From positions 5,806 through 69,805 of the forward strand of contig JAZLCH010000007.1 in assembly GCA_045614145.1 (NCBI GenBank): a DNA stretch of 64,000 nt, written 5' to 3'. This document shows positions 1 through 64,000 of the stretch, piece by piece. The translations under genes and the position numbers were made by a program. Position 1 is the stretch's first letter. Each line of letters starts with the position of its first letter. The notes beneath the pieces were generated by a model. The model was not told the origin of the DNA. It was given only the letters and a program-made list of their open reading frames with translations, and made no database searches. The DNA is from Candidatus Enterousia sp. GTDB taxonomy: Bacteria; Pseudomonadota; Alphaproteobacteria; Rs-D84.

Positions 1-65
1 CGATTGTGCGGGATACACTGGAAAATGTGCGTGCGCAGGTGCTGGCGCTGTTCAAAGGAGAGTAG
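1..65 (+). CDS. 3' end of an upstream gene (partial, product not recognisable)
   Basis: In-frame ORF running off the window start, ...IVRDTLENVRAQVLALFKGE, ending with TAG at 63-65. Its GGAG doubles as the RBS for the next gene. Confidence 0.3.
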   Translation, partial: IVRDTLENVRAQVLALFKGE

Positions 66-68
66 AGA

Positions 69-680
69 ATGAAAAAAATAATGTTTGTTTTTGCCATGTT
101 GCTTTGCGAAATTGCAAATGCCGCAGTTGATGTTAAATTGGTGTCAAACGCGGAAAAATATTTGAATTCTATTACAGGACTAAATGGTACTTTTGTTCAG
201 ACGGCAAGCGGAAAACAGCAGGCAGGGAATTTTTCTATGCTGCGCCCGGGACGTGTGCGTCTGGACTATGACAATATGCCAATACAACTGATTTCAGATG
301 GACAGGATTTATATTTTTTTGATAAGTCTTTGGACCAAATTACAACTGTCCCGATTACCAGTACGCCTGCAGGGATTTTAGTGCGAAAAAATATAGATTT
401 GAAAAATGCAGATATTAATGTTGTAGAATCGATGGATTATAAAAATTCTTTTGCGTTAAAGTTAAATCTGCGCGGCCAGGAAGGTTTGGGATATATGACG
501 GTTGTGTTTGATAAAAGTCCAGTTAAATTAAATTCATGGACCGTTGTTGACGCAACAGGTGCCAGGACAGATGTCGCGTTTCATGGGCTGCGTCAGAAAA
601 CAGACTTTGGTAAGAATTATTTCCAAATTCAACGACATAAAACAGTCAGTACCAGTGGTGGTGATGATTACTATGATTAA
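69..680 (+). CDS. lolA: Outer-membrane lipoprotein carrier protein LolA-like (periplasmic, signal peptide)
   Basis: 203 aa with an N-terminal signal peptide. Composition and size match the LolA family. First gene of the tatBC operon. Confidence 0.6.
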   Translation: MKKIMFVFAMLLCEIANAAVDVKLVSNAEKYLNSITGLNGTFVQTASGKQQAGNFSMLRPGRVRLDYDNMPIQLISDGQDLYFFDKSLDQITTVPITSTPAGILVRKNIDLKNADINVVESMDYKNSFALKLNLRGQEGLGYMTVVFDKSPVKLNSWTVVDATGARTDVAFHGLRQKTDFGKNYFQIQRHKTVSTSGGDDYYD

Positions 681-685
681 ATAAA

Positions 686-982
686 ATGTTTGGAATCAGT
701 TGGGCAGAATTTTTCGTTATTTTATTGGTGGCGGTATTAGTTGTGCCGGTACGTTTGTGGCCTGATGTTGCACGGTTCTTGGCACGTGCGGTTAATGTGG
801 TGCGACGTGCATTGTGGAAAATTACAGATGTGTCCGAAAATATCAAGCAGCAGATAGAACTGGAAAAACCTATTGATGATTTGATAAAAAATACAACAAA
901 TGATGTGTTGGATTCCTTTTCTGATGTGTTGTCAAAAAAACAAAAAAAGCCGAAAACCGTGCGTAAAGGGCGTGTAAAATGA
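686..982 (+). CDS. tatB: Twin-arginine translocase subunit TatA/TatB family (TatB-like)
   Basis: MFGISWAEFFVILLVAVLVVPVRLWP: an FG motif, a TM helix, a Pro hinge, then an amphipathic helix. It overlaps tatC by 4 nt. Confidence 0.7.
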   Translation: MFGISWAEFFVILLVAVLVVPVRLWPDVARFLARAVNVVRRALWKITDVSENIKQQIELEKPIDDLIKNTTNDVLDSFSDVLSKKQKKPKTVRKGRVK

Positions 983-1686
983 AGCAGATGACGCTGTTAC
1001 AACATTTTTCGGAATTGCGACGCAGAATATTGTGGGTGGCTTTGATTTTTGTGCTGGCGTTTGTTGGTGGGTGGTATGTTGCACCAGTGTTACAAGATTT
1101 ATTAACTGCGCCTTTGTTGTCGGTATGGGGCGATGGTACGTTGCTGTATACCGGGTTGTCAGATGGTTTTATGATTCGTTTTTCATTGGCAACAATGTTT
1201 TCATTGATTGTTGTGTTACCGATTATCTTGTGGCATGTGTGGGCATTTGTCGCACCAGGATTGAAAAAAGATGAACGTCGATTAATTTGGCCATTGTTGG
1301 TCGCGTCGCCTTTGTTGTTTTTAGCCGGGGCGGGATTTGCATTTTATTTCTTGTTTCCGGTTGTTTTTAGGTTCTTTGTTGAATTAAATCAATCGGCGCC
1401 TGTGCCAAGTGTCTTGTTGCCGGTGGCGCGTGATTATTTAGCATTTGCAATCGGGATGTTAAAAGTATTTGGTGTTGCATTTCAATTCCCACTGTTAATG
1501 ATTTTGTTGAATAGAATTGGTGTGTTAACCCGTTCGGCGGTATTGAGAATGCGCAGATATGCCATTGTTTTGATTGTTGTCGCGGCCGCGATATTAACAC
1601 CGCCAGATGTTGTGTCGCAAGTAATGCTGGCGTTGCCAATGTGGGTATTGTTCGAAATCAGCATTTTGTTTATGCGTCGTGATTGA
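979..1686 (+). CDS. tatC: Twin-arginine translocase subunit TatC
   Basis: 235-aa polytopic membrane protein. The N-terminus LLQHFSELRRRIL is typical of TatC, and it has the expected 6-TM layout. Confidence 0.85.
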   Translation: MKQMTLLQHFSELRRRILWVALIFVLAFVGGWYVAPVLQDLLTAPLLSVWGDGTLLYTGLSDGFMIRFSLATMFSLIVVLPIILWHVWAFVAPGLKKDERRLIWPLLVASPLLFLAGAGFAFYFLFPVVFRFFVELNQSAPVPSVLLPVARDYLAFAIGMLKVFGVAFQFPLLMILLNRIGVLTRSAVLRMRRYAIVLIVVAAAILTPPDVVSQVMLALPMWVLFEISILFMRRD

Positions 1687-1706
1687 TTTTATGCTATAAT
1701 AGTCTT

Positions 1707-2906
1707 ATGAAAAAAATCATTTGGATTTTTGCAGGTGTTTTGTTGTCGCAAACTGCGTGTGATTTGCAACCTAAGATTCAGTCCTTGCCCGATTCGGTTG
1801 GAGATTTTATTTCTGCACGATATCCAGCATTGTTGGCAGACCCAAATGTTAACCCAGAAATTTATAATTCAGCAGTAACAGACTATGGCGTATATGCATC
1901 ACCTGATTTATATGGTCATGACGAGGCGGGGGATTACGTTACATATGCATCAATTGATGATTATATTATCCCGCCCCAGGCACACATGTCTGAATATGGT
2001 ACCCCACCTGTGGATGCAGGCGCAGAAATTGTAAAAATACAAGATACAGAAGTTGCGGCAGACGATTATTTGCGTGTCCCAGATCGAATTGCAGATAATG
2101 TCAAGACAAGGGATGATGTTCTGGAAATTCAAAAGCCAAAATCAGGCGTCCAGACTGTGACACGTGTGGAATTAGATACGGTGCGTGTTGCGCCAGGTGA
2201 TACACTGTATTCTTTGTCGCGCAGGTATTCGGTGCCGGTAAATGATTTGGCGGTTATGAATAATCTGCAGGCGCCATTTAATCTGATTGTTGGACAGGAA
2301 ATCCGTGTGCCAAATTTGAAAGACGTTAGGGTTGCGAATGTGGTAGAAAAAGAACCACAAAAAGTACCCGCGACAGAAATAAAAAAATCCCAGAAATCCA
2401 GTGTAGAGGTTCAGAAGAAAGAAACAAAAACTGGGGTGGCGCAGGATGTTGTGGTGGTAAAAAAAGATGCACCGAAAAAAATATCGTCTGATCCAACAAA
2501 AAAGTTGCCAAAGATTACATCACGATCTTCGTCAAAGTTTTCATGGCCGGTGCAAGGCAAGATATTGTCAAACTATGGTGCGAAATCAAATGGACTGTTT
2601 AATGACGGGATAAATATATCTGCATCACGGGGCGGTGCGGTCAAGGCGGCTGAAAATGGCGTTGTTGCGTATGCAGGAAATGAAGTAAAAGGTATGGGAA
2701 ATCTGGTTATAATTCAGCATGCCGGTGGTTGGATGACCGTGTACGCGCATATGGATGAAATGAATGTGCGACGCGGCGTGCGCGTAAATGTCGGACAGAA
2801 AATCGGTACAATTGGTCAAACGGGTAAAGTGGACAGTCCGCAGTTGCACTTTGAAATTCGCAAGGGGACCAAGGCGTATAACCCGACTGCGTATTTAAAA
2901 AAGTAA
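1707..2906 (+). CDS. nlpD: LysM / M23 metallopeptidase lipoprotein (NlpD-like)
   Basis: Lipobox LLSQTAC. A LysM motif (DTLYSLSRRYSVPVNDLAVMNNL). A C-terminal M23 domain (GINISASRGG...HLHFEIRKG). The ORF-table start at 1683 is probably upstream of the true MKK start at 1707. Confidence 0.8.
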   Translation: MKKIIWIFAGVLLSQTACDLQPKIQSLPDSVGDFISARYPALLADPNVNPEIYNSAVTDYGVYASPDLYGHDEAGDYVTYASIDDYIIPPQAHMSEYGTPPVDAGAEIVKIQDTEVAADDYLRVPDRIADNVKTRDDVLEIQKPKSGVQTVTRVELDTVRVAPGDTLYSLSRRYSVPVNDLAVMNNLQAPFNLIVGQEIRVPNLKDVRVANVVEKEPQKVPATEIKKSQKSSVEVQKKETKTGVAQDVVVVKKDAPKKISSDPTKKLPKITSRSSSKFSWPVQGKILSNYGAKSNGLFNDGINISASRGGAVKAAENGVVAYAGNEVKGMGNLVIIQHAGGWMTVYAHMDEMNVRRGVRVNVGQKIGTIGQTGKVDSPQLHFEIRKGTKAYNPTAYLKK

Positions 2907-2910
2907 TAAT

Positions 2911-2935
2911 GGTCACGTTTCGTGACCTTTTTTTA
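2911..2935 (+). terminator. Rho-independent terminator after nlpD
   Basis: Perfect palindrome GGTCACGTTTCGTGACC followed by T8. Confidence 0.7.
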
Positions 2936-3004
2936 TGAATACTGTCAAATAATATTTTTAAATACCATTTGCTAAAGTTTGTTTGTTAACAAGGGGGAGA
3001 TTAT

Positions 3005-4216
3005 ATGAAAAAACTAATTTTTATATTATGTGTGTTACTGGCGGTGTTCTTGATTGTTTGGGTGGTTGCGTATATGCATAAATCGCCAATAGTGCCAAAC
3101 AGTGATTACCAGGCATCGAATCGCGATACACAAATTGTTATTTACGATATCGATGATTTAGAATTGACTGCATCTGAAATTATCCCAAGGGGCGGGTTTG
3201 ACTATATTCGTGGTGGGGCAGAAACAGAACAGACAATGATGCGAAACACGTCGTCTTTTGACGAGGTGGATATTGTCCCACGTGTGCTGACCGGTGTGGT
3301 AGAACCAAATATTTCAACCAGTATTTTGGGCGTCGATATTTCTTTGCCTGTGATTGCTGCGCCGGCGGCTGCGCATGGTCTGGCGCATGTCAGTGCCGAG
3401 GCGGGAACTGCGCACGGCGTTGCGGCGTCAGGAACGATTATGAGTGTAAGTACATATGCCAGTTCAACACTGGAAGAAATTGCGCGCGCAGGGCGTGGCG
3501 CGCCCCAGTGGTTTCAGTTGTATCTGAGCAAGGATGAACAAGCGAATCGCCTGTTAATAAAAAAGGCAGAAGAGGCAGGTTATAGGGCAATTATTCTGAC
3601 GGTAGATGCGCCGGTTGGTGGAAACCGTGTGGCGGATTTGCGTAATGACTTTAAATTTCCGCTAGAGATGCCAAATGTGCCAAAAATATCCGGAAAAACC
3701 AAGGGGCAGGGGATAAGTAAAATTTTTGCGGCATCAAAAAATGACTTAACACCATATGATGTTATGTGGGTGAAATCTGTAACCAAATTGCCAGTAATTG
3801 TAAAAGGAATTCAACATCCTGATGATGCAGAATTGGCAATTTGGGCGGGCGCAGATGCTGTCTGGGTGTCAAACCATGGTGGGCGACAACTGGATGGCGC
3901 GCCAGCGGCGTTCGAGATGCTGCCGGAAATAGCAGAACGTGTAAATAAACGTGTGCCAATTATTTTTGACAGCGGTATTCGACGCGGTCAACATATATTC
4001 AAGGCAATCGCCAGCGGGGCAGATGTTGTCGCAATTGGGCGACCGGTTATTTATGGTCTGGCGTTGGGGGGATGGCGCGGTGTTGTCGATGTGTTCGATT
4101 GGCTGAAAAAAGATTTGCGACGGGTTATGACATTGGCGGGGGCACAAAATATTGAAGATATAAAAAATATAGAATTACGCAAGAAATGTATGATGCTTAG
4201 GTGTGAAAAAATCTAA
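3005..4216 (+). CDS. FMN-dependent alpha-hydroxy-acid dehydrogenase/oxidase (lactate oxidase / LldD family) with an N-terminal TM anchor
   Basis: TIM-barrel motifs of the glycolate/lactate oxidase family: ILTVDAPVGGNR, SNHGGRQLDG, VPIIFDSGIRRG. The N-terminal 25 aa are hydrophobic. Confidence 0.75.
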   Translation: MKKLIFILCVLLAVFLIVWVVAYMHKSPIVPNSDYQASNRDTQIVIYDIDDLELTASEIIPRGGFDYIRGGAETEQTMMRNTSSFDEVDIVPRVLTGVVEPNISTSILGVDISLPVIAAPAAAHGLAHVSAEAGTAHGVAASGTIMSVSTYASSTLEEIARAGRGAPQWFQLYLSKDEQANRLLIKKAEEAGYRAIILTVDAPVGGNRVADLRNDFKFPLEMPNVPKISGKTKGQGISKIFAASKNDLTPYDVMWVKSVTKLPVIVKGIQHPDDAELAIWAGADAVWVSNHGGRQLDGAPAAFEMLPEIAERVNKRVPIIFDSGIRRGQHIFKAIASGADVVAIGRPVIYGLALGGWRGVVDVFDWLKKDLRRVMTLAGAQNIEDIKNIELRKKCMMLRCEKI

Positions 4217-4218
4217 TA

Positions 4219-4248
4219 AAACCGCCGTATAGGCGGGTTTATTTTTAT
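4219..4248. terminator. Bidirectional rho-independent terminator
   Basis: ACCGCCGTATAGGCGGGT hairpin with T-runs on both strands, between convergent genes. Confidence 0.65.
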
Positions 4249-5210
4249 CGCATGTGTGATTGTTTTAGTATTGCGATTCCGTCATGAAATTTTTTGCCGT
4301 TTTGCAGTGCTGTTTTTATTTGTTCACGCAGATATGTGTCGGATGGATATTGTGATATATCTGTTGATGATGTGTTGAATAGGAATTTTGATAGACTGGA
4401 TTCTGCTAGTTGGTGCAAAATGTCAAAGCGTTCGCGAAATAATCGTATGTTTGATTTTTGTGGCAGGTATGGTTCCAGATTTTTATCCATCAGCCAACTG
4501 TCGATAAACATATTTGGGTTTGGGGGGCATTCTGGGAAATATGTTGGGATATTTTCTTGGGCGCGGTTCAATGATTCTGAAACCGATTCGTTTGATAGTT
4601 TTTGGCCACGTGGGACATGTATATTTATACAGTATTCGTGTTTTGGGGTAAATTTTGGAATTTGGTAATCGTATCTCATTAATTCATATTGTAGACGTCC
4701 AAATTCAATAATATGTGCATTGATAAAAAAACTGCCCCAGATTAATTGCGATATTTCAGATCCTTTTATTTTATATACATCCAAGCCGCGTGTACATGTT
4801 TCGCTTATTCTGAAGCGATGTTTGTCTTCTTGATAGCTGTCAAATTTTCTGGATTTCATGTTTTGTTGGTGTGTCTTATATCCAGACAGTAGAATTAATG
4901 CAGGTAGCGGGTCGATTATTTGACGCTTTAAATCATGTGTCCAATTGTATTTAGTAGGTGAAAATAGGTATTTGTTTAAAATGTATGCGCCAGCTTGTAA
5001 GTCGGGTGATGATTTAAATTGTGTTATGTATTTATTGAATAGTTTTTGAAAGTTTTGGTGTTGGTCTAAGCCATAAAATTGCATGGCGGAATTAAAATCA
5101 ATGGAATTTAACCAACTTCTGATTTTTTCTGGGTTTGAATCAATGCTGGATATGTCGTGTGGGGTTATTGTAAAACCGATTTTATGTAATGTTGCTGAAT
5201 TGTTTGACAT
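4245..5210 (-). CDS. Hypothetical protein, 321 aa, N/K/S/Y-rich
   Basis: Long ORF with an RBS and no recognisable motifs. It lies next to tRNA-Lys. Confidence 0.5.
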   Translation of the reverse strand: MSNNSATLHKIGFTITPHDISSIDSNPEKIRSWLNSIDFNSAMQFYGLDQHQNFQKLFNKYITQFKSSPDLQAGAYILNKYLFSPTKYNWTHDLKRQIIDPLPALILLSGYKTHQQNMKSRKFDSYQEDKHRFRISETCTRGLDVYKIKGSEISQLIWGSFFINAHIIEFGRLQYELMRYDYQIPKFTPKHEYCINIHVPRGQKLSNESVSESLNRAQENIPTYFPECPPNPNMFIDSWLMDKNLEPYLPQKSNIRLFRERFDILHQLAESSLSKFLFNTSSTDISQYPSDTYLREQIKTALQNGKKFHDGIAILKQSHMR

Positions 5211-5348
5211 ATGTGTTCTCTTTTTCCTGTTGTGTAAAAGTATTCATTTTATATGCATTTTTAGATAAATGTAAATAAGATTATAAAGACTTGCATTTTC
5301 TGGAATTATGGATATAATTATCCCGCTGATAAGAAAAAATCCGGTTTT

Positions 5349-5424
5349 GGATGCGTAGCTCAGTTGGTAGAGCAACTGACTCTTAATCAGTGGGTCCAGG
5401 GTTCGAGTCCCTGCGCGTCCACCA
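5349..5424 (+). tRNA. tRNA-Lys (anticodon CUU)
   Basis: Cloverleaf GGATGCG/CGCGTCC acceptor, anticodon loop CTCTTAA, T-loop TTCGAGT, encoded CCA. 76 nt. Confidence 0.9.
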
Positions 5425-5432
5425 AAAATAAA

Positions 5433-5459
5433 CGGTCACGAATGTGGCCGTTTTGTTTT
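5433..5459 (+). terminator. Hairpin and T-run immediately after tRNA-Lys
   Basis: CGGTCACGAATGTGGCCG followed by TTTTGTTTT. A near-identical copy lies at 5581-5604. Confidence 0.6.
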
Positions 5460-5568
5460 GAATGAAAGCGCGGATGAGAAACCGTGAATGGGTTCGCGCT
5501 ATTTGATGGCGAAAAGGGGTACATAGAGTAAAAACGAACAATGGAATATATGGTCTATTGTTGCGTCT

Positions 5569-5604
5569 GCTAAAAATAAATGGTCGCGAATGTGGCCATT
5601 TTAG
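5569..5604 (+). repeat. Second copy of the CCAAAAATAAA-hairpin segment (direct repeat of 5421-5456)
   Basis: ctAAAAATAAAtGGTCgCGAATGTGGCCaTTTTag versus ccAAAAATAAAcGGTCaCGAATGTGGCCgTTTTg. Confidence 0.6.
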
Positions 5605-5751
5605 TTGCGTGCGTTTATTATTATAAGAAAAAAATCCCAGAAATAATGCGTATGCGTCAGGTATTCATACCTATATAAATTTCTGATTTGTATTGATAGA
5701 ATTACGGTGTAGACATGAAACATAAAACATAAAATACAAAAAGGAGAGAAA

Positions 5752-6366
5752 ATGAAAAAGTTAGCTTTATCAACACTGGCAGTGCTGATGGCCTGCCCGG
5801 CATTTGCGGGTATTAATCATCCAGACCAGGGCAGCAGCTGGCAAATGTGGGGTATGGACCCATATATTGGATTGAGAGGAGGTATGAGCTATTCAAACCT
5901 GAATTATAAATATAATGGCAATAAGGAAGCCATGACAGATTATATCTTTCAGGGGCGTGCCGCATTAGGTTTGGAAGTGTGTGATACGGTTCGTTCTGAA
6001 ATCGAATGGTCTTATTTTGGCAAATTGTCTGATTCTGAACGCTTTGGCAGCGCAGGCAGCGTTGATGTAGAAGCCAAGATGCAGACCTTGTTGTGGAACA
6101 ATTATATGGAATTTGGTTCGTATAAAATCGTACGTCCATTTGTTGGTGTTGGCGCAGGTATTGCAATGACAGATGTTAAGCGTCATGGCGATTTGATTCC
6201 ACATCACAGCAAGGATGAAACGCGTTTCTCGGCAATGGGAACATTGGGCGTAACATTCGATATGGAACGCTTTGCGGTTGATTTAGCTGCGCGTTATACT
6301 TATGTAGATATTAATTCTGGTCTGCATAACTTTGGTGGTGATGTTGGTATTAGATTTATGTTCTAA
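5752..6366 (+). CDS. Outer-membrane beta-barrel protein (OmpA-like/Omp25/OmpW-type small barrel)
   Basis: Signal peptide, alternating amphipathic strands, C-terminal ...GIRFMF ending in Phe, RBS AAAGGAGAG. Confidence 0.65.
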   Translation: MKKLALSTLAVLMACPAFAGINHPDQGSSWQMWGMDPYIGLRGGMSYSNLNYKYNGNKEAMTDYIFQGRAALGLEVCDTVRSEIEWSYFGKLSDSERFGSAGSVDVEAKMQTLLWNNYMEFGSYKIVRPFVGVGAGIAMTDVKRHGDLIPHHSKDETRFSAMGTLGVTFDMERFAVDLAARYTYVDINSGLHNFGGDVGIRFMF

Positions 6367-6626
6367 GCCCAAAAGAGTGAAAGAAAGTACCCGCAGTTGT
6401 GGGTGCTTTTTTTATTAAGTGGGTTAAGGAATGTGGGAAAATTATGTGCCGGTGTCAATATATATTTGATTGTGATTTATTGGGATTTGTTTATTGTCAT
6501 ATTGTTTGTGATGTAAAGTGTTAAATAATTTTATGCTTGTACTCTTTGGGGGGCAGGTACAGATGGTTAAAGAAAAAAAGCGAAAGTGACGAAATAAAAT
6601 AATGCCCCATGTTTTGGGGCGTTTTT

Positions 6627-6983
6627 TTATGCCAGTTTTGCCAGGGCCAGTTTGTTTAAAAAGCCTTCTTCAATAGCGCTGAGCAGTGAGTTTAATCCTT
6701 CATTTGTGTCGCCATCGTTTTGTAGTTCTTCAAGATGAGAAATTATCTTTTCGCATGATTTTACTAAATCACGATTAACGAACTTAGGGTTCAAGATATC
6801 TGCCTTGAATACTGTTTTTTTGTCGTTGGCCATGAAGTACGTTTCTGCAATTGCGTCGGTCCAGGTGTCGATGTCTTCGGTCAAGCGGTCAAATAATAAA
6901 TGCTGGGAATAATTATCTGTGGACCAATGATTTATTTTACATGCATATTTGAACGCAATTAAATGTTGCATTAATTCATACAT
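6627..6983 (-). CDS. Hypothetical protein, 118 aa
   Basis: ORF with the RBS-like AGGAGAGAG upstream and no recognisable family. Confidence 0.45.
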   Translation of the reverse strand: MYELMQHLIAFKYACKINHWSTDNYSQHLLFDRLTEDIDTWTDAIAETYFMANDKKTVFKADILNPKFVNRDLVKSCEKIISHLEELQNDGDTNEGLNSLLSAIEEGFLNKLALAKLA

Positions 6984-7177
6984 TTTCTCTCTCCTTTTTT
7001 GTTGTATGCATAATTGACATTATCATGTTTCTCTTTTGTGCGATACAGGATTGATGTCAATGTTTGCTGTACGCATGATTTCCTAAGGATTATAGGGATT
7101 CAAACCTGGGGTAATTGCTAAAAAAATATAGTAAAGTATATGTGTGTAACCACAAAGGAACATAAAAGGAGAAACAA

Positions 7178-7735
7178 ATGAAAAATTCAGGTAAAAAAAT
7201 GTTAACGTTTGCGTCTTTGATGGCGGCGATGGCGGTTCTGTCGGGCTGTATGATGGAATGTCCGGGAAAAAAACATCATCATAAAAAAATGATGCATAAT
7301 AATTCGCGCCCAGTTGAGGTTGTTGAATCTGATACGATTGTTGTCTATCAGACATATGAAAATGCAGATGTTAATTCTGTATATGCTAAAATGTATACCC
7401 ACAGCAGCAATGGTGGTGAATCAAAAATGGGGCACATTAAATTCAAAGATACAGATAACGGTCTGAAAATGATGGTAGACTTAAAAGATATGCGCCCAGG
7501 TGTTCAATATAACGTAAAACTGTATCAGTGTGATATGTGTTATAACGATGTCAAATGTTGCAATAATTCTAAAAAGATGAATATTAATTTGCCTATGTTG
7601 CAGACGGGGATGAGTGGTCGTTTGGATCAGACATATATGATTCAGGGTATCAGTGCCGCACAGTTGAATGGTGCAAATATCTATCTGGAACGTGATGGCG
7701 GGTACAAGGCTGGATGGGGTAAATTGGAAAAATAA
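7178..7735 (+). CDS. Lipoprotein with a degenerate Cu/Zn superoxide dismutase (SodC)-like fold and a His-rich N-terminus
   Basis: Lipobox LSGC, then KKHHHKKMMH. The segment GHIKFKDTDNGLKMMVDLKDMRPGVQYNVKLYQC aligns with the SodC G-V-F-DkGl-V-L-gL-PG-HGFHIH core, but the metal-binding His residues are replaced. Confidence 0.4.
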   Translation: MKNSGKKMLTFASLMAAMAVLSGCMMECPGKKHHHKKMMHNNSRPVEVVESDTIVVYQTYENADVNSVYAKMYTHSSNGGESKMGHIKFKDTDNGLKMMVDLKDMRPGVQYNVKLYQCDMCYNDVKCCNNSKKMNINLPMLQTGMSGRLDQTYMIQGISAAQLNGANIYLERDGGYKAGWGKLEK

Positions 7736-7774
7736 GATTCCTTGTCCCAGTAAAAAAATCGCCCAGAAAATTTA

Positions 7775-9349
7775 ATGGGCGATTTAATTTTTATTCTTTG
7801 CTTAAGAAATAATTCTTATATACTGTGGGGCATGAGATGTTTGTCAGCTTTCTTTGTAATCTTGCTGTCTGTTATTCATGCTGCATGGTCGGGTGTGATT
7901 GGTGGTGATGCATTTGTTTCCGCGGATTTTGTTATTGAAAACGGTGATTTTTATATGCCCGATTCATTACATGTTTCTGGGGTGGTGAAAATAGAAAATA
8001 ATGGGATTTTGAATACTGATGTTTTTGTGAATGATGGTGCAATATTGTTTATAGAAAATCATTCTGGTGTAAATTCTGTATTTGATTTGGGGGATGGTGC
8101 ACAGGTGGTTCAGCTGATTTCAGATGCAGATGATATGAACCCAATTAACTTTAACGTTCCGTATTCTGTGTTGGTTGATGCGGCCAATATGTTGGCGTTG
8201 ACAGATGTAATAAATTTTGCAAATGGGGCAGATAAAATTATTCTGGATGATTCTGTTCTGGACATCAATGGAATCGCAGCCGGCAGTGTGAATAACATTG
8301 AACTGCGTGGCGATGTTTTCTTGGTTGTAGATAGCGTTGATGATTTATCTGATGTGCCATTTATATCAGGTGTGTCTGGCGCGGGAAGGGTACATGTCAT
8401 TTCACCGCAATTAAATCCTTTGTTTACGGATGTTGCGCGATTACGTGGTGGTGATTTGTATCTGGAACGCGTTCGTGTTCAGGATTACGAAAAGGTTTTT
8501 AATAACGATATGGGGCGTTATTTGAACGCATTACGATTAAAAAATAAAAATGATAAATTACTGTATGCGTTGGATTCTGCCAAAGATATCGATTCTTTCT
8601 ATAGTGTGTTAAGGCACAGTGTGCGTTTGAACAATAAAATGTTGGCGCGACCACTTAGAATTTTAAATGCATTTAATCGCTTTGAATCTGATGGTGTGAC
8701 ATCTGCGGATGTGTGGGGTGTAATGTCAGATGAATTCTATGCTTATGGTATAGGTGCGGGTGTGCGCGAAAATATAATGTCAAATTTGAATGTTGGAATT
8801 GAATTTGCTATTGGTAAAGTGAATTATGATGGTGATTATGATGTTTATGCGGGTGATTTGTTTAGTGCAGACCTGTCTGCACTGTGGAGTCTGAATGATA
8901 GTATAGCGGTTCGCGGAATTGCAGGTGTCTTGTACCAGAATACAGATGTTGGCGATGTGTTTTATGGGAATCATATTTATGAAAATCCAGATGTGATGAT
9001 GTGGGATTTAAAGGCAGATGTCGGTTATAAGTTACTTCTTGCCGATTCGTTTTATTTGGATGCTTATACAGGGCTAAATTTTAATGGTTATAGTGTGACG
9101 GGGTTTGTTGATAATGATTTTGATTTGTATTCAGGTGTAAATCTGGGGTATGAATTTGATGCAGTTGGTATAAGATATGATTGCCACATTGGCGCAAATG
9201 TGAATGCGGATTCAGATATTGGTGTGCATGGCAGCATAGGTTTTATGTCTGATATGGATATGGTTGGTGGTAACGTGAATTTTACTGCAATTCATATGTT
9301 TGATGTTATGACATACAAACTATCACTGGGTGTGCGTTTTTTATTCTAG
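7775..9349 (+). CDS. Autotransporter-like outer membrane protein (type V secretion); likely true start at 7832 (MRCLSAFF...)
   Basis: A signal peptide at the internal Met, a beta-rich passenger region, and a C-terminal beta-barrel ending ...LSLGVRFLF. Confidence 0.55.
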   Translation: MGDLIFILCLRNNSYILWGMRCLSAFFVILLSVIHAAWSGVIGGDAFVSADFVIENGDFYMPDSLHVSGVVKIENNGILNTDVFVNDGAILFIENHSGVNSVFDLGDGAQVVQLISDADDMNPINFNVPYSVLVDAANMLALTDVINFANGADKIILDDSVLDINGIAAGSVNNIELRGDVFLVVDSVDDLSDVPFISGVSGAGRVHVISPQLNPLFTDVARLRGGDLYLERVRVQDYEKVFNNDMGRYLNALRLKNKNDKLLYALDSAKDIDSFYSVLRHSVRLNNKMLARPLRILNAFNRFESDGVTSADVWGVMSDEFYAYGIGAGVRENIMSNLNVGIEFAIGKVNYDGDYDVYAGDLFSADLSALWSLNDSIAVRGIAGVLYQNTDVGDVFYGNHIYENPDVMMWDLKADVGYKLLLADSFYLDAYTGLNFNGYSVTGFVDNDFDLYSGVNLGYEFDAVGIRYDCHIGANVNADSDIGVHGSIGFMSDMDMVGGNVNFTAIHMFDVMTYKLSLGVRFLF

Positions 9350-10644
9350 TCCATGAACTTTCCGCGCAGACATGCCTTGTTCGCGGCAGTGATAATAATA
9401 TTTGCCATTTCAGGCGCATTATCACGGTGTGCGACGATACAGGGCTGCATATATTGTGTGCGGTATATCAGGTGTTTGCCGGTCTTGTCAGGGCCTTCTA
9501 GTAGACATGATAATGTTTTATCAATGCAAGAAATATTAAAGTCGCGTTGGACTTCGTTTAAATATGCGTCCAGTTTTGTCAGACGTTCAGATTTTATGTT
9601 TTCTGGGATTTGGTCTGGCATTAATGCGGCGCCTGTGTGTGGGCGTGGTGAATACTTAAATGAATATGAATTTATGTATTTTATCTGCTGGGCAATTTGC
9701 ATTGTTTGTTCAAAATCCGAATCGGTTTCGCCGGGAAATCCAACAATAAAATCTGACGAGATTTGAATGTCAGGGCGTGCGGTTTTTAATTTGTTTACTA
9801 TGTCACAATATAATTCCAGACTGTATGGTCGGTTCATGCGTTTTAAAACATTTGGTGCGCCACTTTGTATTGGCATGTTTAAAAATGGTAATAATTTTGG
9901 TTCAGTTGCAAACATGTCAATCAGGTCATCTGTCATTTCTGTTGGGTAACTGGAAGTAAAGCGTATACGCATGATTTCTGGGATTTTTGCTGTTTCGCGT
10001 ATTAAGTCGGACAGGCGATACAATTTGCCGTTCTCGTCGGTGTACTTATATCCATTTACATTTTGTCCCAAGAAGCAGATTTCAATTGCACCAGTTTTTG
10101 CAGCGTGAACTGTGTCGCGCATAACCGAATCAAATGCGCGTGATAATTCGCGCCCACGGGTATATGGAACAATGCAATATGTGCAGCAATGGTTGCAGCC
10201 TTCTTGGATTGGAATGTAGGCAACGCGTGGTGAAGTTGCCATCTGGGGCAGCGAATCAAATTTTTCCAGCCCGCCCAGGTCTATATTAAATAATCGTGTG
10301 TCGGGATTGTTTAATATTTCTGGTAATTTATGATAACTTTGTGGACCCAGAACAAAATTTAATTCTGGTATTCTGCGGAATGCATCTGCGCCCGATTCGC
10401 GTGCGACACAACCAACGATTCCAAACAGGGCAGATGGCTTTTTTGCGCGTCTGATGCGCCCCAGTGCAGAATAAACTTTATCCGTTGCCTTGGCACGAAC
10501 AGCGCATGTGTTCAGTATGATAATGTCTGCGTCTGGAATCTGTTCTGTACGCATAAATCCGTGGTGTTCCAGCAGACTGGCGATGCGCCATCCATCATAC
10601 ACGTTCATCTGACAGCCAAAGGTTTGGATAAAGAATTTCTTCAT
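9346..10644 (-). CDS. miaB: tRNA-i6A37 methylthiotransferase MiaB
   Basis: N-terminal MTTase motif TFGCQMNVYD, radical-SAM CNHCCTYCIVP, IVGFPGETDSDFEQT, and a C-terminal TRAM region. Confidence 0.85.
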   Translation of the reverse strand: MKKFFIQTFGCQMNVYDGWRIASLLEHHGFMRTEQIPDADIIILNTCAVRAKATDKVYSALGRIRRAKKPSALFGIVGCVARESGADAFRRIPELNFVLGPQSYHKLPEILNNPDTRLFNIDLGGLEKFDSLPQMATSPRVAYIPIQEGCNHCCTYCIVPYTRGRELSRAFDSVMRDTVHAAKTGAIEICFLGQNVNGYKYTDENGKLYRLSDLIRETAKIPEIMRIRFTSSYPTEMTDDLIDMFATEPKLLPFLNMPIQSGAPNVLKRMNRPYSLELYCDIVNKLKTARPDIQISSDFIVGFPGETDSDFEQTMQIAQQIKYINSYSFKYSPRPHTGAALMPDQIPENIKSERLTKLDAYLNEVQRDFNISCIDKTLSCLLEGPDKTGKHLIYRTQYMQPCIVAHRDNAPEMANIIITAANKACLRGKFMD

Positions 10645-10655
10645 TTTTGTTTCTT

Positions 10656-10832
10656 TTATTTGTGTCTGGTTCGTTGAATTTGAATTATTTTGTTTTTTAT
10701 GCTTTTTTGTTTTGCGTTGGCAGCATGCATTGCGTGTTGACGCATATATTTTTCTTCGCGTGCTTTTATTTTTGCGCGTGCTTCGGAGGTTGCCATGTTG
10801 CGCAATATAATGGCAATTGATTCTGAATACAT
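10656..10832 (-). CDS. Small ORF, 58 aa, basic (not in the ORF table; hypothetical)
   Basis: Translation MYSESIAIILRNMATSEARAKIKAREEKYMRQHAMHAANAKQKSIKNK..., 12 nt upstream of miaB. No family recognised. Confidence 0.25.
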   Translation of the reverse strand: MYSESIAIILRNMATSEARAKIKAREEKYMRQHAMHAANAKQKSIKNKIIQIQRTRHK

Positions 10833-10876
10833 TTATAAGCCTTTTGCTGTTTTGCTGGTATGAAAAGTATCGGTCT

Positions 10877-11125
10877 TTATTTCTGCTTTGTTCTGGCTGC
10901 GTTTATTATACGTTTTTTTGCGCCCGTCATTTTTTGTTCCCATCTGCGGCCAGGCTGTTTAATTTGTTTTGCCGTGTGTGTCGCGGGGTGAGATTTGCCA
11001 CGGATAACGGTGTTGGTTGCTGATGTCTGGAGAGAAGATGGTAATGGAGTGTCTTCAATTTCAACCAGGCCATATTGAACACCAGTAATTAAATTATTTG
11101 ATACTATTTTGATAACCTTTGTCAT
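10877..11125 (-). CDS. Hypothetical small protein, 82 aa
   Basis: ORF with the RBS AAAGGAA 7 nt upstream, between gatB and miaB. No family recognised. Confidence 0.4.
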   Translation of the reverse strand: MTKVIKIVSNNLITGVQYGLVEIEDTPLPSSLQTSATNTVIRGKSHPATHTAKQIKQPGRRWEQKMTGAKKRIINAARTKQK

Positions 11126-11155
11126 TGTGTATTCCTTTTGTTTTTTTTTGTGTTA

Positions 11156-12676
11156 TTAAGCCAATTTATTACGCAATATTTCGTTTACAACGGCTGGGTT
11201 TGCAGTGCCGCCAGTTTTCTTCATTACATTGCCAACAAAGAAGCCCAGTAATCCAACCTTGCCAGATTTGTATTGTTCAACTTGGGATGGATTTGTGGCG
11301 ATAACTTCGTCAACAATCGCTTCGATTGCACCGGTGTCGGTCATTTGTTTCATGCCAAATTTGTCGGCGATGTCACGCGGGGTGCCCGATTCGCCATCCA
11401 GCATTTTTATAAAGATTTCTTTGGCCTGTTTGCCGTTGATTGTGTTTTCGGCAACCATGTCAACCAGTTCGGCCAAATCAAATGGTGTGATAATACGCAT
11501 GTCATCCACAATGCCTGATTTTTCGTTTTTGACATCCCAGTTTTCTGGGTGCGCGAACAATTCAGAAATCATCCAGTTTGCAACGCCCTTGGCGCGTTTT
11601 TTGTCGCCATTTACAGATGCGTCATACCAATGTGATATATCAGTGCTTTCGGTCAGACGTGCGGCATCATATTCAGACAGCCCGAATTCATGCGTATAGC
11701 GCGTGCGTGTCGCAGATGGTAATTCCGGCATGGTGCTGCGTATGCGTTCAATTTGTTCATCAGATATTTCCAGTGGCAACAGGTCCGGGTCTGGGAAATA
11801 ACGATAGTCCAGTGCGTCTTCTTTGCTGCGCATAACAGATGTAGTGCCGTCGCCCTGGTGATAGCGCATTGTGTCCTGGGTGACTTGGCCGCCGTTTTCA
11901 TAGATTTCGATTTGACGGCGGGCCTCAAATTCAATGGCGGATTTGATAAATTTAAATGACACCATGTTTTTTGTCTCGGTGCGTGTGCGGAATTCGGTTG
12001 AACCAACAGGTCGGACAGAAACGTTAACGTCGGCGCGCATTGAACCTTCTTCCATGTTGGCGCGTGATACGCCCAGTGCGCGTGCGATTTCGCGAATTTC
12101 ACGCAGATAACGTTCTGCTTCGTCTGGGGATGTGATATAGGAATTATTTTCAGGATTTTTTGTATCCAAAAAAGTCACGATTTCCAGTAATGCAACCCCG
12201 GTGCGGTTATAGTCTGCAAATGATTTTGTTGGATGAACATCATGTTTTAATTTACCGGCGTCTTGTTCCAAATGTGCGCGTTCGATTAAAATTTTCTTTG
12301 GATTGCCATCGTCGCCCATAATTTCAACCCAACCGCGACCAACAACCGGTGGTTCGTCCGCAGGCTGTGAAATCTGGTATCCTTGGGGCAGGTCAGGGTA
12401 GAAATATTGTTTACGGGCAAAACGACTGATGCGGGAAATTTCTGCATTCAGCCCCAGCCCCATTTTAATTGCCTGGTCAACACAGAATTTGTTTATAACC
12501 GGCAACATTCCTGGCATTGCGACATCAATCATTGATGCCTGGGTGTTGGGTGATATGGTTGGGTTATAGTCGGCAGATGCGCCACTGAATAATTTTGAAT
12601 TAGAAAGGACTTCGATATGTGTTTCCAGTCCGATTACCAATTCCCAATCACATGTTTTGCCTTTTATCGTAAACAT
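11156..12676 (-). CDS. gatB: Asp-tRNA(Asn)/Glu-tRNA(Gln) amidotransferase subunit B
   Basis: GatB N-terminus MFTIKGKTCDWELVIGLETHIEV and a C-terminal YqeY-like domain. 506 aa. Confidence 0.9.
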   Translation of the reverse strand: MFTIKGKTCDWELVIGLETHIEVLSNSKLFSGASADYNPTISPNTQASMIDVAMPGMLPVINKFCVDQAIKMGLGLNAEISRISRFARKQYFYPDLPQGYQISQPADEPPVVGRGWVEIMGDDGNPKKILIERAHLEQDAGKLKHDVHPTKSFADYNRTGVALLEIVTFLDTKNPENNSYITSPDEAERYLREIREIARALGVSRANMEEGSMRADVNVSVRPVGSTEFRTRTETKNMVSFKFIKSAIEFEARRQIEIYENGGQVTQDTMRYHQGDGTTSVMRSKEDALDYRYFPDPDLLPLEISDEQIERIRSTMPELPSATRTRYTHEFGLSEYDAARLTESTDISHWYDASVNGDKKRAKGVANWMISELFAHPENWDVKNEKSGIVDDMRIITPFDLAELVDMVAENTINGKQAKEIFIKMLDGESGTPRDIADKFGMKQMTDTGAIEAIVDEVIATNPSQVEQYKSGKVGLLGFFVGNVMKKTGGTANPAVVNEILRNKLA

Positions 12677-12730
12677 TTTGTCTTTTTCCCTTGCTTTTTT
12701 ATTTTTTGTATCTTATTATTGTCGTCGCGT

Positions 12731-12806
12731 TGGCTAGGTAGCTCAGTTGGTAGAGCAAGGGACTGAAAATCCCTGTGTCGGCGGTTCGATTCCGTCCCTA
12801 GCCACC
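12731..12806 (+). tRNA. tRNA-Phe (anticodon GAA)
   Basis: Acceptor stem GGCTAGG/CCTAGCC, anticodon loop CTGAAAA, T-loop TTCGATT, encoded CCA. 76 nt. Confidence 0.9.
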
Positions 12807-12820
12807 ATCTCCTTTCTAAT

Positions 12821-12844
12821 TGCGACCGTTGCGGTCGTTTTTTT
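12821..12844 (+). terminator. Terminator after tRNA-Phe
   Basis: GCGACCGTTGCGGTCG hairpin followed by T8. Confidence 0.6.
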
Positions 12845-12876
12845 ATTGTCCATGGAGATGGTGCGGTTGTTCATTT

Positions 12877-14343
12877 TTATTTCCCCATAATTATTGTTGG
12901 GCGGTTGTCAATGGCGGCCGCGATTTCAATGTGTTTTGCCAATTGCAGAACGCGCATGTCGTCAAAACGGCGACCCACAACCTGAATCCCCAGTGGCAGA
13001 CCGTTGCCTGCCAGGCCGGCCGGGACACTGCATGCAGGTACGCCTGCCAGGTTCATCGCAACCGTGAATAAATCCAGTGCGTAATATTCCAATGGGGTCA
13101 GGTCTGAATCCAATGGCATTGCGGTGCCAGCAGATGACGGACAGATGATTAAGTCGCATTGATCAAAGGCGGCATTAAAACTGTCAGATATCATGCGGCG
13201 TACGCGTGCAGCCTGCATAAAGTATACATCGTATGATTCACTGGACAGTACCGCGGTGCCGATTACCATACGGCGTTGTACTTCGTCGCCAAAGCCGGCG
13301 GCGCGTGACTTTTTAAATGTGTCATAGATATCACGACCTTCGACACGAATGCCATAGCGCATGCCGTCATAACGTGCCAGGTTTGATGATGCCTCGGCCG
13401 GGGCGATGATATAGTATGCTGCCAATGCGTCCAGGATGTTGGGAATAGATACTTCAACAATTTCTGCGCCCATGGATTTTAAATCGGCAATGCGTTTTTC
13501 AAATAATGTCTTCATGTCGTCTGAAATCTTAACGTCGCCAAATTCGCGAATTATGCCAACGCGTAATTTTTTGCCATTGCCCAGAATAGGCTGAATTTCA
13601 GATGTACAGGTGAAATTGTTTTCGCAACTGGTGGATTCGTGCGCGTCGTGTCCCGCCATGATGTTTAATAATAATCCTGCATCGTCAACGGTGCGTGTGA
13701 TTGGGCCGGGGGTGTCCAGGGAAGACGCAAATGCGATACAGCCAAAGCGTGAACACAGACCGTATGTTGGCTTCATCCCAACCAAGCCGGTTATTGCCGC
13801 CGGAAAGCGAATTGAGCCGCCGGTGTCTGTACCCGTTGCCGCAATGGCCAATCCACCCGCCACCGCAGATGTTGAACCGCCCGAAGAGCCACCCGCGGTC
13901 AGGCGTTTTTCAATTTGCCATGGGTTGACAGGTGCGCCAAAGTAAGAAGTCTTGCTGAAAGTACCCATTGCGAATTCGTCCAGGTTTGCCTTGCCCAATA
14001 ATACGGTGCCGGCATCAATGAATTTTTGTGATATGGTTGATTCGTATTCAGGAACAAAATTTTCCAGCATGCGTGATGCCGCGGTTGTGCGAATGCCGCG
14101 CGTGGCAAATAAATCTTTCATTGCGATTGGTGCGCCGTCCAAGAATTTTGCGTCACCTGCGGCGCGACGCGCATCAGATGCGGCGGCGTCTGCCATTGCG
14201 CGTTCAGGCGTGGTTGTGATATAGCAATTTAAATCCGTGCCATATTTTTCAATGCGATCCAGATACGCGCGTGTTAATTCCACCGCAGAAATTTCGCGGG
14301 CGTTCAGTTTTTTTAGTGCTTCGGTCAATGTCAGGTTTATCAT
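12877..14343 (-). CDS. gatA: Glutamyl-tRNA(Gln) amidotransferase subunit A
   Basis: Amidase signature GGSSGGS... 488 aa. The start ATG overlaps the upstream ORF's stop (ATGA). Confidence 0.9.
   Translation of the reverse strand: MINLTLTEALKKLNAREISAVELTRAYLDRIEKYGTDLNCYITTTPERAMADAAASDARRAAGDAKFLDGAPIAMKDLFATRGIRTTAASRMLENFVPEYESTISQKFIDAGTVLLGKANLDEFAMGTFSKTSYFGAPVNPWQIEKRLTAGGSSGGSTSAVAGGLAIAATGTDTGGSIRFPAAITGLVGMKPTYGLCSRFGCIAFASSLDTPGPITRTVDDAGLLLNIMAGHDAHESTSCENNFTCTSEIQPILGNGKKLRVGIIREFGDVKISDDMKTLFEKRIADLKSMGAEIVEVSIPNILDALAAYYIIAPAEASSNLARYDGMRYGIRVEGRDIYDTFKKSRAAGFGDEVQRRMVIGTAVLSSESYDVYFMQAARVRRMISDSFNAAFDQCDLIICPSSAGTAMPLDSDLTPLEYYALDLFTVAMNLAGVPACSVPAGLAGNGLPLGIQVVGRRFDDMRVLQLAKHIEIAAAIDNRPTIIMGK
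14240..14343 (-). repeat. Direct repeat copy 1 (authentic gatA codons 1-35), also present at 14883-14986
   Basis: 104 bp, 5 mismatches relative to copy 2. Confidence 0.85.
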
Positions 14344-14882
14344 TTTTGTTTCTCTGATGGTTTTGTTGATTGTTTTTGCAGTTCTATAATTTCAAATTCT
14401 TTCTGTGCGATAAGTTTTTTTATGTTTTCAATAGAAGCATAATATTCAGCAATTTCTTTTTTGCGGATGTCAATTTTTGATTGGGTTGCAGAAGCGGTTT
14501 GTGCGTTTGGTGTGAATTCTACATTTTTTTCACGAATATAGTTGTGTAAAGCGTGTGCGTTCAGCCCAAGTGCCATAAATTCTTGATTGCTAAACTGGTT
14601 GAAGATGTCGATATGCTTTTCAATAAGTAACTCAATCATATATGTGATATCTGAAACTGCTTTTTTGCCTAAGTTTCTAAACCTAAGCAAGTCTTCTCTG
14701 CGGGTGTTCATCAAGTCTAACAGTGTGACAATTCGTGCTTTATCAAATGTGGCGGTTGCAGGGTTGTATGTATGCTGCGTGTTAGATAACGCGTTGATAG
14801 TGCGTGCGTTTAATCCCAAGTCTTGTATCTTTGTGTTTAAAAGTTCTTGTATAGTCATTGTATGTTCCTCTTTATTCACCAT
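14340..14882 (-). CDS. Stand-alone protein resembling the RNA polymerase alpha C-terminal domain (two helix-hairpin-helix repeats) with a coiled-coil tail; inserted into the gatCAB operon
   Basis: IQDLGLNARTINALSN...IVTLLDLMNTRREDLLRFRNLGKKAVSDITYMIELL closely parallels the RpoA alpha-CTD motif LELSVRSANCLK...LLKTPNLGKKSLTEIKDVL. The start overlaps the stop of the gatA stub (ATGGTGA), and the stop overlaps the gatA ATG. Confidence 0.6.
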   Translation of the reverse strand: MVNKEEHTMTIQELLNTKIQDLGLNARTINALSNTQHTYNPATATFDKARIVTLLDLMNTRREDLLRFRNLGKKAVSDITYMIELLIEKHIDIFNQFSNQEFMALGLNAHALHNYIREKNVEFTPNAQTASATQSKIDIRKKEIAEYYASIENIKKLIAQKEFEIIELQKQSTKPSEKQK

Positions 14883-14986
14883 CCATATTTTTCAATGCGA
14901 TCCAGATACGCGCGTGTTAATTCCACCGCAGAAAGTTCGCGGGTGTTTAGTTTTTTTAGTGCTTCGGTCAATGTTAGATTTATCAT
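14876..14986 (-). pseudogene. Duplicated 5' fragment of gatA (36-aa stub MINLTLTEALKKLNTRELSAVELTRAYLDRIEKYGW*)
   Basis: 95% identical at the DNA level to gatA codons 1-35 and their RBS. It terminates at a TGA created at the duplication boundary. Confidence 0.8.
14883..14986 (-). repeat. Direct repeat copy 2 of the gatA 5' segment
   Basis: See copy 1 at 14240-14343. Similarity extends about 12 bp further upstream through the RBS. Confidence 0.85.
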
Positions 14987-14998
14987 TTCTGTTTGCTC

Positions 14999-15430
14999 TT
15001 ACTTTTGTTTATCGGTTGCGTAGTGTTGTGGGTATAAGATTGCACCCAGTGTGTTGCGTATAAATTCATCCTGGCATTTGCCGTTTTTCAAATTGCGCGC
15101 GCAACGTTTTATTTTTGCCGCTTCATCCAGTTCGCAATTCTGTTTGCCGCATTGTGGGTATTGATCAAAATAAAACATTCCGTCAATAGACAGTGAACGA
15201 TGACGTGCGTTGCCGCCAATGGCACGACCAAACCCAGTGCTTTCCGTATATTCAAGATTTAGAGTTTTTATACAGGCATTGACAGCAACGTTTGGTGTAG
15301 ATAATTTTTCCATCAAGGTATCAAGTTCACTGCGTGTAAGATGGCCCAATGATGCAATGTGGTTTGGGAAATGTTCATATGGTTCATACTGAACAAAATG
15401 TACAGGAATGTTTTTTTCTGTGTCTGGCAT
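14999..15430 (-). CDS. Hypothetical Cys-rich protein (C-x4-C...C-x8-C zinc-ribbon-like), 143 aa, between gatC and the gatA stub
   Basis: ORF starting at the Met at 15430, immediately after the gatC stop. The ORF-table start at 15529 would overlap gatC. Contains QCGKQNC...RCARNLKNGKC. Confidence 0.5.
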   Translation of the reverse strand: MPDTEKNIPVHFVQYEPYEHFPNHIASLGHLTRSELDTLMEKLSTPNVAVNACIKTLNLEYTESTGFGRAIGGNARHRSLSIDGMFYFDQYPQCGKQNCELDEAAKIKRCARNLKNGKCQDEFIRNTLGAILYPQHYATDKQK

Positions 15431-15431
15431 T

Positions 15432-15728
15432 TTATTCTCCGTCCATAACCTTGGGTACTGCGAAATAGCCACGTGATGTGCCAGCGTTGTCGGGCGTGTT
15501 TGCCAAAACCAAATCTCGAATGTTGCCATCGGTGACGATGTCTTCGCGTTGTGGTAATTTGTGTTCTGATGGATTCAACATTGGGGTCACACCCGTTGTG
15601 TCAATTTTTTGTAATTTATCCAGCCATTCAACCACAGAATCAATGTTCATGGATTCCAGTTTTTCTGGGCTGATTTCAATTTTGATTAAATCTGCAAATT
15701 TTTGTAATTGTTGCTTGCTAAATGCCAT
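15432..15728 (-). CDS. gatC: Glutamyl-tRNA(Gln) amidotransferase subunit C
   Basis: About 98 aa starting MAFSKQQLQKFADLIKIEISPEKLE. Typical GatC in size and sequence, lying upstream of gatA and gatB. Confidence 0.8.
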   Translation of the reverse strand: MAFSKQQLQKFADLIKIEISPEKLESMNIDSVVEWLDKLQKIDTTGVTPMLNPSEHKLPQREDIVTDGNIRDLVLANTPDNAGTSRGYFAVPKVMDGE

Positions 15729-15766
15729 TTTCAATCCTATTATTTTAAAGTAAAAGGAATTATACA

Positions 15767-16216
15767 ATGATTTTGCCAGATTTCAAGGCTTTTCCACGCG
15801 CCGGGCGTGTTTTGGGAATTGATTGGGGACTGCGACGGATTGGGGTTGCGGTATCTGACCCAATGCGCGATTTTGTCTTTGCTCGTGATGCGATTGTTTT
15901 GCCACGTGGGGCAGAAAATCATGCCGATTTGGTTGCCGATATGGCAATGCGGGAAAATGTGGTTGGTGTTATTGTCGGGCTGCCGTTATATCCGGATGGC
16001 AGTGCATCAAATACAACGAAAATGGTGTGTGACTTTATTGATAAATTGGCAGAAAAAACAGATTTGCCAATTTGCACAATAGAAGAAAACCTGACATCTG
16101 TTTCGGCCCAAGAAGATATGGGGCGCGTTCGTGTGCGTGATTTAAAGACGCGTCTGGATTCGGAATCTGCACGCGTGATTTTGGAAAATGCAATTGCAAT
16201 GATTAACCGGGCATAA
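15767..16216 (+). CDS. ruvX: Putative pre-16S rRNA nuclease / Holliday junction resolvase-like YqgF
   Basis: RVLGIDWGLRRIGVAVSD motif of the RuvX/YqgF family. 149 aa. Confidence 0.8.
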   Translation: MILPDFKAFPRAGRVLGIDWGLRRIGVAVSDPMRDFVFARDAIVLPRGAENHADLVADMAMRENVVGVIVGLPLYPDGSASNTTKMVCDFIDKLAEKTDLPICTIEENLTSVSAQEDMGRVRVRDLKTRLDSESARVILENAIAMINRA

Positions 16217-16230
16217 TGCCCGGTTTTTAT
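16207..16230. terminator. Bidirectional terminator
   Basis: CCGGGCATAATGCCCGG hairpin followed by T5. Confidence 0.65.
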
Positions 16231-16246
16231 GCGTATAACGCGTTTT

Positions 16247-17278
16247 TTATTCTTCGTTTTTGTCGGGGATCTGACCGTCTGCGGACAGTAATACCGCAAT
16301 CCAACGTGTGTTATCAAACTGGGCGCATATTATGTACAGCGCAACCAATAACGGAACACTAAAGAACATGCCGGCGATTCCCCATATCATGCCCCATACA
16401 ACCAGGTTTATTAATATTGCCAATGTTGACAGGTTAAGGGTCTTGCCAGTCAATTTTGGTTCGATAATGTTTCCGAATAATATTTGCAGGCCGATTAAGC
16501 CGACGGCGGTTAATAGCGGTTCTTGCAATGTGGGGGATGATACCAGTGAATATAGTATTGGCAGACCGCATGCGACGATTGCGCCAATTGTTGGAATATA
16601 GCTGGTGATAAATACGATAAATGCCCAGACACCTGCGAATTCCAGGCCAATTGTCTGCAGCCACAGGTATGATGCGACACCAGTTATCGCAGATATAGTT
16701 GTTTTGACAAACAGGTATTTCTTCATGTTGGTATCAATGCTGTCCAGGATATAGCGCATCTTTTTATACTGTCGGCGGCCAGGGAACATAGCGTTGAATT
16801 TTTTGTTAAATGTACTTTGTTCAACAAACATGAATATCATGTATACCAGTACCATACCAAATGACGTAGCAATCCCTGCAATAGAGGAACCGATATTTGC
16901 AGCAATCTTGGTGATGTTTGGAATCATGTTTGCATCAAAGGTTAGTCCAACGGAATTTGACAGGTACGTCCCAAATTCGGTCAGTTTTGTTTGCAGGGCA
17001 GGCAACGCCGCCAGCAGTTCTGAAAACATTGGATGTATCTGGGTGGTAAATAGGTAGCCAACCATGCATACTGTTATCAATGTTGTTATGTTCGCAATCC
17101 AATCAAATATGTGATTTTGAAGTTGCTTGTCTTTGTGTGTTGGCAGCGCGCGACGATAATAGTCGGACATGGCATTCATTAAATACCACAGAAATCCTGC
17201 GATTAATAATGGGATGAATATGGAACGGCCAATCCATAACAGAAAAATACTGCCGATAAATATTATTATTTTGTTCAT
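16247..17278 (-). CDS. AI-2E family (PerM/UPF0118) transporter-like membrane protein
   Basis: 343-aa polytopic protein with the size and hydrophobicity pattern of AI-2E permeases. Confidence 0.55.
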   Translation of the reverse strand: MNKIIIFIGSIFLLWIGRSIFIPLLIAGFLWYLMNAMSDYYRRALPTHKDKQLQNHIFDWIANITTLITVCMVGYLFTTQIHPMFSELLAALPALQTKLTEFGTYLSNSVGLTFDANMIPNITKIAANIGSSIAGIATSFGMVLVYMIFMFVEQSTFNKKFNAMFPGRRQYKKMRYILDSIDTNMKKYLFVKTTISAITGVASYLWLQTIGLEFAGVWAFIVFITSYIPTIGAIVACGLPILYSLVSSPTLQEPLLTAVGLIGLQILFGNIIEPKLTGKTLNLSTLAILINLVVWGMIWGIAGMFFSVPLLVALYIICAQFDNTRWIAVLLSADGQIPDKNEE

Positions 17279-17289
17279 GGTGTTTCCTT

Positions 17290-18207
17290 TTACAGGTTTA
17301 TTGTTTCTGTGGTTTCGATTATGTTTATTGTTGTTGTCTGGTTTAGATGCGTATATATGTGCGTCCCAAGCGTAAGGGCGATAATTATTGCAATGTTGAT
17401 GATGACTGCAACAGTTGCGTATTTACCAGGCATAGTTTTTATGAATTTTTTTATTCCGACTGATATTGTCCATATGCCAAAAATCAGGCTGAGTATAAAG
17501 GTTAGCAGGACAGCGTTTATCCCATATACAAATCCAGACAGCATGGTTAATAATGCAAATACAGAAATGGTTGTTGCCGGGTTGGATGTGATAAGGTGGG
17601 TTATATTTTTATACCAATTTGGTTTTATCGTAATGCTGTTGGTGGGACCACGCAAATCAGGCAGTATGTAGCCAGGCGCCCACAGCGCAGAAAAGCCAAA
17701 AGGCATGCAGCAAATGATTTTCCATGTCGGTATGTTTAGAGTCTGTATACGGCGGAATTTTAGGAAAAAATTAGAAAGTAGTATGCCAATTAAGTATAAT
17801 AATAGTATGCTGGACATTGAAAATATAAATAATATGGATGCGGATGAGCTGCCAAGAGTTGCTAACTGAAGTAAAATCTTATTTGCGTTTTGTGTAATAA
17901 AGAGTGATATCGCTATAAAAGCGGTGGCGGTCAGTGCGGTCTGCAGATTGTGTGTCGCAATGAACGATTCGCGGTCAGGGGTGATGTGTGGCAGTTTATA
18001 AAACAGTCGGATTGCACAAATTATAAATGTGATGGTGGTCAGCCATAACAGTGGTTGATATGGGACAGGGGTTGGCGTGTATATTCGCACAGCAATGAAT
18101 GAATACAGCAATCCAATAATCGATGTGCTGAAAAATGTCGTTAGTGCAAATTTTAATGGCGCCCATAATGTCCAGATGGACAGTGTTGATGCGTTTGTAG
18201 GGTTCAT
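17290..18207 (-). CDS. Hypothetical polytopic membrane protein (8-9 TM) immediately downstream of sufC
   Basis: 305 aa, highly hydrophobic, no recognisable family. Confidence 0.5.
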   Translation of the reverse strand: MNPTNASTLSIWTLWAPLKFALTTFFSTSIIGLLYSFIAVRIYTPTPVPYQPLLWLTTITFIICAIRLFYKLPHITPDRESFIATHNLQTALTATAFIAISLFITQNANKILLQLATLGSSSASILFIFSMSSILLLYLIGILLSNFFLKFRRIQTLNIPTWKIICCMPFGFSALWAPGYILPDLRGPTNSITIKPNWYKNITHLITSNPATTISVFALLTMLSGFVYGINAVLLTFILSLIFGIWTISVGIKKFIKTMPGKYATVAVIINIAIIIALTLGTHIYTHLNQTTTINIIETTETINL

Positions 18208-18234
18208 TTCTTCCTCCTGGCCAGATGTTAACTG

Positions 18235-18912
18235 TTATTTTATCATAATTTTACCTTCTGATAAAGTTGTCGTGTTTGTTATGTTGATTAGGTTGGTGAA
18301 ATCTGTTTGGTGACTGATTATCAGAAATGTTGTGTTGGGCATATTGGCAATTGTATCTGCAATTAATTTTTTTGTATCGGTGTCTGCGCCAGAATCTGGT
18401 TCGTCCAGTATTGCAAATTTTGGATTGGCAATCATCAAGCGTAATAACATTATTCTTTTGCGTTCGCCACCAGAAAAACCAACGTTAATACCACGGTTTA
18501 GCCATTCACGCGGAATGTCCAGTTTGATTCGTGTGCTTTCCAGTGTTTCTAAAAATTCCGCCATTGATAAATCGTGACCGGTGTTAAAGTGTGCATGTGC
18601 AGCGCAAGAATGCTTTAGAAAACTGATTAGTGTCAGACCAGGGATTTCGGGTACGTGTTGTGCGCCCAGGAATATTCCCTGCAGGGCTCGTGTGGTTATG
18701 TTTTCTTTTGTTATGTCCTGATTTTCAAAAATAATTTGTCCTGATTTAACCTTGTATTCTGGAATGCCTGCGATTGTTTGGGCTAATGTTGATTTGCCAG
18801 AACCGTTGTGACCGCACAGCAGGTGGCGTTCGCCAGATTGTATTTCAAGATTTATATCCGTTAATAATTCGCGTTTATCCATGGATATGGTAAGATTTTT
18901 TATAGCTAGCAT
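18235..18912 (-). CDS. sufC: Fe-S cluster assembly ATPase SufC
   Basis: Walker A GHNGSGKST and the SufC-type N-terminus. 4-nt gap after sufB. Confidence 0.85.
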   Translation of the reverse strand: MLAIKNLTISMDKRELLTDINLEIQSGERHLLCGHNGSGKSTLAQTIAGIPEYKVKSGQIIFENQDITKENITTRALQGIFLGAQHVPEIPGLTLISFLKHSCAAHAHFNTGHDLSMAEFLETLESTRIKLDIPREWLNRGINVGFSGGERKRIMLLRLMIANPKFAILDEPDSGADTDTKKLIADTIANMPNTTFLIISHQTDFTNLINITNTTTLSEGKIMIK

Positions 18913-18915
18913 TTT

Positions 18916-20244
18916 TTAATCCTTGGCCAGTGCCATTTGTATTAATTGTTTTGATTCAACCAAAAATTCCATCGGCAGACGTGATAGTACAGGGGTTGCT
19001 GCTGCGCCAATAATCAGGGCGGTGGCAACATCTGTTTCAATACCGGCCATGTTCAGATAGTTTAATGCGGCAGCATCGATGGTGCCAGTGCGCGCTTCGT
19101 GTGATTGATGATTGTTTTGGCCGTTGTGAATTATGCGGGGCAGGGTGTTTGCAACTGCGTTGTCGCCTATTAAGCGACTGTCGCATTTCGAGGCGTTGTT
19201 GCAATGATTGCCTGTAAATGATACCAGGCTGCGAAAAGTTTGGACGGAGTGGTCCAGTGCCACCCCATACGATACGATGTTTGATGTTGAGTTGTCGCCA
19301 ATGTGTATCATTTTCGTGCCGGTGTCTGCCTGTTGGCCACCACGTGTTATGGATAGTGAATAAAAGTCGCTGTATGCATTGTTTCCGCGTAAAATTGTCG
19401 ATGGATACTTCCAGGTTAGGGCGCTGCCGATTTCCATTTGGGTCCATAATAATTTTGCATTGTCGTGACAGATGCCGCGTTTCGTTACAAAATTAAAAAT
19501 GCCACCATTGTTCTGTTTGCCGTCAAAGTCACCTGCAAACCAATTTTGTACGGTTGCATATTTCACGATTGCGTTATCGTGGGCGATAATTTCAACAACC
19601 CCGCTGTGCAGTTGGTGATTGGGGCGACGGGGCGCGCTGCAGCCTTCCATGTATGTTAATTCGGCGCCTGTGTCTGCAATGATTAATGTGCGTTCAAATT
19701 GCCCGATTTTTGCGGTCTCGATTCTAAAATAGCTGGCTAAATCAATTGGGCATTTGGTGTTAGGTGGGATGTATACAAACGTTCCGTCTGAAAATACGGC
19801 GGCATTAAGGGCCGCAAAAAAGTTGTCGGTTGCAGGTACTACGGTGCCCAGGTGTTTCTGTACCAGATCAGGGTGCTGTTTTACTGCATCAGAAAATGGC
19901 AGGAATATAATTCCATGTTTTTCCAATTCGGACGTGTATGATGTGTGGACAGAACGACTGTCGATGACGGTGTCTGTTGCCATGCCCAGCAGTGCGCGCT
20001 TTTCAGATTCAGGCAGCCCCATCTTGTCGTATACGGATTCTAAATCAGAATTATCAATTGGCCTGGTTTCGTTGTAATAATTTAGGTCGTCATAGTCAAT
20101 CGCAGAATAATCAATCGTTCCCCAGTGGGGTTCTGTCATTTTTTTCCAGGCGGTAAATGCGTCCAGTCGCCATTGCAATAACCATGTGGGTTCATCGCGG
20201 GATGATGATATTTCGCGAATAAGATTTTCACACAGTTTTGCCAT
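18916..20244 (-). CDS. sufB: Fe-S cluster assembly protein SufB
   Basis: YMEGCSAP...LHSGVVEI motif and a beta-helix C-terminal region shared with SufB/SufD. 442 aa. Confidence 0.8.
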   Translation of the reverse strand: MAKLCENLIREISSSRDEPTWLLQWRLDAFTAWKKMTEPHWGTIDYSAIDYDDLNYYNETRPIDNSDLESVYDKMGLPESEKRALLGMATDTVIDSRSVHTSYTSELEKHGIIFLPFSDAVKQHPDLVQKHLGTVVPATDNFFAALNAAVFSDGTFVYIPPNTKCPIDLASYFRIETAKIGQFERTLIIADTGAELTYMEGCSAPRRPNHQLHSGVVEIIAHDNAIVKYATVQNWFAGDFDGKQNNGGIFNFVTKRGICHDNAKLLWTQMEIGSALTWKYPSTILRGNNAYSDFYSLSITRGGQQADTGTKMIHIGDNSTSNIVSYGVALDHSVQTFRSLVSFTGNHCNNASKCDSRLIGDNAVANTLPRIIHNGQNNHQSHEARTGTIDAAALNYLNMAGIETDVATALIIGAAATPVLSRLPMEFLVESKQLIQMALAKD

Positions 20245-20260
20245 TTATGCCTTTCTTTTG

Positions 20261-20803
20261 TTATGCGCTTTGGGTGGCCAGTTGCTTTGCCTGGGCAAAA
20301 AATGTCAGGGATTGCCCCAGCAGGCCATCTGTAAACGTGTTAGACAGTAAACCATCTGGTTCGGTCGTTGTCAAATGGTGCAGGAAATTATCTGCGCGGT
20401 GCATATAGTTGTCAATGTTGCGGGCGACTTCGGAATCCAGTTTTATTGCGCGACGTAATTTTTCCAGGGCAAATGGGTTTTTTGCATATTCGTCCATTAT
20501 GCCGCCCAGGGCGCGCCATAATGCATGCTCGGGCGTGTTGCGTGGCATAATGTCAATGGCGGCCATGACAGGAATCAGATTTTGTAACAGGTCTTGGTAA
20601 ATCATTTCGGCGTTTTCTGCAACCGCATTCGTTGCCGATTTGTTTTTTAGTATCGATTGAATCTTTACCATCAGGTTGTATTGGTGTTCCAGCGTTTTGT
20701 TTATGCCGTTGATTTGTGAATTTGTTCGATGGATGTAATATGCAATAAAACCAACTGATAAAACAATAATGCTAAGTGCGATAAAAATTATAGTGTTTGT
20801 CAT
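20261..20803 (-). CDS. Hypothetical single-pass membrane protein, 180 aa from the Met at 20803
   Basis: RBS AGGAGA upstream of the internal Met, followed by an N-terminal TM helix. It is the first gene of the suf-containing operon. Confidence 0.5.
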   Translation of the reverse strand: MTNTIIFIALSIIVLSVGFIAYYIHRTNSQINGINKTLEHQYNLMVKIQSILKNKSATNAVAENAEMIYQDLLQNLIPVMAAIDIMPRNTPEHALWRALGGIMDEYAKNPFALEKLRRAIKLDSEVARNIDNYMHRADNFLHHLTTTEPDGLLSNTFTDGLLGQSLTFFAQAKQLATQSA

Positions 20804-20979
20804 GTTCTTTGTCTCCTGGGGGGTAATTCTGGGCATTAGTATAACATCTTTTTGCGATTCGCGCGATTTTATCTTTTGCAGATTGATTTATGTGTGTTTT
20901 AGGTCTTGCACAGATTCGGCCAAATTGTTATAATATATTACAAAGCAAGGGAAGTTTTATAAGGGAAAGGAAGGTTCTT

Positions 20980-21918
20980 ATGTTCCGTAAGGTGTTGATT
21001 TTTGCTATGTTTGCAACGGCGGCAGGCTATTGCTTTGCGTCGGAATTGCCCCAGGTTATAACGTCAGAAGTTTTTTATGAACAAGACAGGTATGTTGATG
21101 GTTCAGATTATGAACAGGTTGACGTGATGCAGGTCGAGGTGCCGGCGTGGCCCTTGGCAGGCAGTGATGCGGATGTCGAAGTTTCGTGCGAACATGGGGC
21201 GTGTAATAAAAAAAAGCAGGATGAAAATATTCGTATAGTCTCAAAGATTGGGGCGGATTTAGTCGTGGAAAATAATTTTAATCTGGGGGCACGTGGTTCG
21301 TTTGCTGGTTGGTCTGGTGGCGCAAATATGTTGCACGGTAATCAGGTTCCGGTTGGCTTTGATGATGAATGCAATAATAATTCAGAAATGCCATTGCTGC
21401 ATCGCGAGGTTTTAGAGGATGATGGTGGTAATGTGTTGGCTGTGTCGCGCAGTGGTCGCAAGAATTGCGGTAAATATGCCAATAATTATGAGGGCTTTGC
21501 TTTGCGTAACGGTATGCGGGTTGATGCAAAAACGGCAGACGGTAAAAGAATTGTGACCAAAGAAGATGGAACAAGTGTTGTAGAAGAATTTGTAGAAGAA
21601 TCTGAAACGGAAATTTTGGTCGATGCGTCTGCAGATGCCGAAGCGCCACAGATTGTGAAAGACCAGGTTCGTTCTTGGGTTGTGGCAAATGGTCAGACGT
21701 TGCGCGAAGTGCTGCAATCGTGGTGTGACAAAGAAGGTTGGGATTTGGTGTGGACAACCCCGCGTGAGTATCCGATTGAGGCCAGTGCTGTCTTTAAGGG
21801 GCGCTTTGTCGATGTGGCGTCGGCGTTGGTTCGTAATTTTGGGCGTGCGACACCAATCCCGTATGCGAAGTTCTATAAGGGAAATCGTGTGTTGGTGATT
21901 TCTGCTTCGCAGGAATAG
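20980..21918 (+). CDS. Secreted protein with a TcpQ/BfpG-like C-terminal domain (type IVb pilus secretin accessory protein-like)
   Basis: Signal peptide. The C-terminus WVVANGQTLREVLQSWCDKEGWDLVW...FKGRFVDVASALVRNFG resembles the TcpQ domain. It immediately precedes a lipoprotein secretin, as tcpQ precedes tcpC and bfpG precedes bfpB. Confidence 0.45.
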   Translation: MFRKVLIFAMFATAAGYCFASELPQVITSEVFYEQDRYVDGSDYEQVDVMQVEVPAWPLAGSDADVEVSCEHGACNKKKQDENIRIVSKIGADLVVENNFNLGARGSFAGWSGGANMLHGNQVPVGFDDECNNNSEMPLLHREVLEDDGGNVLAVSRSGRKNCGKYANNYEGFALRNGMRVDAKTADGKRIVTKEDGTSVVEEFVEESETEILVDASADAEAPQIVKDQVRSWVVANGQTLREVLQSWCDKEGWDLVWTTPREYPIEASAVFKGRFVDVASALVRNFGRATPIPYAKFYKGNRVLVISASQE

Positions 21919-21951
21919 TTTAATATACAGATGTCGTAGGAGAATATAAAT

Positions 21952-23580
21952 ATGATTAAGCCAATGAAATTTTTGATTTTGTCTGTGCTGGTGTTGGCAA
22001 CTGTTACAGGGTGTGCTAAGCGCGAATCGGCCAAGGTTGCGGCATCTGTTGACCAGGATTTTATTAATGCGTACGATGCGTTTGAAATGGCAAAGAATCC
22101 GCGTGCTAAGGTGGCTAGTGGTGATACTGTTTCTATGTCTGAAGGGGTTTGGTTGGGTAATAAATCTGTTGCATTAGAGCATAGAAATAAATTGCCGTCT
22201 AAATTTGAAACGGATATGGGTGTGACTATTTTATTGGATGAGCCTGTGGCGTTGCAGGTGTTGGCAAATGATGTTTATTCTGTGACAGGAATTCCGGTTA
22301 AAATTGATGGTCAAGTGTCAGGGGAAAAATTAAAAAAACAGGTTAATGTTGCCTATACGGGACGTTTGTCGGGTTTGCTGAATCAGGTTGCGACAGATTT
22401 GGATTTGTTGTGGTATTATGACAATAATTCAATTGTTTTCTATGAAACAGAAACGAAAACGTTTTCGTTATATGCACTGGGGACTGAGGTTGCGTATCAG
22501 ACGTCTGTGTCAACGGATAATTCAAATGAGGTGTCTTTGGAATCAACGTTGAAGGAGTGGGATGAAGTTGAAAAAGCGATTTCTTCAATTATTGGTAAGG
22601 CGGAAAATGCGGACTTTACCGTGTCGCGCAGTTTGGGAACAATTACGGTGACTGCATCACCATCTGTGTTAGCGCGCGTTAGTGAATATATTGAACGTCA
22701 GAATAAGCGTTTGAGCCAGCTGGTTACAATCGACGTTAAGGTTTTGCAGGTCACGATTTCTAATAATTCGGCATTTGGTCTGAATTTGGCGGCGGCAATT
22801 AATTCTACGTCGGGGTTGAATATTGTTGCAAATCCAAAAAATAATCTGGCATCGACCGAGGCCAGTTCTATGAATATTGCGGTTCTGTCAAATACAGTAT
22901 CTGCATTGACGGGTGCGACGCACATGGAAAATGGTTCGTTGGTAGATGGTGCGTATACAAATGATCAAATTATGAATGGGTCTTTGTCGGGTGCCGCAGG
23001 CAGTAATGCATTAATTGAGGCCTTGGCAAAGCAGGGCAAGGTTTCTTTGGTGACGAATGTTGGTGTGACGACACGTTCAAATCGTGTTGCACCCGTCAGC
23101 AATACCCGTACAACAGGATATATTAAACGTTTTGAATCACGCAACTTTACAACCGTTGAATCCAGTACAGTTGATCAGGATGATTTAGAGACAGGATTTA
23201 CAATGCAGTTATTGCCAAATGTGTTAGAAAATGGGAAAATTTTGTTGCTGTTCCGTATGTCTGTGCGTGAATTGCTGCGTATGTCAACCCAGACAATTGG
23301 CGAAGTGACACTGCAGTTGCCAGAGGTGGAAGAACGCAGCTTTATGCAAGAAGTTATTATGGAATCGGGTCAGATGTTGGTTGTTTCTGGTTTTGAAAAG
23401 CAGACAAACCAAGATACGCGTTATGGATTGGGTGATCCGGACTTTATGGCGCTGTCTGGTTCGCGTGAAACCCAGGCAACGCGTGAAGTATTGGTCGTTA
23501 TCCTGACGCCACAGGTTCTGATTAGCCCAATGGATATGGAACGCAGTATTCAGCAGCATTGGGGCGCGCCACTGAATTAG
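21952..23580 (+). CDS. Outer-membrane lipoprotein secretin (BfpB/TcpC/PilN type IVb-pilus secretin family)
   Basis: Lipobox VTGC. A secretin-N-like segment (TITVTASPSVLARVSEYIERQNKRLSQLVTIDVKVLQV). A C-terminal secretin domain ending ...VLVVILTPQVLI. 542 aa, close to BfpB in size. Confidence 0.7.
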   Translation: MIKPMKFLILSVLVLATVTGCAKRESAKVAASVDQDFINAYDAFEMAKNPRAKVASGDTVSMSEGVWLGNKSVALEHRNKLPSKFETDMGVTILLDEPVALQVLANDVYSVTGIPVKIDGQVSGEKLKKQVNVAYTGRLSGLLNQVATDLDLLWYYDNNSIVFYETETKTFSLYALGTEVAYQTSVSTDNSNEVSLESTLKEWDEVEKAISSIIGKAENADFTVSRSLGTITVTASPSVLARVSEYIERQNKRLSQLVTIDVKVLQVTISNNSAFGLNLAAAINSTSGLNIVANPKNNLASTEASSMNIAVLSNTVSALTGATHMENGSLVDGAYTNDQIMNGSLSGAAGSNALIEALAKQGKVSLVTNVGVTTRSNRVAPVSNTRTTGYIKRFESRNFTTVESSTVDQDDLETGFTMQLLPNVLENGKILLLFRMSVRELLRMSTQTIGEVTLQLPEVEERSFMQEVIMESGQMLVVSGFEKQTNQDTRYGLGDPDFMALSGSRETQATREVLVVILTPQVLISPMDMERSIQQHWGAPLN

Positions 23581-23730
23581 GTGCTGTATTGATTTAGGTT
23601 TGAAACGGACATCTGGGGGCGGTATATGCATCTTGGGTGTCCGTTTTTTTGTGGCTGGATTGCCGGGGATGATTTATTTGTTAAGTGTTGTAATGATATG
23701 TTTTGGCTTTTGTCTGTGGTTTTTTTGTGG

Positions 23731-23736
23731 TATAAT
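23731..23736 (+). promoter_or_regulatory. Extended -10 element (TGgTATAAT) upstream of the outer membrane protein gene
   Basis: gTGgTATAAT lies 22 nt before the RBS AAAAGGAG. Confidence 0.4.
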
Positions 23737-23758
23737 TTTACGTAAAAGGAGATTAATT

Positions 23759-24976
23759 ATGAAAAACACATTGTTTGGTCTTATGGGGGTGTTGTCTGTG
23801 TTAGCGGTCTTGGATGCAAATGCGGCAACAAATTTTGGTGCGCGTTCGGCATCCAGTGCAGATTTGTCAGGTGCGCCGGCGGTACGTACGCGTGAAAAGG
23901 TGAATTATCAGAAATATCAGACGCGCACAACGAAAAAAACCTATGAAACAAAAGATGCGGCAGATTTGTACTATACAAAACCGGCAAATCGCAGTGCGCT
24001 GTATAAACAGTATGAGGGGGCGTCTTCATCTGCAGCATCTGCGGTCAAGACAACAAAGCGCACAACGCGTTCTGAAAAGGTTGTTAATAAGTTGTCACGT
24101 AAATATTTTATAGCCCATCCGTTCTATCAGCCTTTGGGTGGTGTGTTTGGTTCGGTGACCGATTTGGGTTATACGTCCAGTGGATATGATTTTGATATTG
24201 CAACCACAACACCAATTGGTGGTAACTGGGATATGAGCCGTTTTACCATCAAAGAAGATCTTAGTTATGGTATCACAGATACAATTGCAATGATGGCTAT
24301 GTTGCAATTTGATATGGATGAATATAAATTCGAATGGGACGATAATTCGTCATCTGATAAAATGGATGATAATGGTTTAAATATGTTTGGTATTGGTGGT
24401 CAATGGCGTTTCAAGGATAATGAAAAATGGATTGGTATGGCATCCGCATACTACCAGCATCAGAAAGATATTTCTGATAACTTCTTGTTAGAGGTTAAGG
24501 CAGGATACAAAATTGCATCGTCAACTGTTTATGGGCTGATGCGTGGATGGTATCTGGCATTGGATGGAAATTCATATGGTAATGGGGTAGAAGGTAAGGA
24601 TGAAGCTGGAAATTACCAGGTTTTGTATATGCCGTACCAAATTGGTGAAGATTCAGCAATCTATTTCGAAGGTGGAATGGGTGTGTTCAGCGTGCTGAAC
24701 AAAGATTGGACGCTGAATCTGGAGGGTGTATTTGGACACTATGATTGGCACAATTCTGCAACGATCAAGGGGGCCATTGGGTGGCAGCCAAATGATTGGT
24801 TCGCGTTGAATCTGTATGCAAAAACAGTGTTCTGGGACAGTGCAGATGGCAAGAAATTGGACACATTGTATTTGTCGCCAGATTTGGGGTATGACCAATG
24901 GACAAATATTGGCAAAGCAAAGTTAGATAATTATGCGGAAACGTCAATCGGCCTGCAGGTTATGTTCCAGTTCTAG
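23759..24976 (+). CDS. Outer-membrane beta-barrel protein, about 405 aa
   Basis: Signal peptide MKNTLFGLMGVLSVLAVLDANA, alternating beta strands, C-terminal ...GLQVMFQF. Confidence 0.6.
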   Translation: MKNTLFGLMGVLSVLAVLDANAATNFGARSASSADLSGAPAVRTREKVNYQKYQTRTTKKTYETKDAADLYYTKPANRSALYKQYEGASSSAASAVKTTKRTTRSEKVVNKLSRKYFIAHPFYQPLGGVFGSVTDLGYTSSGYDFDIATTTPIGGNWDMSRFTIKEDLSYGITDTIAMMAMLQFDMDEYKFEWDDNSSSDKMDDNGLNMFGIGGQWRFKDNEKWIGMASAYYQHQKDISDNFLLEVKAGYKIASSTVYGLMRGWYLALDGNSYGNGVEGKDEAGNYQVLYMPYQIGEDSAIYFEGGMGVFSVLNKDWTLNLEGVFGHYDWHNSATIKGAIGWQPNDWFALNLYAKTVFWDSADGKKLDTLYLSPDLGYDQWTNIGKAKLDNYAETSIGLQVMFQF

Positions 24977-25050
24977 GGACGTGCTAAATTAATGCCCCCG
25001 GTTACGGGGGCAGGGGTGTTTTATCGCAAAAGGGGGAGAGAGGGTTCACT

Positions 25051-25782
25051 ATGCGTAAATTTTTGTCAGTATTTATGTTGTCTGTTTGTGTGTTGGTGCC
25101 AACGTTGTCACATGCAAATGATTTGTCCCAGGATACGTCTGATCCATTGTTTATGTTGCAGACCGAAGGGATTTTGTCGCGTTCGTCTTTGACGTATTGG
25201 GACCATATCTTGCGTGCAGGACAGGCAATGTCGTATGGTATGAACAATCGTTTAACAATTGGGGCGGATGTTCATTATCAGCATGATTTTAATGGCCCAG
25301 AAGACGGCTTTTCTGCGATTGATTTGGGGGCGACGTATCGTATGGGGGCGGCAGATGATAACGATTCCCACATAATATCGGATGTCTTGTTTGGTTTTAA
25401 ATTTGGTGGCAGTTCGCGTGTGCGCACACCAGATTATGCGGATTCAACGTATTATGCGGGTTTGCGTTTTGGGCGTCAGTATGCAGGAATGACACTGGCA
25501 GCGACAATTAAGTCTACATGGGTGTTTGATGATGTGCGTGGTGTTGCATTCTTGGATTTTACGCCAGAGGCATACTTTCGTATCGCACCTGATTTTCGTT
25601 TGGGAACAGGGCTGACCGTGCGCAAGGCAACCCATAAAATCGATGGAATGGATTTTGACCAAGAATGGCTGCATACGAAGCTGGTACGTCAATTTGGCTA
25701 TACCCAATATATTGGGCGTGTTGATTATGAATTTGAATCTGATGATTTTCAGGTTGGCGCCCAGATTAACGTGCTGTTTTAA
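25051..25782 (+). CDS. Outer-membrane beta-barrel protein, 243 aa
   Basis: Signal peptide, C-terminal ...GAQINVLF. Confidence 0.6.
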   Translation: MRKFLSVFMLSVCVLVPTLSHANDLSQDTSDPLFMLQTEGILSRSSLTYWDHILRAGQAMSYGMNNRLTIGADVHYQHDFNGPEDGFSAIDLGATYRMGAADDNDSHIISDVLFGFKFGGSSRVRTPDYADSTYYAGLRFGRQYAGMTLAATIKSTWVFDDVRGVAFLDFTPEAYFRIAPDFRLGTGLTVRKATHKIDGMDFDQEWLHTKLVRQFGYTQYIGRVDYEFESDDFQVGAQINVLF

Positions 25783-25846
25783 CCGGTTGCGTATTGTAAG
25801 GTTTGATGTAAACGGGGCGGTTGTGTCCCGTTTTTATTAATCAAAG

Positions 25847-25867
25847 TGTTTGAATTTTTTTTTTTTT
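25847..25867. repeat. Homopolymeric poly-T tract (T21)
   Basis: 21 consecutive T residues immediately upstream of a TATAAT at 25872-25877. Confidence 0.9.
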
Positions 25868-26020
25868 TTTTTTTTTTGCTGTATAATGTGTGTGCATTGG
25901 GAAAACTGTGTGGGGTGTAACGGCCCGTTCAGTCGTCAGTGATGACGTTAAATACCAGAACCGATGTTAGAAAAAATAATTTGCAATGGTATGGCCATGA
26001 TTTTATGTAAACGACGTAAA

Positions 26021-26056
26021 TAAAAATCCCCCAAACGGGGGATTTAATTTTTTCTG
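26021..26056. terminator. Bidirectional terminator (rpsT 3' end)
   Basis: ATCCCCCAAACGGGGGAT hairpin with T-runs on both strands. Confidence 0.7.
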
Positions 26057-26064
26057 AAATGATA

Positions 26065-26325
26065 TTAAGCCATTTTGGCAATTTTTTTGGCCAGACGTGA
26101 AATCTTGCGTGCAGCGCGTTTCTTAGGCATGATTTTGCCAGCAGATTTCATAATCTTGCTTTCTGCGTTGCGGGCCGCAACAGTTGCCGCCGCCTTGTCG
26201 CCAGATTCAATTGCAATCAATGCCTTTTTAGTCGCGGTTTTAACAACACTGCGACGTGATGTGTTGATTGCGTTTTTCTTGGCAGTTACCAAAATTCTTT
26301 TTTCAGATGACTTATGATTTGCCAC
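26065..26325 (-). CDS. rpsT: 30S ribosomal protein S20
   Basis: MANHKSSEKRILVTAKKNAINTSRRS..., a basic 86-aa protein typical of S20. Confidence 0.9.
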   Translation of the reverse strand: MANHKSSEKRILVTAKKNAINTSRRSVVKTATKKALIAIESGDKAAATVAARNAESKIMKSAGKIMPKKRAARKISRLAKKIAKMA

Positions 26326-26398
26326 TTTATTTTCCTTTTATTTTTGTTTTGATTTTGCTATTTTATAAAAAACAAACATAAAATCAAGGAAAAATAAC

Positions 26399-26986
26399 AT
26401 GATTTACTTAATTGCAATTATTATCTCTTATTTGTTGGGCAGTGTGCCAATGGGATTAATACTGACAAAACTGGCGGGCAAGGGTGATTTGCGAAAGGTG
26501 GGCAGTGGTAATATTGGCGCAACCAATGTTATGCGTGTTGGTGGACTGCGTATGGCAGGATTGGTTTGGTTGATGGATATGGCCAAGGCAATCGCAGCCG
26601 TGTTGGTTGGAAAATATGTTGCAGGTGATGCGTTTGGTGCATGGTGTGGATTTGCTGCAATTGTTGGGCACTGTTATCCGGTTTGGCTGCGTTTCAAGGG
26701 CGGTAAAGGGATTTCGTCGCTGTTTGGGGTGCTGTTGGCAGTTAGTCCTGTGTCATTCGCTGTTTGTGGAATTGAATGGTTGGTGGTCGCACTGGCCAGT
26801 GGGATTTCTTCGTTAGGGGCGGTGATTGTATTCTGCCTGATTCCAGTGTTGGGTTTCGTAATTTCTGTGCAGGTTGGGTTTGCTTTCTTGGCGATTGGGT
26901 TGCTGTGCATGTGGCGGCATCGTGAAAATATTAAACGGTTGATTGCAGGTGTGGAATCTAAAATCGAATGGAAGTGGAAGAAATAA
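26399..26986 (+). CDS. plsY: Glycerol-3-phosphate acyltransferase PlsY
   Basis: GSGNIGATNVMRVGG motif. 195-aa membrane protein. Confidence 0.85.
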   Translation: MIYLIAIIISYLLGSVPMGLILTKLAGKGDLRKVGSGNIGATNVMRVGGLRMAGLVWLMDMAKAIAAVLVGKYVAGDAFGAWCGFAAIVGHCYPVWLRFKGGKGISSLFGVLLAVSPVSFAVCGIEWLVVALASGISSLGAVIVFCLIPVLGFVISVQVGFAFLAIGLLCMWRHRENIKRLIAGVESKIEWKWKK

Positions 26987-26990
26987 AAAT

Positions 26991-27020
26991 AAGCGGGAAA
27001 GTTCCCGCCTATTTTTATTT
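26991..27020 (+). terminator. Terminator after plsY
   Basis: GCGGGAAAGTTCCCGC hairpin followed by a T-run. Confidence 0.65.
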
Positions 27021-27084
27021 GGGACTTTATTTTTTGTCAAATTTGTGATATAATATGGCCAAGCATTTTAATGGGGGATAGAGA

Positions 27085-27981
27085 ATGAAAAAGTTCATTT
27101 CTGTTGTTTTATCTGTTTTGTGTATTGTTCCTGCTGTCGCGGCAACAGGCCGGGGACGCGCAGGAAATACACTGTCTGCACAGATGGATGCGGCGCAGGA
27201 ACGCGCGGGCGTTGTTTCGAAAAATCAGATCTCCGCCATGGCGGGATTGGCGCCTGAGACCGTTGTTGTTCAAAAATCCAGCCTCAAGGTTGATAATGAT
27301 GTTACTGATGATATCACGACAGATGCGATGATTGCGCCAGATGTAACAATTTCTGGTGGTGCACTAAAGGATATGCGTGAAAAGGAAAAAGGTGCCTGTA
27401 TCGCTAATAATATTGGTGTGGGGAATACTTTTGTTTGGGCGTCGCGTTACAGCAATCTGAACAGTTATTCAACAATGGTGGAAGATATTGAAAATCCAGA
27501 AAATAATACATGCTTTGTTAAGGTTGAATTAAAATCAAACGATTCGAAAATTGGTGTGTCGGATGTGCCTGTGAAATATTATGAATGGGGACAGAATATT
27601 ACATGTGGCGCGTGGGCTGATTATGATGTGCTGAAAAAACGTATTTTAGATGCTAAAAAAACGGCACGAACATGGGCAACTGTTGCTGGCGCAGTTGGTG
27701 GTGCAGGTGTCGGTGTTGGTGCGATGGAAGCGTTCGGTAACAGATTGATTGGTGGTGATGTAGAAGGACAAAAGCATCTGGAACGAAATAATCCAACCGC
27801 TTTGTTGCGGTCACAGCTGGCGGTGTTAAAACAAGATAATCAGGCAGAATATAAAAAGTTTATTAGTAATTTAAGGGTGCTGAAGTTGGAATGTGCCAAG
27901 GAACATGTTTTGAATTCAGATGATATTGAGCTGAAGGCGATGTGTGAAGACTTTAAGCCTGTATTTGATTTGGCTGTGTAA
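27085..27981 (+). CDS. Secreted hypothetical protein, 298 aa
   Basis: Signal peptide MKKFISVVLSVLCIVPAVAA. No recognisable domain. Own terminator. Confidence 0.5.
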   Translation: MKKFISVVLSVLCIVPAVAATGRGRAGNTLSAQMDAAQERAGVVSKNQISAMAGLAPETVVVQKSSLKVDNDVTDDITTDAMIAPDVTISGGALKDMREKEKGACIANNIGVGNTFVWASRYSNLNSYSTMVEDIENPENNTCFVKVELKSNDSKIGVSDVPVKYYEWGQNITCGAWADYDVLKKRILDAKKTARTWATVAGAVGGAGVGVGAMEAFGNRLIGGDVEGQKHLERNNPTALLRSQLAVLKQDNQAEYKKFISNLRVLKLECAKEHVLNSDDIELKAMCEDFKPVFDLAV

Positions 27982-27985
27982 ATAG

Positions 27986-28012
27986 AAAAATCCCGCAAGA
28001 CGGGATTTTTTA
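27986..28012 (+). terminator. Terminator
   Basis: ATCCCGCAAGACGGGAT hairpin followed by T6. Confidence 0.65.
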
Positions 28013-28030
28013 ATGAAATATGTGTAGTAA

Positions 28031-29062
28031 TTGTCGTATAGTGCGTATATGTCAGATGTGTTTAATAAGTTATTGATATTGCGCAGCCCAGGTATTGGGC
28101 CAGCAAGATATAATGATTTGCTGAGGCAATTTGAAACGCCAGCAGCAGCGGTCGATTTTTTGAATGTTAGTGATGAGATGCGCGATTCTGTTCTGCGTGA
28201 AATGGAACGTGCTGAACAACTGGGGGTGCGTTATATCTGTGATACCGATGCGCAATATCCAGAAAATTTACGTGCGGTCAAAAATCATGCGCCTGTTATT
28301 AGTGTGCGCGGAAATTTGAGCGTGCTGGGCAAGAAAATGGTCGCTGTGGTTGGTACCAGGCATGCGACTGCCACAGGGATGGGGTTCGTTGCCGATATCG
28401 CCCAGAAATTTGCAGAACATAATTATGCAGTTGTGTCGGGAATGGCAATCGGAACAGATACGGCGGCACACCGTGGCGCGTTGCGGGCAAATGAAAATGC
28501 AGTCACAATTGCAGTACTGGCCGGTGGGGTGGACTATGTCTGGCCACTTGAAAACGAATCGTTATATTATGAAATATTAGAACGTGGGCTGGTGATTAGT
28601 GAAATGCCAGTCGGGTTTGTGCCGGTTGCAACAAACTTTGTCCAACGTAATAAGTTGATTGCAGGATTGGGGGAAAAATTAATTCTGGGCGAGGCTGATT
28701 TAAAATCAGGTTCAATGACAACTGCGCGATTCGCAATTGATATGAAACGTGAAATCTGGGCAATTCCATCGCATCCTGCAGATTTGCGCGCGTTTGGGCC
28801 AAATTCACTGATTCGGGATGGGGTGGCGCGCATGTGTATGGGGGCGGATGATTTTTTCGGGACAATAAAAAAAGATGTAAAAATTTTAAAAAAAGTTGAT
28901 GCGGAAAATAATCTGATTGACGCATTGGGAATGATTCCGGTATCAGAATCTGTATTGGCAGATGTTGTCAAAAAATCTGTTCCGGAAATTAAAGCGCAGT
29001 TGGTCGTTTTAGAATTGCAGGGTCTTGTGCGAAAAGTTGATGGTGGATATGTTCGCGCATAG
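28031..29062 (+). CDS. dprA: DNA processing protein DprA (Smf)
   Basis: Rossmann-like DprA core GTRHATATGMGFVADIAQKFAEHNYAVVSGMAIGTDTAAHRGAL. 343 aa. Confidence 0.85.
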   Translation: MSYSAYMSDVFNKLLILRSPGIGPARYNDLLRQFETPAAAVDFLNVSDEMRDSVLREMERAEQLGVRYICDTDAQYPENLRAVKNHAPVISVRGNLSVLGKKMVAVVGTRHATATGMGFVADIAQKFAEHNYAVVSGMAIGTDTAAHRGALRANENAVTIAVLAGGVDYVWPLENESLYYEILERGLVISEMPVGFVPVATNFVQRNKLIAGLGEKLILGEADLKSGSMTTARFAIDMKREIWAIPSHPADLRAFGPNSLIRDGVARMCMGADDFFGTIKKDVKILKKVDAENNLIDALGMIPVSESVLADVVKKSVPEIKAQLVVLELQGLVRKVDGGYVRA

Positions 29063-29460
29063 GAAAAATGTTGTCTATACACTGTATATACAAATGGCAG
29101 AAAACAGGCGGAAAAACGAATCGTTGTCAAAAAATAAAAGTGTTTTTTTGAGGGAAGATTTGCTTGTAAACCGGAAATAATGTTTTAACTTGTTTGTCGT
29201 ATCCAAAACGAGAAGAAGGTAATCAAAAAACAAGATTGGTTTTATTAATGGCATTAATTGTAACAGCCGGAAAATAAAATTAATCTATAACATTTAAAGA
29301 ACGCGAGAGAGTTTTAGTAGGACAATATAAAATACCATGAAAGTGGCGTTTTATGTAGGTGACTTTTACAACCTGGATTCGAAGAAATAAGTCTGGTTGT
29401 AGAATATAAGGTCTGGGATGGATAACTCTTTTGAAAAAAAAGAAAAAGGGAGAAAAGGGC

Positions 29461-30741
29461 ATGCAGACAATGGCGGCAAAATCACAAATGACAAACTTGG
29501 AAACAATCAAGGGGGCCATTGCCGCAAAAATTGATGCAGCATCTTTTACTTCTTGGATTGCACCTTTGTCTTTTGATGTTGTTGATGGTGTTTTGGTTTT
29601 GGGCGCACAGAATCAGTTCTCGGCAGATTTTATTAACAGTGTTCATTTCGGTGCAATTTCATCGGTAGCGGCAGAATTTGGCTTGACAGCATCAGTTGTA
29701 GTTCGTGCGGCAAAACAAACAGTCGCGCCAGTCGCAAATGATAATCGTGCCCAGGCATATGCGCCAGCGGCACCGGTTGCATCTAATACGCTTGCGTTTG
29801 ATTCTTTTGTTTGTTCAGATGAAAATTTGTTTGTTGTTTCTGCGGGTAAAAAAGTCGCAGCGGGGTCGGTTCCTTTTTCTCCACTGTTTATTTACGGGCC
29901 AGCGGGGGCGGGTAAATCTTTGTTGACAGAATGCATCGCAGGCGCATCAACTGCAAAAGTTGTTAAAATGAGTGGCGCACAGTTTGTTTCTGAATTCACA
30001 CGCAGCCTGAAAGAACATAATGTTTTCGCGTTCAAGGATTTTTGTCGTAATTGTGATACTTTTATTTTAGACGATGTTCAGGCATTGTCTGGCAAGAAAG
30101 CGTCAACCGAAGAATTTATGCAGTTGGTTGTTGATTTGCGCGGGGCGGGTAAAAATGTTGTACTGACTGCAAATGCGATGCCAGGTAATCTGACAGGTTT
30201 TGACCGTCATGCACAGTCTTTGATGGCGTCTGGTTTGGTTGCGGATGTTGTGGCACCAAATGCACATGTAAAATCTGTTATGCTGATGCGCGCAGGTGTG
30301 AAATCTGATGTTGCGAATACACTGGCGGGGCGTATCGCAAATGATGGTCACATGATTGCAGGTGTTGCAACAAAAATCAAAGCGTATACAGATTTGATGG
30401 GGGCGTGTGTTGATATGTCGGTTGCAACGCGTCTGTTGGCGGATACGCTGCAGGTGGTTAAGACACCGGTTGCAATGGTTAAGATGATGTGTGAAAAATT
30501 GGGTGTGTCTTATGATGCTGTTTGTGGGGCGGGGCGCAGCCGCAGCCTGGTGTTGGCGCGTCAGATTATGATGAGCGTTTTAAAAGAAGCGACACAGTTG
30601 TCTTTGTCTGAAATTGGTAATTTTGTTGGTGGTCGTGATCATGCCACGGTTTTGTACGCGATTAAGCAGATTGAAAAGAATGTTGCAGGGGATTTGGTAT
30701 TGGCAGCACAGATTCAACAGTTGGTTGAAGAATGCAAATAA
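29461..30741 (+). CDS. dnaA: Chromosomal replication initiator DnaA (divergent)
   Basis: Walker A IYGPAGAGKSLL, the box VII region, and C-terminal domain IV GRDHATVLYAIKQIEK. The ORF-table start at 29431 (MKKKKKGEKG) lies in the A-rich RBS region; the start at 29461 is preferred. Confidence 0.75.
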   Translation: MQTMAAKSQMTNLETIKGAIAAKIDAASFTSWIAPLSFDVVDGVLVLGAQNQFSADFINSVHFGAISSVAAEFGLTASVVVRAAKQTVAPVANDNRAQAYAPAAPVASNTLAFDSFVCSDENLFVVSAGKKVAAGSVPFSPLFIYGPAGAGKSLLTECIAGASTAKVVKMSGAQFVSEFTRSLKEHNVFAFKDFCRNCDTFILDDVQALSGKKASTEEFMQLVVDLRGAGKNVVLTANAMPGNLTGFDRHAQSLMASGLVADVVAPNAHVKSVMLMRAGVKSDVANTLAGRIANDGHMIAGVATKIKAYTDLMGACVDMSVATRLLADTLQVVKTPVAMVKMMCEKLGVSYDAVCGAGRSRSLVLARQIMMSVLKEATQLSLSEIGNFVGGRDHATVLYAIKQIEKNVAGDLVLAAQIQQLVEECK

Positions 30742-30808
30742 TTTATTGATATCAGCAGAAGATGTTAGTGAAATATTATGTTTTTTATGGTATAATTAGC
30801 ATCAGAAA

Positions 30809-33079
30809 ATGAAAAAAATGTTATCATTTTTTTTCAGTGTGATTTTAATTGCGCCCTGGGCATTTGGTGCCAGTGGCGCTGTTTCGCGTGTTATTCCAAC
30901 CAGTGTAGCTGATGCCAAAAATCAAGAGATGTCAGGTGGTGGGATTGTTGCGCGTACTGCGACGCGTGCGATATCAGACGCGGGTGAAAAAAGTAGGGGT
31001 GTTGAAAAAACAGATAATGTTGCAGCGCGCAGCACGGTGTCGCGTCTGGTCACCGGTGTGCCAGCGGTTAAACAGGAAAAAGATGTCAAGGTTCAGGCGC
31101 GTGGGGCGGTTGCTTCGCGTTCTGTAAAATCTGGAACGGATGCGCGCAGCGGTTTGGATGCAGCAGTTAATACGGTTGGACGCAATAAGCGTGTCGCAGA
31201 CGCCAGTATAAACAGTAATCCTGCGGTTCGCAGGTTGGGGGTGACATTACGCCCCAGCACGGCCGAGGTTGGTGGACGTGCGACGATTGGTGATACAGGT
31301 GTGCAGACGGGGTCAAATATAGACGAACAATTACGCAATGTGCATTCGCGTGCGGCAAAAAAAGAAATTACAGCCGAAGGTATTGCGGAGGCTAAGACAC
31401 GATTGGAACAGACAGCAGAATTGAATAAGTCGTGTCAGGAACAGTATAATGATTGTATGGATCAATTCTGTGCGGTGATAGATTCAAACCAGGGACGGTG
31501 TTCGTGTTCGTCTAATTTATCCAGGTATACTAAGGTTGAAGAAGCTGTAAAGGATGCGAATAATCAGCTGAACGAGGTTGCGCAGCGTATACGTTATGTT
31601 GGTTTGTCTGCAGACGAGATTCGCGCAATCTTGACCGAGACCGAGGCAGAAGAGGTATTGTCGGGTACAACGGATAATTCTGAAAACAGAAATATGTTGG
31701 AACAGATTGAAGAATTAATTCGTGACCCGGTTTCAAATACGGCGACATTTTCTGGGACAGATGATTTCGGACTGAATATGGATTTGGATTTTTCATCAGA
31801 AAGTGGTGATTTGTTTAATCTGGACTTTTTGAATTTTGGTAATACAGGCAGTTTTTCAAATTTGCGTGGGGCGGAATTGTATCGGGCGGCCAAGAATCGC
31901 TGTAATACGGTTTTAAATCAGTGCAAAGAGGCAGGATCGACAACGTCACAGATTACGGGAAATTATGATTTGGCGATTGATAAAGATTGTATCGCATATG
32001 AAAAAGGATTAAAGAAGATGAATGAAACACTGGTCGCAAATGTGGGCAGTGCGAATCGTATGCTGCAAAAGGCGCGATTGGCCGTGTTGCAGAATAAAAA
32101 CATGTATGATGCCAAGGGGTGTATTGGTGCGTTGGAGGCATGTATGAAGGACGAGATGGTTTGTGGCGAAAAGTACTATAAGTGTATTGACCCAACCAAA
32201 ATATATATTGATGAAAATGCCGAAGTTGTGTTGGGACAACCGGTGTCGCAGATTCAGAATTTTATGACATCTTATAATAATGCAGCGATTAATAAGGACT
32301 TTTTGAAAGGTGCGTATGAGACAATAACTATAAATACGACAAATTGTACGGGGGAAAATGGTCCCAAATGTGTTGCCAAATATTTGTTACAAAAAATTGG
32401 AACCAAGCAAAAGGTGACGGATGAAGGGTTGTGTCGCGCGGTTTTGGACAAGTGTCAGGCGTATACATATAATTCCGAAGGTGTTTATCAACCATATAAT
32501 GATGTTGTTGTGAATTATATTCAGCGTGCAATGGTGAACATTCGTGCGGCCCAAAGTATGGCAATTTCAGAATATGCATCAACGTGTATCGTTGATATCG
32601 CAGATTGTTATAATTCACAGATAACCCAGGTTAATTCATGGGCCTCAGGTGCAAATGTGGGCAGTGTTCAAAAGGTTCTGGCCGGGGCATGTCGTAATGT
32701 GGCACTGACCTGTGCATATGCAGTGTTCAAGGATGATACGGATAGTTGTCCATCGAAAGATCCTGCGACTTGTATTGCTTCGATTTCAGAAATGTTCTAT
32801 CAATCGTTGTTATGTCCGGAAAATTCAATGTATGAAGCTAGCGGGAAGGATGATGAAAAAACTGATAGCGAGAAAGCAAAGTATGTTAATTTGCATTGTA
32901 AATGTAATGAGGGGTATCAGGTATTTGGTGGTGCGTGTTTGGTTAACTGTGGTGGTTTAGAAAACCGTGACAGTTATGGCGTTTGTCAGTGTGTAGAGAA
33001 TGCTTCTTTGAAGAACGGTGTGTGTTATTGTGATGAAGGATATGAAAAAAAAGATAACACCTGTGAAAAGAAAAAATAA
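30809..33079 (+). CDS. Large secreted Cys-rich protein with an EGF-like C-terminal region, 756 aa
   Basis: Signal peptide. The N-terminal region has repeated A-x-R-S/T motifs. The C-terminus is CKCNEGYQVFGGACLVNC...CQCVENASLKNGVCYCDEGYEKKDNTCEKK. Own terminator. Confidence 0.55.
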   Translation: MKKMLSFFFSVILIAPWAFGASGAVSRVIPTSVADAKNQEMSGGGIVARTATRAISDAGEKSRGVEKTDNVAARSTVSRLVTGVPAVKQEKDVKVQARGAVASRSVKSGTDARSGLDAAVNTVGRNKRVADASINSNPAVRRLGVTLRPSTAEVGGRATIGDTGVQTGSNIDEQLRNVHSRAAKKEITAEGIAEAKTRLEQTAELNKSCQEQYNDCMDQFCAVIDSNQGRCSCSSNLSRYTKVEEAVKDANNQLNEVAQRIRYVGLSADEIRAILTETEAEEVLSGTTDNSENRNMLEQIEELIRDPVSNTATFSGTDDFGLNMDLDFSSESGDLFNLDFLNFGNTGSFSNLRGAELYRAAKNRCNTVLNQCKEAGSTTSQITGNYDLAIDKDCIAYEKGLKKMNETLVANVGSANRMLQKARLAVLQNKNMYDAKGCIGALEACMKDEMVCGEKYYKCIDPTKIYIDENAEVVLGQPVSQIQNFMTSYNNAAINKDFLKGAYETITINTTNCTGENGPKCVAKYLLQKIGTKQKVTDEGLCRAVLDKCQAYTYNSEGVYQPYNDVVVNYIQRAMVNIRAAQSMAISEYASTCIVDIADCYNSQITQVNSWASGANVGSVQKVLAGACRNVALTCAYAVFKDDTDSCPSKDPATCIASISEMFYQSLLCPENSMYEASGKDDEKTDSEKAKYVNLHCKCNEGYQVFGGACLVNCGGLENRDSYGVCQCVENASLKNGVCYCDEGYEKKDNTCEKKK

Positions 33080-33106
33080 AACCGGCGATTGCCGGTTTTT
33101 ATCTTT
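33080..33106. terminator. Bidirectional terminator
   Basis: ACCGGCGATTGCCGGT hairpin with T-runs on both strands. Confidence 0.7.
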
Positions 33107-33114
33107 TAATTTTT

Positions 33115-35094
33115 TTATACGAACAAGTCTTTTACAAATTGGGCGTGTTCTGTTATGAACTTGAATCGAAATTCTGGTTTTTTTCCCATCAGTTCAGAAA
33201 CAATCGTACGTGTTTTTTCCGTGTCTTCGGCCCCTTCTTCGGTGCGGGGGGGCAGGTCAACACGTATCAAACGACGCGTTTTTGGGGACATGGTTGTTTC
33301 TTTTAGTTGATTGGGCATCATTTCACCAAGTCCCTTGAATCGTGATATTTCAACGCGTTTGTTTTTATATTTGTTTGCCTTTAAATTTTCCAATTCTTCG
33401 TCCGTATCAACGTAAATCGATTCGGTGCCACATGTTAATTTATACAGCGGAGGACATGATAAATATAGGTGGCCACCATAGATTAATTGAGGCATGAATT
33501 GATAAAAGAACGCCATCAGTAATGATGCAATATGGCTGCCGTCAACGTCGGCATCGGTCATGATAATTATTTTTTCATAACGCAATTTGTCTTGGTTCCA
33601 ATCTTTGGCAGTGCCGGCCCCGATAATGTCTATAAGGTCATTTAATTCTTTGTTCGCACCGAATCGTTCGTCGGAATTTGATATAACATTTAAAACCTTG
33701 CCACGCAGGGGCATAATTGCCTGGGTCGCACGATCGCGTGCCTGTTTTGCGGTGCCGCCAGCTGATTCCCCCTCAACAATAAATAATTCTGTGCCGGCGA
33801 TACCATGTTTGGAGCAATCCGCCAATTTTGCGGGCATGCGAATGCGTTTCGTTGGTGTTTTGCGCGCAACATCTTTGACCTGTTTTGTCTTAATACGCGC
33901 ATTTGCCAAATTGATTACAAATTCCAGTAATGCGTTTGCAGTCTTTGGGTCAGATGCCAAAAACATTTCCCATGGGTCGCGCAGTGCGTTTTCTGTATAG
34001 CGGGCAATTTCTGGGTTGGACAGTTTTTCTTTGGTCTGGCCCAAAAATTGTGGCGTTTTGTAAAACACAGATACGATTGCAGCAACGGAATCAAATACAT
34101 CTTCGCCGATGATTGATGCGGCGGCCTTGTTATTTGTTTTTTCGCCGTATGCTTTAAGCCCCTTGGTAATTGCGGATTTAAAGCCCGTTTCGTGTGTGCC
34201 ACCGTCAATTGTTGCAATTGTATTACAGTATGATGAAAAGAATCCATCATCAGATGCCGCGCCATTTTCGTCTGTTAAAAATGTCAGCGCCCATTCAACG
34301 CGCCCGCAGTCGTCAGGGAAATCAACGCTGCCACTGAAAATGCGTGGCAGGATGCGCGGTTTTGAATCTGTTTTCTCTGCCAGGAAGTCTGCAACACCAT
34401 TTGGATAATAAAATGTTGTTGTGGCAGGGATGTTCATGTCTTCGGTTAGTAATTCGGGATTGCAATGCCAATCAATTTTTACACCGCGGGACAGGAACGC
34501 CTTGGCACGGGCCATGCGGTAAATCTTGATTGGTTTAAAGGTCGCGTTCGTACCGAATATGTCATCATCAATTGTAAAGCGAATCTTGGTGCCGTGGTTT
34601 TTTGTTGCATCCCCGCGGGTCATGGGGGACGTGGTCAGACCACGTGAAAACGTCTGGTGCCAGTTATAGCCATCACGTGCAATATCAACAACCATTTCTG
34701 ATGACAGGGCATTCACAACCGCCGAGCCAACGCCGTGCAGACCGCCACTGGTCTTATAAACATTATTGTTAAATTTACCGCCAGAATGAAGGGTGGTTAA
34801 AATAACCTCTAGGGCGGATTTGCCAGGGTATTTGGGGTGTTCATCAACGGGGATGCCACGTCCGTCGTCTGCGATTTCAATTGTTTTAGAATCAATTAAA
34901 TTTACGGTGATTTTCTTGGCAAAACCAGCGACGGCTTCGTCAATAGAATTGTCCATTATTTCAATTGGCAGGTGGTGCCATGCCTTTTCATCTGTGCCGC
35001 CGATGTACATTCCAGGGCGCAGACGTACGGGTTCCAATCCTTCCAACACCTGAATGTCGGACGCGTCATATGTGTTTGTCTTTTTCTCTGTCAT
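33115..35094 (-). CDS. parE: DNA topoisomerase IV subunit B (type IIA topoisomerase B subunit)
   Basis: GHKL ATPase N-terminus, TOPRIM domain, EGDSAGG. At 659 aa it lacks the GyrB insert, which favours ParE. Confidence 0.8.
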   Translation of the reverse strand: MTEKKTNTYDASDIQVLEGLEPVRLRPGMYIGGTDEKAWHHLPIEIMDNSIDEAVAGFAKKITVNLIDSKTIEIADDGRGIPVDEHPKYPGKSALEVILTTLHSGGKFNNNVYKTSGGLHGVGSAVVNALSSEMVVDIARDGYNWHQTFSRGLTTSPMTRGDATKNHGTKIRFTIDDDIFGTNATFKPIKIYRMARAKAFLSRGVKIDWHCNPELLTEDMNIPATTTFYYPNGVADFLAEKTDSKPRILPRIFSGSVDFPDDCGRVEWALTFLTDENGAASDDGFFSSYCNTIATIDGGTHETGFKSAITKGLKAYGEKTNNKAAASIIGEDVFDSVAAIVSVFYKTPQFLGQTKEKLSNPEIARYTENALRDPWEMFLASDPKTANALLEFVINLANARIKTKQVKDVARKTPTKRIRMPAKLADCSKHGIAGTELFIVEGESAGGTAKQARDRATQAIMPLRGKVLNVISNSDERFGANKELNDLIDIIGAGTAKDWNQDKLRYEKIIIMTDADVDGSHIASLLMAFFYQFMPQLIYGGHLYLSCPPLYKLTCGTESIYVDTDEELENLKANKYKNKRVEISRFKGLGEMMPNQLKETTMSPKTRRLIRVDLPPRTEEGAEDTEKTRTIVSELMGKKPEFRFKFITEHAQFVKDLFV

Positions 35095-35224
35095 AATGAT
35101 GTATTATTAAAACATTTTTGAATTTTGTGCAAGCCTAAAGAATTTCTGCCTAAATCATATTTTGGGGTTGAATTTTTGTTGTGGGCGACTATATATGTGT
35201 TAACAACAAACCATATGGAAAATA

Positions 35225-36361
35225 ATGATGAATAAAAACCCGTACGAAGTCTTGGGCGTGGCCCGTGATGCGTCTGATGCTGATATTAAAAAGGCGTATC
35301 ATAAGTTGGTGATGAAATATCATCCAGACAGAAATCCAGATAACAAAGATGCAGAAGAAAAGTTCAAGGAAGTTAATAATGCATTTGATATTCTAAAAGA
35401 TCCGCAAAAACGCGCGGCCTATGACCGATTTGGTGATGCGGCATTTGCAAATGGTAATGGGGCGGGGGCTGGCTTTGGCGGTGGCAATCCGTTCGGCGAT
35501 GGTGCGTTTCACTTTAATATGGGTGGTGGCGCAGGTATGGAAGATATCCTGCGCGAGGCTATGCGTGGATTTGGGTTTGGTGACTTTGGCGGTGGGGCGT
35601 CCGGGCGCAGCGCGCAACAACGCGGTGGACGTGACCTGCTGGACGAAGTGGTAATTGATTTAAAAGATGCTTATTTTGGCAAGACGCATACAGTTAAATT
35701 TTCCAGTAATGTAGAATGCGAAAAATGTCATGGAAATGGTACGGCCGATGGTAAACCGGCGCCTGTCTGTTCGCGTTGTGGCGGCAGTGGATTTGTCCAT
35801 ACCCGCCAAGGTTTCTTTGCGATGGAGGCGCCGTGTCCAGAATGTAATGGCCTGGGCAGAAAGATTAGTAAAAAGTGCAGCGCATGTGATGGTACAGGTA
35901 CACAACATAAACAGCGCACATTAGAAGTAAAAATTCCAGCAGGAATCGAAGATGGTGCGCGCCTGCGTCTGGCTGGTCAGGGTGAAGCGGGGGCAAATGG
36001 GGCGCCTGCAGGGGATTTTTATTTAGATGTACGGATTCGTCCAGATAAACGGTTCGAGCGTCAGGGAAATAATCTGGTTGTGCGTATGGATGTTCCGTTT
36101 ACAACACTGGCCCTGGGGGGCGAGATTGAAGTTGAAACAATCGATGATAAAAAACTGTCGGTCAAGGTGCCGGCCGGTACCCAGGTTGGTGAAAAGCTGC
36201 GTGTGCGCGGCCATGGCATGCCATCGGTTCGTCGCGCAGAGGCGTATGGGGATTTGTATATAGATGTTGCAATTAAAATCCCAACAAAATTATCTGAGAG
36301 GCAGAAAAAGATTTTGAATGAATTTGCAGACGCCAAAGATGATAAAAAAGGGTGGTTCTGA
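35225..36361 (+). CDS. dnaJ: Chaperone DnaJ
   Basis: J-domain with HPD, a Gly-rich linker, and four CxxCxGxG zinc-finger repeats. Confidence 0.9.
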
Positions 36362-36371
36362 TAAAAAATAA

Positions 36372-36398
36372 AAACCGGCAAATATGCCGGTTTTTATG
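36372..36398. terminator. Bidirectional terminator
   Basis: ACCGGCAAATATGCCGGT hairpin followed by T-runs. Confidence 0.7.
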
Positions 36399-36415
36399 TG
36401 TATAGCGCGTTTTTT

Positions 36416-37015
36416 TTATTTAATCTTTTTCATGTGTCCCAGGAATGTTTTTGTGTACTGGGTTGCAGACCAGATGGATGCCAGTAACGAAATCCATAAT
36501 CCATAAATACCAATTTGTGGCAGGATGTAAATCATGTACATTAATGTGCGACTGTCGGTATTTGGTTTTATTAATGTGCCGATGGCAAAGATTAATAAAA
36601 ACGCTGCGATTGAAATCATTTGAAATGTCGTTTTGATTTTGCCCATAGAGAAGCGTGCTTTGGGGACAGGCATTTCAATCTTTTGTGTGCCCAGGAATTC
36701 GCGCAGGCCAGATATATATAATTCACGCGCAATCATTATTATAACGGGGACTACAACAAACCATACCGGCATCATAACCGTTAGCATAATTAATGTATTA
36801 ACAACCAGTAATTTGTCGCCAATGTGGTCCATTACACCGCCGATTTTTGTGCAGACATTGTATTTGCGTGCCAGATAGCCATCAAACCAATCTGACATTG
36901 CAGCCAATGCAAATAAAATAAATGTGGTCCAATACATTTGGAACATTAGTGTCGGTATTATTGCAAACGAGGCTGCAATCCGAAATGCAGATAAAAAATT
37001 TACAAAGAATTTCAT
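36416..37015 (-). CDS. pgsA: CDP-diacylglycerol--glycerol-3-phosphate 3-phosphatidyltransferase (CDP-alcohol phosphatidyltransferase family)
   Basis: DWFDGYLAR...GGVMDHIGDKLLV motif. 199 aa. Confidence 0.8.
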   Translation of the reverse strand: MKFFVNFLSAFRIAASFAIIPTLMFQMYWTTFILFALAAMSDWFDGYLARKYNVCTKIGGVMDHIGDKLLVVNTLIMLTVMMPVWFVVVPVIIMIARELYISGLREFLGTQKIEMPVPKARFSMGKIKTTFQMISIAAFLLIFAIGTLIKPNTDSRTLMYMIYILPQIGIYGLWISLLASIWSATQYTKTFLGHMKKIK

Positions 37016-37054
37016 ATGTGTCTCCTTTTTTTGATTCTATATGAATTGCTTTAA

Positions 37055-38482
37055 TTATACCACTTCTGTATGAAAATGGGCATAAATTTTTTCTGCGATA
37101 TTATCCCCAAGGCCGGGAACGTGTCTTAGTGCGTTCAGGTCGGCGTCAATTATTGCGCGCGGTGTGCCAAAGTGCTGAAGCAGGGCGCGTTTGCGCGCAG
37201 GTCCAATGCCGTCGATTTCGTCCAAGACGGATGCGGTCATTTGTTTTGCGCGCAGTGTGCGATGATATGTGATTACAAAGCGGTGCGCTTCGTCACGGAC
37301 GGTGCGTAGCATCAGAAATAATGCCGAAGCCTTGGGCAGGGTACGATAAATAGTGCCGTCGGGCAGAATAAAGTGTTCGTCGCCATCGCGGACGGCCCCC
37401 TTGGTTACGCCAAAGACGGGTATATTGCTGGCGGCGCGTTTGGCAATGTTCCACTGTGCCATGCCGCCGTCAACGATTATTAAATCTAGTTTTGGGCCGT
37501 GTTCGGTTGCGCGTTTTACAAATTCTGACATCATTGCAATGTCGTTGCCTGCGCGTGATTTGTCGTGTAATTTAAAATGTCTGTAGCCAGATTTTTCAAA
37601 GCCATTATGTCCAAATGTTATCATTGCGCCAACGGGTTGTTTGCCAAACAGGTGTGAATTATCAAATACGCCCGCCAGATTTATTTTTATCTCCAACCAT
37701 TTTTCCAGTTCTGATACATTTTTTTTCCAGTCTAAATTTGGTGTATACGCATGCTTTTGGGCGTTTCCGCGGTTTGAGGTATGTGTGATTGCAGATATTT
37801 TGTCGCGAACAATTGCAGCGGATTCAAAATCCATTTTTTGTGCAAGTGTTTGCATTTGTTGGGTTAGGTCGGATATTATTGGCGCACTGTCGCCGGTTAA
37901 GATTTTGCGCGCTATACGCACGGAATCTGCGTATTTTTGTTTGTCTGGATTGCAGCATGGTGCGCTGCATCGTCCGATTTGGTGTAACAGGCATGGTCGT
38001 GTTCGGTTGCGCATTTGTGTGTCGGTACATGTGCGAATTTGACAGACCTTTTGTATGGTTTTTATTGTTTCGTTCAAACTGGATACAGATGGGTATGGGC
38101 CGTATACGTCGCGACGTTGGTTAATGCGGCCGCGGAATTTTAGTAGGCGTGGAAAATCGCTGGACGTTAATGCCAGCATTGGGTACATTTTACCATCTGT
38201 CAGCATTATGTTATATTTTGGACGTTGCGTTTTTATCAGTTCTTGTTCACGGATAAGGGCGTCTGATTCAGTGGCGACAGTTTCCCATTCAATACGTGAA
38301 ACCAGTGTGCGCATAACCTGTTTGTGTAATTCCAGTTTGTCAATGTCCATGTATTGGTGCAGGCGGTTGGACAGGTTTTTTGCCTTGCCAACATAGAGCA
38401 GGTTATTGTCGCAATCATACATCCGATACACGCCGGGGGCATGTGGTGCGTTTTCAATTAAATCTGAAAATTGAATATTCAT
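37055..38482 (-). CDS. uvrC: Excinuclease ABC subunit C (compact form, 475 aa)
   Basis: GIY-YIG N-terminus (GVYRMYDCDNNLLYVGKAKNL), a Cys cluster, a UVR-like helix, an RNase H-like domain, and a C-terminal HhH (GIGPARKRALLQHFG). Confidence 0.75.
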   Translation of the reverse strand: MNIQFSDLIENAPHAPGVYRMYDCDNNLLYVGKAKNLSNRLHQYMDIDKLELHKQVMRTLVSRIEWETVATESDALIREQELIKTQRPKYNIMLTDGKMYPMLALTSSDFPRLLKFRGRINQRRDVYGPYPSVSSLNETIKTIQKVCQIRTCTDTQMRNRTRPCLLHQIGRCSAPCCNPDKQKYADSVRIARKILTGDSAPIISDLTQQMQTLAQKMDFESAAIVRDKISAITHTSNRGNAQKHAYTPNLDWKKNVSELEKWLEIKINLAGVFDNSHLFGKQPVGAMITFGHNGFEKSGYRHFKLHDKSRAGNDIAMMSEFVKRATEHGPKLDLIIVDGGMAQWNIAKRAASNIPVFGVTKGAVRDGDEHFILPDGTIYRTLPKASALFLMLRTVRDEAHRFVITYHRTLRAKQMTASVLDEIDGIGPARKRALLQHFGTPRAIIDADLNALRHVPGLGDNIAEKIYAHFHTEVV

Positions 38483-38533
38483 AATCTTTATGATAGAATA
38501 TTAATTAGTAAATAGCAAATAAGAGGTTTTTCA

Positions 38534-38998
38534 ATGAATCAGGAATCAGGTCGTTCAATGATTGAAATGCTGGGGGTGTTGGCAATTATGGGGGTTATTA
38601 CCGTTGGGGCAATTGGTATGATTTCAACCGCGATGCGTACGCAAAAATTGACAACTGTTAACGACCAGGTGGTTCAGATGGTTACGATGGTTCGTAACAT
38701 TCATGGTGAATATGATGATTTTTCAAATATGAATGGAACAACTATTTTTGGCGCAATCGGTATGAGTAATCAGAACCCGTATGGTGGGACGTATACTTTG
38801 TCTGTTAATCCGTCAAACCCACGTCAGTTTATTGTTGGGATAAATGGTTTGGGGCAATCTGAGTGCGAATCGCTGTTAGCCAAGGCGTGGTCTGATTCAG
38901 TTGGGTATCAGTTGTCGAATGGTAAACAGGGGGGGGCAACCGGTGATTGTAAATCAGCGGGGGCAAATAATTCTGTTCAGATTGTTTATGGTGAATAA
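38534..38998 (+). CDS. Type IV pilin (prepilin with G/-1, E/+5, C-terminal disulfide pair)
   Basis: MNQESG|RSMIEMLGVLAIMGVITVGAIG class-III signal. A C-terminal C...C pair. 154 aa. Confidence 0.65.
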   Translation: MNQESGRSMIEMLGVLAIMGVITVGAIGMISTAMRTQKLTTVNDQVVQMVTMVRNIHGEYDDFSNMNGTTIFGAIGMSNQNPYGGTYTLSVNPSNPRQFIVGINGLGQSECESLLAKAWSDSVGYQLSNGKQGGATGDCKSAGANNSVQIVYGE

Positions 38999-39025
38999 TT
39001 TATTCGTGCCGGTTAAGGTGTTGGT

Positions 39026-39997
39026 ATGGCAGATTTTGTTGAGGTTTCAAAGGTAGAAGAAGGAACACGCTTGTTGCGTTGGTTTCTGCGGCATTTTCCG
39101 TCAATGCCGCAGCGCGAATTTTATAAACTGTGTCGTGGCGGACAGATACGCGTGAATTCAAAACGTGTTCGGGGTACAGAAATTCTGTGCGCAGGTGATG
39201 CGATTCGCGTGCCGCCAACACTGGTCGGTTATGCAGAGGCAAAACCAAAAAAAACAGAAAGTGGCGAGCATTTTACGCTGGAAGATTTAGAGACATTGCG
39301 AAAATGTATTATTCACAATGATGCGGATATCGTTGTTTTTAATAAACCTGCTGGGTTGGCGGTGCAGGGCGGAACGGGAATTCGGAAATCTGTGGATAAA
39401 ATGGCGACGGCTTTATTCCCGTATGATAAAATTTCATTGGTTCATCGTTTGGATAAAGAGACCAGTGGAATTTTAGTCGTCGCAAAAAATCAAAAGGCGG
39501 CCCAATGTCTGGCGGGACAATTTCAAACAAAAACAGCACACAAGGAATATTTGGCATTGCTGGCCGGGGATGTTAGCCCGAAAAGTGGTGTTATAGATAA
39601 CTATATGTTAAAGGGCCAGGTGTTTGATAGTCCAGGGCGTCTAAATAATGGTGCGGGCCCAAGACCCCAGCGCGCGATTACAGAATATTCGGTGTTAACA
39701 TGTGCTGCGGGGTGTGTCTCGTGGGTGCGGTTTTCGCCGAAAACAGGGCGTACACATCAATTAAGGTTGCACAGTGCGATGTCACTGAATGCGCCAATTG
39801 TTGGCGATTCCTTGTATGGGGGGGCGCAAAAACTGGATGGGGCGGTGGCATCTATGTTGGAGACAAATAATTTGTTCTTGTTCGCCTATAAGCTGACGTT
39901 TCAGCATCCGACAACAGGTCGTATGATGACATTGCGTGCTACGGTGCCTGATTTTATGGTGCCAGTGATGAAGTTTTTAGAATTTAAATTACCGTAA
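39026..39997 (+). CDS. RluA-family 23S rRNA pseudouridine synthase (RluC/RluD-like)
   Basis: S4-like N-terminus, catalytic HRLDKETSG motif. Confidence 0.8.
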   Translation: MADFVEVSKVEEGTRLLRWFLRHFPSMPQREFYKLCRGGQIRVNSKRVRGTEILCAGDAIRVPPTLVGYAEAKPKKTESGEHFTLEDLETLRKCIIHNDADIVVFNKPAGLAVQGGTGIRKSVDKMATALFPYDKISLVHRLDKETSGILVVAKNQKAAQCLAGQFQTKTAHKEYLALLAGDVSPKSGVIDNYMLKGQVFDSPGRLNNGAGPRPQRAITEYSVLTCAAGCVSWVRFSPKTGRTHQLRLHSAMSLNAPIVGDSLYGGAQKLDGAVASMLETNNLFLFAYKLTFQHPTTGRMMTLRATVPDFMVPVMKFLEFKLP

Positions 39998-42069
39998 TGA
40001 GAATTAGAAGAAATGCTTTTTTGCCAATATTGCGAATCGTCGGATTGTTTTTTGTCGGACTGGTTGTGGCGGTTGTGGTGGCATTAAGTCGGGTGAATTT
40101 AGAAACCTTGCGTGGGAATTTGGTTGCAGTGTTGCGTGATGCAACAGGTATGCCGATTGAAATTGATGGGGCGGTGTCTTGGAAATTATCACTGCGACCG
40201 TACGTGGAATTAAGTCAGGTGCGTGTGGCAAATGCAGCCTGGGCCAAGGAAAAGTATGCGTTCAGTGCAGAAAAAATTGACGTTCGGTTGAATTTAGTCT
40301 CGCTGTTTCGTAATCGACCAACAATTCAAAATGTGCGTGTGTATGACGCTGATGTTAATATAGAAAGAAATAGCGATGGGGAATATTCGTTGAAACGCCT
40401 GGCGCGGGTGAGAAAAACGACGGACACTGCCAGTGTGGGGCCGGAAAAGTATCCGTTTCGTGATGCGGGACTGGGGGGTGTTCAGGTTAAGAATTTGCGT
40501 GTAAATTTCTTGGGGGATTTTTATTCGCTGTCTGGTTTAAATGTTCGATTAATGCCGCATGCCCCGGGACGAGAATATTCGGGATGGGTAAAGTCAGGAG
40601 ATGATGTTTTGCCGTTCATTGTTTCTTTTGCAGAATATAATGCCGAACGCAAGATTTATCCTGTCCGCGTTGCGTTATCAACAGGTGGTGGGGATGCATT
40701 GATTGCTAATGTGGCATTAGAAGGTAAAAGTAAAATGCCAATCGACTTTATTATCAAGGGTGATGTCTTTGATGCCGAAAAGTTTGGGCGTTTGTTTAAT
40801 TTGGATATGACGGATGTGCCTGGGTTCAGTGTTAATATGACAGGGGGGATGGACAGAAGAAAAATAACATTGCGAAAATCAGAGGTTGTTTTGCGTGATA
40901 CCAGGTTCAATATTTCAGGAGATTTTGATTGGGGCAAGAAAAATTTAATAATGAATGTTGATATATTTTCGCCGCGTGTTGATTTGGCACAATTGTTCCC
41001 AGGATTGTATGATGAGGGACGGATGCCCAAAAAGAAAAAATTGAATGTATTTAAAAATATCCCATTGTTTGCAGATGAATTGGTGGATAGACAGATAGAC
41101 TTGAATATAAAAATTGATGATTTTGTGGTATATCGTGACTTAAATTTGAATAAACTAAATTTGAATTTGGATGCGCGCGATAATCATGTGCGACTTGATG
41201 TTGATACGGGTTTCGCAGATGGAAATATTAAAATTGGTATCGATGCAGATGTCGAAGAAAATGGGCATATCTGGTTGCAATCTGCGATGCGTGGTGAAAA
41301 GGTCGTGGTCGGAGAAATTTTGAAAGAAATTGGTAATAATGATTTTATATCTGAATTGCCCATGGATTTCGAAGCGTATGTTCGCGCAAATGGCAAGGAT
41401 TTGTCGCAGATTATGCAGACAATCACAGGGCCAGTGCGTGTCTATTCGTCGGGGGCAGGGTATGCGCATTCGGCGCTGGTTGCAAATATGTACGGGACAG
41501 ATTTTTTAACATCACTGCGTCACAGTATCCAAGATTTATTCAGTTCTCAGAAAAAACATGACCAAATAAAGATAAAGTGCGTCGCACTGAATGTTAAGTT
41601 ACGGAACGGAGAATTTGAAACACAGAATGGTTTCGCAATTGAAACTAATGCGATTAATGTTCGGTTGGCAGGGGCGCTGAATTTAGGGGGCGAGGAAATG
41701 CGTCTGTCTTTGACGACTGTGCCGGTGCGTGGGTTGAAATTGTCGCTGACGGGGAATGTTGTTAATTCTGTATCTTTGTCTGGCAGTTTGGCCCAACCAG
41801 ATATAAAAATCAGCGGCGCTGCCATGGTAGGCAAGGTCGCGTCTGCAACCGGTTTGGGATTGTTGTTGGCGCCTTTTACAGGTGGTATCAGTTTGGTGGC
41901 GGGCGCAGGTATTGGTTTGGTCGCAGGAGATTTGCTGGAAAACTGGTTGGCGGACAGTAATCCGTGTCAGACCGCCTTGGAATATGGTGCGCCGGATAAG
42001 CATGATGATCCAGAATGGATGGCACAACCGATGTCAGAATTAATGAAATTTGTTTTTGTAGAAAATTAA
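39997..42069 (+). CDS. AsmA-family protein (outer membrane assembly-related), 690 aa
   Basis: N-terminal TM anchor followed by a long beta-rich periplasmic region typical of the AsmA family. Confidence 0.6.
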   Translation: MRIRRNAFLPILRIVGLFFVGLVVAVVVALSRVNLETLRGNLVAVLRDATGMPIEIDGAVSWKLSLRPYVELSQVRVANAAWAKEKYAFSAEKIDVRLNLVSLFRNRPTIQNVRVYDADVNIERNSDGEYSLKRLARVRKTTDTASVGPEKYPFRDAGLGGVQVKNLRVNFLGDFYSLSGLNVRLMPHAPGREYSGWVKSGDDVLPFIVSFAEYNAERKIYPVRVALSTGGGDALIANVALEGKSKMPIDFIIKGDVFDAEKFGRLFNLDMTDVPGFSVNMTGGMDRRKITLRKSEVVLRDTRFNISGDFDWGKKNLIMNVDIFSPRVDLAQLFPGLYDEGRMPKKKKLNVFKNIPLFADELVDRQIDLNIKIDDFVVYRDLNLNKLNLNLDARDNHVRLDVDTGFADGNIKIGIDADVEENGHIWLQSAMRGEKVVVGEILKEIGNNDFISELPMDFEAYVRANGKDLSQIMQTITGPVRVYSSGAGYAHSALVANMYGTDFLTSLRHSIQDLFSSQKKHDQIKIKCVALNVKLRNGEFETQNGFAIETNAINVRLAGALNLGGEEMRLSLTTVPVRGLKLSLTGNVVNSVSLSGSLAQPDIKISGAAMVGKVASATGLGLLLAPFTGGISLVAGAGIGLVAGDLLENWLADSNPCQTALEYGAPDKHDDPEWMAQPMSELMKFVFVEN

Positions 42070-42196
42070 AATCTGTTAGTCGTTTTCGCTTTTGTTGTGA
42101 CTGCTTTTGGTCTTGCACCGAATCGGGGTTTTTTGGTAAAGTTGGGGTAAAAGAGTGTAGGTTACACAAATTTTATAAGGAAACAGGAGTAGTATT

Positions 42197-43315
42197 ATGG
42201 AATTTTCAGTGTTTCGTCAGGTCTTGATACGTGCGCTGGGGCATATGCAGTCGATTGTGGAAAAGCGCGCGACATTGCCTATTTTGATGAATGTTAAAAT
42301 AGAAGCGGCAGATGATTTAATTTTATCGGCGACCAATGTGGATTTGGAATTGGTTGAACATGTGGCGGCAGATATCACACTGGGGGGCAAGATTACTGTG
42401 CCGGTTCAGATGTTGTATGATATTGTTCGTAAATTGCCAGATGATGCAGAAATTTCTTTTAAACAGTCTGGTGACCAGTTGGTTGTATCCAGTGGACGCG
42501 CAGTATTCCGTCTGCCAACATTGCCAGCAGAAAATTTCCCAGCAATGGCGGGCAGTAATTTGACAACTAAATTCCAGATGACAACAGGTGATTTGGCGCA
42601 TCTGATTAATCAGACGAAATTTGCAATTCCAACAGATGATGTGCGCTATCATTTGGGGGGGATTTATTTCCATATTGCAGACGAAGGCGATACGAAAAAA
42701 TTGACTGCGGTTGCAACTGATGCCCAGCGTATGGCGCTGTGTGCAATGCCGGCGCCGGTGGGCAGTGCAGAAATGCCATCGGTTATTTTGCCACGTCGTG
42801 TGATTGGGGAATTGTCAAAATTGTTGGAAGATGCCAATGTTGATGATGTTATGGTTGAATTGTCCGATACCAAGGCGCGCTTTACAGTTGGCACTGCAAC
42901 ATTGACCAGTAAATTGGTTGATGCGCAATATCCAAACTATCGCGTTGTAATCCCTAAGGGGAATGACAAGATTGCAATCTTGGACAGAAAACAGTTTATT
43001 AATGCGGTTGACTTGGTTTCGGTTGCCAGTGTTGATAAGACAAAATCTGTTCAATTGACATTCAGTATGAACAAGTTGGTTATTAATGCATCCAGTCCAG
43101 ATGCAGGAACCGCAACCCAGGAATTGGATATTGAATACAATGGCGACAGTTCCTTTACAGTTGTGTTTAATGTAAAGTTCTTGTTGGATGTTGCAGGTCA
43201 GGTCGAAGGTGAAAAGTTCCAGATGGAAATGCAGGACCCGTTGGCACCGACCAAGATTAATTCAGTTGATAAAGATACGGATGCGTTATATGTATTAATG
43301 CCAATGCGCATGTAA
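42197..43315 (+). CDS. dnaN: DNA polymerase III beta subunit (sliding clamp)
   Basis: Three-domain beta-clamp, 372 aa, N-terminus MEFSVFRQVLIRALGHMQSIVEKRATLPILMNVKIEA. Confidence 0.9.
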   Translation: MEFSVFRQVLIRALGHMQSIVEKRATLPILMNVKIEAADDLILSATNVDLELVEHVAADITLGGKITVPVQMLYDIVRKLPDDAEISFKQSGDQLVVSSGRAVFRLPTLPAENFPAMAGSNLTTKFQMTTGDLAHLINQTKFAIPTDDVRYHLGGIYFHIADEGDTKKLTAVATDAQRMALCAMPAPVGSAEMPSVILPRRVIGELSKLLEDANVDDVMVELSDTKARFTVGTATLTSKLVDAQYPNYRVVIPKGNDKIAILDRKQFINAVDLVSVASVDKTKSVQLTFSMNKLVINASSPDAGTATQELDIEYNGDSSFTVVFNVKFLLDVAGQVEGEKFQMEMQDPLAPTKINSVDKDTDALYVLMPMRM

Positions 43316-43321
43316 AAAGTG

Positions 43322-43421
43322 AATTATAATAATTCATCTAAAAACAAATCGAGAATCTCATGTAGCGTTTGTACACTACGATTCTCGATTTGTTTTTATC
43401 TAAATCATTCTAATTTATTTT
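43322..43421 (+). repeat. Conserved-loop hairpin repeat element, copy A (directly 3' of dnaN)
   Basis: Stem AAAAACAAATCGAGAATC...GATTCTCGATTTGTTTTT around the loop TCATGTAGCGTTTGTACACTACG. Shares about 100 bp with the copy at 55658-55756. Confidence 0.8.
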
Positions 43422-43519
43422 CAATAAAACTTAATGGTGTATTAAAAAATAATTTGGAACACTTATGCATTGTTGGTATACAGTGTGTTTCTGATTCATT
43501 TGTCTTTTAATTTTTTATA

Positions 43520-43552
43520 AAAAAAATCCCGTCGGTTGACGGGATTTTTTGT
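43520..43552. terminator. Bidirectional terminator (tsf 3' end)
   Basis: ATCCCGTCGGTTGACGGGAT hairpin with T-runs on both strands. Confidence 0.7.
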
Positions 43553-43565
43553 TTGGGTTTGTATA

Positions 43566-44435
43566 TTAACCCAGCATTTTTGCAACTTCATCAGCCAGGT
43601 TGTCTTCGCGTTTTTCAATACCTTCGCCCAGTACGAAATATGCAAATCCAGCCAATTTGCCGTTTGCGTCTGCGATAACTTCGCGTACAGTCTTGGAAGG
43701 GTCCATAACGAATGGCTGTTCTTCCAGAACTGATTCGCCATAGTATTTTTTTATACGGCCTTCGACCATCTTTTCAACGATGTTTTCTGGTTTGCCAGCA
43801 GTTGCACCCGATTCGATAAATACTTTCTTTTCGCGTTCAACAGCCACCGGATCAACGTCGGCAATTGTCATGAATTCTGGTTTGTTTGCAGCAATGTGCA
43901 TTGCAATTTTTGAACCGATTTCATCGATTTTTGCATCGTCGCCGTTAATTGCAACTGCAACACCAATCTGACCCATGCCTGGGACCAATGCATTGTGGAT
44001 GTATGTAAAGATTTTGTCGCCTTCTACTTTGGCAATGCGGCGCAAATTCATATTTTCGCCGATTGTTGAAATTGTTGCGGCAATGTCGTCTTTTACAGCG
44101 GCCATTGTTGCGTCAAAATCACCTTTTAATTCGGCGGCTTTGTTTGCAACGTCTGCAACCAATTTCTGGAATTTTTCATTCTTTGCAACAAAGTCTGTTT
44201 CTGCGTTCAATTCAACAACGCAACCCATGTTGTCGCATTTTACAACAGTTACCAAGCCTGATGCAGCAACACGACCGGCCTTGGATGCAGCTTTTACGAT
44301 ACCTTTCTGGCGCAACCAATCGGCAGCAGCCTGGATATCGCCATCGTTTTCCATCAAGGCTTTTTTACAATCCATCATACCTGCAGATGTTTTTTCACGC
44401 AGTTCTTGGATTAATTTTGCTGTAATTTCTGCCAT
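43566..44435 (-). CDS. tsf: Elongation factor Ts
   Basis: MAEITAKLIQELREKTSAGMMDCKKAL, 289 aa. Confidence 0.9.
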   Translation of the reverse strand: MAEITAKLIQELREKTSAGMMDCKKALMENDGDIQAAADWLRQKGIVKAASKAGRVAASGLVTVVKCDNMGCVVELNAETDFVAKNEKFQKLVADVANKAAELKGDFDATMAAVKDDIAATISTIGENMNLRRIAKVEGDKIFTYIHNALVPGMGQIGVAVAINGDDAKIDEIGSKIAMHIAANKPEFMTIADVDPVAVEREKKVFIESGATAGKPENIVEKMVEGRIKKYYGESVLEEQPFVMDPSKTVREVIADANGKLAGFAYFVLGEGIEKREDNLADEVAKMLG

Positions 44436-44518
44436 GTGTAATCTCCCATAATGTGTTTTAATAAAAGAATTCTTGTGGCACGGGGAAAATCCCCGTGCAT
44501 TTTATATTGCAGATAATA

Positions 44519-45370
44519 TTATTTGTCTGCTTTGTCAGCCTGTTTGCCGCGACGTTCGGCACGTGCTTCGGATGTCTTGGATTTAATCTTGGCTTCTTTT
44601 TCCTTGATTTCATCTTCGAATTCATCGGCTGCATCTGCCTTGATGTCTGCTTCGGCTTTCTTACCAGCGGCGCCGCCCAGACGTTTTTCAATACCAGATA
44701 AGATTGCGTCTACGAATAAATCGCAATATAACTGGGTCGCGCGTGCAGCGTCATCGTTGCCAGGGACCGGGTAGTCAACCATTTCTGGATTCGCGTTTGT
44801 GTCGCAAATCGCAATTGTTGGAATGTCCAGGTTTTTAGCTTCGCGGACAGCGTTCATTTCGCGTGGAACGTCAATAACGACCATTGCCTGTGGTGTGCCG
44901 TGCATTTCCATGATACCACCGAAAATGTCGCGCAATTTTTCAACTTCTTTGGTCATAACACCAACTTCTTTCTTGGTCAGACCCAATTTGTCGGCGTTTG
45001 CAATGTCTGCTTCCATTTTCTTTAGGCGACGGATAGACTGAGAAACCGTAGACCAGTTTGTCATCATACCACCCAACCAACGGTTGTTTACATAGTATTG
45101 TCCGCAACGTTCAGCCGCATCTTTTACGATGTCTTTGGCCTGATGTTTCGTTGCAACAAACAATATTTTGCCACCGGCGGCTGCAATCGCTTCTAATGCG
45201 ACCAAGGAACGGTGCAACAATGGTGCAGTTTTGTTCAAATTGATGATATGGATTTTGTCTTTTACGCCATAAACATATGGTGTCATCAACGGATTCCAGC
45301 GACGTGTGTGGTGACCAAAATGCACACCAGCTTCCATCAGCTGTTTCATTGTAAATGTTGGCAATGCCAT
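44519..45370 (-). CDS. rpsB: 30S ribosomal protein S2
   Basis: MKQLMEAGVHFGHHTRRWNP motif. A Lys/Glu-rich C-terminal tail. 283 aa. Confidence 0.9.
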   Translation of the reverse strand: MALPTFTMKQLMEAGVHFGHHTRRWNPLMTPYVYGVKDKIHIINLNKTAPLLHRSLVALEAIAAAGGKILFVATKHQAKDIVKDAAERCGQYYVNNRWLGGMMTNWSTVSQSIRRLKKMEADIANADKLGLTKKEVGVMTKEVEKLRDIFGGIMEMHGTPQAMVVIDVPREMNAVREAKNLDIPTIAICDTNANPEMVDYPVPGNDDAARATQLYCDLFVDAILSGIEKRLGGAAGKKAEADIKADAADEFEDEIKEKEAKIKSKTSEARAERRGKQADKADK

Positions 45371-45552
45371 GATTTATCCTTTGTTTTTTCTGTTGTTATC
45401 CTCGTCGTGTGTGGCAGACCAGGGCGTGCCCCAGACAGAAATTTTACATCACGACTGTGTTATTCGCACCGCAGTGCGTGCCGTGATAATAGTCTATTAT
45501 ATATGAAAAATCAAGTAAAATTATAAAAATAATCTGTGAAAATATATAAAAA

Positions 45553-45580
45553 ATCCCCCGCGTATGCGGGGGGATTTTTA
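45553..45580 (-). terminator. Terminator after typA
   Basis: ATCCCCCGCGTATGCGGGGGAT hairpin with a T-run on the minus strand. Confidence 0.65.
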
Positions 45581-47410
45581 TTCGTCTATGTGTTTCTTTA
45601 ATTTTTTACGGGTGTTGCTGTCCAGTTCTTTTTTGCGCAGACGAATTGTATCAGGTGTGATTTCAACCAATTCGTCGTCCAAGATATAGGACAAGGCTTC
45701 TTCCAGCGAAATGCGACGCGGTGGTGCCAAGAATAATTTTTCATCGGCAGTGACCGAACGCATGTTTGTTAATTCTTTACCCTTGATTGGGTTGACTTCC
45801 AAATCATTTTCTTTGCTGTGTTCGCCGATAATCATACCGGAATAAACCTCGGTCTGGGGGTCAATGAACAGTGTGCCGCGTGGTTGCAGATTAAACAGTG
45901 CATATGTTGCGGCTGTGCCTTTCTCCATTGATACCAATACACCGGGGCGGTATTGCTGAATCGCACCGCGGTATGTGTCGTATTTATCAAATACGCGGTT
46001 CATAATGCCAGTGCCGCGCGTGTCAGTGCGAAATTCAGACAGGTATCCAATCAATCCGCGTGATGGGGCAGAAAATACAATACGTGTTTTGCCTGCACCA
46101 GATGCCTTCATTTCGGTGATTGTTGCCTTGCGCTTGGTCATTTTTTCAATAACGACACCGCTGAATTCGTCGTCTACATCAATTACGACGTCTTCGATTG
46201 GTTCTAACTTTTCGCCGTTTTCGTTTGTTTGCATTACAACGCGTGGGCGCGATACGGACAATTCAAAGCCTTCGCGACGCATTGTTTCAATTAAAATGCC
46301 CAGCTGCAATTCGCCACGACCAGAAACTTCGAATGCTTCGTTGTTTTCACTTTGTTCAACTTTTAATGCAATGTTTGTTTCGGCTTCTTTAAATAATCTT
46401 TCGCCAATCATGCGGGATGTTAATTTCTTGCCGGATTTACCAGCCAAAGGTGATGTGTTTACAAAAAATGTCATCGTCAGGGTTGGCGGGTCAATCGGCA
46501 TTGCAGGAATCGGTTCGGTGACAGATGGGTCACATAAAGTGTCGGCCACGGTCGCCTTGGAAAAGCCGGCAACAACCACAATGTCGCCTGCGGATGCGGT
46601 ATCGCGGGAAATCTTTTCAATGCCACGATGTTCGATGATTTTTGTAATCTTGGCGTTTTCAATAAATTCGCCATTGCGATTTATTGCCTTGACCGATTGG
46701 CCAACGCGAACGGTGCCAGATTCAATTTTGCCGGTCAGAATACGGCCGACGTACGGGTCCGCTTCCAGTGTGGTGGCCAGCATTGTAAATGGTGCGTCCA
46801 GTTGACAACGGCTGCCGTTGCAATCAGGGGCCGGAACATGGTCAACAATTAATTGGAATAATGGGGTCAGGTCTTTGCGTTCGTCATTTAAATCGCGTAC
46901 CGCCCAACCATCACGGCCAACAGAATATAAATATGGGAAATCCAGTTGGGAATCGGTAGCACCCAGTTTGTCAAATAAATCAAATGTTTCGGTTAAGACT
47001 TCGTCAGGGCGTGCGTCGGCACGGTCAACCTTGTTAATACATACGATTGGGCGCAGCCCCAGCTTTAATGCCTTGGACAATACGAATTTAGTCTGGGGCA
47101 GGGGGCCTTCGGCACTGTCGACCAACAGGACAACACCATCAACCATGGATAAAATGCGTTCAACTTCGCCGCCAAAGTCTGCGTGCCCAGGCGTGTCAAC
47201 AATGTTAATTTTGTATTCGCCCCACTGAATCGAAGTTGGCTTGGCAGAAATAGTAATGCCGCGTTCGCGTTCGATATCACCACTGTCCATAACGCGTTCG
47301 TCAACGCGTTCGTTGTCGCGGAATGTTCCTGCTTGTTTTAGCATATTGTCAACCAATGTGGTTTTGCCATGGTCAACGTGCGCAATAATTGCAATGTTGC
47401 GAATTTTCAT
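45578..47410 (-). CDS. typA: Translational GTPase TypA/BipA
   Basis: AHVDHGKTT, DTPGHADF, NKVD GTPase motifs and the EF-G-like domain layout. 610 aa. Confidence 0.9.
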   Translation of the reverse strand: MKIRNIAIIAHVDHGKTTLVDNMLKQAGTFRDNERVDERVMDSGDIERERGITISAKPTSIQWGEYKINIVDTPGHADFGGEVERILSMVDGVVLLVDSAEGPLPQTKFVLSKALKLGLRPIVCINKVDRADARPDEVLTETFDLFDKLGATDSQLDFPYLYSVGRDGWAVRDLNDERKDLTPLFQLIVDHVPAPDCNGSRCQLDAPFTMLATTLEADPYVGRILTGKIESGTVRVGQSVKAINRNGEFIENAKITKIIEHRGIEKISRDTASAGDIVVVAGFSKATVADTLCDPSVTEPIPAMPIDPPTLTMTFFVNTSPLAGKSGKKLTSRMIGERLFKEAETNIALKVEQSENNEAFEVSGRGELQLGILIETMRREGFELSVSRPRVVMQTNENGEKLEPIEDVVIDVDDEFSGVVIEKMTKRKATITEMKASGAGKTRIVFSAPSRGLIGYLSEFRTDTRGTGIMNRVFDKYDTYRGAIQQYRPGVLVSMEKGTAATYALFNLQPRGTLFIDPQTEVYSGMIIGEHSKENDLEVNPIKGKELTNMRSVTADEKLFLAPPRRISLEEALSYILDDELVEITPDTIRLRKKELDSNTRKKLKKHIDE

Positions 47411-47563
47411 GATTGTATCCCTAAAATTTTGTTTTAATTAGGTACAGGGTATAACTAAAAATAAGAAATTTCAACTTTTTTTATGCAAAAGGTTGACATT
47501 TGTTTGTGTTTGTCTATATTTGTAGTGTGAGTTGTTAATAACCGTAAACAAAGGAGACATGAA

Positions 47564-48004
47564 GTGGTGGATTTTAATGCAACGTTGACCAAGTTTTTTG
47601 AGGAGATTATAAAGTATTTGGCAAAACGCGCCCAGAATGCAAAGACGCTGGAGATTAGGGATGATGTAATGGCTGCAATAACGGCTGTGCGCAGGGTTAT
47701 GGCAGATCCAAAGGGATTTGCGGATTATAATGTGCGTGTAAAAGCAGGATTGGAAGCCCATACTGTTGTTGATGGATTTATGGCAGGAACGCGTGATAAT
47801 TCAGTGTTTTTGCTGTATAACAGCGTTTTATGGGCAATTAATGATTTGTATAGCCCGTATGAATGGGAACGTGAACAGGCCCAGCAAAAGCTGTTGAACG
47901 CCAAAAAATCAATTGAATATAAAAATTCTACAAATTTATTGAAAAGTTTATACTATCCATTTTTGCCAGAAAAAATGTTTGCAGAAAAAGTAAAACAGAA
48001 ATAA
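47564..48004 (+). CDS. Hypothetical protein, 146 aa (GTG start); tandem paralogue of the next gene
   Basis: RBS AAAGGAGA 8 nt before the GTG. Own terminator. Weak similarity to the downstream ORF. Confidence 0.45.
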   Translation: MVDFNATLTKFFEEIIKYLAKRAQNAKTLEIRDDVMAAITAVRRVMADPKGFADYNVRVKAGLEAHTVVDGFMAGTRDNSVFLLYNSVLWAINDLYSPYEWEREQAQQKLLNAKKSIEYKNSTNLLKSLYYPFLPEKMFAEKVKQK

Positions 48005-48005
48005 A

Positions 48006-48030
48006 AAAACGCCCAATTGGGCGTTTCTTT
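48006..48030 (+). terminator. Terminator
   Basis: AACGCCCAATTGGGCGTT hairpin followed by TCTTT. Confidence 0.55.
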
Positions 48031-48065
48031 ATGTTATAATGTACATAGTTATAAAAGGAGTTTAT

Positions 48066-48518
48066 ATGAGTAATAATTTCTCAGATGCAGAGGTTTATCT
48101 GGCGATTAAGTCGGCATTTGGTGCATTAAAGGGGCTGGCAAAAAATTCTTTGAATAAGGCGGCATTGCCAAAAAGTCAGGCAATGGTAAAGAAATCAATG
48201 GAAAATATAGACTTTATCATTAAAAGACCGCGCGCCGCATTAGAGGCGTATCGTGATACAGGTGGAAAAAAATCTGTTTCTGATAAAATATTAGATGATG
48301 TCGAAGGAATATTGGGGGTGACGGCTGATCATGACCTGTATGTTCTATTCCATAATATTTCTGTGTATATTGATCATTGGTTTACAAATGGCAAAGATGA
48401 AAATAATGCAAAAAAGATTGTCGCAGAATCAAAGCGCTTGAATAATATGTTGGATTTGCAAAATTCAAATGCGATTGTGCGACCATTTAAAAAATTAGCC
48501 CAGATGTTCCAACGATAA
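48066..48518 (+). CDS. Hypothetical protein, 150 aa; tandem paralogue of the previous gene
   Basis: RBS AAAAGGAG. A TATAAT at 48035-48040. Own terminator. Confidence 0.45.
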   Translation: MSNNFSDAEVYLAIKSAFGALKGLAKNSLNKAALPKSQAMVKKSMENIDFIIKRPRAALEAYRDTGGKKSVSDKILDDVEGILGVTADHDLYVLFHNISVYIDHWFTNGKDENNAKKIVAESKRLNNMLDLQNSNAIVRPFKKLAQMFQR

Positions 48519-48547
48519 AAAACGCCCGTATGGGCGTTTTTCTTTTA
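48519..48547. terminator. Bidirectional terminator (also the serS 3' end)
   Basis: AACGCCCGTATGGGCGTT hairpin with T-runs on both strands. Confidence 0.65.
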
Positions 48548-49822
48548 ATGTTTGCCACCAATTTTTGTGCGTCCACCCATCAGTGGTTGCAGCTTCTTGG
48601 GGATGTTTACAGAACCGTCTGGGTTTTGGTGATTTTCAATTACTGGCACAATCGCGCGTGGCAGGGCGATTCCCGTGTTGTTCAGGGTTGCGCAGAACTG
48701 CATATTGCCATTTTTATCACGAAAGCGCGTGTTGGTGCGACGGGCCTGGAATTGGCCAATTGATGAACAAGACCCCAGTTCGCGGTATGCGCCTTCGCTG
48801 GGGAACCAGGCTTCGACATCGTTCATTTTTACTTTGTTAAAGCCCATGTCGCCGGTGCAGGCCGCAATAACGCGGTATGGTAATTCCAGATCTTCCATGA
48901 TTTCACACAGATTGTTTAACAGATGTTCATGCATTTCGTCTGACTGTTCAGGGGTGCAGTATATGTACTGTTCGACCTTGTTAAATTGGTGTATGCGCAC
49001 GATTCCGCGGGTGTCACGACCGGCGGCACCTGCTTCTTTGCGGAAACATGGTGAAAAACCCGCATATTTTATCGGCAGGTCTTTTTCGTTCAGGACTTCG
49101 TCACTGTGCAGGCAATTCAAGATGATTTCTGCGGTGCCTGCCAGGCAACGGTCTGTGTCTGTTAACATGAACACATCGTTTGACATAACAGATGGATCGG
49201 TGCCCATAAAGTGGCCTGCGTTAAATATTGTTTGTGGCTTGGTGATTGATGGACAGCTGACGAATGTAAAGCCTTTGCTTATTAATTTTTGTAAAACGTA
49301 TGTTTCAATCGCCAGTTCTAATTCGGCGGCTTCGCCAAACAGGGCATATGTGCGTGCGCCACAAATTGATGCGATTTTTTCAGGTTTCCACCATCCGTTC
49401 ATTTCCAATAAATCCCATTGGGGGCGTGGTGTGAAATCAAATTCACGCGGTGTGCCAACACGGCGAACTTCGACATTTTCGGTGTCGTCACGACCGATTG
49501 GTGCTGCGTCAGATGGAATTTGTGGTACGCGGTGTAGCAGGTCTGTTAATTGTTTTTCTTTTTCGTCCAGTTCCGCCATGTCGTTTGCGATTTCGTTTGC
49601 AATTGCCTTGGAGGCAGCAATCAATGGTGCCTTGTCTGTGGCGGTTGGAATTTCGCGTGTGATTTTGTTCTTTTCGGCGGTCTTGGACTGGGTGATTGTT
49701 TTTAATTCACGAACGCGCGCATCCAGTTCCAGAATCTGGTCGGTGTAATCTGTAAAGCCTTTTAATTCGCATGCACGTTTTACGGTATCTGGATTTTCAC
49801 GAATGAATTTTATATCAAGCAT
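48545..49822 (-). CDS. serS: Seryl-tRNA synthetase
   Basis: Class II aaRS motifs, N-terminal coiled-coil arm, 425 aa. Confidence 0.9.
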   Translation of the reverse strand: MLDIKFIRENPDTVKRACELKGFTDYTDQILELDARVRELKTITQSKTAEKNKITREIPTATDKAPLIAASKAIANEIANDMAELDEKEKQLTDLLHRVPQIPSDAAPIGRDDTENVEVRRVGTPREFDFTPRPQWDLLEMNGWWKPEKIASICGARTYALFGEAAELELAIETYVLQKLISKGFTFVSCPSITKPQTIFNAGHFMGTDPSVMSNDVFMLTDTDRCLAGTAEIILNCLHSDEVLNEKDLPIKYAGFSPCFRKEAGAAGRDTRGIVRIHQFNKVEQYIYCTPEQSDEMHEHLLNNLCEIMEDLELPYRVIAACTGDMGFNKVKMNDVEAWFPSEGAYRELGSCSSIGQFQARRTNTRFRDKNGNMQFCATLNNTGIALPRAIVPVIENHQNPDGSVNIPKKLQPLMGGRTKIGGKH

Positions 49823-50050
49823 AATGTCTTACCTTCTTTAATAATTAATATTTTTTTTGAAATTTTAAATTTAAAAATATCTGTGTGACAAATTATTCCC
49901 CCGACGGGGATGAAGTGTGACTGAAAAATGAAAATTTCATTGTCATATCGATTGGATTATAAATTAATCATATTTTAAATGCAACGATTTCATTTGCATA
50001 TTTTGTGTGTATTTTGTATCGTGTGGCCAAACAAGGAAAGGAAGGTTATC

Positions 50051-50950
50051 ATGTATGATGTAATTATTTTGGGTTCGGGTCCGGCAGGTTTGACCGCGGC
50101 ACTATATACGGCGCGTGCAAATAAAAAGACATTGGTCTTGGGCGGTGACAGATTGGGCGGTCAGACCGCGGGGATTGCTGTGTTGGAAAATTATCCGGGC
50201 TGGGCCGGCAGTGGTTTGGAATTGGCCCAGTTTATGCAAAAACAGTGTGAAACATTTGGTGCACAGGTGACATTTGTATCTGCCAGAAATGTTTCGGGTG
50301 ATGCAGAAAATGGATTTGTGGTTAGCTGTGATGATGGCTGTGAATTTACGGGGCGTACAGTCATTGTTGCAACTGGTGCGTCGCCACGAAAATTAGAAGT
50401 TGCCGGTGCACGTGAATTAATGGGGCGCGGTGTTTCGTATTGTGCAACGTGTGATGGGTTCTTTTATACTGGCAAGACAGTAATTGTTTTGGGTGGTGGA
50501 AACAGTGCGTTAAATGATGCATTGTACCTGGCCGATTTGGCAAAAACAGTTAAAATTGTTTATCGCAAAGATGCCTTTACCCGGGCCGAGGCCGTTTTGC
50601 GTGAACGCGTTGCGGCGCGCGATAATATAGAATGCCTGTTTAATACAGATTTGGCAAAAATTGCGGAAAAGCCAGATTCAGCAGATGGTGAATTAATTGT
50701 GACCACAACAGATGGTACAGAATTAGTTGTTGATGGTGTTTTTGTTGCAATTGGACACGAAGCCAATACAGACTTTTTAACCGAAGATATTGCACGTGAT
50801 GCGCTGGGGCGCTTGGTACCTGATGCGTTGCCGTCTGGGATGTTCGTTGCTGGTGATGTTCGCAGTGGGCTGAAGATGCAAATTGCCACTGCAGTGGGTA
50901 CAGGGTGTGAAGTGGGGATGGACGCTGTCGCATTTCTTAATAAAAATTAA
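50051..50950 (+). CDS. trxB: Thioredoxin reductase
   Basis: FAD-binding GSGPAG, redox-active CATCDG, NADPH-binding GGGNSA. The true start is the Met at 50051; the ORF-table start at 49979 is upstream. Confidence 0.85.
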   Translation: MYDVIILGSGPAGLTAALYTARANKKTLVLGGDRLGGQTAGIAVLENYPGWAGSGLELAQFMQKQCETFGAQVTFVSARNVSGDAENGFVVSCDDGCEFTGRTVIVATGASPRKLEVAGARELMGRGVSYCATCDGFFYTGKTVIVLGGGNSALNDALYLADLAKTVKIVYRKDAFTRAEAVLRERVAARDNIECLFNTDLAKIAEKPDSADGELIVTTTDGTELVVDGVFVAIGHEANTDFLTEDIARDALGRLVPDALPSGMFVAGDVRSGLKMQIATAVGTGCEVGMDAVAFLNKN

Positions 50951-50955
50951 ATCTA

Positions 50956-51142
50956 ATGGCATATCTATGAACGGTGCCGTCCCCTCATGTAGCGTGTGTA
51001 CACTACGGGGACGGCACTGTCCATATCTATACCATTATCTTTAATTTTGTTCCGCTGCGAGGTGTTGGGCGGGGCTCAGCATGTAGCGTTATGTACACTG
51101 CGCCAACGGATTTTAACATATCTAAACATTCTGATTTATTTA
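50956..51142 (+). repeat. Conserved-loop hairpin repeat element, copy C (two tandem units, directly 3' of trxB)
   Basis: Unit 1 stem ATGGCATATCTATGAACGGTGCCGTCCCC...GGGGACGGCACTGTCCATATCTATACCAT around CATGTAGCGTGTGTACACTACG. Unit 2 is GTTGGGCG...CATGTAGCGTTATGTACACTGCG...CGCCAAC plus the shared tail ATATCTAAACATTCTGATTTATTT. Confidence 0.75.
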
Positions 51143-51198
51143 AACGCCCTGCAAGGGGTTGGGGCCATATAATTTTTATTTTATTTTATTTGTTTTCG

Positions 51199-51207
51199 TG
51201 CTATAAT
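51199..51207 (+). promoter_or_regulatory. Extended -10 (TGcTATAAT) upstream of the secreted-protein operon
   Basis: gTGcTATAAT lies 28 nt upstream of the ATG at 51235. Confidence 0.4.
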
Positions 51208-51234
51208 GCTTTGTGTAAGTTTTGTGGGGGATAT

Positions 51235-52155
51235 ATGCGTATTTTTGTGATTGTGGTGTTGGTGTTATTGTCTGCCGGGGCATTTGCTGTGGGGGTGGAT
51301 GATGCGTTATTGATGGCGCAGAGAAATTGTGTTGGGATTTCTGGTGAATTATCAGATTTGAAAAAAATGGCAGGTATTGGTGCCGCTGTTAGTGGTGTTG
51401 GTGTGGCGACTGGCGGGGTTGCGCTGGGGGTTGGGATTGCCAAGACGAATGTTGATGAACTGTTGGAACAATTAAAACAGGAAGTTATAGAATTGTCTAA
51501 ATCTGCCCAGGATATACCGGTGTATCCCATTGATGTGGATTGGGCAGGTTTTGATGATGCGATTGCTGTATCGGATGTGGGTGGCCAGGTAGCCGTACAA
51601 AATAATTCAGAAGTGGAAAAATTAGAAAAAAAATCAAAAACATTGGGAAATGTTCGTACAGGAATGTTAGGGGCATCAACGGTGACAAATATTGTTGGGG
51701 CCGTTGTTGCAAATGAAAGTAAAGTTAAGGGTGATTTGCAGGAACAGATAAATTCATGTTTATCATCGGTAAAGGTGTTAGAACGTGAATATAACCAAGC
51801 CAGGATTTCGCGTTCTATATCAGAAGAACAATTGGCGTATGTTAAACGTGTCATAACAGAATGTGGTGAATGGCAAATGGTTGATGTGTCGGTTGTAAAT
51901 TCTGGGGCGCGTGGTGCGGTTGTCTCGTCAGGTGTTGCAGCGGGGGCAGGTGCAGTTGGTACTGTCACTAGTGCAATGGCAAATTCTGATTCAGATGGGG
52001 ATTATAAAAAAGAAAAGAATTTGAATGCGGTATCAAATGTTATGGCGGGTGGTGCGACTGTGGCCAGTGTTGCTGCAACAGTATTTAATGTAAAACAGAT
52101 GGATTCTGTTAAGAAGATTGTATCTGTTGCAGATAATTGTGAGGGGGCTTTTTAA
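51235..52155 (+). CDS. Secreted hypothetical protein, 306 aa, Gly/Ala/Val-rich
   Basis: Signal peptide MRIFVIVVLVLLSAGAFA at the internal Met. No recognisable domain. Confidence 0.5.
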   Translation: MRIFVIVVLVLLSAGAFAVGVDDALLMAQRNCVGISGELSDLKKMAGIGAAVSGVGVATGGVALGVGIAKTNVDELLEQLKQEVIELSKSAQDIPVYPIDVDWAGFDDAIAVSDVGGQVAVQNNSEVEKLEKKSKTLGNVRTGMLGASTVTNIVGAVVANESKVKGDLQEQINSCLSSVKVLEREYNQARISRSISEEQLAYVKRVITECGEWQMVDVSVVNSGARGAVVSSGVAAGAGAVGTVTSAMANSDSDGDYKKEKNLNAVSNVMAGGATVASVAATVFNVKQMDSVKKIVSVADNCEGAF

Positions 52156-52158
52156 AAA

Positions 52159-52938
52159 ATGAAAAGATTATTAGGAAGTTTTTGTTTTTTCTTGTTCTTG
52201 GCGGTTGGCGTTAGCAGGGGAGATGGATATATAGAAGCAGATAAATTAAAGTTTGATACGCGGTATCAGTGGAATTCTGCGGTGGTTGCTGCGGCATTTG
52301 CAGTGACCCCGATGGAGATTTCAGGTATGTTGGGAAGAAGTAATGTGACATTGATGCAGGTCAAGGATTATGAGCTTACATCAGATACAAGGCTGCTTTG
52401 GTCATGGACAAATGATGCAATTAATAATTTTGTAGATGGTATAGACGAAGATGATAAAATTTTAGCGCTGCAAAAGTATGAAGAGCTGTTGACTGTTTTT
52501 AAAAAAAGTGAATGGAAATTTTCCTTGTCTACGGCGTATAATGATTGTGTTAGAACTTTTCTGACTGTTGATTTGATGCCAGAAGATTCTGTTAAGAATT
52601 ATTGTGCAAAATTTGTGAAAAATATGGTTGTTGCTAATAATGAAATAGCCTCTGCAGGATATCAAACGGATGAACCGCTTGGGTTATGTAAAGAGATGGT
52701 GGCAAGTAATGGTCTGGGATATCCTGTGGTTTGTGGTGGGAAGTGTGCCGCGATAATTGGAGATGATGAATTGGGCCTGTATTATGGACAAGATGCAGTG
52801 TACACAAAAAAATTTAATGATATTTGTGATGGAAGTTTTGGTAGAGATAAGTTCTGGTATGTTTTTTGTAATGGGGCTGAATTTAGGAAATACAACTCAA
52901 AAGATGCTGCATTAGAAAATATTAATAGGGGTTGTTAG
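52159..52938 (+). CDS. Secreted Cys-rich hypothetical protein, 259 aa
   Basis: Signal peptide. About 12 Cys. 3-nt gap after the previous gene, so an operon. Confidence 0.5.
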   Translation: MKRLLGSFCFFLFLAVGVSRGDGYIEADKLKFDTRYQWNSAVVAAAFAVTPMEISGMLGRSNVTLMQVKDYELTSDTRLLWSWTNDAINNFVDGIDEDDKILALQKYEELLTVFKKSEWKFSLSTAYNDCVRTFLTVDLMPEDSVKNYCAKFVKNMVVANNEIASAGYQTDEPLGLCKEMVASNGLGYPVVCGGKCAAIIGDDELGLYYGQDAVYTKKFNDICDGSFGRDKFWYVFCNGAEFRKYNSKDAALENINRGC

Positions 52939-52941
52939 TAA

Positions 52942-52972
52942 AAAGCAGTGAACAATTCACTGCTTTTTTATT
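52942..52972. terminator. Bidirectional terminator
   Basis: GCAGTGAACAATTCACTGC hairpin with T-runs on both strands. Confidence 0.7.
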
Positions 52973-52976
52973 GTTA

Positions 52977-53921
52977 TTAAATTTTGTCTTCTGAACCCAT
53001 GATGTTGCGGATTTCATCAACGCAGATTTGTGTCATTGTTTGACGTGCAACAGATAAAAATTCGCGTGGGTTAAAGTTTTCGGGATTCTCAGATAATGAT
53101 TTGCGTGTTGCGGCGGTAAAGCCCAGGCGCAGGTCGCTGTCTACATTTATCTTACATATATTCATTTTTGTTGCATGGCGCAGTTGGATTTCATCAATGC
53201 CGCGTGCGCCAGATAATTTGCCACCAAATTCATTAATTGTTGTTATTAATTTTTGAGGGATGTTTGATGCGCCGTGCAATACCAACGGAAATCCAGGCAG
53301 GCGAACTGCGACGTCGGCCAATATGTCAAAGCGCAATTCTTGGTCGTCTTTTTTGCGTTTATAGGCGCCGTGGCTGGTGCCGATTGCAATTGCCAGGGAA
53401 TCAATGCCGGTTGCGTTTACAAATTTTTCAACATCTGCTGGATTGGTGTAACTGGAAAAATCGGATTGTGTGTTTTCGTCTTCAATTCCCGCCAGGACCC
53501 CCAGTTCTGCTTCGACCGATACATTATATTTATGGGCGTATTCTGCGACGCGCTGTGAAAGTTCTGTATTTTCGTCAAATGGTAATTTGCTGGCATCAAT
53601 CATGACGGATGAAAAGCCGATTTCAATCGCGTGTGCGCATGCGTCAAAGCTGGACCCGTGGTCCAAGTGCAGGGCGATTTTGTCGTCGGGCGAAATGTTT
53701 GCGCCACGAATCAGGCCGGTCAGCATATCTGCCCCCATATATTTTAATGCAGATTCTGATACAGCCAGTATTATTGGGCTGTGTGTGATGCGGGCTGCGT
53801 CCAGAATGGATTGCAGTGTTTCCATGTTATAAAAATTAAATGCAGGCACGGCATAGTTGCGTGCAATTGCATCGCGAAACATTTCATTAGTATTAACCAG
53901 CCCCAGTTCGGTGTATGTCAT
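52977..53921 (-). CDS. fba: Class II fructose-bisphosphate aldolase
   Basis: FbaA/tagatose-bisphosphate aldolase family: DHGSSFD, the GTSHGAYK zinc-binding region, LVLHGASN. 314 aa. Confidence 0.8.
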   Translation of the reverse strand: MTYTELGLVNTNEMFRDAIARNYAVPAFNFYNMETLQSILDAARITHSPIILAVSESALKYMGADMLTGLIRGANISPDDKIALHLDHGSSFDACAHAIEIGFSSVMIDASKLPFDENTELSQRVAEYAHKYNVSVEAELGVLAGIEDENTQSDFSSYTNPADVEKFVNATGIDSLAIAIGTSHGAYKRKKDDQELRFDILADVAVRLPGFPLVLHGASNIPQKLITTINEFGGKLSGARGIDEIQLRHATKMNICKINVDSDLRLGFTAATRKSLSENPENFNPREFLSVARQTMTQICVDEIRNIMGSEDKI

Positions 53922-54057
53922 CAGATTTCCTTTTTTCTTTGATTGAATTATAGCATGTTTTTTTGTTTTTTAATACAAAATCTTGACAGGACGCATATTT
54001 GTGCAACAATTATTGCGAATCGGGGGTTGGGCAGAGATAGGTATAAAGGTGTAACAG

Positions 54058-54408
54058 ATGAAAAAAACTTTATTTGCTTTGTTTGGTCTGGCGATTCTGA
54101 CGGGGTGTGCGGGCTATTATGATTATTACAAGGGTGGTGTTCGATATACCCAGGATGGTGAAGATTGCGTTTTCTATGCAGCGGAACGTGGGCGCCATTA
54201 TTCGGATGATATTCGCAAACTGGATACAGATAAAAAGATTGTTTATCGCAATACAATGTGTCGTGATTTGTATGCGCGCGACAATATGGGGGTTGCGTCA
54301 ACAAATGCACGCCAGATCTTGGTGCCGGCTGCAACGGTCGCAGATGCGCCAAAATGTAATGCCTGCAATAAATGCGCAACAAAAAAGAAATATGTTTTTG
54401 TAAAATAA
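54058..54408 (+). CDS. Small lipoprotein, 116 aa, hypothetical
   Basis: Lipobox LTGC. Cys-containing. Own terminator. Confidence 0.5.
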   Translation: MKKTLFALFGLAILTGCAGYYDYYKGGVRYTQDGEDCVFYAAERGRHYSDDIRKLDTDKKIVYRNTMCRDLYARDNMGVASTNARQILVPAATVADAPKCNACNKCATKKKYVFVK

Positions 54409-54410
54409 TA

Positions 54411-54437
54411 TATCCCGCGTAATGCGGGATTTTTTAT
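54411..54437 (+). terminator. Terminator
   Basis: ATCCCGCGTAATGCGGGAT hairpin followed by T6. Confidence 0.7.
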
Positions 54438-54503
54438 GCGTAATATAATTGCAAATTGATTTTTATGTGGTATTATTTTGTCAACAAAATAAGAGGATTA
54501 TAT

Positions 54504-55046
54504 ATGACACTAGAAGAAATTTCACCGGGCAAGCTGCCGCCAAAGCGCATGAATGCGATTATAGAAGTGCCAGAAAATGGTTATGTTAAATATGAAATTA
54601 ACAAAGAAACCGGTCTGTTAAAGGTGGACAGAATTTTGCATGCGCCAATGGCATATCCGGCGAACTATGGTTACTTTCCGGGTACATTGGGGGATGATGG
54701 TGACCCGTTGGATTGTGTTGTCGTTTGTAATGCGCCGCTGCGTCCCGGTGTTCTGATTGAGGTTCGACCAATCGGTGTTCTGTTGATGGAAGACCAGGCG
54801 GGGGGTGATGAAAAAATTATCTGTGTGCCGCTGGATAAAATCGACCCATTTTATACAAATACAGAATTTGTGGAACAGTTTCCATCAATTCTGCGTTCGA
54901 AAATTGAATATTTCTTTCAGCACTATAAAGATTTGCAGCCGAATGCGTGGTCCAAGATTTTGGGCTGGGCAGGCCGAGAGACGGCAGATAAACTAATCAT
55001 GGACAGTATTGATCGTTATTGGGCGCATAAGCGTGAAATGCAATAA
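54504..55046 (+). CDS. ppa: Inorganic pyrophosphatase
   Basis: Family I PPase motifs, including DGDPLD. RBS AAGAGGA upstream of the internal Met. The ORF-table start at 54456 is upstream. Confidence 0.85.
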   Translation: MTLEEISPGKLPPKRMNAIIEVPENGYVKYEINKETGLLKVDRILHAPMAYPANYGYFPGTLGDDGDPLDCVVVCNAPLRPGVLIEVRPIGVLLMEDQAGGDEKIICVPLDKIDPFYTNTEFVEQFPSILRSKIEYFFQHYKDLQPNAWSKILGWAGRETADKLIMDSIDRYWAHKREMQ

Positions 55047-55087
55047 TGATTCTAAAATTTTAACGAAAAACAAAAAGGGTATGAAAA

Positions 55088-55657
55088 ATGGCATCTTATA
55101 TTGCAAATGATATGCGTGTGGGTTGGGTGATTTCACATAATGGTAAACGTTATTCAGTAACATCGATTACCAAGGTAAAACCAGGTAAGGGTGGCGCGTT
55201 TGTTCAGGCGGATTTGCGTGATATCGATTCTGGTAACAAAGGTGGTGATCGCTGGCGTGCAGAAGACAAAGTTGAAAAATTGATGGTGGAAGATTTTGAT
55301 TGTCAGTATCTGTATGCGGATGGCACAGATGCGTTCTTTATGAATCTGTCAGATTATGAACAGTTTACAATGCCTGTTGAAACAATGGGTGATGCAATGA
55401 AATTCTTGGCGCCGGAAATGGTTGTTAAAGCAAACTTTGTAGAAGGACAGCCTGTGTCAATTTCCCTGCCTAAGACAGTAATTGCGACGGTTGAAGAGAC
55501 AGAACCGGCACTGAAAGGTCAGACGGTTTCGGGCAGTGGTGGAAAACCGGCTATCTTGGATAACGGTGTTCGCGTTCAGGTTCCAGTATTTATTGAACAG
55601 GGTGAAAAGATTGTGGTTAATACGGAAACCTTGGAATACGTAGAACGTGCGAAATAA
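55088..55657 (+). CDS. efp: Elongation factor P
   Basis: KPGKGGAF motif (Lys34 loop). 189 aa. Confidence 0.9.
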   Translation: MASYIANDMRVGWVISHNGKRYSVTSITKVKPGKGGAFVQADLRDIDSGNKGGDRWRAEDKVEKLMVEDFDCQYLYADGTDAFFMNLSDYEQFTMPVETMGDAMKFLAPEMVVKANFVEGQPVSISLPKTVIATVEETEPALKGQTVSGSGGKPAILDNGVRVQVPVFIEQGEKIVVNTETLEYVERAK

Positions 55658-55756
55658 ATTATAATAATTCATCTAAAAACAATTCGGGCATCTTATGTAG
55701 CGTCTGTACACTGCGATGCCCGAATTGTTTTTATCTAAATCATTCTAATTTATTTT
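55658..55756 (+). repeat. Conserved-loop hairpin repeat element, copy B (directly 3' of efp)
   Basis: Stem AAAAACAATTCGGGCATC...GATGCCCGAATTGTTTTT, with compensatory changes relative to copy A, around TTATGTAGCGTCTGTACACTGCG. The arms match copy A. Confidence 0.8.
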
Positions 55757-55810
55757 GTTCCCAGTCCTGGGTGGGTGATTATATTATTTGAAATGGGGCG
55801 TTTTTTGTGA

Positions 55811-55816
55811 TATAAT
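55811..55816 (+). promoter_or_regulatory. -10 element (TGaTATAAT) upstream of the VirB2-like gene
   Basis: Extended -10 lies 27 nt before the ATG at 55844. Confidence 0.35.
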
Positions 55817-55843
55817 CCTGTAAAAGGAATAAAGGGGTTTTGT

Positions 55844-56200
55844 ATGAAAAAATTGATTAAAAAATTAAATTTTGCAGTTATTGGTGTCATGGCATCTGCG
55901 CCTGCGATGGCTTTGGACGGTAATATGAAGGATGCCTTGTGCAAAATGGGTGAACAGTTTGGTGGTATTTTTGAAATTTTGCAAATTTTGGCCTTTGTTG
56001 GTGCGGGCGTGACAATCGCTGGATGGGCATGGGGCTATATTTCGGGCGGTAAAATTGATGCGATTAAGGAAGTAAAGGAAAAGGGTATTGCTATGTTGAT
56101 TGGCTTTTTCTTGCTGTTCGGTATTGGTACGGTACTAAGTATCTTTATGGGAATGGTCGGGGAAAATGGCGCCTTGGATTGTGTTTCAAAGTTCTTTTAA
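55844..56200 (+). CDS. VirB2/TrbC-like pilin (type IV secretion pilus subunit family), 118 aa
   Basis: Signal peptide ending AMA, followed by two hydrophobic helices separated by a short loop. The size is typical of VirB2/TrbC. Confidence 0.45.
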   Translation: MKKLIKKLNFAVIGVMASAPAMALDGNMKDALCKMGEQFGGIFEILQILAFVGAGVTIAGWAWGYISGGKIDAIKEVKEKGIAMLIGFFLLFGIGTVLSIFMGMVGENGALDCVSKFF

Positions 56201-56203
56201 AAA

Positions 56204-56230
56204 ATACGGGGCAACGCCCCGTTTTTTTAT
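56204..56230. terminator. Bidirectional terminator
   Basis: ACGGGGCAACGCCCCGT hairpin followed by T7. Confidence 0.7.
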
Positions 56231-56259
56231 TATTATGATTATATGTTGTATATATTTAT

Positions 56260-57192
56260 TTATCTTAATTTTTCAAATGCGTATTTGTTAATAAAATCCC
56301 GTTCGGTTTGCATTAGTTTTGATTGAACCTGGGGGGCGGAAATACGAAATATGTCATCTTCTGGTTGGATGTGCAGGTTTTTTATCATATTAATTCGGGC
56401 GCTGTCTAATTCCGTGAATATGATTTCCAGAATCTTTTTAGAATTAATTTGATGCGTATGGTTTATTTCTGCAATTGCATTTTTTAATGCCTGGGTGCGT
56501 GCGTATAATGTCGCAGCGCCCATATGGTCGGCCAGTGGTGTGTTATGTGATATGTAAAAATCATTTCGTTCGGCGATGTGTGATTTGCTGTGGTCGGCAA
56601 ACAAGGCAGCGCGGTTGATGCGTCTGAATTCATTAAAGTCTATTTTATTTTTGTGCGCGATTGCATTTATGATTTTTTCGCATTTTGCCAATTGTTGGCG
56701 CAGGGCCGGACGGGCAAACTGATAACACCATGAATTCATAGTTGCAAAATCCATGTGCGGGTCGATGATGCAGCTGATGAAATAAGTGCGTGAAAAAATC
56801 ATGTTTGGATTGTTGCGCGACATGCACCAACATGCATAGCGGGACAGTTTAAAGTCTTTGGCGCATTTAAAGTGATGATTGTCCAGTGTGTACGGGTGGT
56901 TTAGTTGTACGACATGGTCGTTGTAAAAATTAATGTTGGTTGGTGATAATTGTGGTGTGCCGCGTTTGGAATTTGATGTGCAGGGCATGACCAGGTTTTG
57001 CCATATGTGTGCGCTGAATGATGGTTGGGTTGGGAACGATGTTTCGCCGAATAAATTGTGCAGGTCGGAATAAAGCCAGCTGTCTGTGTTTGTGCTGTGT
57101 GGGTGTATTTCAGGAAATAGTGTTGGCGCAGCGCTGGGTGGCGCAATGCGTGTTTGATTTAGTGTTTTAAAGATTGTTTCTTTGTGTGGCAT
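56260..57192 (-). CDS. Hypothetical protein, 310 aa, His/Cys-containing, downstream of a ribbon-helix-helix (RHH) gene
   Basis: ORF 19 nt after the RHH gene on the same strand. No recognisable family. Confidence 0.5.
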   Translation of the reverse strand: MPHKETIFKTLNQTRIAPPSAAPTLFPEIHPHSTNTDSWLYSDLHNLFGETSFPTQPSFSAHIWQNLVMPCTSNSKRGTPQLSPTNINFYNDHVVQLNHPYTLDNHHFKCAKDFKLSRYACWCMSRNNPNMIFSRTYFISCIIDPHMDFATMNSWCYQFARPALRQQLAKCEKIINAIAHKNKIDFNEFRRINRAALFADHSKSHIAERNDFYISHNTPLADHMGAATLYARTQALKNAIAEINHTHQINSKKILEIIFTELDSARINMIKNLHIQPEDDIFRISAPQVQSKLMQTERDFINKYAFEKLR

Positions 57193-57210
57193 TGCGGAAC
57201 CTTGTGCATG

Positions 57211-57435
57211 TTATTTCTTGTCGTCCAGGTTGGCCAGTGAATATAAAACAGATGATATTAATGACTGGTACGGGACGTGTTGGGTTTCGGCCAGCTCTTT
57301 TATCTTGTCCAGAATAGGGCGCGGAATTCGCATGTTGATAACGCAATCGGATTTATTAAAAGCCTTGTACGCGGCATATTCGCGCAGCAAGGATTCCATA
57401 TTCATTACAAATAATTGTTGCATTACGTTTGGCAT
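57211..57435 (-). CDS. Ribbon-helix-helix protein, BrnA-like antitoxin/regulator family (about 74 aa from the Met at 57435)
   Basis: VINMRIPRPILDKIKELAETQHVPYQSLISSVL matches the BrnA/CopG RHH pattern (...YQSLI...). RBS GGAGGTG 7 nt upstream of the internal Met. Confidence 0.55.
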   Translation of the reverse strand: MPNVMQQLFVMNMESLLREYAAYKAFNKSDCVINMRIPRPILDKIKELAETQHVPYQSLISSVLYSLANLDDKK

Positions 57436-57480
57436 ATACGCACCTCCATACATACCACAATACAGCGGTAATTACAACGA

Positions 57481-57508
57481 ACTATACCATTGTAAATACA
57501 TTTGTCAA
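57481..57508 (-). promoter_or_regulatory. Sigma70-like promoter for the RHH gene, with an adjacent inverted-repeat candidate operator
   Basis: On the minus strand: TTGACA, a 16-nt spacer, then TATAGT. Inverted repeat CAAATA-N11-TATTTG at about 57506-57535. Confidence 0.5.
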
Positions 57509-57654
57509 TACAAATATAAATACGTCTGTATTTGCAGTTGTGATGGCGGTTGTGTTGTAGGGTGTGTGGGCGTGCGTTGAGTGCGCTTTTGGTTTGATTT
57601 TTGTAATTTGTGTGTTTAAAATTGTTGTGTATTAAGCAAGGAAAGGATTTTTAG

Positions 57655-58974
57655 ATGTTTAAACGTGTCTTGGCTGCAATTGTGGCTGTGTTCGTTGTTT
57701 TGGGTGATGTGCGCGCTGAATTAAAGGTTGATATTATTGCCGGCGCGGCCGAGCCGATTTCAATCGCGGTTCAGAAGTTTGAGGTGTCGGGGGATGTTCC
57801 GATCAAGGTTGCGTCAATGATGCGTGGGGTGGTCGAAAATGATTTAAAAAGTACGGGGTTGTTTCGTATCGTGAATCATAATGCGTTCCCTGAATATGTC
57901 AAGATGCATGCAATGCCGACCTTTAATTCGTGGGCGGCAATTAAAACCCAGGTATTGGTTCAGGCACAACTGACGGCGGAATCTGATAATCGGTATAAAT
58001 TGGATTTCTTTGTATGGGATGTTAACGGGCGTGAACAGATAGAGGCGCAATCCCTGGTCGCAACGCGCAAGACGGCGCGTCGCCTGGCGCATATAATGGC
58101 GGATGCGATTTATGAACGTCTGACCGGCGAGATTGGATATTTTGATACTCAGATTGTATTCATCGCTGAAACAGGCGACGTGTCAAAACGTGAAAAACGT
58201 CTGGCGATTATGGATCAAGACGGGGCAGGAGTGCGATATTTATCGGATTCGGGGGTGATGGTTATGTCGCCACACTTTTCGCCAAATATGCAGTCGATTG
58301 TTTTCTTGTCTTATTATAATGATGACCCAATGGTGTGGAGTTTGGATTTGGACACTGGGGAACAACGGCGCCTGGGGCAGTTTGGCGGAATGAACTTTGC
58401 GCCACGTTTTTCGCCTGATGGGTCGCGTGTGGCGATATCGTTGGTGAAAAATGGTATTACGCATATTTATGAATTTAATCTGGAAACAAATGAATTGCGC
58501 CAATTGACGTTTGGTAATTCGATTAATACCAGTCCGTCTTATTCCCCAGATGGTAAAAAGATGGCATTTAATTCAGACCGTTCAGGGCGGCAACAGATTC
58601 ATATCTTGGACCTGGATACAGGCGAGGTTGAACGTATAACGTATGGTTCAGGGCGTTATGCAACGCCGGCATGGTCGCCAGATGGGCAATTTATTGCCTT
58701 TACAAAAATTGCGGATGATACATTTTATGTTGGTATTATGGATCCGCGGGGGCGTAATGAAAAGATTTTGGCAGGTGGATGGTTTATGGAGGCGCCATCC
58801 TGGGCGCCGGGATCGCGTCGCATTGTTTACTATGAAACGGAAAAGCATTTAGATGGCATTGACCGCATCAGCCATATTCGCAGTGTAGATATTACAGGAC
58901 AGAATTTCTATGATATCGAATTGCCTGATGGCGTAAACGGGACCGAGCCAACATGGTCGCCAAAGTTGCCATGA
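57655..58974 (+). CDS. tolB: Tol-Pal system periplasmic protein TolB
   Basis: N-terminal domain followed by beta-propeller repeats (WSPDG...). 439 aa. Confidence 0.85.
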   Translation: MFKRVLAAIVAVFVVLGDVRAELKVDIIAGAAEPISIAVQKFEVSGDVPIKVASMMRGVVENDLKSTGLFRIVNHNAFPEYVKMHAMPTFNSWAAIKTQVLVQAQLTAESDNRYKLDFFVWDVNGREQIEAQSLVATRKTARRLAHIMADAIYERLTGEIGYFDTQIVFIAETGDVSKREKRLAIMDQDGAGVRYLSDSGVMVMSPHFSPNMQSIVFLSYYNDDPMVWSLDLDTGEQRRLGQFGGMNFAPRFSPDGSRVAISLVKNGITHIYEFNLETNELRQLTFGNSINTSPSYSPDGKKMAFNSDRSGRQQIHILDLDTGEVERITYGSGRYATPAWSPDGQFIAFTKIADDTFYVGIMDPRGRNEKILAGGWFMEAPSWAPGSRRIVYYETEKHLDGIDRISHIRSVDITGQNFYDIELPDGVNGTEPTWSPKLP

Positions 58975-59385
58975 ATGAAACGTCTGGTGGTTGCGATTTT
59001 CGGGGTGTTTGTGTGTTGGGCATCTTGTGCGGTGCCGGCGGTGGTGGACTATGTGCTGGATGGTGATACGGTTGCAGCGCGTGTTGGTGTTGCCGATGGG
59101 GTTGATATAACCGTGCGCGTTCGTCTGATAAACGTTGACACGCCCGAAATAAATGGTAAATGTGCATCTGAATCAAAGATGGCGCGCAGTGCGCGTGGGC
59201 GACTGGAAAAATTGTTGCCGCGCGGTGCGAAAATCGAACTGCGAAATATCAAAGACGATAAATATCTGGGGCGGATTGATGCAAATGTGTTTCTGCCAGA
59301 TGGGCGTGATGTTGGTGATGTGTTGGTTCGTGAAAATTTAGCGCGGCCGTATAATGGCGGGAAAAGAAAATCGTGGTGTAAATAA
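58975..59385 (+). CDS. Secreted staphylococcal-nuclease-like (thermonuclease/SNase fold) protein
   Basis: DGDTV...VRLINVDTPE...KYLGRID...VLVRENLARPY matches the SNase catalytic core. Signal peptide. It follows tolB, where pal is normally found. Confidence 0.65.
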   Translation: MKRLVVAIFGVFVCWASCAVPAVVDYVLDGDTVAARVGVADGVDITVRVRLINVDTPEINGKCASESKMARSARGRLEKLLPRGAKIELRNIKDDKYLGRIDANVFLPDGRDVGDVLVRENLARPYNGGKRKSWCK

Positions 59386-59413
59386 AAATCCCCACAGATG
59401 TGGGGATTTTTTA
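59386..59413. terminator. Bidirectional terminator
   Basis: ATCCCCACAGATGTGGGGAT hairpin followed by T6. Confidence 0.7.
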
Positions 59414-60118
59414 TGCACTGTGGCGATTAATGGCCGCGCCAATTTCGTCCAGTGATGCCTTGCTGGGCAAGATTGGTTCAAATGTTACAGTTGCGGTTCC
59501 AGGGGTTACGCGACCATGTTTTGGCCAATATAATCCTGCGTCGGTGCCAACAGGTAGAATTGGCAGCTTTAGCTGACGTGCCAGGAATAACAGACCGCCT
59601 TTTAATGGAACGGGCTGGCCGGGTTTGGCGCGGGTGCCTTCGGGGAATATTACCAGTATGCGGCCGTCTAATATTTCTTTTTCGACCTGGTGTGATAGTT
59701 TTGACAGGTTTGTGCGACCGGCTGCACGGTTTACACCAATCATGCCCATGCGCCAAAATGCCCATCCATAAATAGGTATCCATAATAATTCACGCTTTAG
59801 AATAAAGAATGTGTTGCGTGCCACCTTGGATATGACGGCGATTTCAAGGATAGACATGTGCTTTGCGGCGATTATAACTTTGCCGTCCAGACGATGATTC
59901 TCGTTCGGGATCATTGGGATACCGTTTTCTTCGGTTTTCGGGAATACTACGCGATACTTTATGCCGGCAAATATGCGGGCAACGGTTAATACGCCGTATG
60001 CGCAACGAAATACCAGCCAGCCACATAATTTCTTGTTAATCAGGCCGATTAATAATATGGGACTCCATAAAACAAAGTGGGTCGCCAGTGCAATTTTAAA
60101 TATGATTGTTCTGAGCAT
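59411..60118 (-). CDS. plsC: 1-acyl-sn-glycerol-3-phosphate acyltransferase (LPLAT family)
   Basis: Acyltransferase blocks AAKHMSILE and FPEGTR. N-terminal TM. 235 aa. Confidence 0.7.
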   Translation of the reverse strand: MLRTIIFKIALATHFVLWSPILLIGLINKKLCGWLVFRCAYGVLTVARIFAGIKYRVVFPKTEENGIPMIPNENHRLDGKVIIAAKHMSILEIAVISKVARNTFFILKRELLWIPIYGWAFWRMGMIGVNRAAGRTNLSKLSHQVEKEILDGRILVIFPEGTRAKPGQPVPLKGGLLFLARQLKLPILPVGTDAGLYWPKHGRVTPGTATVTFEPILPSKASLDEIGAAINRHSA

Positions 60119-60133
60119 TTGTGTTTCCTTTTT

Positions 60134-60649
60134 TTAGCTTTCTTTGATTCCAAACATGGTGACGATATATTTTATATATTCTGTGGCCCATCTTTCAAGT
60201 CTTTTTGAGGGCGGCATACTGGTTAAAATTGCAGGACAGGCGATTATTTCAGCTGTTGGTAATTCGGACTGTATCAAATGTTTCGCGCGTGGCATGTGAT
60301 CTTCGGTCGTGATAATTACCAGTCGTTTCAAATCGCGGGTTTCTGCAATTTCACGAATTGCCAGTGCGTTTTGGTATGTGGATTTTGACTTTGATTCAAT
60401 GATTGCGGGGCGGGTAACGTCTAGTTTGCTTGGGGTGCCGGCGCCGATTATGTACAGGTCTGCGTTCGGAAATTCATGCATTTTTTGAATGGCAAACGGA
60501 ATGCGGCGTTCGTCGCCGGTCAGGACGAATATGCTGTCGTTTGGAAGAATGGTGCCGCATTGAATTGGTGCGGTGGATTTAAAAATCATGCCGCCCAAGA
60601 TGAATAAACTGAATATTAAAAAAGATGGTGTTAGTAAACGTCTGGGCAT
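60134..60649 (-). CDS. DUF218 (YdcF/ElyC/SanA-like) domain protein
   Basis: N-terminal TM helix plus a DUF218-like Rossmann core (IFVLTGDERRI...LYIIGAGTP). 171 aa. Confidence 0.5.
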   Translation of the reverse strand: MPRRLLTPSFLIFSLFILGGMIFKSTAPIQCGTILPNDSIFVLTGDERRIPFAIQKMHEFPNADLYIIGAGTPSKLDVTRPAIIESKSKSTYQNALAIREIAETRDLKRLVIITTEDHMPRAKHLIQSELPTAEIIACPAILTSMPPSKRLERWATEYIKYIVTMFGIKES

Positions 60650-60652
60650 TTA

Positions 60653-61504
60653 TTAGCTGTTCTTTAATAAATTTATTGTGGTGTGGCGGGTGACGGTTAT
60701 TGCAAACAGGATTATTGCAATCGGCAGCATGGCCAGTGTTGCCCAGCCCGCGCCAGATAAATTGATTGTTGCCATCAGACCAACGCGCGCACGATGGGCC
60801 GCAGATATTATTAATAACAGTATTGGGCAGGCGGCCAGAAATCCGATGCTAGTTGCAATTATTGAAATCTTGGCAACAATTATTTGCATTTGCTGAGCGA
60901 CAAAATTGTCCGATGCGCCAATTTGATTCAATATTTCCAGTTCGCGACGGTGCAACATTGCGGTGTTGCGGGCAATGTATGATATGCATATGCCGATTGC
61001 GCCCAAAATTAATACAAGTATTAATCCAGACATTAATATCATGTACATGCCGGCGGTTGTTGATGACCGCAACGCCGATGCGTGTGGCAGAAAACGCGCG
61101 TGTTTAGAAATCTGTTCGGAAAAGCCAGCCATTGCGTCAGGTGATTTGAATTTTATTTCCCACATTTGCGGCAAATAGTTTTTTAGTACATTCGTGCTGC
61201 CGGTTATCCATGGGGACATCAGGTCTTGCATTTCAGCGGTGCTGATTTGGGTGACGGATTCTATTTTGTCTGAATTTGAATCAATTATTTTTTTTGCAGA
61301 TTCTGATTTTGTTGTGTCAATAACCTGGACCGTGGCGAACAGTTCCCATTGGCTGTTCCAACGGATGACGCCTGTCCCGATGGCCAAGGCAACCCCCAAT
61401 GCCAGAACAGATAAAAATGTCAGCAGTGACATTATTGTCGTCATAAACATGGATTGTTCGCGTACCAGTGAAAATACAGTCGATTTTGTAGTTCTTTTTA
61501 TCAT
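60653..61504 (-). CDS. ftsX: Cell division ABC transporter permease FtsX
   Basis: 4-TM FtsX topology with a large periplasmic loop. It lies immediately downstream of ftsE. Confidence 0.75.
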   Translation of the reverse strand: MIKRTTKSTVFSLVREQSMFMTTIMSLLTFLSVLALGVALAIGTGVIRWNSQWELFATVQVIDTTKSESAKKIIDSNSDKIESVTQISTAEMQDLMSPWITGSTNVLKNYLPQMWEIKFKSPDAMAGFSEQISKHARFLPHASALRSSTTAGMYMILMSGLILVLILGAIGICISYIARNTAMLHRRELEILNQIGASDNFVAQQMQIIVAKISIIATSIGFLAACPILLLIISAAHRARVGLMATINLSGAGWATLAMLPIAIILFAITVTRHTTINLLKNS

Positions 61505-61506
61505 TT

Positions 61507-62295
61507 CTATGCGTTCCCGATGTCGTCAAATTGCTTTGATAATTCGTTAAAATAATTTTGTGGTTTAGGGCCGCGCCAAACTTTCTTGGATTCAGGTTCT
61601 GACTTGGTTGGGGTGGGCTTGCCAGAAAAGCTAACGCGATGATTTTCAACACGTATAACAGGAAACTTGTACGTTTCCATTAATTTCTTGCTGTGTGTCG
61701 CCAGTATAATGGTTGTGCCAAATAATTTGTTCATCTGAATGAATAATTCCATCAGGCGTGATGCGTTTTCGTCATCCAAATTCCCGGTTGGTTCATCAGC
61801 CAATAATATCGATGGCTGGACAATAATCGCGCGCGCAACAGAAACACGTTGCTGTTGACCACCAGATAATGTTTTGGGGTTCGCGTCAGCGTATTTGCCC
61901 AAGCCGACCCAGTCTAAGACCTTGGCCACCAGTTTTTTTATCTTAGCCTCAGATACATGGCGAACGCGCAGGGGCAGGGCGACGTTATCAAATACAGACA
62001 TGTGTGATAACAGTGAATATTCCTGGAATACAATTGCCATTTTTTGGCGCAGCTTGGCAATTTCGTCGCGTGTCATATCATTTGTAATATGGCCAAATAA
62101 TTTTATCTGGCCGCGTGACGGTTTGTGCAGTTGATATATTAATCGCAGCAGTGTTGTTTTGCCAGCGCCAGATGCGCCAGATAAAAAGTAAAAGCCGCCA
62201 TTGCCGATGTTGAATGATACGTCGGTTATTATTTCGGGCGAGTCGTCATAGCGTGTCGCCACATTTGCAAAGGATATTGCTGTCTTTTCTTCCAT
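61507..62295 (-). CDS. ftsE: Cell division ABC transporter ATP-binding protein FtsE
   Basis: Walker A GASGAGKTT, the signature LSGGQQQR, Walker B LLADEPTGNLD. Confidence 0.85.
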   Translation of the reverse strand: MEEKTAISFANVATRYDDSPEIITDVSFNIGNGGFYFLSGASGAGKTTLLRLIYQLHKPSRGQIKLFGHITNDMTRDEIAKLRQKMAIVFQEYSLLSHMSVFDNVALPLRVRHVSEAKIKKLVAKVLDWVGLGKYADANPKTLSGGQQQRVSVARAIIVQPSILLADEPTGNLDDENASRLMELFIQMNKLFGTTIILATHSKKLMETYKFPVIRVENHRVSFSGKPTPTKSEPESKKVWRGPKPQNYFNELSKQFDDIGNA

Positions 62296-62400
62296 GACTT
62301 GAATATAGAAAAAAATTTATTTGCGGTCAATATTTGTTTTTTGTTTGGTTGGATTGCTTTTTTGTGATATACTTAGGTAAAAAAGGAAAAGGAGTTTTTT

Positions 62401-63066
62401 ATGAAAAAAATTATGTCTGTTGCAGTGTTGGCTGCTTTGATTGTTCCGGGTGTTGCAAGTGCAGCAAGTGTCGCAGCGCAGCCTGATGTGTCATCGGTGA
62501 ATCCATGGTATGGCGCAATTCGTGGAGAGATGAGTCTGTTGAATTGGAAAAATAAATATTCGTCTGATGTTGTGGATTTGGACGGTAGGTCAGAAAGTTT
62601 TTCATTTGAACCGGTTTTTGGTGGATCTTTGGCTGTTGGATATGTGGCAAATGCCGACTGGCGTGGCGAAGTTGAAGCGGGCATAATTGGTCAGTTTACA
62701 GACAGCGGTTATGATGCGGATTTTAAAATGACGATACCGTATCTGTCGGTAAATGTAATGCATGATTTTGCAAATAATGTATATGTTGGCGGTGGCTTAG
62801 GGATTGCGATTCCAAAGGCTGAATTAAGTTGGAGTACGTTTGAGGCGGATGAGCGTGCGGTTACTCCAAAATTTGATTTGATGGCGGGTTTTTCGCATGG
62901 GTTGACAGAACGTTTGAATTTAGATTTTCGTTATCGCTTGTCGTTTATGTTTGGCCCAGATGTTAAGGCCGAGGGTATTTCTTATACGGGTGAACACTGG
63001 CTGAAAACTGATGTTGAATTGATTTTGAATAATTCGTTTTCTGTTGGGCTGAGATACGATTTTTAA
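62401..63066 (+). CDS. Outer-membrane beta-barrel protein (OmpA-like/Omp25 family), 221 aa
   Basis: Signal peptide, C-terminal ...SVGLRYDF, RBS AAAAGGAAAAGGAG. Confidence 0.65.
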   Translation: MKKIMSVAVLAALIVPGVASAASVAAQPDVSSVNPWYGAIRGEMSLLNWKNKYSSDVVDLDGRSESFSFEPVFGGSLAVGYVANADWRGEVEAGIIGQFTDSGYDADFKMTIPYLSVNVMHDFANNVYVGGGLGIAIPKAELSWSTFEADERAVTPKFDLMAGFSHGLTERLNLDFRYRLSFMFGPDVKAEGISYTGEHWLKTDVELILNNSFSVGLRYDF

Positions 63067-63146
63067 AATGTCAGTTTGTGTAAAAAGAGGGTTGACCCCG
63101 ATTCGCAAATTGTGATAGAATTAAGAACAAGTAGAGAGAATATAAC

Positions 63147-64000
63147 ATGAAAAATAAAATGAAATTTTCAACATTGTCAATTGTTTGTGTGTTGGGTGCG
63201 GCTGCTGTTGTGCCAGCTTTTTCTGCGTCGTCTGTGCGTTCGTTGGGTGGTGCGGGTACCTTTTCTGGTGCATCAAGTGCCGCGGCGGCAAAGTCTGACG
63301 GGGACGCGGGCAGTGGTGCGATTAATTCTGTGCGTGCGGGGTCTATGCGTCTAAATAATGTTGCGGGTGCGACATCGGGGGCGACGCGTTCTGGGTCAAC
63401 GCGTGCAGCAACAACGCCACGTTTGTCAATTGGTAAGTATTTGTCTGGTTCTAGTGCGATTAGTGGTGGGTCTTCGGTTTCTGGGTCGCATGCGGGCAAG
63501 CCAGGGGGTGGCGCCGGTGCGCCGTCGGGTGATGTGAAATATTTGGAAGAATTTGTTGGCTATACGGTTAATGGCGATACGGTGCCGGAACAGTTGACGG
63601 AAATTAAGTTGGATGTAGAAAGTTTGAGAGCGGATGTGGAATCTGTTACGGGTTTTGTCTCTGATGTAACATTTGATGAAACAGCGGGGGTTTTGACGGT
63701 TACGGTTGAAGGTGAGGGGGCGGTTGAATATCCTTTGGCTAATTATTTTGATGGCGAGCTGAAAAGTGTTAATGATAAGGTTGAAGCTTTGCAGGCTATA
63801 CTGGATGATGTTGTAGACCAGGATGGTAAGTTGTCTGACTATTATACTAAGTCGGAGACGGATGCTATGTTAAGTGAGTATGCCAAAAAAGGCGAAATGT
63901 CAGAGGTTAGCGCAGCTATGTTGGATTTGGGTGCGGCAGGTGACCAGGCGGTTGAAGAAGGCGGTGGTTTGTTGATGTTGCAAACGAATCCGGATGGCTC
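63147..64000 (+). CDS. Secreted/surface protein with a Ser/Gly/Ala-rich N-terminal region (partial; runs off the window end)
   Basis: Open frame from the ATG at 63147 to the window end, with the signal peptide MKNKMKFSTLSIVCVLGAAAVVPAFSA. Not in the ORF table because it has no stop. Confidence 0.55.
   Translation, partial: MKNKMKFSTLSIVCVLGAAAVVPAFSASSVRSLGGAGTFSGASSAAAAKSDGDAGSGAINSVRAGSMRLNNVAGATSGATRSGSTRAATTPRLSIGKYLSGSSAISGGSSVSGSHAGKPGGGAGAPSGDVKYLEEFVGYTVNGDTVPEQLTEIKLDVESLRADVESVTGFVSDVTFDETAGVLTVTVEGEGAVEYPLANYFDGELKSVNDKVEALQAILDDVVDQDGKLSDYYTKSETDAMLSEYAKKGEMSEVSAAMLDLGAAGDQAVEEGGGLLMLQTNPDG

Follow-up and report, generated by a model that had tools for sequence, protein, structure and literature searches.

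A hairpin repeat with a conserved apex, anchored at stop codons of leading-strand genes in Candidatus Enterousia

The present study describes a family of hairpin repeats that occupies at least 119 loci. These belong to at least 64 species-level genomes, nearly all of them Candidatus Enterousia or uncultured gut Alphaproteobacteria MAGs. The family is real and undescribed, and it is best classed among the dispersed palindromic repeats of the REP, ERIC and RPE kind. Our foremost explanation, which is still tentative, is that of a non-autonomous quasi-palindromic element that sits in the terminator slot of leading-strand Enterousia genes, is propagated through single-stranded DNA and forms a 3' RNA hairpin that has been co-opted or is tolerated. 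Enterousia belongs to the order Rs-D84, with genomes of less than 1 Mb and a coding density of about 90% (PMC12306168). Family loci were gathered by exact match to the apex, with one genome per species scanned, which gave at least 119 stretches and about 0.95 Mb around the copies.

Results

Copies of the element in the window

In the window, by which we mean the whole 64-kb stretch of DNA that was analysed, a motif scan found the core ATGTAGCGTNTGTACACTRCG at positions 43360, 50987 and 55695, each time on the + strand and with 0 mismatches, where none was expected in 100 shuffles. A fourth apex, with one base more than the core, is present at 51081-51102. The total for the window is three complete copies (43316-43421, 50943-51048 and 55651-55756) and one half copy (51049-51142). 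A covariance model, trained on 114 members of the family and then run over the window, detected the three full copies only, at 111-119 bits on the + strand and 46-60 bits on the - strand; over the whole 64 kb nothing further was seen beyond these and the isolated apex of the half unit. Both checks had been proposed in the original prediction, and both gave positive results, the motif search with three exact cores here and further copies in at least 64 genomes, the model by recovering the three full copies. Each full copy folds as one long hairpin of -35 to -50 kcal/mol. The genes upstream are dnaN, the gene of a thioredoxin-reductase-type oxidoreductase/flavoprotein (trxB) and efp, which confirms the identities given earlier. 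An exact-protein look-up of the DnaN and TrxB of the window returned no record.

The dnaN stop codon, TAA at 43313-43315 (+), ends an ORF (42197-43315) with Pfam DNA_pol3_beta domains, and the helix of copy 1 begins with the base that follows it. Copy 1 (43316-43421, +; single hairpin with an MFE of -35.1 kcal/mol; 110.9 bits) is a complete unit of arm type A. Its 5' half is made up of an outer arm (43316-43335), an ATCT box (43336-43339) and an 18-nt stem (43340-43357), the apex occupies 43358-43379, and the 3' half on the same strand consists of an 18-nt stem (43380-43397), ATCT (43398-43401) and an outer arm (43402-43421). An ORF at 43319-43510 that overlaps copy 1 was treated as spurious, because the position of the stop relative to the element differs between loci. 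On its 3' side copy 1 adjoins a degenerate remnant that resembles a type-B 5' arm, AATAAAACTTAATGGTGTAT (43423-43442, +). At the position of this remnant the relatives L001, L110 and L013 carry AATAAAATCTGATGGC and then a full unit; the remnant is probably the start of a second unit that was lost. About 100 nt 3' of copy 1 lies a canonical bidirectional intrinsic terminator (43521-43550, +) common to dnaN and the convergent tsf, and because of its location copy 1 would fall within the dnaN transcript.

Two tandem units had been described behind trxB, and of these the first is complete. This copy 2a (50943-51048, +; -49.7 kcal/mol; 114.8 bits) is of arm type B. The trxB stop codon (50948-50950) falls within its 5' arm, followed by ATCT (50963-50966), stem (50967-50984), apex (50985-51006), the second stem (51007-51024), ATCT (51025-51028) and the 3' arm (51029-51048), all on the + strand. 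The second, copy 2b (51049-51142, +), turned out to be a half unit of apex and 3' half with its 5' side unpaired; it forms no long hairpin and is detected by its apex only, at 17.6 bits. It comprises, again on the + strand, an unpaired G-rich spacer (51049-51080), the apex ATGTAGCGTTATGTACAC+TGCG (51081-51102), a stem (51103-51119), ATCT (51120-51123) and an arm (51124-51142), and its 3' half recurs inside the full unit behind trxB of L103. At 51146-51165 (+) lies an accessory GCAAGGGG module (GCCCTGCAAGGGGTTGGGGC). Such modules are frequent 3' of units; in the family loci 49 of the 77 occurrences of GCAAGGGG have a same-strand apex no more than 120 nt to their 5' side.

Copy 3 (55651-55756, +; -43.2 kcal/mol; 118.9 bits) is a complete unit of arm type A with the efp stop codon (55655-55657) within its 5' arm. 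It has ATCT boxes at 55671-55674 and 55733-55736, stems at 55675-55692 and 55715-55732, its apex at 55693-55714 and its 3' arm at 55737-55756, all on the + strand. A strong promoter-like site of the next gene, TTGAAA-17-TATAAT (11/12, with TG), follows at 55788-55816 (+). Between efp and this site the window has no canonical terminator, and therefore copy 3 occupies the terminator slot.

The hairpins had been correctly recognised, and they are longer than was noted: each measures about 105 nt and consists of an outer helix of about 18 bp, the ATCT/ATCT boxes, an inner helix of 18 bp and the apex. The outer arms, which had been taken as shared by all copies, are so in copies 1 and 3 only, and copy 2a has the arm type AAATCTAATGGCAT / ATACCATTATCTTT. 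A start 1-10 nt after the stop codon was not borne out; instead the stop codon is at the base of the helix (dnaN) or within it (trxB, efp).

The repeat family and its consensus unit

Throughout the family a unit begins with an A/T-rich 5' arm that overlaps the stop codon. Then come ATCT and a variable arm of 18 nt, and past the almost invariant apex the order is the complementary arm, again of 18 nt, a second ATCT and a T-rich 3' arm. The consensus 5' arm is AAATAAATTATAATAATTC or AATAAAATCTAATGGCAT, the consensus 3' arm is AAATCATTCTAATTTATTT or ATACCATTATCTTTTATTT, and the apex reads C-U-(C/U)-AUGUA-N4-5-UGUACAC-U-(A/G)-C-G. Direct (not inverted) ATCT/ATCT boxes are found in nearly all copies. 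GTAG is found only within the apex, and one subfamily has GTAA instead. For 103 of 110 5' arms an apex follows within 45 nt downstream, the remaining arms being contig ends or decayed copies. The density amounts to roughly one 105-nt palindrome per 16-20 kb. As side observations, the apex UUGUACAC resembles a conserved segment of 16S rRNA in the 1390s, and the apex region has an ATG-TAG 'start-stop'.

The prediction that this is a novel repeat family was upheld. At gathering score an Rfam search of the window, which had also been suggested, matches two tRNAs only, and in E-value mode Rfam 15 gave only miRNA-precursor hairpin models far below threshold. A blastn comparison of copies 2a and 2b with plasmids and phages yielded no match, the apex pattern has 0 matches in viral contigs, and nothing relevant to the sequence or to repeats in Enterousia turned up in the literature. 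The family is absent from the 20-kb efp neighbourhoods of three more distant lineages with EF-P 84%, 75% and 70% identical.

Fold and covariation

Structure statistics were calculated for 114 full copies on a 41-pair structure, with 500 shuffles and slid alignments as controls. The proposed combination of a conserved apex with covarying stems was found again on this scale. Paired cells make up 90.2% of the total versus 70% after shuffling and 33-47% after sliding, and the covariation score is 0.50 versus 0.15 in shuffled (0/500 reach 0.50) and 0.07-0.11 in slid alignments. Compensatory changes on both sides were seen in 32 of the 41 pairs. The outer arms covary too, column pair 12/114 being AU in 55 copies and UA in 48, and the two arm types, A and B, likewise covary. 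The inner stem is constant in length at 18 bp. RNAalifold gives an invariant 4-bp UGUA/UACA apex helix with a variable cap loop of 7-8 nt. Conserved non-pairs are a U.C adjoining the stem and the tandem C.U/U.C that results from the two direct ATCT boxes. Beside the apex C.A (114 copies) and U.G (27) are found more often than U-A (16) and C-G (6), with an odds ratio of 32 (p = 3e-14).

Among the mismatches 182 are G.T versus 24 A.C; this excess fits a folded sense strand and equally a C-to-T bias on the leading strand, and does not discriminate between them. Only 1 perfect palindrome exists among about 150 full units, and the orientation of the apex relative to the arms is kept in 103 of 104 copies (the exception is L062); asymmetric features are therefore maintained. 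The ATCT boxes, the rarity of perfect palindromes, the orientation of the apex and the C.A/U.G positions argue for a recognised fold and not for simple copying. In orthologous pairs, identity is 0.41-0.54 at four-fold degenerate sites, about 0.30 in the downstream spacer, 0.36-0.63 in the stems, 0.59-0.74 in the outer arms and 0.93-0.95 in the apex, the last value being inflated because an exact match to the apex was the basis on which the loci were gathered. Sampling by EF-P, which does not depend on the apex, gave one lineage with a diverged terminal loop ATGTATGTTCAATACAC in which CUCAUGUA...UACACUACG is retained. The arms stay complementary, and their sequence drifts at about the synonymous rate.

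These data bear on the main rival, to which we give less weight than to the explanation stated at the outset. In this reading the repeat would act in cis as an RNA element, located in the 3' UTR or between cistrons, with a putative RNA-binding protein or RNase reading the apex and the AUCU/AUCU loop. An RNase III-type enzyme measuring the 18-bp helix would be one example, and 3'-end stability, processing or termination-coupled translation could be controlled. The covariation would then reflect selection on the RNA fold, and the DNA rearrangements would be side effects of a long palindrome. Stems that are only 0.36-0.63 identical, near the value of four-fold sites, and yet about 90% paired form the classic pattern of a structured RNA. 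The conservation of apex and internal loops, the interchange of C.A and U.G beside the apex and the constant length of the inner helix point in the same direction. REP hairpins at 15 nt or less from the stop codon reportedly stall terminating ribosomes in E. coli, an observation attributed to Liang, Rudd and Deutscher in 2015.

A family of sRNAs had also been offered as an option. If the copies were independent small-RNA genes, the -10 box would be the TATAAT of the type-A 5' arm, and the U-rich 3' arm would terminate them. The TATAAT is perfect and the 3' end is indeed U-rich. The promoter scan, however, gave no sigma-70-like site at copies 1 and 2, type-B arms have no TATAAT, and coding ends are overlapped by copies. 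The option is disfavoured because the 5' arm at the stop codon, which is upstream of any such start, belongs to the covarying outer helix, and we regard it as scarcely credible.

Stop-codon anchoring and replication-strand polarity

The placement directly behind stop codons, in the orientation of the gene, holds across the family. The apex starts 30-49 nt past the stop of a same-strand ORF in 114 of 223 units, and the other units follow at steps of about +95 nt as tandem copies. The stop codon is at or within the helix base across the family, and it is TAA in 109 of 115 cases at elements versus 474 of 618 in the background (p = 1e-6). There are 136 arrays, with 1, 2, 3, 4 and 5 units in 76, 39, 16, 4 and 1 of them, and in the 60 multi-unit arrays every unit is in direct orientation. 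The tandem arrays are made of 3' half units. Chimeric units with two arms that do not match exist, and half units without a long hairpin still carry an intact apex, a finding that counts against an RNA element.

Among the loci listed, 100 of the 480 genes on the leading strand have a copy just downstream, as against 0 of the 238 on the lagging strand (p = 9e-20), where the leading strand was assigned by GC skew in 8-kb tiles and not by mapped origins. All tiles from one contig share one orientation of the element, the sense strand of which is always the G-rich strand. The sole apparent reverse copy, in L073, was a false positive of the regular expression. No common theme of function or expression unites the upstream genes, which include efp, dnaN, trxB, rpoA, rpsM, rpsK, ftsK, addB, dnaA, clpB, leuS and others. 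With the low-expression genes ftsK, addB and dnaA among them, this list rules out that the polarity is explained by only highly expressed genes carrying the element. In the window the highly expressed lagging-strand rpsB-tsf operon has no copy. An RNA element leaves the 0/238 lagging-strand genes, rpsB-tsf included, unexplained, and the absence of a functional theme among the target genes also speaks against it.

Transposition of single-strand hairpins is documented to target the template of the lagging strand (PMC6006769, PMC5027513). By analogy with IS200/IS605 and with the mechanism proposed for REP/RAYT (PMC5027513, PMC6006769, PMC8266576), strict replication polarity would be predicted only by mechanisms in which the hairpin is used on that template. 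If the element were purely a DNA transposon, it should occupy other leading-orientation intergenic positions as well. The 5' end is always at the stop of a co-oriented gene, which points to a transcript- or terminator-linked constraint.

The terminator slot

At empty orthologous sites a canonical terminator directly follows the stop codon, and the flanks of these sites are similar to outer arms. Element-bearing genes have a convergent gene next to them in 51 of 92 cases, other leading-strand genes in 75 of 338 (p = 2e-9). A U-tract is present in the 3' stem of 49 of 123 arrays (about 40%, window copies 1 and 3 included) and missing from about 60%, and it shows no correlation with operon-terminal position (31-46% in all contexts). 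In the rpsM-rpsK-rpoA operon copies are located between rpsM and rpsK and after rpoA. As far as can be read from the sequence, the stop anchoring and the copies inside operons show that the element would be part of the transcript and in the terminator slot. An RNA element is favoured by the same facts: the copies always read in the sense direction and have the stop codon at the helix base or within it, those within essential operons (rpsM-rpsK, after rpoA) must be transcribed, and copy 1 is upstream of the dnaN terminator.

It could also be argued that the copies are ordinary intrinsic terminators whose likeness is due to common ancestry or composition alone, and which are not mobile and have no dedicated factor. 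Their position is the terminator slot, type-A stems have the layout of A-tract, GC stem and U-tract, one strain variant has collapsed to a canonical terminator, and the empty-site flanks are similar to the outer arms. This reading is nevertheless largely refuted and very improbable. Over 100 loci in at least 64 species with saturated synonymous sites have retained a 21-nt apex, and with it the direct ATCT boxes. A U-tract is lacking in about 60% of the copies, copies are found between cistrons of the rpsM-rpsK-rpoA operon, and copy 1 is followed by a separate canonical terminator. Moreover, lagging-strand genes need terminators too, and none of these copies occurs after them.

Turnover between species and strains

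Whether an orthologous site is filled or empty varies from species to species. The dnaN site is empty in L066, L080, L097, L108 and L038 and the efp site in L005; in a population with EF-P 93% identical to that of the window the efp site is empty throughout. Filled orthologous sites differ in their stems and even in arm type. Out of 18 positions in the 5' stem, copies at different genes of the same genome differ at 8.6, orthologous copies at 8.5 and unrelated pairs at 10.5. Compensated transversions are found between close relatives. A synteny breakpoint adjoins the dnaN copy.

Variation was also seen among strains. Eight contigs with EF-P 100% identical to that of the window have five configurations 3' of efp, the window state among them. 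In one, the 3' arm matches the reverse complement of the 5' arm perfectly, with AGAT replacing ATCT. In another, a deletion has left CGGGCATC-apex-GATGCCCG and then T7, which is terminator-like. A further one has gained a unit in which the 3' arm is once more the complement of the 5' arm, and there is also a type-B unit replacing the type-A unit or added to it. A second population with identical EF-P has arrays of 1-5 3' halves with junctions inside the apex. It follows from these configurations that arm-to-arm templated copying and apex recombination both occur, and the turnover of the element outpaces change in the EF-P protein sequence.

An arm rewritten as the complement of its partner means that a DNA-level template switch can yield 'compensation' without selection on RNA. 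Compensatory changes had been interpreted as evidence for a selected structure; the covariation stands, and in view of the strain with the rewritten arm selection is one reading among others. For an RNA element the compensated transversions in close relatives and the rewritten arm are adverse evidence, as they indicate copying at the level of DNA.

Comparisons of filled with empty sites gave no alignable junction from which a target-site duplication could be read, the AAATTT-type ends being partly palindromic themselves. Two insertion models were rejected. An inner hairpin inserted into an older outer element, with ATCT as the target duplication, does not agree with the lack of empty arm-ATCT-arm sites, the single such site, in L002, being a probable deletion product. 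Insertion of the apex into existing terminator loops was ruled out, as arm length, boxes and outer arms are conserved too.

Comparison with known repeats and mobile elements

The family is similar to REP, BIME and REPIN sequences, which are abundant extragenic hairpin repeats mostly at the 3' ends of genes, single or clustered with mosaic spacers, which form 3' mRNA hairpins and are believed to undergo processing in the form of folded single-stranded DNA (PMC8266576, PMC6006769, PMC3116915). REP sequences are defined by a GTAG/GTGG tetranucleotide 0-2 nt 5' of the hairpin foot (PMC6006769). In the Enterousia family the foot of the inner helix is ATCT and that of the outer helix is A-rich; the absence of a GT[AG]G tag at the foot and of inverted REP pairs supports the earlier statement that the repeat differs from classic REP. 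Whereas REP has a conserved palindrome with a short variable loop (2-5 nt) or a bulged long hairpin, the Enterousia family has variable stems and a conserved apex of about 22 nt. REP clusters are inverted pairs and the Enterousia tandem units are all direct; the unit is also about three times as long as a REP. REP goes together with a RAYT (TnpA-REP, Y1 HUH), and none was found in the neighbourhoods of the Enterousia copies searched. With IS200 and IS608 TnpA as approximate queries, tblastn against the window and the 119 loci (about 0.95 Mb) gave nothing below E = 0.5.

There is likeness to IS200/IS605 elements in the strand-specific hairpin, the active strand on the lagging-strand template and the replication-linked orientation bias (PMC5027513, PMC6006769); in the Enterousia family too the orientation is fixed relative to replication, with the leading strand taken from GC skew. 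IS200/IS605 elements, in contrast, carry two subterminal hairpins that differ from each other and integrate on the 3' side of a fixed tetra- or pentanucleotide, and the Enterousia element has one large hairpin and no defined target. No tnpA or tnpB of the IS200/IS605 kind was found around the copies. Terminal inverted repeats, as in MITEs, are present, since the two outer arms form about 18 bp, in which the mismatches are fixed. In the 0.95 Mb or so around the copies no pair of arms was seen to enclose a longer segment, and a full-length IS that shares these ends was not found.

ERIC/IRU, the Correia elements of Neisseria (NEMIS) and RPE are imperfect palindromes of 100-150 nt that are MITE-like, dispersed and lineage-specific and fold in transcripts. 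RPE occurs in reduced genomes and can overlap the ends of coding regions. ERIC, Correia and RPE have a consensus along the whole palindrome and occur in either orientation, and to our knowledge they are restricted to other lineages. Compared by description, the Enterousia family shares with them its size and long imperfect palindrome, and it differs in that only apex, boxes and outer arms are conserved, in its absolute orientation and in its stop-anchored 5' end. A TA or other target duplication is not detectable in it. Bidirectional intrinsic terminators are alike in position, in the A-rich 5' and T-rich 3' flanks and in the A-tract-GC stem-U-tract of type A; the 22-nt apex, the ATCT boxes, the 42 bp of helix, the tandem arrays, the operon-internal copies and the strand polarity go beyond them.

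The attC sites of integrons are hairpins of 57-141 nt defined by structure, which directly follow an ORF in the orientation of the ORF and are recombined as a folded single strand. In attC the R boxes at the ends and the unpaired positions are conserved and the apex is variable. The hairpin after the ORF and the conserved unpaired positions are shared with the Enterousia family, and the conservation of the apex is opposite. One may ask, therefore, whether the copies are recombination sites of a tyrosine, Xer- or integron-like recombinase acting on folded single-stranded hairpins, analogous to attC or to the attP of CTX phage, with the crossover in the mismatched ATCT/ATCT box or the TGTACA apex. 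In favour of this, the copies are hairpins of 60-140 nt directly behind ORFs in gene orientation, their unpaired positions are conserved and their stems variable, and their polarity follows replication. The junctions of partial and chimeric units map to the apex, and the synteny breakpoint is beside the dnaN copy. Against this, the neighbours are core housekeeping genes and not cassettes, the arm ends do not by reading fit the R boxes RYYYAAC / GTTRRRY, the apex is conserved here and variable in attC, and no integrase was seen beside the copies, where neighbours were viewed unsystematically. This possibility is improbable.

We know of no described bacterial repeat family, those looked for in the literature included, in which a conserved tip with free but paired stems, stop anchoring and absolute strand polarity occur together.

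Discussion

Among the roles that were listed originally (terminator or 3' stabiliser, protein-binding site, mobile hairpin) both leading explanations are included. The single-stranded DNA element in the terminator slot is favoured over the RNA element because its polarity fits hairpins on the lagging-strand template, and because stop anchoring and operon copies place it in the transcript. According to this tentative explanation, the sense strand, taken as lagging-strand template, would fold into a single-stranded DNA hairpin during replication, and a putative conserved factor would read the apex and the ATCT boxes. Copying, apex recombination and intrastrand template switching would give rise to new copies and tandem 3' half units, and the same processes could be keeping the two arms complementary. 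The element would be co-transcribed with the upstream gene, because its place is downstream of the stop codon and upstream of the next terminator or promoter. The RNA hairpin would then serve, or be tolerated, as a 3'-end structure. Copies with a U-rich 3' stem (about 40%, copies 1 and 3 included) could be acting as intrinsic terminators and those without it as intercistronic or 3' protective hairpins.

Whichever explanation applies, a conserved trans-acting factor has to read both the apex and the boxes. It is conceivable, though doubtful at present, that a dedicated putative Enterousia protein recognises the apex together with the ATCT boxes, and that protein and site constitute a new kind of system. 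In one form the tip of a hairpin element would be recognised, and not its foot as in REP/RAYT, and the element would copy itself, on the lagging-strand template only, into terminator slots that follow stop codons. In another form it would be an RNA-protein system that marks 3' ends and is limited to co-directionally replicated genes.

Genomes of less than 1 Mb usually shed repeats, and Enterousia keeps about one 105-nt palindrome per 16-20 kb. The family is a natural system in which the survival and spread of long palindromes in bacteria can be studied, and also for how selfish hairpins can take over the function of terminators. Arm-to-arm template switching mimics 'compensatory evolution', which calls for caution in the discovery of RNAs by covariation. 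The elements also mark rearrangement breakpoints and strain variation, and are potentially useful for strain typing in Enterousia, an abundant uncultured lineage of the livestock gut.

Mosaic organization and apex of the hairpin element

The hairpin units that lie behind stop codons are frequently accompanied by other short sequences. An accessory module ending in GCAAGGGG(T)TGGG, which occurs at 51146-51165 of the window and at many of the related loci, was found 3' of 59 of the 221 units, and 49 of its 77 occurrences lie no more than 120 nt 3' of an apex. ACGCATCTGATGTGCTGTGTGCGGGTGTGGGC and ACGCTAATCACGAAC are further recurring spacers. This mosaic layout of units, accessory module and spacers recalls that of BIMEs, the clusters of REP elements with mosaic spacer motifs.

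The near-invariant apex of most copies contains a start codon followed immediately by a stop codon, ATG-TAG (ATG-TAA in a subfamily), for example at 43360-43365. The apex also includes UUGUACAC, which is the same as the universally conserved 1390s segment of 16S rRNA. Both the start-stop and the rRNA identity may be coincidence. At one related locus, L062 (Mgla_MAG_35, approximately 5730-5810), canonical arms surround an inverted apex (CGTAGTGTACAGACGCTACATGAG), the only one of about 104 copies with this arrangement. An apex turned round in this way is the outcome that recombination between the arms would give.

Other repeats and base composition of the window

Several repeats other than the hairpin element were observed. 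The short motif TATGYGTATARCGCGTTTT, present at 16228-16246 and 36395-36413 with a related sequence at 11680-11704, stands directly 3' of terminator hairpins (CCGGGCATAATGCCCGGTTTTT...), and has the appearance of a tandem mini-terminator module. A segment at 5415-5454 that comprises a tRNA 3' end and the accompanying terminator recurs 148 nt downstream at 85% identity (5563-5602); a scar left by integration or a partial tRNA duplication could account for it. A direct repeat of 112 nt was also found (14240-14351 and 14883-14994; 95% identity, 643 nt apart). A stretch of 23 consecutive T residues (25855-25877) follows a terminator and directly precedes a TATAAT-like box (GCTGTATAAT), and is possibly a slippage-prone promoter spacer.

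The window has a very strong GC skew that is positive throughout, with values of 0.1-0.34 across most of its length. At the related locus L073 the skew remains positive through minus-strand genes, so it is mainly replication-driven.

A possible rearrangement breakpoint at the dnaN copy

In five related loci (L121, L122, L148, L152 and L153) dnaN, ppa and efp adjoin one another. The copy behind dnaN in the window is separated from ppa by about 11 kb (43422-54455) that carries tsf, rpsB, serS, trxB and other genes. A second 3'-arm fragment (TATTCTATTTAATTTT) is present at the junction in L121/L122. These arrangements suggest that a rearrangement breakpoint lies at the element.
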